Below are positions 1-32,000 of a stretch of DNA of 32,000 nucleotides, piece by piece. The stretch's first letter is position 1, and every line of letters begins with the position of its first letter. The stretch covers positions 60,001 through 92,000 of the forward strand of contig JAIUPJ010000001.1 of NCBI GenBank assembly GCA_020160975.1, read 5' to 3'. This DNA comes from Candidatus Saccharimonadota bacterium. GTDB lineage: Bacteria; Patescibacteriota; Saccharimonadia; Saccharimonadales; Saccharimonadaceae. Under the pieces are notes generated by a model. That model saw only the letters and a program-made list of their open reading frames with translations. It was not told the DNA's origin and did not search any database. The position numbers and the translations under genes are program-made.

Positions 1-1074
1 CATGTAGTAGACATGGTCGGACGTTTGTAATTTGCGCCAATCAGCTATCAACGTCATATCACCGCAGGCGAGCACCGCTTTCTCCATGTCATATATAAAT
101 CTAATCGCTTGCTGCTGCATATCATTACCGAGCCAAGCACTGAGGTCACGCTCATTATCTGCCCAAGTGATTGTCTGAGGACAGTCAAGCACGTCTGCGG
201 GTTCAAAGCTCTCAGCCGCTTCTGTCACTGTCATGAATGTATGATCGGCCTGTGCCATCCATGCACCTGGCAGCGACTCAAGAAAGTCGAAAATTCCTGT
301 CTCGCCCCATTGATGTTCACCAAATGTCTCATAGTCCATGAATAGGTTAATGAGCGGCTGATCCCAGGATTGGCCAAGCCACCCGATGAACTTTTCGGTT
401 GTCAAGGGATAGTCTGACCACTGTCGATTTCCAAAACGAAACGCAATATCATCACTGAGCTTGTAGTTTTTTGTGAGTATCCTGATCGACTCAGCTGCAG
501 GCGGCTGATATACAAAATTCGGACTGCGCCATCCCATGATGCCGTCCCAACCTTCCGCTAGAATTGCTTTGTATCCCGCTTGGTCTGCCCACTGTGCCAG
601 CTCGTTGTTATAGCTTAGCTCGGTGTTACGAAATGCAGTGGGTGTCACGCCAAAAATAGACTGAACCTTTTCGCGGTGCATTGTCACTTGCGCTTCAAAC
701 TCTTCGCGAGAGAAGAAGAATGCCAGCGAATGATAGTAGGTTTCTGCCACTATCTCTACCCGACCTGTCGCTACTAGAGCCTTAAAGCTCTCGAGGACTT
801 CAGGTTGATACTGCTCAAACTGTTCTATCACCGTACCTGTTATCGACAGCGATAGTTTAAACTCTGGATGCGTTTCCAGCATACACAGCAGCCGTTGATT
901 AGTAGGTAGGTACGACTTATCGGCAACCTTGTGCAAAATATCTTCGTTATTCCCCCGTGCGCCAGTCGGCATATCGAAGTAATTATGGCTATAGCCCGCA
1001 TCAAAGATACTATACGGTCGAATTCGGTACGGTTGATGGACGTGAAGATAGAGAACTATGGCACGCTTACTCAT
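1..1074 (-). CDS. Glycoside hydrolase family 57 (alpha-amylase / 4-alpha-glucanotransferase / branching-enzyme type), N-terminal 358 codons; the C-terminus lies beyond the left window edge
   Basis: Absent from the ORF track because it is truncated. My minus-strand translation from ATG 1074..1072 reads MSKRAIVLYLHVHQPYRIRPY...TGRVEIVAETYYHSLAFFF...LFMDYETFGEHQWGE...WRKLQTSDHVYYM and stays open to position 1. The HQP, ETYYH, ETFGEH and TSDHxYYM blocks are GH57 hallmarks. The start overlaps the upstream GT stop as ATGA (1074..1071). Confidence 0.85.
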   Translation of the reverse strand, partial: MSKRAIVLYLHVHQPYRIRPYSIFDAGYSHNYFDMPTGARGNNEDILHKVADKSYLPTNQRLLCMLETHPEFKLSLSITGTVIEQFEQYQPEVLESFKALVATGRVEIVAETYYHSLAFFFSREEFEAQVTMHREKVQSIFGVTPTAFRNTELSYNNELAQWADQAGYKAILAEGWDGIMGWRSPNFVYQPPAAESIRILTKNYKLSDDIAFRFGNRQWSDYPLTTEKFIGWLGQSWDQPLINLFMDYETFGEHQWGETGIFDFLESLPGAWMAQADHTFMTVTEAAESFEPADVLDCPQTITWADNERDLSAWLGNDMQQQAIRFIYDMEKAVLACGDMTLIADWRKLQTSDHVYYM

Positions 1075-2318
1075 ATGGTAGCTCCCACCATGCGACGCTG
1101 CTCGTGCACTACTCGATGATACTGCCTGTGGATGTTTCGAGACACAGGCGCCCATGTATGGAGCGACTGCTCCTGCTGAGCATTTCGCAGCAGGTCATCG
1201 TGGAGTGATCGGTGCTCGAGCACAGCACAAATTTGATCAGCCATACGGAAAGTGTCCCAATAATCAGCCTTCAGCACATGCTGAAGGGCTTCAGCGATTC
1301 CTGATTGTTTCGAAATCAGCGCTGGCGCGCCATACGCAACTGATTCGTAGGGCACCATCCCCAACGGCTCCGATACCGACGGCATAACAAACAAGTCAGC
1401 CATTCGAAATCCATCGCGCCACTGCTTACCAATCCCCTCGACACGACCCGTAAATATCACATTTCGAGCAATACCTAGAGATGCAGCCTGTTCAAGAAGC
1501 TCAGGAATCTGCTCACCGCCGCCCATTAACAAAAAAAGTGTCTTTGGGCGCTTTTCTATCACCAACTTGGCTGCTTCGAGCAAATAATAGATACCTTTTT
1601 GTACAGTCATACGGCCCGCATTAATCACCACGCCGTATCCTGCATCTCTCATCGACTGGATATAGCGATAGGTGTCATGCTCCTCGTCGATCAGTACCCG
1701 CGGAATCTCCATAACATTACGGGCTACCGAGATCTTTTCGGCGGGGAGATCGTATTGTTCAATCAAGGTCTGCTTGGTGCGTTCACTGACGGCAAAAATA
1801 TGATCAGCCATATGGAGCCCCATGTATTCGATCTCTCTCACTAGCGGATTACCATGTCCACCGCCAGCACGGTCGTACTCAGTTGCATGAATGTGCACGA
1901 ACAGAGGCAGGCCGCTGATACGTTTTGCCTCGATACCGGCTTTCAATGTCAACCAGTCGTGAGCATGGATAATATCAAAACTCCCTAGCTTAACCGTATG
2001 GCGCAGGTTGTTAGCAAATGCATGGACTTGCTCGTAGAGTGTGCGAGTTTTCTTGTGTCCATCAGCTGCAGTTATTTCGTAATATGTCGAGTCGTAGGTA
2101 CCTCCACTTTTCATGAGCGTCGTGGCATCTTGGTCGAGTGCGGCAGTTACCTTCATGTGCGAAATACTCGAGTAATTGCCTTGGAAGGGTAGTACGAACT
2201 CAATACTCGCGCCATCTCTTGCCATCTGGCGAGTGAGCTGATCGCAAACAACACCCATGCCTCCGACATAGTGTGGCGGCAACTCCCACCCTAGCATTAG
2301 TATGTTCATGTCAATCAT
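1071..2318 (-). CDS. GT-B retaining glycosyltransferase (GT4/GT5), glycogen/alpha-glucan synthase-like
   Basis: 415-aa ORF. The N-terminus MNILMLGWELPPHYVGGMGVV resembles the glycogen-synthase-type G-rich loop. The C-terminus has an E-x7-E motif (SEPLGMVPYES). It is translationally coupled to the GH57 gene. The start could be M1 (2318) or M4 (2309). Confidence 0.8.
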   Translation of the reverse strand: MIDMNILMLGWELPPHYVGGMGVVCDQLTRQMARDGASIEFVLPFQGNYSSISHMKVTAALDQDATTLMKSGGTYDSTYYEITAADGHKKTRTLYEQVHAFANNLRHTVKLGSFDIIHAHDWLTLKAGIEAKRISGLPLFVHIHATEYDRAGGGHGNPLVREIEYMGLHMADHIFAVSERTKQTLIEQYDLPAEKISVARNVMEIPRVLIDEEHDTYRYIQSMRDAGYGVVINAGRMTVQKGIYYLLEAAKLVIEKRPKTLFLLMGGGEQIPELLEQAASLGIARNVIFTGRVEGIGKQWRDGFRMADLFVMPSVSEPLGMVPYESVAYGAPALISKQSGIAEALQHVLKADYWDTFRMADQICAVLEHRSLHDDLLRNAQQEQSLHTWAPVSRNIHRQYHRVVHEQRRMVGATI

Positions 2319-2429
2319 GGTGGACTCTGGTGAGTCCGCACAGGCCCCTCTGTTGGTTATGCTTTTCTGGTTTTATTATAACGCCGCTTATGGCAAGAAG
2401 CAACTAGGGACAACGCTGGCTTTTCCACA

Positions 2430-3437
2430 GTGTCAACAGCCATGGAATTTGCTACACTAGGTGCAGTGAATACCCCAAAAGAAATCCAAAATGTTTTTGA
2501 TGACGTCCATCATTTTTTCGTACAACCAAATGCTTTTCGTTCGATTTTGATTCTGATTTTTTCGCTCCTTGCAGCTTACTGGATGAGTCGATTTCTGGCC
2601 CAAGCTATTGTCGCCGTCGCTCAACGCATTGCGGTGCGGAGTGACCAAGAATCTGACGATCAGCAGGCGCTCAAATTACGTCAAGTAGAGACCTACCTCG
2701 GAGTAGCTGTCGCCGTGGTGCGTGCGCTCGTCGTGGCATTGGTCGGCTACTTTGCTTGGCGAGCGCTCAGTCCCTTCGCAGGCGGCGGTGCAGCCAATGG
2801 GGCTGCAGCCATTGGTGCTGGTGCGTTCTTCGTCGTGATAGCCGGTCAGACGGTCGGCATCGTCTTGAGAGACCTTACGGCAGGAGCCATCATGATCGCC
2901 GAGGATTGGTTTAAGATTGGTGATTTTATCAGGGTAGAGCCTTTTATGGACGTCGCAGGCGTCGTAGAGCGGTTTACGCTTCGATCAACTCGCTTACGCG
3001 CCCTCAACGGTGAGATTATCTGGCTACACAATCAACACATGACAGCAGTACACGTCACCCCTCACGGAGTGCGCACCATGGCGGTTGACGTGTTTGTACG
3101 AGATAGAGAGGCGGGCGAAGTGGCTATCAATAAAATTATATCGGCATTACCAAAGGGCAAGACTATGCTCGCAAAGCCACTCCGCATCACTGGCACCGAA
3201 GAATGGGGTGAAAACCGCTGGCGCATTACTGTCATGGGCCAGACGGCACCCGGTCGTGAATGGCTGATAGAGAAGTTCTTTGTTGAGGCGCTCGTCGATA
3301 TTGATGACGGAAAAGTCGGCAGCAAGAAACTACTCGCACTACCGCCAATGCCGCGCTATGCCGATGCTGTCGCCGACAAGCGCTTCAACCGTGCGGTCCG
3401 CGTCAAGCAAGAAGGAGAGCGCAAGAACAGGCAGTAG
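2430..3437 (+). CDS. Mechanosensitive ion channel family protein (MscS-like)
   Basis: 335-aa ORF with N-terminal TM helices and an MscS beta-domain signature (WFKIGDFIRV...AGVVERFTLRSTRLRALNGEIIWLHNQHM). The start is GTG 2430 or ATG 2442. The stop is TAG. Confidence 0.8.
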   Translation: MSTAMEFATLGAVNTPKEIQNVFDDVHHFFVQPNAFRSILILIFSLLAAYWMSRFLAQAIVAVAQRIAVRSDQESDDQQALKLRQVETYLGVAVAVVRALVVALVGYFAWRALSPFAGGGAANGAAAIGAGAFFVVIAGQTVGIVLRDLTAGAIMIAEDWFKIGDFIRVEPFMDVAGVVERFTLRSTRLRALNGEIIWLHNQHMTAVHVTPHGVRTMAVDVFVRDREAGEVAINKIISALPKGKTMLAKPLRITGTEEWGENRWRITVMGQTAPGREWLIEKFFVEALVDIDDGKVGSKKLLALPPMPRYADAVADKRFNRAVRVKQEGERKNRQ

Positions 3438-3454
3438 CAGAGAGGTGTGAGGTT

Positions 3455-3463
3455 TGGTATAAT
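3455..3463 (+). promoter_or_regulatory. Candidate extended -10 promoter element (TGgTATAAT) for tRNA-Trp-1
   Basis: TGGTATAAT lies 15 nt upstream of the mature tRNA 5' end. Confidence 0.4.
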
Positions 3464-3478
3464 ACCTCAGTACACTAT

Positions 3479-3553
3479 AGGGGTATAGTATAACGGCTAA
3501 TATAAAGGTCTCCAAAACCTTAGATCGTGGTTCGATTCCACGTACCCCTGCCA
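3479..3553 (+). tRNA. tRNA-Trp (anticodon CCA), atypical AT-rich copy with encoded CCA
   Basis: Manual cloverleaf: AGGGGTA TA GTAT AACGGCTA ATAT A AAGGT CTCCAAA ACCTT AGAT CGTGG TTCGATT CCACG TACCCCT G CCA. All stems pair. The features are A1-U72 and G73 as in bacterial tRNA-Trp, plus a 4-nt variable loop. Length is 75 nt. Confidence 0.85.
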
Positions 3554-3555
3554 TA

Positions 3556-3588
3556 GAAAAACGACGACCATTTGGTTGTCGTTTTTCT
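3556..3588. terminator. Bidirectional rho-independent terminator-like hairpin after tRNA-Trp-1
   Basis: GAAAAACGACGACC-attt-GGTTGTCGTTTTTC, with an A-run 5' and a T-run 3'. Confidence 0.6.
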
Positions 3589-3610
3589 ATATACTGGAGT
3601 TGTCTGGTGT

Positions 3611-3735
3611 CGAGCCTAGATCGCGACAGCTTGCTGGCGCATAGATCTAGGTGCGGCTAATCAAGATTGACCGAAGGAGCTTGCTCATTCGCAGCAATCG
3701 CAGATTATACCTTAGTATTCCTAGTGCCCCTGCCA
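3611..3735 (+). ncRNA. tRNA-Trp-derived structured element, unit A (candidate tRNA-like sRNA or decayed tRNA copy)
   Basis: The 3' 27 nt (ACCTTAGTATTCCTAGTGCCCCTGCCA) align to tRNA-Trp-1 from the anticodon-stem 3' strand to CCA with a 10-nt deletion. It shares the D-loop string CGGCTAAT. Hairpins are at 3615-3651 (CCTAGATC/GATCTAGG with an inner CAG-CUUG-CUG) and 3673-3690 (GAAgGAG-CUUG-CUCaUUC). It is homologous to unit B with compensatory stem changes. Confidence 0.45.
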
Positions 3736-3739
3736 AGAA

Positions 3740-3767
3740 AATACGGTAACCGAAAGGTTGCCGTATT
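3740..3767. terminator. Terminator-like hairpin after unit A
   Basis: AATACGGtAACC-GAAA-GGTTgCCGTATT. The loop is a GNRA tetraloop on the + strand, flanked by A-rich and T-rich runs. Confidence 0.5.
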
Positions 3768-3793
3768 TACTTGGCCACATGGATGCGGAGGAT

Positions 3794-3922
3794 TGAGTTT
3801 CGATCTGCGGATTGCTTCAGGAAGGAGCGTAGATCGAAGTGCGCTAACCAAGTTTGACCGAGGGAGTTCGCTCACTCGCAGCTAGTGAATATTATAACTT
3901 AGTATTCTTCGTGCCCCTGCCA
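3794..3922 (+). ncRNA. tRNA-Trp-derived structured element, unit B (paralog of unit A)
   Basis: It ends in ...ACTTAGTATTCTTCGTGCCCCTGCCA. Hairpins are at 3799-3838 (TTCGATCT/AGATCGAA) and 3860-3877 (GAGgGAG-UUCG-CUCaCUC). The linker and 3' tail are roughly 85% identical by eye to unit A. Confidence 0.45.
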
Positions 3923-4209
3923 AACTGGATAGATCTCCATAGTGAAGTCTTTTTTTGTTTCCTTCGCCTCCGTTATTAATATTGTTTTCAATAGTTTTGG
4001 TTAAAATAGTACGCTGTAAGTATATCTCCTGGCTGTATGAATATCTCTCTTTCTATGCACACGAGTGGTGTAACTATTGAAAAATGTGAAGGTTTTGATT
4101 GTACTGTCATGGGGATTAGGCTACTAATACCATAATAACAGAAGACTATGACGCCGAATGTGCGAGAAAACATGGGTCTTCTTTTAGTGTTCAGCTTTCC
4201 GAACATCAT
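3923..4209 (-). pseudogene. Decayed paralog of the ApbE-like gene at 13571..14278 (frame-disrupted, internally deleted)
   Basis: 3915-3990 aligns by eye to 13641-13720, for example CTGCCAAACtGGATAGATCTC versus CTGCCAAACaGGATAGATCTC. GTTTTGGTTAAAAtaGTACGCT aligns to 13846-13868 in a different frame, which implies a deletion of about 125 nt. The 73-aa ORF 3988..4209 is only the residual frame. Confidence 0.5.
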
Positions 4210-4335
4210 GCCAGAGAACTAGCTATCAACCTATTATACTATGCATAAACCGCGCCCAAACCCCAAACTATTATGGTCCATTACGTTTATGGTGTATAAT
4301 CATTTCAACAGTTCAAGTTGGAGTAAATATAATTG

Positions 4336-7300
4336 ATGATGCGAATTTTTCGGGTAGTACTCCGGGTCTGGCACCATTCTAGGCTAGGCTTCATATTTGT
4401 CTCTATTTGCAGATGGTTCTATCTGTTTATGCGTAAACTCTTCACAGCTCCTCACCGTGCAGCCTATCAGCGCTTTTCGTGGTATCAGAGATGGAACAAT
4501 GGAACCGTTCTAAGCAGGCTACACATTCCACTCTTTCCCCTAGCGGCTGTCATCAGTACTACGTTAGTTGTAGTTGGTGTTTTTTTCATGTCGGTCAACG
4601 CCCTGTCCGACATTACGGACGTATGGGATTTCAGCGATAATTCAGACTACGCGGTATCTGACGGAGTGGAGGTGGTTGATTCTGCAGCCAAGCTTAAGTT
4701 TAACGAATATGCCGCCGACAGCGAGACGGTCGGTCTTTATCACTTTAATGAAATTAATGGCAGTACTGCCAGCGACAGTTCGTCTTACGCCAATTCCGCT
4801 ACGGTTTTTGACTCGGTTTTTGACGGGGGTATCCTTAACAACAGTTTGAGGCTGGACGGCAGCCTGAGTCGTGCGGTTGTTCCTAGTTCTCCATCCCTTA
4901 AGCTCACCCGGGACAATACAATCGAAGCATGGACAAAATTTGATAACTCATTTTCAACCAGCGCCGTACGGCGGCAGGGGATTGTCGACAAGGGCGACTA
5001 CCAGATGTACTTTAATAACGAAACTGGTAAGCTCACCTACGAGCTAGCCGACAAGAACGCCAGCGGCTGGACTCAGGCAGGCGGTAACAATGTTAATAGC
5101 AGCTGGGATCAAAGCGGCAACCGTTCCGTCAATGCGCAGGTCAAGATTGGTACAGATATTTTTGTAGGAATAGGAACTGATATAGGTGACGCTGAGGTTT
5201 GGAAATGGAGCGGTACGAACTGGAGCAAGATTGGCGGCGGCACGCCTGCTATCAACGGGAGCTGGGATGCCAACACCTACGAAGGAGTTTATTCACTGGC
5301 GACTGATGGAACCAACCTTTACGCCGGGCTCGGCACGGGTACCGGCGAAGGCGAAGTGTGGATGTGGAACGGGACGGCCTGGGCGAAAATCGGCGGCGAT
5401 AGCGTTAATGGAGGCTGGACGAACTACGCCGAGCAGGTGTGGATGCTTGATTATTTTGGTGGCAATTTATACGCAGGTCTAGGCAACACCGCCGGCGACG
5501 CAGAAATATGGAGATGGAACGGGACGGCCTGGACGAAAATTGGCGGCGACAACATTAACGCAGGCTGGACCACTGTGTACGAAGCAGTTACCGGTCTCAC
5601 TAACGACGGCACGAATCTCTACGCTGGACTTGGATCAACGGCTGGTGATTCTGAAGTGTGGATGTGGAACGGGTCGAGCTGGAGTAAGATTGGCGGCGAC
5701 AGCGTAAATGGGGGCTGGGATACAACCATAGAGACCGTCCGAAGCCTAAAGCATTTTGGCGGTAACCTGTATGCAGGCCTGGGTGACACAGCTGGCGACG
5801 CAGAAGTTTGGCGGTGGAACGGATCCGCGTGGACGAAAATCGGCGGCGACGCAGTGAGCGGAAGCTGGGCCAATGCAACCTACGAGCAAGTTACCGCTTT
5901 TGCATGGGATGGCACCAACCTGTATGCAGGGCTAGGAATCGGCAACGGCGACGGTGAGGTCTGGCGGTGGAACGGATCCGCGTGGACGAAAATCGGCGGC
6001 GACGCGCTAAGCGGTAGCTGGACAGCGAACCAAGGAGACGCAGTTAATTCATTACTATTTAATGATGGAAAGCTCTATACCGGTACATACGACGCGGCCG
6101 GCGATGGCTTATTCTACAGCTTTAATGGCACCAGCTGGACGCAGCTAGGCGGCGCATATGTTAATGAAAGTTGGGGTATGTACGGCGTCGGTTCAATGCA
6201 AGTAATGCAAGCTCAGGGTGGTTATCTCTACGCAGGGACGGGCACCGCGGCAGGCAATGCGCTCGTTTATCGCTTTGACGGTACTAGTTGGGAGCTGGTA
6301 GGTGGTCAGGGGGTTAACTCAAGTTGGAGTCCTTTTGCCCGATCGGTCGTGTATAGCATGGCAAGCTTTCAGGGCAACTTATACGTCGGCCTCGGCAACG
6401 GAGCCAACAATGCGGAACTTTGGCGCTGGGATGGAAACAGCTGGACGATCATAGCCGGTAATACGGTTGGCAGTAGTTGGGGCAGTAATTATGAGGAAGT
6501 TGACGCCCTAGCGACCGATGGTCAGTATCTATATGCTGGGCTCGGCAACAGCGCTCAAGATGGAGACGTATGGCGGTATGACGGCTCTGCTTGGCAAAAA
6601 ATTGGCGGCGATAGCCTGAACGGCGGTTGGACAACGGGAAATAACATTTATAATATTTATTCTCTGGCGGTTTACAAAGGGAAACTTATAGCCGGCCTAG
6701 GCCGCACTGCAGGACAGGGGCAGGCATGGTCATGGAATGGTTCAGCGTGGACAAAAATTGGCGGCAATGGCGTAAATGGCAGCTGGGATAGCGCTGGCAA
6801 TAACACTGAATCTGTCGAGAGTCTAATTACTTACAATGGTAGGCTCTATGCCGGATTAGGAGCCACGACAGGAGATGGTGCGGTCTGGGAGTATGATGAT
6901 GCATCGTGGCAGAAAGTCGGTGGCGACGAACTTAATGATAGTTGGGTATCTGGTACCTACGAAAGAGTAAAAACACTGAGTGTCTATAATGGTGATCTGT
7001 ACGCAGGGCTTGGCAGTACTGTGTCTCGCGGTGAAGTCTGGCGTTATCGGTCTGGTGTGTGGGAAAAAATCGGCGGGAACGGCATAAACAGTGGCTGGTC
7101 AAACGCCATTGAAGAGATTAGGTCGTTTAGCGCATATAAGGGTAAATTTTATGTTGGTCTCGGTACAACCGCAGCCGCCGATGCGCAGGTATGGAGTTGG
7201 GGGAATAATGCATTCTTAGAGTCAAATACCTCATCTTGGGATAATGATTGGCATCATGTAGCAGCAAGCTACGACGGCTCAACTATGAAACTATATGTTG

Positions 7301-10300
7301 ACGGTAGCGAAGACGGATCACGAACAGTTGCCGTTCAGATCGCCGAAAATGACCGGAGCCTACTCATTGGTGATGCGTACGGCGGGCGTGAATACGGCAA
7401 ACCAAGCGGTAATTTTGATGGCTTGATAGATGAACTGCGCATCAGCAACGTTGCTCGTACGGCGTTCAATACCGAACCTTTTTCAGATGATGCCGAGACA
7501 GTGCAGCCAGTCGCGGCTATACGTAAAGATGGCATATGGCATTGGGATGAATTCAGCCACATTACTTCTGGCGGCGGAACGGTTAAGTATAGATTGTCTG
7601 ACGATGAAGGCGCCAGCTGGAAATACTGGGACGGTACTACCTGGACAGTTTCTAGTGATCTGGGCATGACCAATACAGCGAGTGAGGTCGATGATAATAT
7701 AGCAGATTTTCCGGTGACGTTTGGCGGCCTGCTGTGGCAGGGCGTCCTACAAGGCGACGGTAATCAACGTGTGACGCTGAGCAATGTCACCGTGAAATCA
7801 ACTTCAGATGATACACTACCAGACACCAGCGGCCTGGCTATTACTGCCAAAAAGGCACATGGTGGCGCTACCTTAACAGACAGCGCATGGACGAATGGCT
7901 CGTCACCCGAATTTAACTGGTCTGGCGCGAGTGATGGCGACTCCGGCCTTGCCGGGTATTGTCTCTACATCGGTACAGACCAAACAGCCAACCCGACCAC
8001 CACAAAAGGCATGCTTGGTACGAGCCCGGTACTCACCGGTGATAAGTGTCAGTACATTGTGTCAGCCTCAACGCTTGACCTTTCATCGCCAGGCGCCTTA
8101 GCCTCGGCCCTCACGAGCAGCAACGACTTTTATTACCTACGTGTGAGCGCTATCGACAAAGCCGGCAATATATCAACCGACATTAAAACCTTTAGTTTTA
8201 AGTTTGATAACACAGCACCGTCAACCCCGGGATTCATCAGCGCTCCGTCTGGCTTCGTCAGCAACAAAGCCGTGACGCTTAGCTGGCCGACTACTGGTGG
8301 CGATGCTCCGGCCGATGCTAATTCTGGCTTGGCCGGCCTACAGTACCGCATAGGGCCTTCGGGCACATGGTACGGAGCCGCGCACGCAGGCACGGGTGAC
8401 CAGACCGATCTACTGACGAATAGCGGCAGCTACACCATGCAAGATCCGCCCGACTTCGCCAATCTTGTTGACGGTATCAACACCGTATACTTCAGAGCAT
8501 TCGACACTGCCGGAAATATTTCAACTGGTTTTGCAACCGCAGCTATCAAGCTCAACACTAGTGGCGCGCCGAGCGAACCGCTTAGTATCTCGGCCAGCCC
8601 AAGCACTAATTCCACCAACTCGTTTAGTTTTAGCTGGAGCCCACCGAACACCTTTGTCGGTGATGTCAATAACTTGACCTATTGCTACACCGTTAATGCG
8701 GCTCCGAATGCCGGCAACTGTAGCTACACCGGTGCAGGCAATACCAGTTTACCCTCAGGCGCATATGCCACTCAGCCAGGAATTAACACACTCTACCTAG
8801 CGGCTAAAGATGAATCCGGTAGTATTAATTACTCTAATTACGGGACGGCAGAATTTACCGCCAATACGACCGCGCCAGGGCTACCACTCAACGCCGACAT
8901 TGCCGACGTCTCCATTAAATCTACCAATAAGTGGCGTCTGGCTCTCACTTGGGACGAGCCGACCAGCCAGGGGTCGGGGGTCGCCAAATACGATATTTAT
9001 AGATCAACCGATGACGACCAATATTCATACGTTGGCACCAGCTCAAGCACGACTTATATTGACGCAGGTCTACAGCAAATTACGTATCACTATAAAGTTA
9101 AAGCGTGTGATAATACTAACAACTGCGGCGCCTACAGCAGTAGTGTCAGCTATCTACCGACAGGTCGGTTCACCGACCCAGCCGCTCTCGTCGCCGAACC
9201 AGAGGTGTCTGACATTACCACCCGAAAAGCAACGATTCGGTGGAGTACCGACAGGGCAAGCGACTCAAAAATTGCTATCGGTACGACCAGCGGTCAGTAC
9301 GGCCCATCGGAGGTTTCAAACTCAGACCAAGTCAGTGCACATGAGGTCAATCTCGACAACCTCGCTGCCGGCACGACGTACTACTATGTGGCGAGGTGGA
9401 CTGACGAAGACGGTAACACCGGTAACAGCCAAGAATTTACCTTCCGAACAGCTCCGCCACCAACGCTTAAGGAAATCACCGCCACGCTCGTTGGCCTAGA
9501 TGGCGTTACTATTCAATTCATCTCCAAAAACGCTACGAAAGTCGATGTACTATTCGGGCCATCAGAGTCATTTGGCGGTATCAAAACGATCAACACTTCG
9601 CTCGAAGAATCCGCCTACACTGTAAACCTCGATGCACTCACCGACGGTACTAAGTACTTCTATAAGATCGTCTCGTATGACAAAGAGGGAAGCAAGTACG
9701 ATGGTAGCACTCAGTCATTCACGACTCCGCCAAAACCAAGAATTAGCGAGATGAAGTTCCAACCGATACCAGGAAAACCAACCAGCACACAGCAGGTAAC
9801 TTGGCGCACGAACGTACCATCTACTACAAGGGTGGTATACGGTCTCCTAGGAAGCGGGGGAGAAGAGAAGACTGTGCCTGGCATGACGGCCGAGCACACA
9901 ATCGAAATCAACGATCTAATTGATGATAGCCAGTACTTCATCGTGGCACAGTCACGCGATGCAAACGGTAATCTAGCGGTATCAGATCGGCAAGTATTTA
10001 AGACGGCGGAGGACACCAGGCAACCGACGATCGATAATGTATCGATTCAGACATCCATCGATGGCGCCGGTTCATCGGCAAGAGGACGAGTTGTTATATC
10101 TTGGCGTACGGACGAACCGGCGACGAGCCAGGTCGCATATGAGCAGGGGTCCGATAAAACAATCTTCAGTACCAAAACGCCCGAAGACACCGGCCTGTCA
10201 TTCGAGCACGTCGTCATCGTTACTGATCTTCCTACTTCCCGGGTATACAGTATCAAGCCAATTTCATACGATAAATCACGAAATGAAAGCGACGGATCAG

Positions 10301-10383
10301 TAGAATCGGCTATCGTTGGTCGGGCTTCGGATGACATTCTAACGATAGTCCTTAATAGTCTCAAGGGTGTATTTGGATTCTAG
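4336..10383 (+). CDS. Giant membrane-anchored surface protein: N-terminal TM anchor, a LamG (concanavalin-like) domain interrupted by about 14 propeller-like repeats, then FN3 and purple-acid-phosphatase-N-like Ig-fold domains
   Basis: The 2016-aa ORF is uninterrupted. GGAG at 4320-4323 favours ATG 4336 (the ORF track uses TTG 4333). The TM segment is PLFPLAAVISTTLVVVGVFFMSV. LamG strands are LRLDGS..TIEAWTKF..GIVDKGDYQMYFNNETGKLTYE and later WHHVAASYDGSTMKLYVDGS..LLIGD..FDGLIDELRISN. The C-terminal half has repeated FN3-like units (e.g. TRKATIRWSTDRASDSKIAIGTTSGQYG...TTYYYVARWTDEDGN). The stop is TAG. Confidence 0.9.
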   Translation: MMRIFRVVLRVWHHSRLGFIFVSICRWFYLFMRKLFTAPHRAAYQRFSWYQRWNNGTVLSRLHIPLFPLAAVISTTLVVVGVFFMSVNALSDITDVWDFSDNSDYAVSDGVEVVDSAAKLKFNEYAADSETVGLYHFNEINGSTASDSSSYANSATVFDSVFDGGILNNSLRLDGSLSRAVVPSSPSLKLTRDNTIEAWTKFDNSFSTSAVRRQGIVDKGDYQMYFNNETGKLTYELADKNASGWTQAGGNNVNSSWDQSGNRSVNAQVKIGTDIFVGIGTDIGDAEVWKWSGTNWSKIGGGTPAINGSWDANTYEGVYSLATDGTNLYAGLGTGTGEGEVWMWNGTAWAKIGGDSVNGGWTNYAEQVWMLDYFGGNLYAGLGNTAGDAEIWRWNGTAWTKIGGDNINAGWTTVYEAVTGLTNDGTNLYAGLGSTAGDSEVWMWNGSSWSKIGGDSVNGGWDTTIETVRSLKHFGGNLYAGLGDTAGDAEVWRWNGSAWTKIGGDAVSGSWANATYEQVTAFAWDGTNLYAGLGIGNGDGEVWRWNGSAWTKIGGDALSGSWTANQGDAVNSLLFNDGKLYTGTYDAAGDGLFYSFNGTSWTQLGGAYVNESWGMYGVGSMQVMQAQGGYLYAGTGTAAGNALVYRFDGTSWELVGGQGVNSSWSPFARSVVYSMASFQGNLYVGLGNGANNAELWRWDGNSWTIIAGNTVGSSWGSNYEEVDALATDGQYLYAGLGNSAQDGDVWRYDGSAWQKIGGDSLNGGWTTGNNIYNIYSLAVYKGKLIAGLGRTAGQGQAWSWNGSAWTKIGGNGVNGSWDSAGNNTESVESLITYNGRLYAGLGATTGDGAVWEYDDASWQKVGGDELNDSWVSGTYERVKTLSVYNGDLYAGLGSTVSRGEVWRYRSGVWEKIGGNGINSGWSNAIEEIRSFSAYKGKFYVGLGTTAAADAQVWSWGNNAFLESNTSSWDNDWHHVAASYDGSTMKLYVDGSEDGSRTVAVQIAENDRSLLIGDAYGGREYGKPSGNFDGLIDELRISNVARTAFNTEPFSDDAETVQPVAAIRKDGIWHWDEFSHITSGGGTVKYRLSDDEGASWKYWDGTTWTVSSDLGMTNTASEVDDNIADFPVTFGGLLWQGVLQGDGNQRVTLSNVTVKSTSDDTLPDTSGLAITAKKAHGGATLTDSAWTNGSSPEFNWSGASDGDSGLAGYCLYIGTDQTANPTTTKGMLGTSPVLTGDKCQYIVSASTLDLSSPGALASALTSSNDFYYLRVSAIDKAGNISTDIKTFSFKFDNTAPSTPGFISAPSGFVSNKAVTLSWPTTGGDAPADANSGLAGLQYRIGPSGTWYGAAHAGTGDQTDLLTNSGSYTMQDPPDFANLVDGINTVYFRAFDTAGNISTGFATAAIKLNTSGAPSEPLSISASPSTNSTNSFSFSWSPPNTFVGDVNNLTYCYTVNAAPNAGNCSYTGAGNTSLPSGAYATQPGINTLYLAAKDESGSINYSNYGTAEFTANTTAPGLPLNADIADVSIKSTNKWRLALTWDEPTSQGSGVAKYDIYRSTDDDQYSYVGTSSSTTYIDAGLQQITYHYKVKACDNTNNCGAYSSSVSYLPTGRFTDPAALVAEPEVSDITTRKATIRWSTDRASDSKIAIGTTSGQYGPSEVSNSDQVSAHEVNLDNLAAGTTYYYVARWTDEDGNTGNSQEFTFRTAPPPTLKEITATLVGLDGVTIQFISKNATKVDVLFGPSESFGGIKTINTSLEESAYTVNLDALTDGTKYFYKIVSYDKEGSKYDGSTQSFTTPPKPRISEMKFQPIPGKPTSTQQVTWRTNVPSTTRVVYGLLGSGGEEKTVPGMTAEHTIEINDLIDDSQYFIVAQSRDANGNLAVSDRQVFKTAEDTRQPTIDNVSIQTSIDGAGSSARGRVVISWRTDEPATSQVAYEQGSDKTIFSTKTPEDTGLSFEHVVIVTDLPTSRVYSIKPISYDKSRNESDGSVESAIVGRASDDILTIVLNSLKGVFGF
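5090..7210 (+). repeat. Intragenic tandem coding repeat array of 13-14 units of 150-159 nt (50-53 aa), consensus GDAEVWRWNGSAWTKIGGDxVNGGW..YE.V.sL...GgNLYAGLG
   Basis: I counted 13 full W/Y-x-W/F-x-G-x-x-W-x-K/Q-I/L-GG cores plus one partial. Unit offsets are 5194, 5353, 5503, 5653, 5803, 5956... A 44-nt perfect copy occurs at 5809-5852 and 5962-6005. Confidence 0.9.
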
Positions 10384-10384
10384 T

Positions 10385-11167
10385 ATGAAAAGTACAAATG
10401 ACAGTTTAATTAGGGTTGAGAATGTGTCTCAAGAGTTCGGCACCGAAGATATGGTGGTACGGCCTCTCAACGATGTCAGCTTTTCACTCGCCAAAAACAG
10501 CTTTAACATCATCTACGGTCCGTCAGGCAGCGGAAAGTCCACGCTCCTCAACGTCCTTACGGGACTGCAATCGCCTACCAAGGGTAAAGTATATATCGAC
10601 AACAAGGATGTCTATGCCTTGTCGCGCGATGAGCTCGCCAATTTCCGGGCGAGCAGCCTCGGGTTCATTTACCAGACTAACTACTGGGTAAAAAGTCTAA
10701 ATGTACTCGACAACGTTGCGATGTCAGCATACTTTTCAGGATTAACGCGAAAAAGCGCCCATAAGCTTGCTTACGAGGCGCTTGAGATGGTCGATATGAA
10801 ATCTTACGCTCACAAGTATCCGACCATGCTTTCAGGTGGCGAGCAGCAGCGAATCGCAATAGCCAGGGCTCTAGCTACTAACCCGTCATACATTATAGCC
10901 GACGAACCGACTGGAAGCCTTGATAGCACCAACGGCGATAAGATCATGAGCCTCCTTGTACGTTGTCAGCGCGACCTTGACCGTACTATTATTCTAGTGA
11001 CGCACAACCTTGAATATATGCCGCTAGCCGATAAATTGCTTCATATTGAAGACGGCCGAGTCAAGGAAATAAACGAAGGTTCAATCAAACAGACCACGGA
11101 CGTACTGTTCGCCGACATGCGCTCGCGAATGCATAGACTAGAAAAGGCACAAACAGATGTCAAGTAA
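10385..11167 (+). CDS. ABC transporter ATP-binding protein, MacB/LolD/FtsE-type
   Basis: Walker [10 protein letters not shown], signature LSGGEQQR, Walker B IIADEPT and H-loop VTHN are present. ATG 10385 starts 1 nt after the giant gene's TAG. The ORF-track start at 10367 is an upstream extension. Confidence 0.9.
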
Positions 11168-12365
11168 AAACGAGTTCAAATTAGTCAAACGCAGAGTGCT
11201 CATGTTCATGGCATGGCGCAACCTAACTCATAAAAAAATGAGATCATTCCTAACACTTTTTGGTATCGTGATAGGTATAGGCGGTATCTATTTTTTGATT
11301 TCGCTTGGTCTCGGTATCCAGCAACTGGTTACCGATAGAGTTGTAGGAGGCGAATCGGTGAAATCGATCGACGTCACCACTGCAAACGAAAAAAATATCA
11401 GCTTAGACTCCGATACCTATACCAAATTAAAGAATTTACCCCATGTTATAGGCATTGGCGGTATGTATTCCTTCGCTGGGTTAGTAAATCTACGAGGTTC
11501 TAGTGTCGATGCGGTCGTGTACGGAGCGAACGACAGTTACCTTAAAATGCTCGATCTCAAGCTGCTCAGCGGTAGTCTCATAAAAACCGGATCAGACAAC
11601 GACATCCTTATTAATCAATCAGTGCTGCGTTCGCTTGATTATAAGAAGCCCGAGGACGCAATTGGTAAAAAAATTACACTTATCATACCGTCTCTAGGGG
11701 TAGAAGAAGTACAATTTAAAAAAGAATTCACCATCGTCGGGGTGAGCGCCGATCAAAGCGGCGCAGAGTTGTACGTGGCTTCTGATATTCTTATGGCTGC
11801 AGGAGCCGAGAACTTCAACCAGATACGCATTGAGGCAAGTGATGTCGATGGGGCTCGGTCGCTTCGTTCCCAAATTAAAGCCCTGGGCCTAACAACCACT
11901 TCCCCAATCGATACGGTAGATCAAATCGACCAAGTCTTCAAATTCTTCAATCTCATACTTGCAAGTTTCGGCGCCATTGGCATGATAGTAGCAATTTTAG
12001 GTATGTTTAATACTATTACCATCTCTCTACTTGAGCGAACAAGGGAGATAGGGCTTATGGTCGCTCTCGGAGGGCGGGATACCGACATGCGGATGCTGAT
12101 AATCTTTGAGGCAACGCTCCTTTCGGTTATAGGTTCGATCCTAGGAATCCTCAGCGCTACTATTTTTGGCCAGCTCATCAATCTTGGGTTGAACCTTTTT
12201 GCGCGGTCACGCGGTGTAACCGAAGGTTTTCAGCTTTTCGCCACGACCTGGTGGCTCGTTCTTGGCACAATAGGATTCATGATGCTCGTCGGTTTGGTTG
12301 TGGTCTTCATTCCTGCAAGGCAGGCTGCCCGCCTGAACCCAATCGACGCATTAAGAAGAGAATAG
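11157..12365 (+). CDS. ABC transporter permease, FtsX/MacB family
   Basis: 402 aa. One N-terminal TM is followed by an extracytoplasmic domain of about 230 aa and three C-terminal TMs (FtsX-like: ...ISLLERTREIGLMVALGG...). It overlaps the ATPase gene by 11 nt. Confidence 0.85.
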   Translation: MSSKNEFKLVKRRVLMFMAWRNLTHKKMRSFLTLFGIVIGIGGIYFLISLGLGIQQLVTDRVVGGESVKSIDVTTANEKNISLDSDTYTKLKNLPHVIGIGGMYSFAGLVNLRGSSVDAVVYGANDSYLKMLDLKLLSGSLIKTGSDNDILINQSVLRSLDYKKPEDAIGKKITLIIPSLGVEEVQFKKEFTIVGVSADQSGAELYVASDILMAAGAENFNQIRIEASDVDGARSLRSQIKALGLTTTSPIDTVDQIDQVFKFFNLILASFGAIGMIVAILGMFNTITISLLERTREIGLMVALGGRDTDMRMLIIFEATLLSVIGSILGILSATIFGQLINLGLNLFARSRGVTEGFQLFATTWWLVLGTIGFMMLVGLVVVFIPARQAARLNPIDALRRE

Positions 12366-12525
12366 TCGGTACCAAACTCCAACTCTTTGGAGCGTATGAA
12401 ACAGGCTCTTGTCATCATCCGTATTAAACGCGCTTCAGATCGCGCTCAAAATTTTCATTGAAAATTCGTGGTTATATAGCTTTGATACAATCAAAGATGA
12501 AGCAGAGCTTTGACTTGAGAAGATG

Positions 12526-12663
12526 TTACGCATTGTCGCGACCCTCCTCGTCAGGAAAACTAATTAGACCACGATAAGTTTGATGATAGTCCTGAAGCCC
12601 TTGCCACGAAATTTGTAAAGTATTAATTTGAAGATGATAGAACCACCGGCCTCTGTTAATCAT
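12526..12663 (-). CDS. Small hypothetical protein, 'WQG' family copy 1 (about 45 aa from M43 of the 87-aa ORF)
   Basis: MINRGRWFYHLQINTLQISWQGLQDYHQTYRGLISFPDEEGRDNA. It is a paralog of 20057..20224, and several of the codon differences are synonymous. The longer 87-aa ORF (to 12789) runs into the SDR promoter region. Confidence 0.45.
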   Translation of the reverse strand: MINRGRWFYHLQINTLQISWQGLQDYHQTYRGLISFPDEEGRDNA

Positions 12664-12823
12664 ATCTTCGGATATGATTTTTCTAATTTTACAGCTTTCA
12701 TCACCCCTGTCGATGAATTCGACTCCATTAGCTCCTTTTGACACGTACCTTTCATTACGTTGAGAACTTTTGCTAGTATTGGTATGCACCGATGATCTAT
12801 CCTCTGATATAATTTACATAACC

Positions 12824-13558
12824 ATGAAAGACAAAATCGTATTAGTTACAGGATCCACACAGGGAATTGGGCTCGCAACCGCGCATAGACTATATTCCCT
12901 CGGCGCTTCCGTCGTTCTAAACTCTCCATCCGATGAAGACACTTTTATACTTGAGCAATTCGAAGATAAGAATCGAGTGCGCTTTTTTGCAGCCGATATT
13001 TCAGACGAAGTAGCCTTACTTAATTTAAAAGATTTTATCGTTTCCGAGTTCGGAAAGTTGGATTGCCTTGTCGCCAATGCCGGTGTCCTTCCTACACCTG
13101 CAGGAATTGATGATATTAGTGACGAAAACATCAGTCGAACTATCGACGTTAATCTTAAGGGTACCTTCAAATCGCTTAAAATTTTTGGCAGACTCATCCA
13201 GGAGACATCGCAAACAGGGTCAATAGTTAACATAACGTCCGTCGACGGAATAATAGGTGAGCCGTACGGTGTAATATACTCGGCTACAAAAGCTGGTATT
13301 ATTTCTTTCACGAAATCATTCGCTCGAAAGTTTAACGAGCCTCTTGTAAGGGTTAACGCTGTGGCACCTGGTCTTATAGATACGCCGCTCAGTACCAGTA
13401 CCGGCGAAGACCCAAGCTGGACGACAGACCTCTCTGTGATAAGACGAATCGGCGCTCCCGAAGAAGTTGCAGCCACTATTGTGTTCCTACTAAGCCAAGA
13501 TGCATCTTTTATAACAGGGCAAGTTCTAGCGGTTGACGGCGGATTTACTCTCAAGTAA
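12824..13558 (+). CDS. Short-chain dehydrogenase/reductase (FabG-like 3-oxoacyl reductase family)
   Basis: TGSTQGIG glycine motif, NAG, and the YSATK catalytic Y-x3-K are present. The likely start is MKDKIVLVTG at 12824 (the ORF track extends to 12770). Confidence 0.85.
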   Translation: MKDKIVLVTGSTQGIGLATAHRLYSLGASVVLNSPSDEDTFILEQFEDKNRVRFFAADISDEVALLNLKDFIVSEFGKLDCLVANAGVLPTPAGIDDISDENISRTIDVNLKGTFKSLKIFGRLIQETSQTGSIVNITSVDGIIGEPYGVIYSATKAGIISFTKSFARKFNEPLVRVNAVAPGLIDTPLSTSTGEDPSWTTDLSVIRRIGAPEEVAATIVFLLSQDASFITGQVLAVDGGFTLK

Positions 13559-13565
13559 TCACGAT

Positions 13566-13648
13566 AAGGGCTAGACATTCCTCGTCTCCAAAATAGTGTT
13601 TTCATTAACAGAGTAAAAAGTTCTATCTTCATCCATGTACCCCTGCCA
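13566..13648 (+). pseudogene. Decayed tRNA-Trp copy (pseudo-tRNA)
   Basis: 13632-13648 TCCATGTACCCCTGCCA matches the tRNA-Trp-1 3' end (3537-3553) at 16 of 17 positions. 13584-13593 GTCTCCAAAA equals the anticodon stem/loop string of both intact tRNA-Trp genes. 13564-13570 ATAAGGG resembles the 5' junction ATAGGGG. The D arm is lost and about 19 extra nt sit between the anticodon loop and the 3' end. Confidence 0.55.
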
Positions 13649-14278
13649 AACAGGATAGATCTCATTTTTGAGGTCTTTCTTGTTTATTTCACCTCTGTTA
13701 TTTTCGTTCTTTTCAGCGGTTTTGTTAAGCACTTTTTGAGATTCCATAATTTGGCGTGTTTCGTCACTTCTTTTTGCTATAGATTCAGCCAAGAATGACA
13801 ATTTAACAGATACAGAATTGCTTGCGTAAACGATTTCATCAAAGAGTTTGGTTAAAACCGTACGCTTTGCGTCATTACCCATATCAGCGTCTGTGTATTG
13901 AGCCTTTGCGTGCTGTGTAAGCTCCATGATCTCTACTTCGTCCCAAAAATCCGCCTTTACATTTGCTGCGTTTTTACGCATGCCATAGCCGCGTTTAAAC
14001 AGTTCACCGCCCACTGAAATGTAGAAAACGCCGTCGCTGAGAGCGTGTATTTTTTGAGAAAAAGCGAACATGTCTAGCAGTTCTTGAGGTGGGTGGACGA
14101 GCTTTTTCTTACAATTAAGCTAGCCAATCAGCGAAGTGTCTGTGAAGCGTGTGTAGGCATCGTTAAAACTCTGGATTTCGTGAGCTAAAAATGCTGAATC
14201 GTTTGGTGCCCATACGCCGTCGAGTCGTTCGATCCACCAGTGTGTGCCAAGTGCGTCAATTTCAAATATATCGGTCAT
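13571..14278 (-). pseudogene. ApbE-like FAD:protein FMN transferase, truncated or chimeric, with an in-frame TAG
   Basis: My translation from ATG 14278: MTDIFEIDALGTHWWIERLDG...EIQSFNDAYTRFTDTSLIG*LNCKKKLVHPPQELLDMFAFSQKIHALSDGVFYISVGGELFKRGYG...DMGNDAKRTVL. This matches the ApbE N-terminal pattern (MGT; S-x-l-s-x-lN; dGaFDiTvgpL..lWGf; D-l-G-g-i-a-K). The TAG is at 14120-14122, in frame with the 166-aa ORF. The C-terminal motifs TSG and HiiDP are absent. The last ~26 codons are the reverse complement of the pseudo-tRNA. Confidence 0.6.
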
Positions 14279-14283
14279 TTATT

Positions 14284-14792
14284 TTAAGAGTGAGCCTGAG
14301 AACGAATAGTATCAAGCACTTGGTCGAAAGCGTAGGTAGTCAGACTGGCGCCGCCTATTCGACTGGGACTTAAGCTGGCTAAATCCTGCCCAGGAACAGT
14401 GTCTTTGAGTGCGCTTTCAAGCCTGCTGATGTACATTTGCTATTCGTGGTCAGAATAATCGTCGTTCACAAACACGTCTGTGTCCTTGCCGCCGCTTAGT
14501 GTGACTTTGACGCTAATGCTATTTGTAGCGCCATGTGGCACGTCGTACGAAGCGCTGGCAGTGTACGTACCATCTTTGTAGCCACTAGTTAACGTGGAGG
14601 TGCTCACTGGTGTCGATGAAGTAGAAGGGGTTGAAGACACAGTCGAAGTTGTCGAGGTGGAATCTTGTGGAGTCGAGGCTATTTTGGCTCTGAGATCATC
14701 GCTACCGCCAAAATACAAAACGCACCTCCCAGCCCGGCCGCAATCAGCACTGCAGAGGTGCCAACAATAAAGGCCTTTTCTTATGGTTTCAT
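14284..14792 (-). pseudogene. FMN-binding-domain (FMN_bind) membrane or secreted protein, multiply disrupted
   Basis: The signal-anchor reads MKP*EKAFIVGTSAVLIAAGLGGAF, with TAA at codon 4. A 1-nt frameshift in a T-run leads into the ORF 14440..14718 (S/T-rich linker, YKDGTYTASASYDVPHGATNSISVKVTLSGGK). An in-frame TAG follows, then QMYISRLESALKDTVPGQDLASLSPSRIGGASLTTYAFDQVLDTIRSQAHS, which resembles the flavinylation-site region D.vSGAT.TS. Confidence 0.65.
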
Positions 14793-14877
14793 GTTTCTAT
14801 ACTACTGCAACAAGGCTTAAATAATAGTTAATAAACAGCACCTCCTTTTGCATTTTTCATTTTTAAATTAAATACTA

Positions 14878-16266
14878 CTACTGCTGAGGGGGAGTACGAT
14901 CAGGGTCATTCGACTGAGCGGGCTGCTTGGTACTTACAGTTGAGAGAGGAGAGCTATTTTGGACAGAATTTGCCCGTCGTCTTTTTGCGATCCGCCAAAG
15001 AACATAAGCGAGACAAAGTATAATAAGTGTTCCGAGCACAGCTAGCACTACAACTTTAAGGGTAGACACGGGCTTGTCCTTTGCGCTGTTTACAGACACC
15101 GACTTGCTATCTGAGGGGGTTTTATGTGCGGGAAGAACTCCACCTTCAGTCGTTACTTTCATCTCGAAAGGCAACGCCGCACCTGTTAGCGCAGCTTTAC
15201 CCTGTTCGTCCGTAAGGTAAAAGCTCACCTTGTATACGACGCGTGTTGGCTTTGCGAGTAGGGTAGTTTGATACGCTGCGTCCTGGTCTATCTGCAGAGG
15301 CGTCATGTCGCCATTAGCCTTAAGGAACTCTTCTCTTGGATATGTCTGAAGACTTTCAAGAGTATCTTGTCGCATAATATCCGCAACAATGCGGGTGTTG
15401 TATGTATTTTGAGCGAATGGAGTATCTCTAACGCTAGTTTTGAGGGTAAAATCTACTTTCTGCTTAGCCAGCAGATCAAATGCATAGTATCTTTCTTGCG
15501 GAAACAAAATAGTGTCTGTGTAGTTTGTGTCTGCAAGCATCACTGGCGCATCCTCCGGTCGTAGTGTGCCGGCAATCGGAACACCCTTAAGTGTAAAAAG
15601 ACTTACCTCTCGCTGGGTCAACGCGGATACCGTTGAACCAAGTTTATTTAAGTCGTTTATATCAAAGTATGTTCCACCACTATTTTCTGCAATACAAGAT
15701 AGTTGTTGCCGAGCAGCATCGTCAACGAGAAGTCCCAGAGTATTTATTTTTACTCTTACACCCCTAGATTGAAGGCTTTTGGCCACCTCGCATGCGTTTG
15801 GGGTTTCGCAAGTATCGATGCCATCCGAAAGTAAGATGACTGACTTAGGGCCTTCTCCCGTAAAATCGCCCGCTACTTCTTGTAGGCTTTTACCCATAAG
15901 AGTCCAACCTTTCGCCTGGATCGCATCGACGGACGTTTTTATAGCAGCGACATTATTTGCTTTGGGCGCATTTAGCCTTACCGTGTCTTGGCAACCGGCA
16001 GCTTGATCGGTGTCTGGAACCTCACTACCGTACACACGCAGACCTACTTGCGTGTCGGCAGGAAGACTATCTAAGGTCGACTTAAGGGCAGTCTTCGCTC
16101 GATCTATACGCATAGTAGAACCCTCATCCTTCGCGAGCATCGAAGAAGACGCATCGAGTATGAACATAAGCTGCCCATTGTTTGCAGCCTGTACGGTGTT
16201 CGCATGTATAGCCATAGCGGCGATTACACCTAACACTGCTATAGCGGTTATAATTCTTTTTTGCAT
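14878..16266 (-). CDS. von Willebrand factor type A (VWA) domain protein with signal peptide and C-terminal TM anchor
   Basis: The MIDAS-type motif is MFILDASSSM...LLSDGIDTC. The C-terminal TM is LKVVVLAVLGTLIILCLAYVLW, followed by RRR. The likely start is ATG 16266 (MQKRIITAIAV) behind AAAGGA. The ORF track starts 9 codons upstream at 16293. Confidence 0.85.
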   Translation of the reverse strand: MQKRIITAIAVLGVIAAMAIHANTVQAANNGQLMFILDASSSMLAKDEGSTMRIDRAKTALKSTLDSLPADTQVGLRVYGSEVPDTDQAAGCQDTVRLNAPKANNVAAIKTSVDAIQAKGWTLMGKSLQEVAGDFTGEGPKSVILLSDGIDTCETPNACEVAKSLQSRGVRVKINTLGLLVDDAARQQLSCIAENSGGTYFDINDLNKLGSTVSALTQREVSLFTLKGVPIAGTLRPEDAPVMLADTNYTDTILFPQERYYAFDLLAKQKVDFTLKTSVRDTPFAQNTYNTRIVADIMRQDTLESLQTYPREEFLKANGDMTPLQIDQDAAYQTTLLAKPTRVVYKVSFYLTDEQGKAALTGAALPFEMKVTTEGGVLPAHKTPSDSKSVSVNSAKDKPVSTLKVVVLAVLGTLIILCLAYVLWRIAKRRRANSVQNSSPLSTVSTKQPAQSNDPDRTPPQQ

Positions 16267-16394
16267 TATCCTTTTCCCTTCATATACTGACATTATACCA
16301 TGTAAAAATACCCTATCTGCAGATATGGTGGACTCGAATCTCTTTGTTCTACATCTTCGAAGTTTTTTGTATTACATAGGAGATTCGGTATAAT

Positions 16395-16590
16395 ACCACC
16401 TTGGTATTTTCTGAAAAGACTTGGGGGAGCATAACTGGGCGAAGAGCGGTCTCCTGAAACCGTAGACTGCAGGTGAGAAATGCCACTGGCATTTTGCAAG
16501 GGAGTCAACTCTTGCAAACTTATTTGCAAAATGTTGCGACAGGGTCGCCAAAGGTGACCGAGTCCTGTCAGATTCGAACCTGATCATTTA
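16395..16590 (+). other. Hairpin-dense ORF-free intergenic region (candidate ncRNA or operator cluster) upstream of tRNA-Trp-2
   Basis: A candidate promoter is TTGTAT(16367)-16 nt-TATAAT(16389). Hairpins: TCTCCTG/CAGGtgAGA (16450-16478), AAATGCC-act-GGCATTT (16478-16494), TTGCAAGG/CTCTTGCAA (16494-16517), and GACAGG-GTCGCC-AAA-GGTGAC-cgagt-CCTGTC (16538-16568). TTGCAA occurs three times. Confidence 0.3.
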
Positions 16591-16606
16591 TAATATAGTT
16601 TGTCGA

Positions 16607-16682
16607 AGGGGTGTAGCTCAATTGGTAGAGTAGCGGTCTCCAAAACCGGGTGTCGTAGGTTTGAGTCCTGCTACCCCTGCCA
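16607..16682 (+). tRNA. tRNA-Trp (anticodon CCA), canonical bacterial-type copy with encoded CCA
   Basis: AGGGGTG TA GCTC AATTGGTA GAGT A GCGGT CTCCAAA ACCGG GTGTC GTAGG TTTGAGT CCTGC TACCCCT G CCA. It closely resembles the E. coli tRNA-Trp architecture as I recall it. Length is 76 nt. Confidence 0.9.
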
Positions 16683-16694
16683 CGAGATTATAAG

Positions 16695-16726
16695 AAGTCT
16701 ACCTCCGTTGAGCGTAGACTTTTTTG
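16695..16726 (+). terminator. Rho-independent terminator after tRNA-Trp-2
   Basis: AAGTCTAC-ctccgttgagc-GTAGACTT followed by TTTTT. Confidence 0.7.
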
Positions 16727-16787
16727 CTACGAAAAAGTTTGGTTGTCCTACTACCCCTAAAATGACCCTGTCTGATAAGCTATATTT

Positions 16788-17211
16788 ATGGCTGAAAATG
16801 ACCAAAACATGCCCGAACCCGCATTGAAATATATGCGCACACCCGAGGAGTCGCGAGACGTACTTTTGTCTTGGCTACGAGAAGACATGGTGTTTTTTGC
16901 TGCTGGCGCGTGTCATATTTTGGCACATATGTTCCTTTTGCATAACCCAAACGAGGATTTTGATCTGATTTATACTAAACCTGTCATAAACAACCTGGCA
17001 ACCATATGTACGTGAGCGGCGGGACATGGGCGTTCGATTTCAACAGGTGGTCGCTCGAAAAAGACCTGCTAAAAATTAATGAAACGTTTGCAAAAGATAG
17101 ATATCCAAACTGGAACTATGAGTGCATCGTTATAGAGAAGGTTTGCCGGAGTATCTGAAGAATTCTCATCATCTGCGAGCGCCAGAATATTTCCTAGATC
17201 TTCCATGGTAA
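16788..17211 (+). pseudogene. Hypothetical protein gene split over three reading frames (two -1 frame changes)
   Basis: Frame a, 16788-17015: MAENDQNMPEPALKYMRTPEESRDVLLSWLREDMVFFAAGACHILAHMFLLHNPNEDFDLIYTKPVINN... Frame b from about 16995: (P)GNHMYVSGGTWAFDFNRWSLEKDLLKINETFAKDRYPNWNYECIVIEK. Frame c from about 17137: EGLPEYLKNSHHLRAPEYFLDLPW*. Each segment reads like a natural continuation of the one before. Confidence 0.5.
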
Positions 17212-17372
17212 CGATCATATGATTATATTCATAAGCTTCCCTCGGCTGCACCAGAATTAGGTGACGCATGATCGTTTCTGGAAATACTATTATGCAATAA
17301 ATAGGTTTGGTATTTGTCCGATAGCTCTTGCCAATATAAATGACATACTATCAGATGTATCTCATTTATATT

Positions 17373-17402
17373 TTGTATGTCAAATGCAAAGAGCAGTATA
17401 AT
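17373..17402 (+). promoter_or_regulatory. Candidate sigma70-type promoter for the clpC-like gene
   Basis: TTGTAT-18 nt-TATAAT, about 28 nt upstream of ATG 17430. The same -35 hexamer appears in the candidate promoter at 16367. Confidence 0.35.
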
Positions 17403-17429
17403 AGATGTAATGTAATAGGAGAACCTTAC

Positions 17430-20078
17430 ATGAATGAACGTTGTGACATATGTGGCATCAGACCAGTCACTCATCGAGTGCAAGTCACGCAAAATGGCCA
17501 GATGGCCGAACTAAATGTCTGTGACATTGACTACCAGAGGCTACGGCAACAAGCTGGCTCAAGTTCTCCATTCGAGTCATTATTTTCTGGCAGTAACCCC
17601 TTCAATTCTTTTGAGCAAGCCTTTGCCCGCCCCGAGCGACAACAGGCCGCAGGCCTTGAAGCACTCTTGTCAGACACTGCCAAGGATATTATCCAAGAAG
17701 CCGGTAGTGTGGCGCACAAGTTTGGCCGGAGCGAAGTAGATACTGAGCACTTGCTTTATGCCCTCGCTGACAACGACATCGTTGCTGAAATCCTCAAGCA
17801 ATACAAGCTGAAACCGAGTGATATTAAGGGTTATATTGATGCTAATGCGCCAAAAGGTAAGCAGACTACTACTGAAGATGAGATGGGTGTCAGTCCGCGT
17901 GTTAAAAGCGTACTGCAAAGCGCTTACCAAATTTCGCGCGAACTCGGCCACAGCTACATCGGTCCAGAGCATCTTTTGATTTCGCTTGCCGCCGAGCCTG
18001 ACGGCATGGCACACGAGGTGCTCGAAAAGTACGGCTTGAGTCCTGAAAGTCTCCGCGCCAAAACAACCAAAGTGGTTGGGCAAGGAGCTGAGGGTGGTAA
18101 GGTCGAAACTCAGACGAACACACCACAGCTCGATAAATACTCACGCGACCTGACGCAGCTTGCCAAGGCTGGTAAACTTGACCCAGTAATTGGCCGAAAC
18201 GATGAAATTCAAACGACTATCGAAATTTTAAGTCGCCGCACCAAAAACAACCCAGTACTGATTGGTGAGCCAGGCGTCGGTAAAACTGCTATCGTCGAAG
18301 GCCTGGCGCAGCGAATTGAAGCAAAAGAAGTACCTGAGGTGCTTGAGGGTAAACGCGTCGTTGAGCTTTCACTTATGAGTGTGATTGCTGGAGCCAAATA
18401 TAAGGGTGAGTTTGAGGAGCGTATTAAGGCTGTCATCGATGAGATCGTCGAGCACAAAGACGAGTTAATTGTGTTTGTGGACGAATTGCACACTATAGTC
18501 GGTGCGGGCGGTGGCGGCTCTGAGGGTGGCATGGATGTAGGCAACATCATGAAGCCAGCACTCGCCCGTGGCGAACTGCATCTTATCGGAGCAACAACCT
18601 TGAATGAATATCAAAATTATATCGAGAAGGATAGTGCTCTCGAGCGACGGTTCCAGCCCGTTATGGTGCCAGAGCCGACGATTGAGCAGGCGATTGAGAT
18701 CATTCGCGGCCTCCGCGACAGTTATGAAGCCCATCACAAAGTTAAGATTGATGATTCAGCCGTCACTGCCGCCGTTCATTTGAGTGATCGTTATATTACA
18801 TCTCGGTTCTTACCTGATAAAGCCATTGACTTGCTTGACCAAGCGGCAGCTCGCGTCCGCATTGCCAGCGATACACGCTCAGCCGAAATTGCTAAATACG
18901 AAGATGATATTGCCCGTCTTTCGCGCGAAGAAGAGTCAGCTCGCAATCACAAGAAAACCGATGAAGCCAAGAAACTGAAAAAAGAAATTGAGACTCTGAC
19001 AAAGCAAAAAGATGAGTTAATGGAAGCTTGGAAGCGCGAGAAAGGTGTTTCGACAGCCGTAGTCACCAGTAGCGACATCGCCCAGATTGTTAGCAAACTC
19101 ACCGGCGTGCCGGTCACTGAGCTCACCGAAGAAGAGAAGCTAAAGCTTCTGGCACTTGAAGATAAGCTTCACCAACGGGTTGTTGGTCAAAACGAAGCCG
19201 TTCAGGCAGTGAGCGATGCGGTTCGTTTGTCGCGTGCTGGACTGACGCAGGGTTCTCGTCCAATCGCAAACTTCCTCTTCCTTGGCCCAACCGGTGTTGG
19301 TAAAACAGAGCTTGCTAAAGCCTTGGCTTGGTCAGTCTTTGGCGATGAAGATGCAATGATTCGTATCGATATGAGCGAATATATGGAGCGCCATGCTGTT
19401 AGTCGTCTTGTTGGTGCGCCTCCAGGGTACGTCGGCTATGATGAGGGTGGCCAGCTCACTGAAGCAGTGCGCCGCCGCCCATACAGCGTTGTTTTGCTTG
19501 ATGAAATAGAGAAAGCTCACCCAGATGTTTATAACATTCTGTTGCAAGTTTTTGACGATGGTCGGTTAACCGACGGTAAGGGTCGTGTAGTGGATTTTAC
19601 GAACACGATTATTATTGCTACCAGCAACCTTGGTAGTGCCCTAATTATCGAAAACGATAAAGCCACAAGCAAAGATAAGAAAGATAAAAAGGCGCTGAAA
19701 GCCGAGCTCATGGAAGTGCTGCGCGGCCATTTCCGTCCGGAGTTTATAAACCGCATCGACGATATTATCGTCTTTGACAGTCTGAATGAAGACGAGATTA
19801 AAAACATCGTCCGTTTGCAGCTCGAAAAAGTCACCCAGCTACTTGCCGAAAAAGGTGTATCTATTACGTTTAGTGACGCACTAGTAGATGATCTTGCGAA
19901 GCGTGGGTACCAACCAGAATTTGGCGCCCGCGAACTACGCCGTCTCATCAAAACCGACATCGAAAACTTGTTAGCTCGTAAATTGCTTGCGGGAGAGCTC
20001 AAAGAAGGTGCTCGTGTCACCGTTAATTACTCAGCCAACGATGGAGTAACTATCGATCAGGTAAAGTCACGCAAATAG
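17430..20078 (+). CDS. clpC: Class I Clp/Hsp100 AAA+ ATPase, ClpC-type (short M-domain), with an N-terminal McsA-like zinc-ribbon extension
   Basis: Start ATG 17430 follows AGGAGA; the ORF-track start at 17340 is an AT-rich upstream extension. There are two Clp_N repeats, D1 ([15 protein letters not shown]), a coiled-coil M-domain of about 60 aa, and D2 ([26 protein letters not shown]). The N-terminus [31 protein letters not shown] resembles the McsA CxxC...C zinc fingers. Confidence 0.9.
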
Positions 20079-20224
20079 TACTCTAAGAGGATCATATTAC
20101 CACAAACCCCCTGAAGACTATTTAGCTCGCGGTACGTTTGATAATCATCCTTCAGCCCCTGCCAATAAAAAACTTCACTCAGTGAATTATTATACCGTTG
20201 AAGAATCGAATGCGCGTTAGCCAT
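20057..20224 (-). CDS. Small hypothetical protein, 'WQG' family copy 2 (55 aa; below the ORF-track cutoff)
   Basis: My translation: [55 protein letters not shown]. Its 3' end overlaps the clpC 3' end by 22 nt. It is a paralog of 12526..12663. There is no clear SD. Confidence 0.4.
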   Translation of the reverse strand: MANAHSILQRYNNSLSEVFYWQGLKDDYQTYRELNSLQGVCGNMILLEYYLRDFT

Positions 20225-20286
20225 GAAACTACTTTATACTCACATTTTGATATAACATGTATAGATAACAAATATGAAGGAGGCGC

Positions 20287-20703
20287 ATGGAACTAAGTAT
20301 CAATTGGCTCGCGGTCATCACTGCAACTGTTGCCAGCATGATCGTAGCAGGCGTGTGGTATCAGGATTGGGCACTCGGCTTGCCATGGAAAAAGATAACT
20401 AACATTGACGCGAAAAAAGCTGACAAGGCTGGTAATACGCCGATGATGGTCGTGTTGATCGTCAACTTCTTTACCGCAGCCGTACTCGCAGTTGTAATTT
20501 CTATTATTGCATCGTACTTCAATACCTCATTTCTATGGTTAGCTCTCGGCACTGGCGTCGGTATTTGGCTAGCGTTTTCGGCGACAACGCTTCTTACGCA
20601 TAACATGTTTGAGCAAAAGTCGTTCAAGCTGACCCTGATCAATAATGGTTACCAACTAGTCATGTTTGTTGTTATGGCATTTGTTATAGGATTGATGCAA
20701 TAG
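20287..20703 (+). CDS. DUF1761-family membrane protein
   Basis: 138 aa with 4 TM segments. The N-terminus INWLAVITATVASMIVAGVWY..LG..W is typical of DUF1761. The SD is strong (GAAGGAGG). Confidence 0.7.
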   Translation: MELSINWLAVITATVASMIVAGVWYQDWALGLPWKKITNIDAKKADKAGNTPMMVVLIVNFFTAAVLAVVISIIASYFNTSFLWLALGTGVGIWLAFSATTLLTHNMFEQKSFKLTLINNGYQLVMFVVMAFVIGLMQ

Positions 20704-20707
20704 CACA

Positions 20708-21046
20708 ATGGCATATAGCGAAGATTTAGCAGAGCGCGTCCGCGAAGAGCTAGCAGCGGCCGGTATTGCAGACATCGATGAGATCAAGATGTACGGTGGC
20801 CTTGCCTTTATGGTGCGTGACAAGATGTGCGCGTGTATTGGTGGTGACGACGGCGAGATCGTCATGATGCGCGTCGGAAAAGAAAGGTATGATGAGCTAC
20901 TACAAAAAAGTGGAGCGCTACCGTCGATCATGAAAGATAAGCCGATCAAAGGCTATATCGACTTAGGCGTAGAGGGCCAAAAAGATTTGTCTTTTTGGGT
21001 GGAGACGGCATTGAAGTTTAACGAAGAGCTAGTTAATTCAAACTAG
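20708..21046 (+). CDS. TfoX N-terminal domain-containing protein
   Basis: 112 aa. LAERVRE...KMYGGLAFMVRDKMCACIGGD..IVMMRVGKE matches the TfoX_N pattern (MFGG.g....gkmf). Confidence 0.65.
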   Translation: MAYSEDLAERVREELAAAGIADIDEIKMYGGLAFMVRDKMCACIGGDDGEIVMMRVGKERYDELLQKSGALPSIMKDKPIKGYIDLGVEGQKDLSFWVETALKFNEELVNSN

Positions 21047-21284
21047 CCTTTTTAGACCACAATATGTTTGATAATCATCCATTTTTTGCCTGGATAAAAT
21101 CAAAGTCCCAGCATGAACGCTTGGCGATGGCAGTCTCAAAACGCGAACGGCTACGACCCCGCTGACTAGCAACAACCCAAGCAATGACCCACTTTATGAT
21201 CCCAAGTTGAACGTTTAGTTTATCTATATCCACGCAAATATGTAATCCTGCAAAATGCATCCGTAGCAAAATATTCAACAGCAT
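21047..21284 (-). pseudogene. 'WQG' family copy 3, frameshifted and degenerate
   Basis: 21064-21078 GTTTGATAATCATCC is identical to 20137-20151. In one frame it encodes ...MDDYQTYCGLKRLV*, while the upstream part (ORF 21075..21284, ...RGRSRSRFE...FDFIQAKNG*) is in another frame. The WQG codons are mutated. Confidence 0.4.
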
Positions 21285-21700
21285 ACTATCCCTGTCAGCA
21301 GTGCAATAATAACAACACTATAGACAAGTCATTGAATACATTATTTAATCATAAGAACAATCTGGAAACATCGCTCCTAACCAACTCATCGTATACATTT
21401 TGTAATCATAAGCACTATGGATTATCCGCTATGTAATATGCCGATGCTAGCACAAACACCAGCCCGCTAGAACTGCCTATGCCGCACAAGATATCCATGA
21501 CAACACCACAACTGATGATCAGTAGTCCGACGTCCTAGGCTTGTTAACTAGACCATGTGCACTGCGCCTGCCGTGATACATCAGCCGCCCTACAAGGCCA
21601 TGTGACGACCCGCAGCCGGCTCGCGATAAATCACCAACTCACACAGCAGCCATCGCAAATAGCGTTTCAGAGAATGCACTAGGAAATAACTAAGCACTAT

Positions 21701-21724
21701 AACAAAACCCCACAGTTAGCGGGG
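21701..21724 (-). terminator. Rho-independent terminator for the 21765..22619 gene
   Basis: The minus strand reads CCCCGC-taact-GTGGGG followed by TTTTGTT. Confidence 0.55.
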
Positions 21725-21764
21725 TGTCAGGGCCAAACACAGCATTGATCAACTCAAGGTAACG

Positions 21765-22619
21765 TTATTCAAATATCACGCCAGCAGCATACGGCGCCCA
21801 TACCGCCTGCTGCTCTATACTCAAACTTTTAGCCGCATCTACAGCTTGCTGTAGCGCAGTTTTAGTAAATGTAACGTTCTGGCCTACTTCAACCGCTGGA
21901 AGCCCTGCAGCAACGCCTAGCGTCGTCTCAGCGGCAATTCGTTGCGCGCCAGTCAGGGTAACCTTGTTGTCCTTCATGTGCTTAGTAACAGCACTACGTG
22001 CAAGTAGTATGTAGCTATCGCCGGCTTTCGCCTGAACAGAATAGTCATTGGCTGTACCTTTGTTTGCATCGGCAGTTGGCGTAGTCGTCTGTTTTTGCTC
22101 AGTCACGCTCGTAGCGGCCACTGCACCAGCAGCCTGAAGCGCCCGAGCCACTGCATCTTTGGTGATGCTAACCGTCTGACCGATATCGAGCAGGGGAGCG
22201 CTAGCGGCATTCACTAACTCCACTTCAGCCTGTAGTTGTTGCGCAGCCGTCACCTCAATCTTCTTGGCTTTGGCATATTGCGCTATGGCATCACGTGCTA
22301 GTGCTGTGTATGAGTCGCCGCTCTTAGCGGTATATGCATAGCTATCTTGCGGTGTCACCTTGGCTTCTGGTTGTTCTCCCTTGGCAGCGAGTTGTGTATT
22401 TGAGTCATCTTTTTTGGCAGTGTCTTTTTGTTCAACCGTGTCGGCTTTGTCGGCCGTTTCGGTCTTTTGGGGTTCGGTCTTGGTGGTATTTCCATCGAGC
22501 TCTCGCTGGGCATCGGACATCCAACCCGACTGACGAATCATCGCAACAACCGACACAACAACTAACACTACTGCACACAGTAGCGCAAACTGTTTCTGGC
22601 TGAACCCTATTTTTCTCAT
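21765..22619 (-). CDS. Membrane-anchored hypothetical protein with two LysM-like repeats of about 75 aa
   Basis: It has an N-terminal TM (FALLCAVVLVVVSVVAMI) and a charged linker. The two repeats are YAYTAKSGDSYTALARDAI...LLDIGQTVSITKDAVARALQAA and YSVQAKAGDSYILLARSAV...AVEVGQNVTFTKTALQQAVDAA. The LysM resemblance (Y.v..GDs...iA....l..Gq.l) is loose. Confidence 0.6.
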   Translation of the reverse strand: MRKIGFSQKQFALLCAVVLVVVSVVAMIRQSGWMSDAQRELDGNTTKTEPQKTETADKADTVEQKDTAKKDDSNTQLAAKGEQPEAKVTPQDSYAYTAKSGDSYTALARDAIAQYAKAKKIEVTAAQQLQAEVELVNAASAPLLDIGQTVSITKDAVARALQAAGAVAATSVTEQKQTTTPTADANKGTANDYSVQAKAGDSYILLARSAVTKHMKDNKVTLTGAQRIAAETTLGVAAGLPAVEVGQNVTFTKTALQQAVDAAKSLSIEQQAVWAPYAAGVIFE

Positions 22620-22759
22620 TTACCTCAATATCCCCATATCTCTTAGTAAGCCTATAGTAGCAAACAAACTTCCTTCCTAGCAAGTAGCAATGCAATCAAT
22701 TTGCAATAAATGCCATAGCGCTTATGCTTGTGTGGTATCTAGGGACAACCTATAAAGGC

Positions 22760-22788
22760 TTTACAAAACCTTGCAATTGTGATAGAAT
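22760..22788 (+). promoter_or_regulatory. Candidate promoter for the glycan locus (TTTACA-17 nt-TAGAAT with a TGn extension)
   Basis: TTTACA is at 22760-22765 and TGATAGAAT at 22780-22788, about 40 nt upstream of the wzz-like ATG. Confidence 0.4.
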
Positions 22789-22829
22789 GGTATTCATATA
22801 GTTCATAAGGCCCCAGGTGAGGACAATAC

Positions 22830-23495
22830 ATGGAAGAAATTAATTTATACGACTTAATGCGCTTTTATGCGCGAAAATGGCTAACCATAGCAACTGTTAT
22901 CATGATCGGTGCTATTCTTGGCGTCATCTACACGTTCTTTGTCCAGCAGCCACTATACAAAAGCACTGCTACGCTACTACTAATCGGTACAGGCCGCACG
23001 TCCAACCAAGAATCAGTTGTCCTCAACAACTACGTCCAGCTCTTTGAGTCTCGTCGTATCCTCGAGCCAGTCATCGCCGAACAGAAATACGACGCCACCT
23101 ATGACAAACTAGCCGCCAACACTACTGCCGAAAACGTTAAAAACACAGACATTATCAACGTCTCCATCACGACATCGAACCCTAAAACCAGTAAGGCTTT
23201 GCTTGAGGCAGCGATCGAGAAATTCCGTAATGAAGGCAAGACTCTCTACGGTGATGGCGCTATCAAGATCAACGTCGTCGATGCCGCCGATGCGCCAGTC
23301 GCGCCAACTAACGTTAAACCAATCCAGCAAGTAGGCCTCGCCACCGTGGCAGCCTTTGCTCTGGCTATTGTCGCATTATTCTTCATATACGATTACACCA
23401 CCGCACAAAAAACGCAGACAAAAGCCGCGTCTGATGTTATAGTAGAAGCTAAAGTTAAAGCTAAAGCTAAAACTAAATCCAAGAAGATAAAATAG
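22830..23495 (+). CDS. Wzz / polysaccharide chain-length determinant (PCP) family protein
   Basis: The N-terminus INLYDLMRFYARKWLTIATVIMIGAILGVIYTFF..PLYKSTATLLL is the Wzz-domain signature. There is a second TM near the C-terminus and a lysine-rich tail. No kinase domain is present. Confidence 0.8.
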   Translation: MEEINLYDLMRFYARKWLTIATVIMIGAILGVIYTFFVQQPLYKSTATLLLIGTGRTSNQESVVLNNYVQLFESRRILEPVIAEQKYDATYDKLAANTTAENVKNTDIINVSITTSNPKTSKALLEAAIEKFRNEGKTLYGDGAIKINVVDAADAPVAPTNVKPIQQVGLATVAAFALAIVALFFIYDYTTAQKTQTKAASDVIVEAKVKAKAKTKSKKIK

Positions 23496-23627
23496 GGCAA
23501 ACAAACCTATGTATTTCTGCTTTATAGATAAGACCGATGACATTACATGCACATTACATATTTTAATAACTAGATCAATTCGCAGCTTGTTGTACGGTGA
23601 GCTGAATTTTTCGAAAACGAACTAATT

Positions 23628-25526
23628 ATGCAACATTTAGAAAAACTAATCATACAGGCAAGATACAGCAAAAGGCGAAGTGAAATTTTACTCGGCGGAG
23701 ATATTCTTATTGTTGTCGTGTCGTTACTGATATCAGGCGTTCTCAATCTGGTGACTCATGAGCTATCGACATCTTACATGCACTCATACTCTTTTCTGTT
23801 ATTTATAATCGGTATGATTTTTGTTTATGGCAGTATTTTTCTGGGTAGCAACATACACCGCAGCTTATGGACATATATTGGTGCAAAAGAGGTTATATCA
23901 ATCGCTAAGGCAGTACTTGTTGCTTCAGTAATACAATCAGCACTGCTTTTACTACTATCCGTACCGGGCATCCCAATAATCCCTTACACTATCGCCTCTG
24001 CATGTCTCATCATCCTTGGAATGAGCGGAATGCGCATAGCGTATCGTACGTATCGTGAAAGTGTACAGTTAAAATCGGATCCCACTCCCCGTCAACGGGC
24101 ATTAATTATCGGGGCCAATGAATCCGGATACATTCTACTTAAAGAGCTGCAGCGGAATATTCGACTTCATACTAATGTGATTGGATTCATCGACAGCAAC
24201 AGAGTTGGGCACATTATTAACGGGCTCCCCGTACTTGGTGGCGTTGAGACAGTCTTTGAAACCATAAAACAATATGACATTAGCCTTGTTTACGTAACGG
24301 TACATAGCCTCTCTAGCAATAGGTTGAAAAAACTAATTAAGGAATTATCTGAAGAAAACGTCCAGATAAAAGTCATGAAGTTCAATGAGGAATCAAATAA
24401 ACGTTACGGCACAAATAACATTGCAGACGTCTCGCTGGAAGACTTACTAGGCAGGGGCCAGGTGAAGCTAGACCAAAATGAGGTCGCTTCATATCTCGAA
24501 ACTAAGGCAGTGCTTGTTACGGGCGCAGGAGGATCGATTGGCGGCCAAATCGTACGAGAAGTCATGCGATTCCACCCCAAGATTATCTATATGCTTGATG
24601 TAAATGAAAACGGCCTCTACCTACTAGATCGAGAGCTGGCTTTTATAAAACAAAACAATACCGGTTACGAAGAAACAGAGATTGTGCCTCTCGTCGTAAA
24701 TATCCGTGAACGAGAAACACTATACGAAGTATTTAAACTGCACGATATCGATGTCGTATTTCATGCTGCAGCGCATAAACATGTACCGTTAATGGAAGCT
24801 AGGCCGCAAGAGGCAATCAAAAATAATATCTTTGGGACTAACAACGTAATGGAATGCGCTTTGGCCCACAAAGTCGAACGCTTTATAATGATCTCTACCG
24901 ATAAAGCAGTTAACCCGACAAACATCATGGGTGCGAGCAAACGAATGACAGAGATCCTCATGCAATCCAAAGCTACAAAAACCAGCACAAAGATGGCTGC
25001 TGTTCGTTTCGGCAATGTACTCGGATCGAACGGGTCGGTTGTGCCGATTTTTACCGAGCAAATTAAAAAAGGTGGTCCAGTGACAATTACTAGTCGTGAG
25101 ATTACTCGTTATTTCATGACCATACCAGAGGCTACTCAGCTAGTTCTTCAAGCCGGATATTATGCCGACGAAGGAGATATATTTGTGCTTGATATGGGTA
25201 AGCCGATTAAGATAATTGACCTTGCAGAAAATCTAATTAAGTTATCGGGCTACGAACCGTACACAGAGATTGATATTGTCGAAACTGGGTTGAGACCAGG
25301 TGAGAAAATGTACGAAGAACTTTTCCTTGACGGAGAAGAGCACGTTAGAACGAAAAACGATCTAATATTCAGAAGCCAGAACCAACCACCGACTAGAGAA
25401 CAAGTTGATAAGTCTCTAGACAGGCTAAGCAATGCGATTACAAACAACGCCAGCGCAAAAGCATTGAAAGAAGAGATATTTCTTGCGATTGGCCAACAAA
25501 CTAAGCTGGAGGTTGTAAATGAATAA
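23628..25526 (+). CDS. Membrane-bound nucleotide-sugar 4,6-dehydratase, CapD/PglF/WbpM family
   Basis: 632 aa with N-terminal TM helices, a Rossmann motif VTGAGGSIG, the catalytic region AAAHKHVPLME, and STDKAVNPTNIMGASKR. Confidence 0.85.
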   Translation: MQHLEKLIIQARYSKRRSEILLGGDILIVVVSLLISGVLNLVTHELSTSYMHSYSFLLFIIGMIFVYGSIFLGSNIHRSLWTYIGAKEVISIAKAVLVASVIQSALLLLLSVPGIPIIPYTIASACLIILGMSGMRIAYRTYRESVQLKSDPTPRQRALIIGANESGYILLKELQRNIRLHTNVIGFIDSNRVGHIINGLPVLGGVETVFETIKQYDISLVYVTVHSLSSNRLKKLIKELSEENVQIKVMKFNEESNKRYGTNNIADVSLEDLLGRGQVKLDQNEVASYLETKAVLVTGAGGSIGGQIVREVMRFHPKIIYMLDVNENGLYLLDRELAFIKQNNTGYEETEIVPLVVNIRERETLYEVFKLHDIDVVFHAAAHKHVPLMEARPQEAIKNNIFGTNNVMECALAHKVERFIMISTDKAVNPTNIMGASKRMTEILMQSKATKTSTKMAAVRFGNVLGSNGSVVPIFTEQIKKGGPVTITSREITRYFMTIPEATQLVLQAGYYADEGDIFVLDMGKPIKIIDLAENLIKLSGYEPYTEIDIVETGLRPGEKMYEELFLDGEEHVRTKNDLIFRSQNQPPTREQVDKSLDRLSNAITNNASAKALKEEIFLAIGQQTKLEVVNE

Positions 25527-26655
25527 CAACAATACATCAAGAATATATCTTGCTCGCCCTGACATACGAGGACAAGAACGAGTCTATGCTACAAACGCAT
25601 TAGAAAGTGGATGGGTTACGACCCTTGGTCCATATGTCGAGAAGCTTGAAAAAATGTTGGCGGATTATGTCGGGGTAGAGTCAACTTGCGCGACCACCAG
25701 TGGCACGAGTGCTATCCATCTAGCATTGAAACTTGCCGGCGTTAAACAGGGCGACATCGTCTTTTGTCAAAGCCTTACATTTTGTGCCAGCGCTAATCCA
25801 ATTATGTATGAAAAAGCTAAGCCTGTCTTCATTGATAGCGAACCAGGTAGCTATAATATGAGCCCCAGGGCTCTTAAGAAAGCGCTTGAGCTATACAGCC
25901 CCAAGGCTGTTATTATAGTAGACCTTTATGGTCAGTCAGCTGATATGGACCAACTTCTCGAGTTGTGTGCGGGACACAATATTACCGTAATCGAGGATGC
26001 GGCCGAAGCTCTCGGAAGTACCTACAAGGGAAAACGCTGTGGATCATTCGGTGCATACGGAATTGTGTCATTCAACGGAAATAAGATTATCACCTGTTCT
26101 GGCGGTGGAATGCTACTGTCTAATAACAAAGAACGCGTAAACAAAGCTAGGTTTTGGGCGACACAATCACGTGAACCAGTGCTACACTATGAACACAAAG
26201 AAGTCGGTTATAATTACCGATTATCAAACGTATCTGCTGCTATCGGTTGTGCGCAGTTTGAAAAGCTAGAAGAACGTATTGCATCTAAGAAGCATATATA
26301 CGACCGTTATGAAGCAGCGTTCGCCGGTCTTCCACATTTGAAAATGCTGCCAGTAATGGACGATCGTACGTCAAATTATTGGCTAAGTTGCGTGAAACTA
26401 TCGCCCGAGTCAAAAGTTCAGCCGAACGATATCATTGAAGCACTAGAAAAGAATAATATTGAGGCTCGGCCTATCTGGAAGCCGATGCATCTACAGCCAC
26501 TTTTTGAAGATTTTCCGTTCGTATCACACTATAGTACAGAGCGAGCTAGTGTGTCGCAGGAGATTTTTGACACAGGGCTATGTCTTCCAAGCGACACTAA
26601 CATGAGCGATGAAGATCAAGACAGGATTATTTCAATCATCAAGGAGTTATTTTAG
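25519..26655 (+). CDS. DegT/DnrJ/EryC1/StrS-family PLP-dependent sugar aminotransferase (PglE-like)
   Basis: 378 aa with the family-typical ...SFNGNKIITCSGGGMLL... lysine region and ...YNYRLSNVSAAIG.... It overlaps the dehydratase gene by 8 nt. Confidence 0.85.
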   Translation: MNNNNTSRIYLARPDIRGQERVYATNALESGWVTTLGPYVEKLEKMLADYVGVESTCATTSGTSAIHLALKLAGVKQGDIVFCQSLTFCASANPIMYEKAKPVFIDSEPGSYNMSPRALKKALELYSPKAVIIVDLYGQSADMDQLLELCAGHNITVIEDAAEALGSTYKGKRCGSFGAYGIVSFNGNKIITCSGGGMLLSNNKERVNKARFWATQSREPVLHYEHKEVGYNYRLSNVSAAIGCAQFEKLEERIASKKHIYDRYEAAFAGLPHLKMLPVMDDRTSNYWLSCVKLSPESKVQPNDIIEALEKNNIEARPIWKPMHLQPLFEDFPFVSHYSTERASVSQEIFDTGLCLPSDTNMSDEDQDRIISIIKELF

Positions 26656-26657
26656 CC

Positions 26658-27269
26658 ATGAACTGGTATTTAACCTGGGGGAAACGATCTGCGGACTTTG
26701 TCTTTGCCTTGATTATTTCAATATTACTTAGCCCAGTTATAATTATCGTTGCTATACTTGTGTTAATCAAACTCGGTAGACCTATCCTGTTTACACAACA
26801 ACGACCAGGTATCAACGGCCATATTTTTACTTTGTTCAAATTCCGGAGTATGAACTCTCAATTGAGTAAGGACGGGGAGCCTCTGCCAGATGCGGATCGC
26901 TTAAGTAATTTTGGCAAACTACTCAGGCGCAGTAGCTTAGATGAGCTCCCTGGGCTATGGAACATACTGCGTGGTGACATGAGCTTCGTAGGCCCGCGCC
27001 CACTTAGAGTGGAGTATTCACCTCTATACTCTCCTGAACAAAGCAAAAGACACAACGTCCTTCCAGGCTTAACAGGCCTGGCTCAAGTTTCTGGGCGAAA
27101 TGCACTCGATTGGCCAACCAGACTACGCTATGACGTAGAATACGTTGAAAACATAAGTATAGGCAAAGATATATGGATTATGTGGAAGACTGTAGGAACT
27201 GTTCTTAATCGCACAGGTATAACAAGTGAAACACACGCGACAATGGAACCATTCAAAGGTGAGCAATAG
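26658..27269 (+). CDS. Small monotopic phosphoglycosyl transferase (PglC/WbaP C-terminal 'bacterial sugar transferase' family)
   Basis: 203 aa. A re-entrant N-terminal helix is followed by RPGINGHIFTLFKFRSM, DELPGLWNILRGDMSFVGPRP and LPGLTGLAQV. Confidence 0.85.
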   Translation: MNWYLTWGKRSADFVFALIISILLSPVIIIVAILVLIKLGRPILFTQQRPGINGHIFTLFKFRSMNSQLSKDGEPLPDADRLSNFGKLLRRSSLDELPGLWNILRGDMSFVGPRPLRVEYSPLYSPEQSKRHNVLPGLTGLAQVSGRNALDWPTRLRYDVEYVENISIGKDIWIMWKTVGTVLNRTGITSETHATMEPFKGEQ

Positions 27270-27270
27270 C

Positions 27271-28980
27271 ATGAAGAAAACTAACGAAAAGAGAATACTT
27301 TTTACCAGCGTCGGCAGACGCGTAGAGTTAGTCCAAGCATTTAAAGAAGCTGCAAGGTCACTTTCTATCCCTTTGAGAATATATGGGACAGACCTCACTA
27401 CAACCGCCCCCGCCCTATCAATTTGCGATGAATCGATTCAGACCTGTAGGATTAATGATCCTAATTACATCCCATCTCTTCTCGAACTATGCGCCCAGAA
27501 TAGCATTGACTTACTTATTCCGACTATCGATACAGACTTACTCTTGCTTGCTCAAAATGCAAAAAATTTTGAAAATATCGGTACAAAAGTTCTAATTTCA
27601 AGTGAACGAGTAATAAATATTGCTAATGACAAAAGGAACACATATACATTCTTTAAAGATGCCAATGTGAATACTCCAGAAACGATCGACGATTATACTA
27701 AGTATGCCCTAGGCTTTCCTTGCTTTATCAAACCATTAGATGGCAGTGGCAGCAAAGATGCATTTTCTGTCAAAAACGCCCAAGAGCTTAAAGAGCACTC
27801 TAAGCGGATAGATAACTACATCGTACAAAATCTGATCATTGGTGATGAATTCACCGTCGACATACTTTGCGACTTTAACGGGAAACCCATATACATTACA
27901 CCGAGAAAGCGTACTCAAGTACGTGCAGGCGAGGTTATAGTAACAGAAATTGTTGACGACCCTGTCGTCGTAGAAGAATGTGTGTCAATACTTGCAAAAT
28001 TAAAAGCAATCGGTCCAATTACAATTCAGTACATCAAAGAAGAAAAATCTGGCAGTAATTATTATATAGAGATCAATCCACGCTTCGGTGGAGGTTCTCC
28101 GCTTTCCATGAAATCGGGAGCGCGATCAGCTGAGACAATATTACGTATTCTAAATGACGAGACGATTGAGCCTAGAATCAACCAGCAGCAAGGATCGGCT
28201 GGCGATATATATAGTCGATTTGACCAAAGCGTATTAGCTAACCCCAAAATTCAAATTGGTCATTCTTATGATGAGATACATGAATTACTATCTGCTTATG
28301 ACACGGTAATTTTCGATCTAGACGACACTATATACGATGAAATCGACTATATAACTAGCGGCTTCGAAGCTGTTGCGAAGCTAGTCCCATCAGTACCTGA
28401 TGCCTATGAACAGCTAATTGGTTACTTTAGAGCAGGCAAACCGGCAATTGATGAGCTTCTAAGGACTGCAGGAATCACAGACAATGGTATGAAAGAAAGC
28501 TGTCTGAATACTTACCGAAATCACACTCCTACGCTTACCTTAAAACATAACGTAAAAAACCTGTTAATGAATTTGCGCCAGGAAGGTAAAAAACTTGGAG
28601 TAATTACTGACGGCCGTCCGGAAGGACAGCATGCAAAAATCAAATCGCTCAACCTCATAGAGTATGTCGATGAAATAATAATCACCGATGAATTAGCAGG
28701 TTCTTCCGGTAACGTTTTGGATTTCAGAAAACCAAATGATATCGCATTTTCCCTCATGCGCATGAGGCTTGGATCAACATTGGATAATATGGTATATGTT
28801 GGAGACAACCCCGCAAAAGACTTTCAACCATCACGCAGCTTAGGCTTTGATGCAGTACACTTCATCAACCCCAATGGGGTGTACTACAAAAGCAAATTGG
28901 CGACAGATAAACGGCGCTTACTCGAAGAGACTATCACTCCATCCGAGAATCTTTCAGATAAAGAAAAAAGTGAAAAGTGA
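27271..28980 (+). CDS. ATP-grasp ligase fused to a HAD-superfamily hydrolase domain
   Basis: Start ATG 27271 (MKKTNEKRILFTSVGRR) lies 1 nt after the upstream TAG. The ATP-grasp blocks are FPCFIKPLDGSGSKD, YIVQNLIIGDEFTVD and YIEINPRFGGG. The HAD half from about 28300 carries motif I VIFDLDDTIYDE, motif II GVITDG, and motifs III-IV K...VGDNPAKD. Confidence 0.8.
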   Translation: MKKTNEKRILFTSVGRRVELVQAFKEAARSLSIPLRIYGTDLTTTAPALSICDESIQTCRINDPNYIPSLLELCAQNSIDLLIPTIDTDLLLLAQNAKNFENIGTKVLISSERVINIANDKRNTYTFFKDANVNTPETIDDYTKYALGFPCFIKPLDGSGSKDAFSVKNAQELKEHSKRIDNYIVQNLIIGDEFTVDILCDFNGKPIYITPRKRTQVRAGEVIVTEIVDDPVVVEECVSILAKLKAIGPITIQYIKEEKSGSNYYIEINPRFGGGSPLSMKSGARSAETILRILNDETIEPRINQQQGSAGDIYSRFDQSVLANPKIQIGHSYDEIHELLSAYDTVIFDLDDTIYDEIDYITSGFEAVAKLVPSVPDAYEQLIGYFRAGKPAIDELLRTAGITDNGMKESCLNTYRNHTPTLTLKHNVKNLLMNLRQEGKKLGVITDGRPEGQHAKIKSLNLIEYVDEIIITDELAGSSGNVLDFRKPNDIAFSLMRMRLGSTLDNMVYVGDNPAKDFQPSRSLGFDAVHFINPNGVYYKSKLATDKRRLLEETITPSENLSDKEKSEK

Positions 28981-28982
28981 AA

Positions 28983-30110
28983 ATGGCCAACAAACGCAAA
29001 AAAGTGCTATTTACTGCAACCGTTGACTCACATATATTGTCATTTCACCTGCCATTTTTAAAAATGCTCCAAGAAAACGGCTATGAAATACATGTCGCGA
29101 CAAATGGCGTAGTCAATATTCCGTACTGCGACGTAAGGCATACTGTTTCGTTTGAGCGCAGTCCGCTCAAGCCAAATAATTTGCGGGCTATAAAGCAGTT
29201 AAAAACAATTATCGACGATCAAAAGTTTGACATTATCCATACACACACACCGATGGGTGGTGTCGTGACGCGTCTAGCGGCCATGGGAGCACGAAAAAAA
29301 GGCACACGAGTCATATACACAGCACACGGCTTTCATTTCTTCAGCGGTGCTCCGGTGATTAATTGGCTTATATATTACCCCATAGAACGCTATTTGGCTC
29401 GCCATACCGACACACTTATAACTATCAATAAAGAAGATTATGCACGCGCAAAGGCACAGTTCAGGACCAGCGTAAAGTATATTCCCGGTGTTGGAATTAA
29501 CGGCAAAAAGTTTAGTGTAAGCTTGAGCGATGCCGAAAAGTCAAAATTACGAAAAGCTCTCGGCCTCAAAGACACCGATTTCGTTCTGCTCTACCCCGCA
29601 GAACTAAACAAAAACAAAAACCAAGTAACTCTGATCAATGCAATGGAACACCTAGCAACCAACCATCCAGACATTCATCTATTGCTGCCCGGCAAAGATA
29701 GCATGAATGGGTTCCATGGCAATCTCATAAATGAAAAAAATCTTGGCAGCAACATACATCTACTAGGCTTAAGAAACGATATACCGCAGTTATTACAAAT
29801 TGCAGATGTATCTATATCCGCAAGCCATCGCGAGGGTCTCCCCGTAAACATCATGGAAGCAATGTATGCTGGACTACCTATAATTGTTTCGAATAGCCGC
29901 GGAAACCGTGACCTGGTCGTCGATGGTCAGAACGGCTACGTTGTTCCCGCCGATGATCACGACAGCTATATTGCGAGGATTGAAGAATTATACAGTAACA
30001 AGTCAAAGCGCCAATCCTTGGGCAAGGCAAGTAAAAAAATGGTCGAGCCATATTTAATGCCAAAAATCATGGACCAGATGATTGAAATATATAAGAAGGT
30101 CTTAGCATGA
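28983..30110 (+). CDS. GT4-family (group 1) glycosyltransferase
   Basis: 375-377 aa. KKVLFTATVDSHILSFHLPFLKML...IHTHTPMGG is the N-terminal GT-B half. The E-x7-E-like region is SHREGLPVNIMEAMYAGLP. The start is ATG 28983 or GTG 28977. Confidence 0.85.
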   Translation: MANKRKKVLFTATVDSHILSFHLPFLKMLQENGYEIHVATNGVVNIPYCDVRHTVSFERSPLKPNNLRAIKQLKTIIDDQKFDIIHTHTPMGGVVTRLAAMGARKKGTRVIYTAHGFHFFSGAPVINWLIYYPIERYLARHTDTLITINKEDYARAKAQFRTSVKYIPGVGINGKKFSVSLSDAEKSKLRKALGLKDTDFVLLYPAELNKNKNQVTLINAMEHLATNHPDIHLLLPGKDSMNGFHGNLINEKNLGSNIHLLGLRNDIPQLLQIADVSISASHREGLPVNIMEAMYAGLPIIVSNSRGNRDLVVDGQNGYVVPADDHDSYIARIEELYSNKSKRQSLGKASKKMVEPYLMPKIMDQMIEIYKKVLA

Positions 30111-31207
30111 GTAACGAGCTGAGTCTGCTATTCTATGTTTCGACTTTCTTACTTTCGGTAGCTGCATTTTGGTATATAAATCAGTCTAAGAGCAGGCGAA
30201 TATTTGTATTTTCTTCTATACTTCCTCTTGCACTAATGTCTGCTCTTAGATTTGAAGTAGGCACTGATTTTACTGCATACGCAGATGGATATAGAATCTT
30301 GTCTAATCTTAGCCTGACAGAGTATATATCGACTTATAGTGATATATATGAAGTAGGTACTTATATCGTCGCACAAATTTCCAGCTTGTTGCCATTTTCT
30401 ACTAACGTTTTTTTTGGTATATTTAGTTTTTTTACTCTTTTTGTAGCGGCTCTTGCATTAAAAAAATATAATGTTTTTTACCCGTGGTTGACTATGCTCC
30501 TTTATGTTTTTATTATGTTCCCGACTTCTTTTAATGGGGTACGCCAGATGTTAGCTGTGTCGTTATTTGTCTATGCAACTACGTTTATTTTTAGCAAGCA
30601 GTTATGGAGATTTGTCTTTTTAATTCTGATTGCTGGAGCTTTTCACAAGACTGCATTGTTGCTTATTCCAGTCTATGCAATAGGTAGGATTTTCTATAAA
30701 CATAAAAAAATCAGTATTCGTAGTGTAGTCTCTATAGTTTTTATAGCATGTTCGGTAATCGTATTATCTATTTTTATAGTACCTAAACTTACTAGTGTAT
30801 CGTTATTTGAGAAATATGATACTTATCAGGTTGCAAGAGAAGCTTCGAGTGGATTGATCTTACTCCTTAAGTCAGCCGTGTTGGCTGTGGTGTTGTTATT
30901 CTATAGGTACATCTTCAAGTATCCCTATGCGGCCTTCTGTGTCGTTATGTCTATCATAGAAATAACTATATTGTATATCTATCGCAACTCTGTAGATTTA
31001 GCCAGGTTTGCTTTGTATTTCGCTCCTTTCTCGTTACTTCTCATATCTCTCGTACCTAGATCTTTTGGGCCTGGGGGCAGAGTTTTATCGTCCTTGCTAA
31101 TAGCGATATATGCTATGGTTCTGTTTTTCATATCGTTTTATGTACTTGGTGGTTCAGGGATATTTCCGTATCAATATGAACTAAGTGTTGCTGGAGTAAT
31201 AAAATGA
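30107..31207 (+). CDS. EpsG-family polytopic membrane protein (putative glycan polymerase)
   Basis: 366 aa with about 10 TM segments. LRFEVGTDFTAYADGY matches the EpsG N-terminal motif. The gene is very AT-rich. It has 4-nt overlaps with both neighbours. Confidence 0.75.
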   Translation: MSNELSLLFYVSTFLLSVAAFWYINQSKSRRIFVFSSILPLALMSALRFEVGTDFTAYADGYRILSNLSLTEYISTYSDIYEVGTYIVAQISSLLPFSTNVFFGIFSFFTLFVAALALKKYNVFYPWLTMLLYVFIMFPTSFNGVRQMLAVSLFVYATTFIFSKQLWRFVFLILIAGAFHKTALLLIPVYAIGRIFYKHKKISIRSVVSIVFIACSVIVLSIFIVPKLTSVSLFEKYDTYQVAREASSGLILLLKSAVLAVVLLFYRYIFKYPYAAFCVVMSIIEITILYIYRNSVDLARFALYFAPFSLLLISLVPRSFGPGGRVLSSLLIAIYAMVLFFISFYVLGGSGIFPYQYELSVAGVIK

Positions 31208-32000
31208 AAAAAAAATCACCCGAGGTCTCTGTCGTTATGTCTGAGTTTAATACACCAAAGGAGTACCTTTTTGAATCAATAAATAGTGTTTTGGTTCAAA
31301 CTTATAAAAACTTTGAGTTCATCATAATAGATGATAGCCATGACCAAAAATTAAAAGAATTGATTGAACAAAAATATGACGACTCACGAATAAAGATAAT
31401 AGAAAACGGTTACAATAAGGGTTTTGTGTACTCACTAAACAGCGGCATAAAACAGGCCATGGGTAAGTATATTATGCGAATGGATACTGATGACTTAATT
31501 CCGTCAGACAGATTTGAAAAACTTGTGAACTTCATAGAAGTAAACCCTCAATATTCAGTCGTTTCAAGTATGGCAGTTGAGTTTTCTGGAAAAATGAAGT
31601 TCGGTATCAACGGTACTCCTGGTGAGAAAAGCAGAAAAGATGTTATGAGGGGCGACACTCCAATTCACGCAGCCTCTATCATGCTTAAGAACGACCTGGA
31701 GGATATAGGTTTGTATAGAAATGATTTTCTTAGAGCCGAGGATCTGGCATTATGGTGCGAGTTACTGCTGGCAAATAAGAAACTTTTTGTAATTGATGAC
31801 ACTCTATATGAATACAGAGTTAATCCGGGTGACTATAAAAAACGAACCTTTAAAAACAGGAAAGGAGAAATCAGTGCCAGGCTCTATTTTTACCCCAAAC
31901 TAGGTGCTGGACCTATTGAATATTTGAGGATAATTAAAAGCATACTAGCTGGGTTGGCTCCAATGTTTCTTATTAGAATTTACAGAAGTAAAATTGCTTT
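31204..32000 (+). CDS. GT2-family glycosyltransferase, partial (runs off the right window edge)
   Basis: My translation from ATG 31204: MKKKSPEVSVVMSEFNTPKEYLFESINSVLVQTYKNFEFIIIDDS...MRMDTDD.... This carries the GT-A motifs (VVM..N, DD, DxD) and stays open to position 32000. It is not in the ORF track because it is truncated. Confidence 0.85.
   Translation, partial: MKKKSPEVSVVMSEFNTPKEYLFESINSVLVQTYKNFEFIIIDDSHDQKLKELIEQKYDDSRIKIIENGYNKGFVYSLNSGIKQAMGKYIMRMDTDDLIPSDRFEKLVNFIEVNPQYSVVSSMAVEFSGKMKFGINGTPGEKSRKDVMRGDTPIHAASIMLKNDLEDIGLYRNDFLRAEDLALWCELLLANKKLFVIDDTLYEYRVNPGDYKKRTFKNRKGEISARLYFYPKLGAGPIEYLRIIKSILAGLAPMFLIRIYRSKIA

Follow-up and report, generated by a model that had tools for sequence, protein, structure and literature searches.

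CPR bacteria such as the Saccharibacteria have tiny genomes with few recognised mobile elements, and still their strains differ in gene content. The stretch of Saccharibacteria DNA analysed here (32,000 nt in full, hereafter the window) contains two tandem structured units, A and B, directly downstream of a tRNA-Trp gene (tRNA-Trp-1), and raises the question of whether these units are tRNA-derived small RNAs, as a preliminary description had proposed, or parts of a system that moves DNA between strains. The locus is of interest because small tRNA-anchored cassettes are swapped here between near-identical strains with no integrase found, and because a conserved structured element, missing from Rfam, is built on a split copy of a tRNA T-loop.

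A cassette array anchored on tRNA-Trp-1

The last 9 nt of tRNA-Trp-1, CCCCTGCCA, form a core that is repeated six times in the window, on the + strand only, compared with 0.15 occurrences expected; the copies start at 3545, 3727, 3914, 13640, 16674 and 20156. Strain breakpoints coincide with these cores. The alignments of strains L004 and L047-L053 all break at 3553: L004 aligns to window positions 1053-3553 and then to 3918-13649, and L047-L053 align up to 3553 only and carry other cassettes beyond it, one of them closing with the same 43 nt as are found at 13607-13649 (the R3 end in Table 1). An identical copy of these 43 nt ends a different cassette in L047 and L049, and the copies in L048 and L051 are 97.7% identical. 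The cassette array is anchored on tRNA-Trp-1; it extends from 3554 to about 21250 and holds at least seven cassettes, and the genes upstream of it encode a glycosyltransferase (GT4) and MscS, followed by the tRNA.

A protein-coding reading of the core, in which CCCCTGCCA encodes WQG on the minus strand, was rejected. A 166-aa minus-strand ORF (13571-14071) does cross one core; it is without a Pfam family and a frameshift interrupts its homologous copy at 3911-4010. We regard this region as a left end that cassettes share rather than as the source of the motif.

Each cassette runs from the base after one ...CCA up to the next ...CCA, the boundaries lying between ...CTGCCA and A(A/G), and starts with a terminator hairpin; cassettes of the unit type are ~185 nt long (Table 1). 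A simple terminator scan left out the hairpin of the first cassette, which was taken from the sequence by eye. The hairpin that follows unit A does exist and has a GAAA loop, but it opens the next cassette instead of belonging to unit A. The tail of unit A is both the duplicated att-like core and the right boundary of cassette E1. Cargo in the arrays consists of surface-protein, transporter, chaperone, regulator or peptidase genes, or is lacking altogether. In the same arrays, some cassettes possess only a short right end that is tRNA-like and lack palindrome and rod (see below), so a segment can occupy an array without a rod.

Table 1. Features of the tRNA-Trp cassette array, in window coordinates
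Feature	Position	Strand	Description
tRNA-Trp-1	3479..3553	+	CCA anticodon, T-stem CGTGG/CCACG; called by ARAGORN and Rfam
Cassette E1	3554..3735	+	182 nt; terminator hairpin and unit A; ...CCA bounds both ends
E1 terminator hairpin	3555..3589	+	G.U pair on + strand, T-run after; read directly
Unit A left arm	3606..3622	+	inverted degenerate copy of T-loop and T-stem 5' strand (..TCGAGCCTAGATC)
Unit A spacer hairpin	3623..3640	+	GCGACAG-CUUG-CUGGCGC; homologue is spacer of L037 unit 1
Unit A mid segment	3644..3655	+	direct copy of variable region, T-stem 5' strand (GATCTAGG) and T-loop 54-57 (TGCG)
Unit A rod	3657..3708	+	three stacked helices P1b, P2, P3; CUUG loop; between T-loop 57 and 58
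Unit A linker	3709..3716	+	ACCTTAGT; family consensus AYCUWAGU
Unit A tail	3717..3735	+	T-loop 58-60, T-stem 3' strand CCTAG, acceptor 3' strand, CCA
Cassette E2	3736..3922	+	187 nt; terminator hairpin and unit B
E2 terminator hairpin	3739-3768	+	GAAA loop
Unit B left arm	3781-3806	+	part of E2
Unit B spacer	3807-3830	+	part of E2
Unit B mid segment	3832-3843	+	part of E2
Unit B rod	3844-3895	+	P1b and P2 degenerate
Unit B linker	3896-3903	+	part of E2
Unit B tail	3904-3922	+	part of E2
R1-type cassette right end, degenerate	12557..12606	+	..GATGATAGTCCTGAAGCCCTTGCCA
R3 cassette right end	13607..13649	+	43 nt; T-loop-to-CCA derivative, 5-nt insertion in T-loop
Pseudo-tRNA-Trp 5' part	16423..16606	+	T-loop holds second structured insert type, I5 (~85 nt), then inverted T-arm copy
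tRNA-Trp-2	16607..16682	+	canonical type, inside array, 3' end CCCCTGCCA; called by ARAGORN and Rfam
R1-type cassette right end	20115..20164	+	..GATAATCATCCTTCAGCCCCTGCCA; ends cassette with ClpB-like (AAA+ chaperone) gene

Cassettes have been gained, lost and reshuffled between near-identical strains. With 97-99% identity, the cassettes E2 and E3 recur after a different tRNA-Trp in L018 and after a foreign island in L021. L036, L037 and L038 are identical through the second base after the tRNA CCA, beyond which L036 and L037 are unrelated and the L038 contig stops. The units themselves are present in some strains and absent from others that are 98-100% identical nearby, which excludes a host-essential role. 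This patchy presence, set against rods that are ~91% identical at different tRNAs (tRNA-Glu in L013 and tRNA-Trp in L022; hand count), indicates an accessory, mobile element. Some of the breakpoints could have arisen by homologous recombination anchored on the conserved tRNA, without a site-specific enzyme.

Tandem integrative elements at tRNA genes, with partial tRNAs between them, have been described in Prochlorococcus as tycheposons (bioRxiv 10.1101/2020.12.28.424599). The present arrays resemble them in sitting on a tRNA 3' end, in the partial tRNA copies between elements, in an order in which newer insertions would push older ones outward, in a content that varies by strain and in the presence of cargo-less remnants. 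Direct repeats of the tRNA 3' end flank the elements, which have accreted in tandem at one tRNA, as in tRNA-anchored islands generally. Unlike tycheposons, however, the arrays examined have no integrase or replication module in or near them, many of the cassettes are tiny (130-700 nt), the host is a CPR bacterium, and the partial tRNA copy is accompanied by an inverted one and has a conserved structured insert within its T-loop.

Architecture of the units and covariation of the rod

Unit A (about 3606-3735) and unit B (about 3781-3922), arranged as direct repeats, are real paralogues, as first proposed; their identity is 83% across 81 nt and about 70% across 211 nt. Both terminate in GTGCCCCTGCCA, i.e. 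the 3' terminus of tRNA-Trp. The two stems were found as originally quoted, stem 1 being CCTAGATC/GATCTAGG in A and TTCGATCT/AGATCGAA in B and stem 2 GAAgGAG/CUCaUUC in A and GAGgGAG/CUCaCUC in B, with CUUG, CUUG and UUCG loops. Single-sequence folding energies are unremarkable and uninformative (z of -1.2 for A and +0.2 for B), and the case for structure is a comparative one.

Units A and B represent an element of Saccharibacteria that is conserved in structure, lies behind tRNA genes and has not been described before; our literature search found no description of such an element. The family consists of 15 units at about 11 distinct loci in Saccharibacteria (CPR) assemblies, the first 11 having been seeded by a sequence pattern and a further 4 coming from synteny and the covariance model (R1) alone. 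All 15 lie on the tRNA strand, behind tRNA-Trp, tRNA-Glu, tRNA-Thr or a partial tRNA 3' end. R1 detected no diverged extra copies beyond these in loci totalling about 360 kb, and units were absent at the tRNA-Glu of the more distant Saccharibacteria L039-L042, which was reached via pyruvate kinase (pyk) synteny.

Each unit opens with the left arm, in which the T-arm and acceptor 3' part of the local tRNA are copied in inverted orientation. A spacer hairpin follows, and then a direct copy of this tRNA part (the right arm), which a conserved ~52-nt rod and an 8-nt linker interrupt exactly between G57 and A58 of the T-loop and which finishes with the acceptor 3' strand and CCA. The left arm of unit A is the 5' strand of stem 1, and the helices of its rod are P1b (TAATC/GATTA), P2 (GATTG/CAATC) and P3 (CGAAgGAG/CUCaUUCG). 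The arms are tRNA-derived. The tail is an exact copy of the local tRNA 3' end (19/19 nt in L013, L025 and L037; 11-12 nt in L010 and L022), and the left arm, when inverted, matches the local tRNA at 16/16 positions in L013, 14/14 in L029, 14/15 in L010, 19/24 in L025 and 20/25 in L022.

The units as a whole are not derived from tRNA-Trp, as had been suggested, since the core of rod and linker is the same behind tRNA-Glu and tRNA-Thr and the flanks alone copy the local tRNA. Homology to the D-loop and anticodon stem of tRNA-Trp was likewise rejected, because the family alignment places the strings concerned in the rod and linker. The string CGGCTAAT, thought to be shared with the D-loop, occurs in unit A only, and the corresponding family segment consists of T-loop TTCG (TGCG in A) joined to the rod start CTAATC; ACCTTAG is a conserved linker, and no remnant of an anticodon stem, as it also occurs in the units of tRNA-Glu and tRNA-Thr, two tRNAs that lack that string. 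Nor do the units have a tRNA-like fold. They share with tRNA (RF00005) the T-stem and T-loop and an acceptor 3' strand with the CCA of a real tRNA, but the T-loop is split by 60 nt, the acceptor 5' strand, D arm and anticodon arm are missing, and neither ARAGORN nor RF00005 responds to them. ARAGORN and cmscan called only 3479-3553 and 16607-16682, with nothing tRNA-like in 3554-4100 at E <=10. Rfam 15 gave no gathering-score match for the units and only chance-level miRNA/sRNA matches at E <=10, and for the second element (16330-16760) it gave nothing at the gathering threshold or at E <=10.

The claim that pairing in the units is kept by compensatory changes was borne out, both by covariation across the family and by the L037 orthologues. 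In the rod, 83.5% of alignment cells are paired, compared with 27-45% in slid (shifted) controls, and there are 42 double-change cells, compared with 2-14. One P2 pair occurs as all four Watson-Crick types with no unpaired case, the A-U to G-C swap in stem 2 recurs through the family (nine G-C, six A-U, none unpaired), and none of 500 shuffles reached the observed paired fraction, number of double-change cells or covariation score. The tandem pair A/B is colinear with a pair in L037, where the flanking MscS protein (a mechanosensitive channel) is 71% identical, and between A/B and L037 units 1/2 the T-stem positions have changed together in the tail, the mid segment and the left arm. Among the pairs of stem 1 are G.U wobbles, which can form on the + strand only; counts of G.U versus A.C in the rod gave no decision on the strand.

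These comparisons bear on the possibility that the units are decaying recombination scars without present function, in which compensation merely reflects repeated copying of tRNA alleles or gene conversion of the arms. Conversion could indeed homogenise the arms of a palindrome, the rod of unit B has lost the family helices P1b and P2, and the left arm in L025 contains transversion mismatches without compensation. Against such scars stand the rod covariation, which involves several pair types, about 11 distinct loci and three tRNA contexts, and a rod identity of 85-91% (hand counts) between genomes whose flanking genes are only about 70% identical, and we regard this explanation as highly improbable.

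The palindrome and rod as a candidate recombination site

To the reading that we favour we give about an even chance: A and B would be stacked cargo-less mobile cassettes, their palindrome and rod forming a folded recombination site for a recombinase encoded elsewhere, and such miniature cassettes would accumulate directly behind tRNA genes in Saccharimonadales. Cassettes would enter and leave via site-specific recombination inside the shared tRNA 3' core (CCCCTGCCA here), and every insertion would shift the older cassettes downstream. The palindrome and rod would supply each cassette with a cis-acting site of its own, active in the form of a folded single strand: pairing of the two arms would restore a duplex copy of the tRNA gene 3' end, from which the rod protrudes. 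The recombinase would act in trans and not be array-encoded. Among the earlier proposals, that of displaced tRNA 3' halves fused to conserved element ends comes closest to the picture given by the strain comparisons; the cassette architecture itself and the boundaries at CCA are shown.

Several observations count against the favoured reading, i.e. the lack of an integrase near the arrays, the rod-less cassettes, the RNA-like conservation of the rod, the degenerate rod of unit B, and the L029 left arm, which matches the adjacent tRNA but not its own right arm, so that the palindrome is not always intact. Pfam found no recombinase domain in the larger ORFs of the window or in array-adjacent ORFs of L004, L013, L015, L021, L029, L036 and L037, and scans of the ORFs adjoining about 12 arrays with Pfam and PHROGs found no integrase or recombinase. 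The only match in the phage database was the tRNA itself, the plasmid database gave no match, and the IMG/VR viral contigs contained no pattern matches.

The folded site would share its geometry with integron attC and with the CTXphi attP(+) hairpin. In integrons, attC sites carry R'' and R' boxes (RYYYAAC/GTTRRRY) with the crossover between G and TT, the recombinase is IntI, the platform is attI/Pc, and the protruding feature of attC is one to three extrahelical bases. The present arrays are integron-like in consisting of small cassettes, mostly single-gene or empty, in one orientation. As in attC, the right end consists of an imperfect palindrome whose apex varies, with a strand-specific protrusion and a boundary at the hairpin base, and structure is conserved more than arm sequence; such a palindrome at the 3' end is found in unit-type cassettes only, the left arm inverting either the right arm or the tRNA 3' part. 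In contrast to integrons, there are no R''/R' boxes (GTTRRRY occurs at none of the boundaries) and no intI/attI beside the first cassette, the anchor is a tRNA gene that the arms copy, the protrusion is a conserved ~52-nt rod, and not every cassette has a palindrome.

The attP(+) of CTXphi, from work of Val et al. in 2005, is reportedly a forked hairpin in which two inverted target-like sites in single-stranded DNA are integrated by the host XerCD. The units resemble it in having inverted and direct target-like copies around a spacer, which could fold into a duplex mimic of the target, and the layout would match that after CTXphi integration, i.e. target copy, element body, inverted copy, spacer and hybrid direct copy. 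Unlike in CTXphi, a tRNA 3' end takes the place of dif as the target, there are no phage genes, and the element is about 185 nt long.

Taken further, our analysis raises the tentative possibility of an integron-like but integron-independent cassette system in Saccharibacteria, in which the tRNA 3' end would serve as attI, a folded att hairpin would mimic the T-arm/acceptor duplex, and the rod would mark the strand or recruit the trans-acting recombinase; or else the unit would be a programmable RNA cofactor. Either version, if true, would mean that genes move by a new route in ~1-Mb genomes that otherwise seem poor in mobile elements. A recombination site or an RNA cofactor would define a new cassette-capture system, and R1 would then be a searchable marker for variable regions of CPR genomes.

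RNA-based and insertion-based alternatives

The conservation of unpaired nucleotides in the rod, of a G.A mismatch and of CUUG/CUCG/UUCG loops is strong, exceeds what is usual for a DNA hairpin site, and fits an RNA. The unit could be a small-RNA gene carried as cassette cargo and acting through its tRNA-matched segments. Its + strand transcript would fold into a three-way junction (a closing helix of left arm and tail, stem 1 and rod) that might bind or mimic the cognate tRNA or a tRNA-handling enzyme, the tail being both part of the RNA and an att duplicate. We consider this unlikely, although, besides the covarying rod with its + strand tetraloops, it would account for the constant orientation to the tRNA, for left arms that are perfect antisense of the adjacent tRNA (L013, L029) even if unmatched to their own mid segment, and for a tandem pair kept between lineages about 70% identical. 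In L025 tRNA-Thr and the unit are not separated by a terminator and tRNA-Tyr comes next, so that co-transcription is likely there. However, a terminator hairpin with a T-run precedes nearly every unit, a scan found no promoter-like site upstream of the units, and the folding energies are not exceptional. The strain distribution leaves no host-essential role for such an RNA, and the 3' CCA is often paired with TGG of the left arm, so that the unit end is not acceptor-like. Should the unit nevertheless be a small RNA matched to the neighbouring tRNA, it would represent a new kind of tRNA-linked regulator.

A different explanation, which we rate as quite improbable, is that the rod alone is mobile, as an insertion, intron-like or intervening-sequence-like element that targets the universal T-loop between GTTCG and A and persists solely where earlier integrations have left partial tRNA copies that are dispensable. 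Rods interrupt the T-loops of tRNA-Trp, tRNA-Glu and tRNA-Thr copies at one and the same point, they do not group by tRNA type (e.g. L013 and L022), and the T-loops of such copies hold three or more types of insert that are unrelated to one another (the rod, I5 between 54 and 55 and, in L043, a short rod), the R3 ends having a 5-nt insertion there as well. On the other hand, no rod was found outside a tRNA-copy context in about 360 kb of loci or in pattern scans, and no version of the unit without a rod was seen. The rod has no terminal repeats and no transposase nearby, and in L013 and L022 the terminator and spacer are also similar, which indicates that the whole cassette, and not the rod alone, is homologous.

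The unit might also be a programmable guide-type RNA that directs a trans-encoded enzyme to the tRNA T-arm and 3' end. Like the bridge RNA of IS110 and the omega RNA of IS200/IS605 TnpB, it combines a structured scaffold, which is constant, with target-matching segments, of which three match the local tRNA; the segment left of T-loop 57/58 is antisense and that to the right is sense, so that they would pair with opposite DNA strands, and the 19-nt 3' tail equals the flanking target, as in RNAs with a flank-derived guide. We nevertheless judge this very improbable. No IS110, TnpB or IscB-type gene lies beside any of the 15 units and no cognate recombinase or nuclease gene was found near any copy, there is no match to an Rfam bridge-RNA or omega-RNA family, the matches are long (10-31 nt) duplicated pieces of the target and not loop-embedded guides, and duplicated att sequence accounts more simply for the matched segments.

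Some units also contain GGTGCG-ATAA, which bears a casual resemblance to dif-like XerC/XerD arms, and a possible inverted core after L037 unit 2 falls inside a called minus-strand gene (9383-10297), within its 3' end.

A family of units downstream of tRNA genes

The window is a bacterial chromosome segment encoding a glycosyltransferase (GT4), an MscS mechanosensitive channel, a 2016-aa LamG repeat protein, an ABC/FtsX transporter, a short-chain dehydrogenase (SDR), a VWA-domain protein, a ClpB-like chaperone and a polysaccharide cluster. Downstream of tRNA-Trp-1, units A and B follow one another, each preceded by a terminator hairpin. The two homologous structured units noticed here in the preliminary description are confirmed as direct repeats (83% identity over 81 nt) sharing the 3' terminus GTGCCCCTGCCA, and the stems and loops that it quoted are present. 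The window contains six copies of the core CCCCTGCCA, all on the + strand, where 0.15 would be expected. ARAGORN and Rfam called only the tRNA-Trp genes, and no Rfam family matches the units.

The preliminary description had proposed a search for homologues elsewhere, and these were found in Saccharibacteria MAGs and JGI metagenomes. A core-pattern scan of one genome per GTDB species gave five true homologues, all from Saccharibacteria MAGs; the JGI metagenomes gave nine further true matches (six distinct sequences) and the viral collection gave none. We built a covariance model, R1, from 11 pattern-found units and used it to search loci fetched by MscS-gene synteny, which revealed four units missed by the pattern scans, i.e. 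one in locus L029 and three in L037, one of the latter not fitting the core pattern at all. In phage records the tRNA alone matched, and plasmid records held no match to the units.

All units share the strand of a tRNA gene or partial tRNA 3' end and are found shortly downstream of it. The gene is tRNA-Trp in the window, L018, L022, L029 and L037, tRNA-Glu in L010, L011/L019 and L013/L027, and tRNA-Thr in L025/L026; partial 3' ends precede the units of L007, L015, L017 and L021. The earlier proposal of a tRNA-Trp-derived small-RNA family therefore does not hold, since the same element also stands behind tRNA-Glu and tRNA-Thr. In MAG ELA335 and its metagenome variants (L013/L011/L019) a ~270-nt module of tRNA-Glu, terminator and unit is present, between differing flanks, on two contigs of a single MAG, and a variant contig lacks the intervening DNA; the arrangement looks like an island between two whole module copies. 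In L015 a unit adjoins, in an island-like setting, two paired genes, one for a Beta_protein (PF14350) and the other for an M78/IrrE-type peptidase.

Anatomy and covariation of the units

Alignment of the units gave a constant layout. The left arm is an inverted, variably degenerate copy of the 3' part of the local tRNA (acceptor 3' strand, T-stem, T-loop and variable region), matching the tRNA reverse complement at 16/16 positions in L013, 14/14 in L029, 14/15 in L010, 19/24 in L025 and 20/25 in L022. With such matches in view we considered a guide-type RNA, which is a distinctly improbable reading. A variable spacer, often a hairpin, is followed by a mid segment, in which variable region, T-stem 5' strand and T-loop positions 54-57 (TTCG or TGCG) recur in direct orientation. 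Next comes the rod, a conserved hairpin of ~52 nt with three stacked helices, P1b ((A)TAATC/GATTA(T)), P2 (4-7 bp, sequence free) and P3 (CGArGGAG/CUCAyUCG, in which a G.A mismatch is conserved), and a CUUG, CUCG or UUCG loop. A conserved linker, A(C/U)CUWAGU, leads to the tail, which runs from T-loop A58 through the T-stem and acceptor 3' strands to CCA and is identical to the local tRNA over 11-19 nt. The rod therefore interrupts the T-loop at one exact position, 57|58, whether the copy is of Trp, Glu or Thr type. T-loop-specific insertion is an alternative reading of this placement, and we regard it as improbable. The strings CGGCTAAT and ACCTTAG, previously taken for D-loop and anticodon-stem remnants, belong to the rod junction and linker; as they also occur behind tRNA-Glu and tRNA-Thr, they do not reflect tRNA-Trp homology.

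Six units (A, B, L013, L021, L022 and L025) folded by MFE into a three-way junction, in which stem 1 and the rod meet an outer closing helix. The closing helix pairs left arm with tail in B, L021, L022 and L025; in unit A the 5' end pairs with the linker, and in L013 the helix is weak. Unit B, whose rod lacks P1b and P2, is thus a partly degenerate copy.

We tested the rod structure on alignments of 11 and 15 units. Standard pairs accounted for 82.5% and 83.5% of rod cells respectively, compared with 27-46% in slid controls, and 36 and 42 cells had changed on both sides, compared with 2-14; none of 500 shuffles reached the observed values. One P2 pair is C-G in five units, U-A in four, A-U in three and G-C in three, and the P3 pair for which an A-U/G-C swap had been spotted between units A and B is G-C in nine and A-U in six, neither pair being unpaired in any unit. 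Single-sequence folding energies were ordinary (z = -1.2 for unit A and +0.2 for unit B). Counts of G.U versus A.C in the rod do not decide the strand. Evidence in favour of the tRNA strand comes from the tetraloops and the G.A mismatch, from G.U pairs in the terminators and from the T.G/G.T pairs that stem 1 contains in unit B and in its L037 orthologue.

In L037, whose MscS protein is 71% identical to that of the window, the tRNA and units 1 and 2 are colinear with the stretch from the tRNA through units A and B. The spacers can still be recognised as homologous, which places the origin of the tandem pair before the split of these lineages. Left arm, mid segment and tail read CCACG, CGTGG and CCACG in L037 unit 1, CCGCG, CGTGG and CCACG in unit 2, CCTAG, CTAGG and CCTAG in unit A, and TTTCG, CGAAG and CTTCG in unit B, which has an extra matching CGGAG farther 5'; tRNA-Trp-1 retains CGTGG/CCACG. 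These three or four segments changing in concert support maintained pairing, as does the rod covariation, in keeping with the compensatory changes described earlier. The source could be selection on the fold or conversion between palindrome arms. The finding is real and goes beyond a simple att scar, and inert scars are the least probable of the readings considered.

Cassette boundaries and proposed mobility

Strain variants define the cassettes. L004, at 98-99% identity, aligns with window 1053-3553 and again with 3918-13649, with an unrelated 263 nt in place of units A and B, and continues past 13649 with other small cassettes, each opening with a terminator hairpin and closing in ..CTGCCA. 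In L047-L053 the MscS protein is identical to that of the window and the match stops at 3553, beyond which L047-L052 carry a cassette with a TrpR-like regulator gene; in L047-L049 and L051, the four loci that reach far enough to show its end, the next gene encodes an M15 peptidase, and the same 43 nt as at window 13607-13649 close the cassette. In L048 the next cassette is the one that follows 13649 in L004. L018, only 68% identical to the window upstream, has E2 (terminator plus unit B) and the following cassette E3, at 97% identity to the window, immediately after a type-2 tRNA-Trp, and in L021 E2 and E3 follow a foreign GC-rich island ending ..CCCCTGCCA. L036, L037 and L038 are identical through tRNA CCA+2, where the L038 contig stops and any relation between L036 and L037 ceases. 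These variants fix E1, which carries unit A, and E2 as complete cassettes with CCA| at both sides. Terminator stems are regularly extended by pairing with the preceding ..CCA. Every right-end type seen is a T-loop-to-CCA derivative with a T-loop insertion: 5 nt in the 43-nt type R3, the rod in the units, and a different structured insert of ~75-85 nt in type I5 (window, L022 and L043).

Repeated site-specific integration at the 3' end of a tRNA is known to leave arrays whose elements are separated by partial tRNAs, as in tycheposons (bioRxiv 10.1101/2020.12.28.424599). The present arrays differ in cassette size, in the palindromic, rod-bearing right end, and in that no recombinase gene was found near ~12 arrays. 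The order at the units is tRNA copy, cassette body, inverted copy, spacer and direct copy, and by analogy this is the order expected once a folded hairpin att site has integrated. Such sites include integron attC sites and the CTXphi attP(+) hairpin, which the cassettes resemble in this order. Rods in different tRNA contexts are ~91% identical (hand count, L013 versus L022) and units are patchily present among near-identical strains, which together speak for a mobile accessory element that uses its conserved structure to propagate itself. The likeliest reading, at about an even chance, is therefore a cargo-less mobile cassette in which palindrome and rod would act as a folded cis-acting recombination site, with the recombinase supplied in trans. 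The cassette and att part is well supported; the folded-site role we infer. Against this reading, other cassettes in the same arrays have neither palindrome nor rod, so that the rod is unnecessary for array residence; L025 has no terminator before its unit; and the L029 left arm matches the adjacent tRNA perfectly (T-stem TGAAG) and mismatches its own right arm, mid segment and tail being of CGTGG type. The unpaired rod bases, too, are conserved in an RNA-like manner, and a small RNA as cassette cargo is a possible, if rather unlikely, alternative. The units represent a structured element, hitherto undescribed, that is linked to a tRNA-anchored cassette array in CPR bacteria.

Further features of the array

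Coordinates of tRNA genes, cassettes and associated features (window unless a locus is named)
Feature	Position	Remarks
Extended -10 promoters	3449-3466, 16380-16397, 4290-4300	TGGTATAAT or GGTATAATACC
tRNA-Trp-1	3479-3553	ARAGORN and Rfam
Cassette array	3554 to ~21250	at least 7 cassettes; cores 3727, 3914, ~12598, 13640, 16674, 20156, ~21080
E1	3554-3735	182 nt
E2	3736-3922	187 nt
Stretch 3' of unit B	3911-4004	94 nt
LamG-domain protein	4333-10383	2016 aa
LamG repeats	5053-7104	150-nt period
AGACTATTTAGCTCGCGGTACGTTTGATAATCATCC + TTCAGCCCCTGCCA repeats	12557-12606, 20115-20164, 21045-21080	cassette ends; also L021
ORF, minus strand	13571-14071	166 aa
43-nt right end	13607-13649; L047-L051:5680-5722	R3
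I5 element	16423-16606
tRNA-Trp-2	16607-16682	more canonical; ARAGORN and Rfam
L043 tandem cassettes	L043:5886-6200	3' of tRNA-Glu
L043 I5-type insert	L043:5925-6055
L015 gene pair	L015:4972-7281

Two tRNA-Trp types alternate among relatives at one MscS-linked locus (window, L018, L029, L032, L035 and L037), one with an AT-rich D arm and ~80% identity to phage tRNA-Trp genes, the other canonical. Both are present in the window, the second within the array; L004 has the first only, within the 21 kb fetched. The extended -10 promoters recur 5' of the tRNA and the I5 element. The identical 43-nt right end, which looks like a T-loop-to-CCA piece with a 5-nt T-loop insertion, closes two unrelated cassettes, the SDR cassette of the window and the TrpR-like plus M15 peptidase cassette of other strains.

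The window I5 element, just 5' of tRNA-Trp-2, has a pseudo-tRNA-Trp 5' part with degenerate acceptor, D and anticodon arms, an insert of ~85 nt in the T-loop that matches no Rfam family, an inverted T-arm copy after it and a separate GGTATAAT-type promoter; its identity to the L022 copy is 71%, and by eye the hairpins appear to covary. One of the L043 cassettes carries the I5-type insert as a downstream-type unit, and the other a shorter rod variant keeping only P1b and linker (29.5 bits, R1). The L021 copy of the AGACTATTTAGCTCGCGGTACGTTTGATAATCATCC + TTCAGCCCCTGCCA repeat contains a T-arm-like hairpin, TTCAG-TAATCATC-CTGAA. The minus-strand ORF has no Pfam family and crosses a CCCCTGCCA core (..EIYPVWQGYMDED..); the stretch 3' of unit B is 76% identical to part of it, frameshifted, which probably reflects a shared cassette left end, not a conserved protein. 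The LamG protein has ~10 tandem repeats of ~50 aa (GD.EVW.WNG..W.KIGGD), and its cassette is 97-99% identical across strains differing in flanks.

Follow-up and report, generated by a model that had tools for sequence, protein, structure and literature searches.

A conserved three-gene module in Saccharibacteria predicted to pair a giant LamG/propeller protein with a MacB-type ABC transporter

Comparison with known MacB- and FtsX-type systems

In the Gram-positive MacAB-like systems YknXYZ of B. subtilis and Spr0693-0694-0695 of S. pneumoniae, the gene for the extracytoplasmic partner (adaptor) is followed by those for the ATPase and the permease. FtsEX acts in mechanotransmission to a wall hydrolase, and FtsX-type ectodomains hold the helical partners EnvC, PcsB and RipC. 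MacB-type transporters were reportedly described by Crow et al. in 2017 as having no transmembrane channel for the substrate. In the window, a 32,000-nucleotide stretch from a Candidatus Saccharimonadota bacterium, three genes follow the yknXYZ and spr0693-0695 order of partner, ATPase and permease, and a giant gene stands in the place of the adaptor gene. The locus shares with these systems and with MacAB-TolC a separate NBD, a four-helix permease of the FtsX fold and a full Porter/Sabre ectodomain. However, its partner is a 2,015-aa LamG/propeller/FN3 protein and not a HlyD-family membrane-fusion protein. No HlyD or lipoyl domain was found in the module, and HlyD-type domains were absent from the giant protein and from every window ORF scanned, which places the locus outside MacAB-TolC, as does the lack of an outer membrane or TolC here. 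A further likeness is to the giant RTX adhesins LapA, MpIBP and SiiE, with an Ig-like rod, a ligand module nested in a split beta-sandwich, a dedicated ABC transporter in the operon and an important C-terminus; such nesting is a design principle to which PMC13059738 refers (its ref. 39). In contrast to the module, RTX adhesins have RTX repeats and lack an N-terminal signal peptide, and their export relies on a six-helix ABC exporter together with a fusion protein and a channel in the outer membrane; the giant protein has a predicted Sec signal, no RTX repeats and a partner ABC of the MacB type. Pfam and NCBIfam found neither RTX nor HlyD families, and with an ABC of the MacB type the locus is also distinct from type 1 secretion.

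The genes were mapped as follows:

4320..4323, + strand: GGAG ribosome-binding site, read from the sequence, 12 nt upstream of the ATG at 4336
4336..10383, + strand: giant protein gene, 2,015 aa from ATG 4336, with the frame open from 4333
10385..11167, + strand: ABC ATPase gene, 260 aa, LolD/MacB-NBD-like
11157..12365, + strand: permease gene, 402 aa, MacB-type (type VII ABC), from ATG 11157

Public gene callers gave the identical 2,015-aa model for the giant ORF, and the chance of 2,015 consecutive sense codons is about e^-97. Its TAG (10381-10383) is separated by a single base from the ATPase ATG at 10385, and the ATPase and permease genes overlap by 11 nt, which bears out the tight coupling with an ABC pair proposed in an earlier, sequence-only reading. 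Upstream of the giant gene, a promoter-like TCAACA-17-TATAAT at 4305-4333 is a bare consensus match, and an Rfam scan of the 780-nt leader gave no credible match.

The ATPase was matched by Pfam ABC_tran (8e-31). Walker A (GPSGSGKS) and the signature (LSGGE) were located by pattern, IIADEPT and LVTHN fit Walker B and the H-loop as read by eye, and the motifs appear intact. In the permease, Pfam MacB_PCD covers aa 30-242 (11244-11882; profile 1-206 of 207) and FtsX covers aa 270-395 (11964-12341). Four transmembrane segments were predicted by hydropathy at 34-52, 266-284, 314-345 and 360-385; TM2-4 lie within the FtsX domain, TM1 is aa 34-52 and MacB_PCD is extracytoplasmic. The nearest solved structures are MacB 5lil (aa 23-402, 3e-23), YtrF 9o9x and Spr0695 5xu1. 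From these matches, the permease is assigned the four-helix fold of the MacB type and a complete extracytoplasmic domain, and the pair is classed by sequence as a MacB-type (type VII) ABC transporter.

The best NCBIfam matches of the ATPase were LolD, FtsE, DevA and MacB, every one under its cut-off. The MacB equivalog model gave 88-160 bits against a cut-off of 966. The locus falls outside FtsEX, with 179 bits against 265 for the FtsE model and 19-31 against 225-255 for the FtsX models. In the model proposed below, the transporter would resemble FtsEX with EnvC, PcsB, CwlO or RipC as a type VII ABC that holds a helical segment of its partner without transport and alters the state of that partner by ATP hydrolysis. 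Unlike in FtsEX, the module ectodomain is a full MacB_PCD, and its partner has neither a coiled coil nor a hydrolase domain. The LolCDE/LolDF lipoprotein extractors are of the same ABC type and LolD is the best NCBIfam match of the ATPase, but all scores lie under the cut-offs (LolD 208 bits against 308, lolCE 53 against 362, lolE 17 against 540), outside LolCDE membership, and the organism is a monoderm without a known Lol pathway. No lipobox was apparent at the N-terminus of the giant protein as read by eye. An anti-phage defence system was also considered and rejected; PADLOC gave generic ABC/AAA similarity for the ATPase and nothing for the giant protein.

Gene linkage across genomes

Homologues of the giant protein number more than 500, and the best 120 are 1,781-2,090 aa long with 51-62% identity (one 99%) and 88-100% coverage. 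They come from Saccharibacteria MAGs, in agreement with the initial guess of Patescibacteria. We surveyed linkage in 77 informative GTDB species-level genomes from Saccharibacteria plus WWE3. The ATPase homologue starts -11 to +25 nt after the giant gene (median +1) in 76 of the 77, and the permease comes next in 72 (median spacing -4). At the remaining locus, L082, the giant gene and the ABC pair are separated by a histidine kinase gene. Gene order and near-zero spacing are kept across Saccharibacteria and WWE3, where the pair adjoins a giant gene at 40% identity, and it is kept even by the most distant orthologues (P0134, 41% identity; P0162, 37%; and the variant P0121). The genes flanking the module vary between species, and the conserved unit is exactly three genes. 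The dedicated pairing suggested from the window therefore withstood the neighbourhood survey, and a functional linkage of the giant gene with the ABC pair is strongly supported by this genomic context. By the same comparison, the three genes appear to be one conserved, translationally coupled cell-envelope module. We also asked whether two tRNA-Trp genes could be duplicated attachment sites at the ends of an island carrying the operon; this reading was rejected because they are different genes (mean column identity 73% in a 209-column alignment with flanks) and the flanks of the module vary between species.

The reading we tentatively favour, with rather less than full conviction, is that the giant protein is a Sec-exported, wall-spanning lectin stalk that is docked or actuated from outside the membrane by the type VII ABC transporter. 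A possible though more doubtful alternative is a shared pathway without contact, in which the ABC pair exports a separate substrate (a glycolipid, wall or capsule precursor, peptide or toxic compound), as do MacB, DevCA and HrtBA, and the giant protein binds, organises or senses the same material outside, with linkage serving co-expression only. Among known MacB-family pumps, those that handle small or lipidic substrates are the most frequent, the NCBIfam hits fall on LolD, DevA, bacteriocin-export and MacB models, and a lectin-type head could bind an exported glycoconjugate. Stand-alone MacB-type pairs also exist in Saccharibacteria, both in the same genomes (L087) and in Southlakia epibionticum (SEML1_0053/54), so such pairs can have an independent substrate. 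However, co-expression alone seldom keeps the spacing near zero and the order strict between Saccharibacteria and WWE3 as all flanks change, nor does it explain why the C-terminal tail and, domain by domain, the rod described below are conserved.

Other giants that carry the blade repeat of the window protein, namely P0126, P0129, P0133 and P0138, have no ABC pair next to them. In S. epibionticum, a cultivated oral epibiont, the genes adjoining MacB pairs are small, and its annotation tables hold no protein with PF13385 or PF16656. SEML1_0890/0891, essential FN3/VCBS proteins in the Tn-seq data of this species, were considered as an orthologue and set aside as small and unrelated. In the searched literature on LamG, propeller, MacB, FtsX and giant surface proteins of Saccharibacteria and Patescibacteria, we found no description of the three-gene module, and matches were limited to generic adhesin suggestions for large surface proteins and generic FtsEX annotations.

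Architecture of the giant protein

The giant protein was modelled with AlphaFold2 (AF2) from a 29-sequence alignment and divided into the following parts:

4336..4602, + strand: variable basic N-region and hydrophobic segment (aa 69-87), aa 1-89, ending at a conserved V/T-x-A site
4603..5085, + strand: conserved N-terminal strands and N-terminal part of the LamG jelly roll, aa 90-250, with 13 strands in the AF2 model
5086..7221, + strand: 14 blades of about 51 aa each, aa 251-962, 14 x 4 strands in AF2, repeat W-x-W-N-G-x-x-W-x-K-I-G-G ... L-Y-A-G-L-G
7222..7518, + strand: C-terminal part of the LamG jelly roll (WHHVAASYDG...), aa 963-1061, Pfam Laminin_G_3
7519..7827, + strand: small beta-sandwich with an Asp-box-like S-D-D-E-G-A-S-W, aa 1062-1164, from the AF2 model, no Pfam match
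7828..10311, + strand: rod of eight Ig/FN3-like domains, D2-D9, aa 1165-1992, from the AF2 model
10312..10380, + strand: conserved C-terminal amphipathic tail, aa 1993-2015, A-I-I-G-R-A-S-D-S-V-L-T-I-V-L-N-T-L-K-x-V-F-G-F/L-COOH

Residues 1-89 are the least conserved part of the protein, with 19-21% pairwise identity in the 29-sequence alignment. Ala stands at -1 of the putative cleavage site in 27 of 29 sequences as aligned, and in all 29 once two rows are shifted by one residue, and the -3 position holds V/T/L/A/I/M among the aligned homologues. Leu or Met at -3, seen in some of them, is suboptimal for signal peptidase I. The WWE3 homologue carries a short classical signal peptide. Residues 1-89 are probably a long cleavable Sec signal peptide, cut after Ala89. 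The initial description of this region as a single N-terminal anchor is unproven, because the hydrophobic segment carries the conserved signal-peptidase-type site; with the segment retained in the membrane, the head would be membrane-proximal and the tail distal, and the geometry would be reversed. From the signal-like N-terminus with its -3/-1 site, the WWE3 signal peptide and three invariant Cys pairs in the rod (1209/1238, 1450/1462 and 1591/1597), we infer that the giant protein is extracytoplasmic and Sec-dependent. Secretion by the pump, as had been suggested, is unlikely, given this Sec-type signal of its own and the reported lack of a substrate channel in MacB-type transporters.

Were the N-terminal segment to stay uncleaved, the transporter could pull it from the membrane and free the giant protein to the wall, a surface layer or the medium. 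LolCDE, of the same ABC type, extracts membrane-embedded anchors, the permease has weak LolC/E and LolF matches, and a juxtamembrane motif, R-P-H..L..R..W-Y..W-H, is semi-conserved in many homologues. We nevertheless consider such extraction quite unlikely. A handle for specific extraction should be better kept than this segment and N-region, and the conserved Ala at -1 suggests that signal peptidase releases the protein in the ordinary way. In addition, the signal peptide of the WWE3 homologue is a plain one, and the lolCE and lolE models score far under their cut-offs.

The AF2 model of aa 1050-2015 (pLDDT 84.6) is a chain of beta-sandwich domains, of which nine were counted, in line with the at least seven FN3/PAP-N-like Ig folds expected beforehand. 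At about 3.5-4 nm each, nine sandwiches would together measure some 30-35 nm, a length sufficient to cross a monoderm wall. Foldseek matched the rod to titin/MyBP-C, gp130, contactin and fibronectin, and Pfam matches of single domains were weak (Big_3/Big_13, fn3 and Pur_ac_phosph_N). Conservation within the giant protein is highest in D3-D6 and D8-D9 (64-73%). The C-terminal tail is kept in 29 of 29 aligned homologues and is also present in WWE3, L082, P0121, P0127, P0130, P0134, P0151 and P0162; P0135 ends elsewhere. It is missing from P0126 and P0133, giants without MacB linkage, and is conserved from Saccharibacteria to WWE3 only in MacB-linked giants. Its hydrophobic moment is 0.37 at 100 degrees and its AF2 confidence is below 50. 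No LPXTG-like motif was found in the last 120 residues, and the protein ends ...VFGF-COOH without a basic end. The earlier statement that there is no C-terminal sorting signal thus holds for the sortase (LPXTG) type, but it overlooked the conserved amphipathic tail in the last 20 or so residues. Extended tails go with permeases of 737-748 aa, a link between tail type and permease size that is confounded by phylogeny.

Across 61 loci, the median identity to the window was the same for the giant protein and the ATPase (55%) and lower for the permease (47%), and the domain count of the giant protein is fixed among homologues. Conservation equal to that of the ATPase, together with a fixed domain count, would be unusual for a host-specific adhesin, and a host-attachment role fits this pattern poorly. 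Large surface proteins with FN3, concanavalin-like and propeller domains have been widely proposed as adhesins in Patescibacteria (PMC13059738; PMC10633639), and the giant protein could likewise be a host-specific adhesin next to an unrelated pump, the adjacency having no functional meaning. We regard this as very unlikely. It is already disfavoured by the synteny survey, with adjacency in 76 of 77 genomes while the flanks are unconserved, and the giant protein is conserved like a cytoplasmic ATPase, unlike arms-race adhesins. By contrast, the propeller of the host protein EsrA is highly divergent (PMC13622651).

The AF2 model of the head (aa 88-1075; pLDDT 87.9, pTM 0.85) contains exactly 14 blades of four strands, and a regular expression finds 13 full blade repeats. 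The blades are best read, from this model, as two 7-bladed propellers. Over the whole protein Pfam found Laminin_G_3 (5e-18), Pur_ac_phosph_N and fn3. Laminin_G_3 aligns aa 933-1043 with profile positions 41-147 (66 bits, cut-off 27.6). We searched a family profile against PDB sequences, and the profile of chimeras joining aa 96-250 to 962-1062 aligns end to end with a single LamG domain, 4qvs_A residues 1-219 (E 2e-9). Fusing aa 96-262 to 953-1062 raised the Pfam score from 66 to 78 bits, with profile positions 1-40 still unmatched. As judged from the end-to-end alignment with 4qvs_A, the LamG jelly roll is split and the 14 blades are nested in one of its loops. The LamG domain and about 14 blades recognised earlier are both present, but LamG is not contiguous, being split by the propellers. 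To our knowledge, no other propeller pair is inserted inside a LamG loop.

The head shares its fold class with LamG lectin domains (4qvs) and tandem 7-bladed propellers, and its best Foldseek matches are Elp2, Utp proteins, GH74 and Aip1; unlike in those propellers, the blade repeat matches no Pfam family. That the double propeller is a GH74-like glycoside hydrolase degrading host or own polysaccharide is hardly credible and was rejected as generic tandem-propeller fold similarity: xyloglucanases 2cn2, 1sqj and 7kn8 are among the top Foldseek matches (E about 1e-15), but the non-enzymatic Elp2, Utp and Aip1 score equally, TM-scores are 0.27-0.40 (GH74 0.27-0.30) at 10-15% identity, searches of Pfam, NCBIfam and PDB sequences gave no match to any glycoside-hydrolase family, and no Asp-box motif was seen in the listed blade repeats. 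As first supposed, no enzymatic domain is recognisable in the giant protein by Pfam, NCBIfam, PDB sequence search or Foldseek on the AF2 models. Judging by fold type, the likeliest ligand of the head would be a conserved glycan, either of the host surface or of the cell's own envelope.

Proposed mechanism and significance

In the favoured reading of a stalk docked or actuated by the transporter, the giant protein would cross the membrane via Sec by its own long N-terminal signal peptide. Outside, it would present a multivalent lectin-like head (LamG with two nested 7-bladed propellers), followed by the Asp-box sandwich, the eight-domain Ig/FN3 rod and a terminal 20-residue amphipathic helix. 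The MacB-type transporter would not transport the giant protein; its permease ectodomain would bind it, most likely via the C-terminal helix, as proposed by analogy with the helical partners of FtsX-type ectodomains. Once bound, the stalk would be held at the membrane, and cytoplasmic ATP hydrolysis would be coupled to an external change, namely assembling, holding, releasing or moving the stalk (mechanotransmission), with the head engaging its glycan. We further speculate, as an idea that is on balance improbable, that the module is a new class of type VII ABC machine, in which a MacB-type transporter holds the C-terminal helix of a wall-spanning stalk of about 35 nm with a 14-bladed lectin head, and ATP moves, locks or releases the stalk.

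Patescibacteria make up a large share of bacterial diversity, and their host attachment and life on hosts are little known; the work to date deals mainly with type IV pili and a handful of adhesins from oral strains. Specific and deeply conserved, the module is a candidate for a core function of the envelope in environmental Saccharibacteria; its 2,000-residue extracellular protein is under ATPase-like constraint and appears always to be translationally coupled to a mechanotransmission-type ABC transporter. For ABC-transporter biology, it may offer MacB/FtsX-type machines a new class of partner in a bacterium that lacks an outer membrane. Because Saccharibacteria are genetically tractable through natural competence (PMC10633639), the idea of the module is directly testable. 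If the reading of an ATP-driven stalk is true, the module would be an ATP-powered device for grappling or sensing at the surface, already present in the ancestor of Saccharibacteria and WWE3, and would be central to host-surface engagement or envelope building in environmental Patescibacteria.

The three-gene locus and its conservation

The ORF map of the locus gave three consecutive genes.

4336..10383, + strand: giant protein gene, 2,015 aa, with GGAG 12 nt upstream of its start
10385..11167, + strand: ABC ATPase gene, 260 aa, ABC_tran by Pfam
11157..12365, + strand: permease gene, 402 aa, complete MacB_PCD and FtsX by Pfam

The TAG of the giant gene (10381-10383) is separated by one spacer base from the ATPase ATG at 10385, and the permease ATG at 11157 produces an 11-nt overlap with the ATPase gene. 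These coordinates and junctions are exactly those of an earlier sequence-only reading, and the same three gene models were found in public gene calls of identical contigs from several metagenomes. The ATPase is competent as judged from its motifs: a pattern search found Walker A and the signature motif, and the sequence also reads IIADEPT and LVTHN, which fit a Walker B motif and an H-loop. In the case of the permease, which has four hydrophobic helices, the closest solved structures were MacB, YtrF and pneumococcal Spr0695. Considering these structures, and that the ABC pair scored far under the cut-offs of the NCBIfam equivalog models LolD, FtsE, FtsX, MacB and LolCE, the pair is a member of the MacB/FtsX (type VII) superfamily but of none of its characterised systems.

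We surveyed the neighbourhood in one genome per GTDB species and fetched 80 loci; since these were picked by two peptide patterns in D5, one of the C-terminal beta-sandwich domains, the 145 species with a relative are a lower bound and the sample may favour typical members. An ATPase homologue directly follows the giant gene in 76 of the 77 loci having enough downstream sequence, with a gap of -11 to +25 nt (median +1; start codons are estimates from alignments), and the permease comes next in 72 loci (median gap -4). This co-occurrence, which the sequence-only reading had proposed as a check, was the clearest result of the analysis and bears out the dedicated pairing. In the single exception, L082, a histidine kinase is inserted ahead of an ABC ATPase gene. 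Homologues of the window's flanking genes were almost never present in the survey loci, and clustering of all neighbouring ORFs returned just the three genes and shadow ORFs. The trio is kept at 40% identity in a complete WWE3 genome, with a permease of 737 aa, and an exhaustive search found it in the most divergent orthologues, P0134 (41%), P0162 (37%) and the 2,343-aa variant P0121, while no MacB pair stands beside four other giants that have the common blade repeat but a different architecture. Therefore, the link to the ABC pair is an old one and peculiar to this protein family; combined with the conserved near-zero spacing, it is an argument for co-translation and a common function.

In two divergent loci, L082 and L093, a two-component gene separates the giant gene from the ABC pair, which hints at regulation of the pair.

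L082 4017-6074: CHASE4-PAS histidine kinase
L093 11564-11941: receiver-only response regulator

The permease of the module has 737-748 aa, not ~400, in WWE3 (L076 16652-18865) and in a deep-branching orthologue (L093 13206-15452), with ~370 residues between the matched MacB_PCD part and the FtsX domain. Two giants with the same blade repeat and without an adjoining MacB pair, P0126 (L088, 2,844 aa) and P0138 (L092, 5,201 aa), each precede a similar set of four genes of ~236, 346-351, 255 and 522-535 (fn3) aa, and the 346-351-aa gene has a weak WxLIP_PGBD match in L092. These sets resemble the WxL/Csc-type surface-complex clusters of Firmicutes.

Surroundings in the window

The window contains two distinct tRNA-Trp(CCA) genes, 13 kb from each other, and with their flanks they show 73% mean column identity in a 209-column alignment. 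An 18-nt inverted-repeat hairpin (3553-3590, 94% complementary) directly follows the first, and a 780-nt non-coding stretch (3554-4335), in which no Rfam family match was found, precedes the giant gene and contains two direct repeats.

3479-3553: first tRNA-Trp(CCA)
3656-3736: first 81-nt direct repeat
3843-3923: second 81-nt direct repeat, 83% identical to the first
16607-16682: second tRNA-Trp(CCA)

The 3' ends of the repeats (TTCC..GTGCCCCTGCCA) mimic that of tRNA-Trp, and integrase-mediated insertions at the tRNA may have left the repeats as scars. The closely related strain L004 (JGI 3300055001) has the giant, ABC and SDR genes as in the window, lacks the segment of the VWA protein, the second tRNA-Trp, the ClpC-like ATPase, DUF1761 and TfoX_N (~13600-22600), and has different genes preceding the Wzz cluster; by this comparison, the segment is strain-variable. 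The polysaccharide-biosynthesis cluster at 22830-31207 encodes Wzz, a Polysacc_synt_2 dehydratase, a DegT aminotransferase, an initiating sugar transferase, an unusual ATP-grasp and HAD fusion (584 aa), GT4 and an EpsG-type polymerase.

Architecture and conservation of the giant protein

Pfam matched Laminin_G_3, Pur_ac_phosph_N and fn3 in the giant protein, and AlphaFold2 models of both halves were built from a 29-sequence family alignment. The N-terminal half (aa 88-1075; pLDDT 87.9, pTM 0.85) contains exactly fourteen four-stranded blades, where about 14 had been counted from the sequence, and the blade repeat has no Pfam family match. The best PDB matches by Foldseek were all tandem seven-bladed propellers (Elp2, Utp proteins, GH74 enzymes and Aip1), with low identity (10-15%) and modest TM-scores, which supports a 7+7 double propeller in the model and favours no particular function. 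Many blades carry N-x-S/T sequons at a conserved W-x-W-N-G-T/S-x-W turn (15 across 5086-7221), which may be purely structural or glycosylation sites.

The Pfam LamG match is confined to the region C-terminal to the propellers (aa 933-1043, profile positions 41-147), and we therefore tested for a split jelly roll by fusing aa 96-250 directly to aa 962-1062 in the family profile. Since the fused profile aligned end to end with residues 1-219 of 4qvs_A, a solved LamG-type domain (E 2e-9), the double propeller is predicted to sit within one loop of the LamG fold. Secondary structure, Foldseek matches and profile alignment are the basis both for the packing of the LamG halves and for the 7+7 arrangement. 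Thus, the LamG domain of the sequence-only reading is present, but its jelly roll is split by the propellers. Nesting of ligand-binding modules inside split sandwich domains is a known design of giant adhesins, according to a passage of PMC13059738 (its reference 39).

The model of the C-terminal half (pLDDT 84.6) shows nine beta-sandwich domains in series, where at least seven had been counted from the sequence. An Asp-box-like motif marks the first of them, a small sandwich, and the other eight are Ig/FN3-like, the last four being similar to the purple-acid-phosphatase N-terminal domain. Foldseek matched this half solely to FN3/Ig rods. Three Cys pairs are invariant across the 29 homologues, as expected for an extracytoplasmic location.

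Among 61 genomes, the median identity to the window copy was 55% for both the giant protein and the ATPase, versus 47% for the permease, and the giant protein exceeded the permease in 58. Its length and domain number are fixed (1,781-2,090 aa in the best 120 homologues), and rod domains D3-D6 and D8-D9 and the tail are more conserved (64-73%) than the head of LamG and blades (58-60%). A host-specific adhesin whose spacer is passive would not be predicted to show such a pattern, which suggests a defined contact for every domain, in the style of a structural or mechanical assembly, and a conserved ligand. The window belongs to a Saccharibacteria (TM7) genome: those of the best 120 homologues that have a source name are Saccharibacteria or Saccharimonadales, and a 99%-identical locus, L007, comes from a bioreactor Saccharibacteria MAG. 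In PGAP the homologues have no more specific name than "LamG-like jellyroll fold domain-containing protein" or "fibronectin type III domain-containing protein". In the annotation tables of Southlakia epibionticum, an oral epibiont with a Tn-seq study, no protein with the giant's domains was found and the MacB pairs adjoin small genes; by these tables, not a rigorous search, the giant protein seems to be missing from this mammal-associated lineage.

A possible mechanism and its alternatives

MacB-type transporters lack a substrate channel through the membrane and work on its outer face by mechanotransmission, and ectodomains of the FtsX type bind helical parts of their partners. In Gram-positive MacAB-like operons, the adaptor gene is followed by those of the ATPase and the permease. 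Taking as established the conserved operon structure, the architecture of the domains, the competent ATPase and the MacB-type permease, we propose that the giant protein would be exported via Sec and freed from its signal peptide, and that the permease ectodomain would hold it, most likely by its C-terminal helix. The nine-domain rod, ~30-35 nm, would carry the lectin-like head across the wall, and ATP hydrolysis would assemble, lock, move or release the stalk. We hold this mechanism as a whole tentatively.

The tail proposed for this contact consists of the last ~20 residues (…G-R-A-S-D-S-V-L-T-I-V-L-N-T-L-K-x-V-F-G-F), kept at the extreme C-terminus of every aligned homologue. A related amphipathic tail is recognisable in WWE3, L082, P0121, P0127, P0130, P0134, P0151 and P0162, and one listed relative, P0135, ends differently. 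The tail is too short for a membrane helix and is not an LPXTG-type signal; the absence of such a signal had been noted correctly, but the conserved tail had been missed. The giant proteins of L076 and L093 have an extended tail (…FGFLGDIK, …FGFLRDIPGLQP).

Alternatively, pump and giant protein could serve one pathway and never touch, the lectin binding a glycoconjugate or another substrate that the pump has exported. This would suit the lectin-like head and leave the conservation of rod and tail unexplained; we consider it rather unlikely. Lol-like extraction of an uncleaved N-terminal anchor would need the single anchor of the sequence-only reading, and the hydrophobic stretch that terminates aa 1-89 could be one. 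This region is the least conserved (pairwise identity 19-21%) and is followed by a conserved site, with Ala at -1 in 27 of the 29 homologues as aligned (29 once two rows are shifted by one residue), an uncharged, mostly aliphatic residue at -3 and a well-conserved [L/A]-[S/P]-D-L-x-D-x-W-D-F downstream, and in the WWE3 homologue the equivalent position is taken by a short classical signal peptide. As such, the N-terminus looks like a long Sec signal peptide with putative cleavage after Ala89 rather than a permanent anchor, and Lol-like extraction is improbable. That the adjacency is meaningless is very improbable given the survey. An enzymatic head, despite the GH74 matches, is highly improbable, as Pfam, NCBIfam, PDB sequence search and Foldseek found no enzyme fold anywhere in the giant protein, in line with the sequence-only reading.

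No description of the giant-ABC module was found in the literature searched. Taken together, the module is a type VII ABC system whose giant partner is without precedent; the folds of this partner are known and their nested arrangement is unusual.
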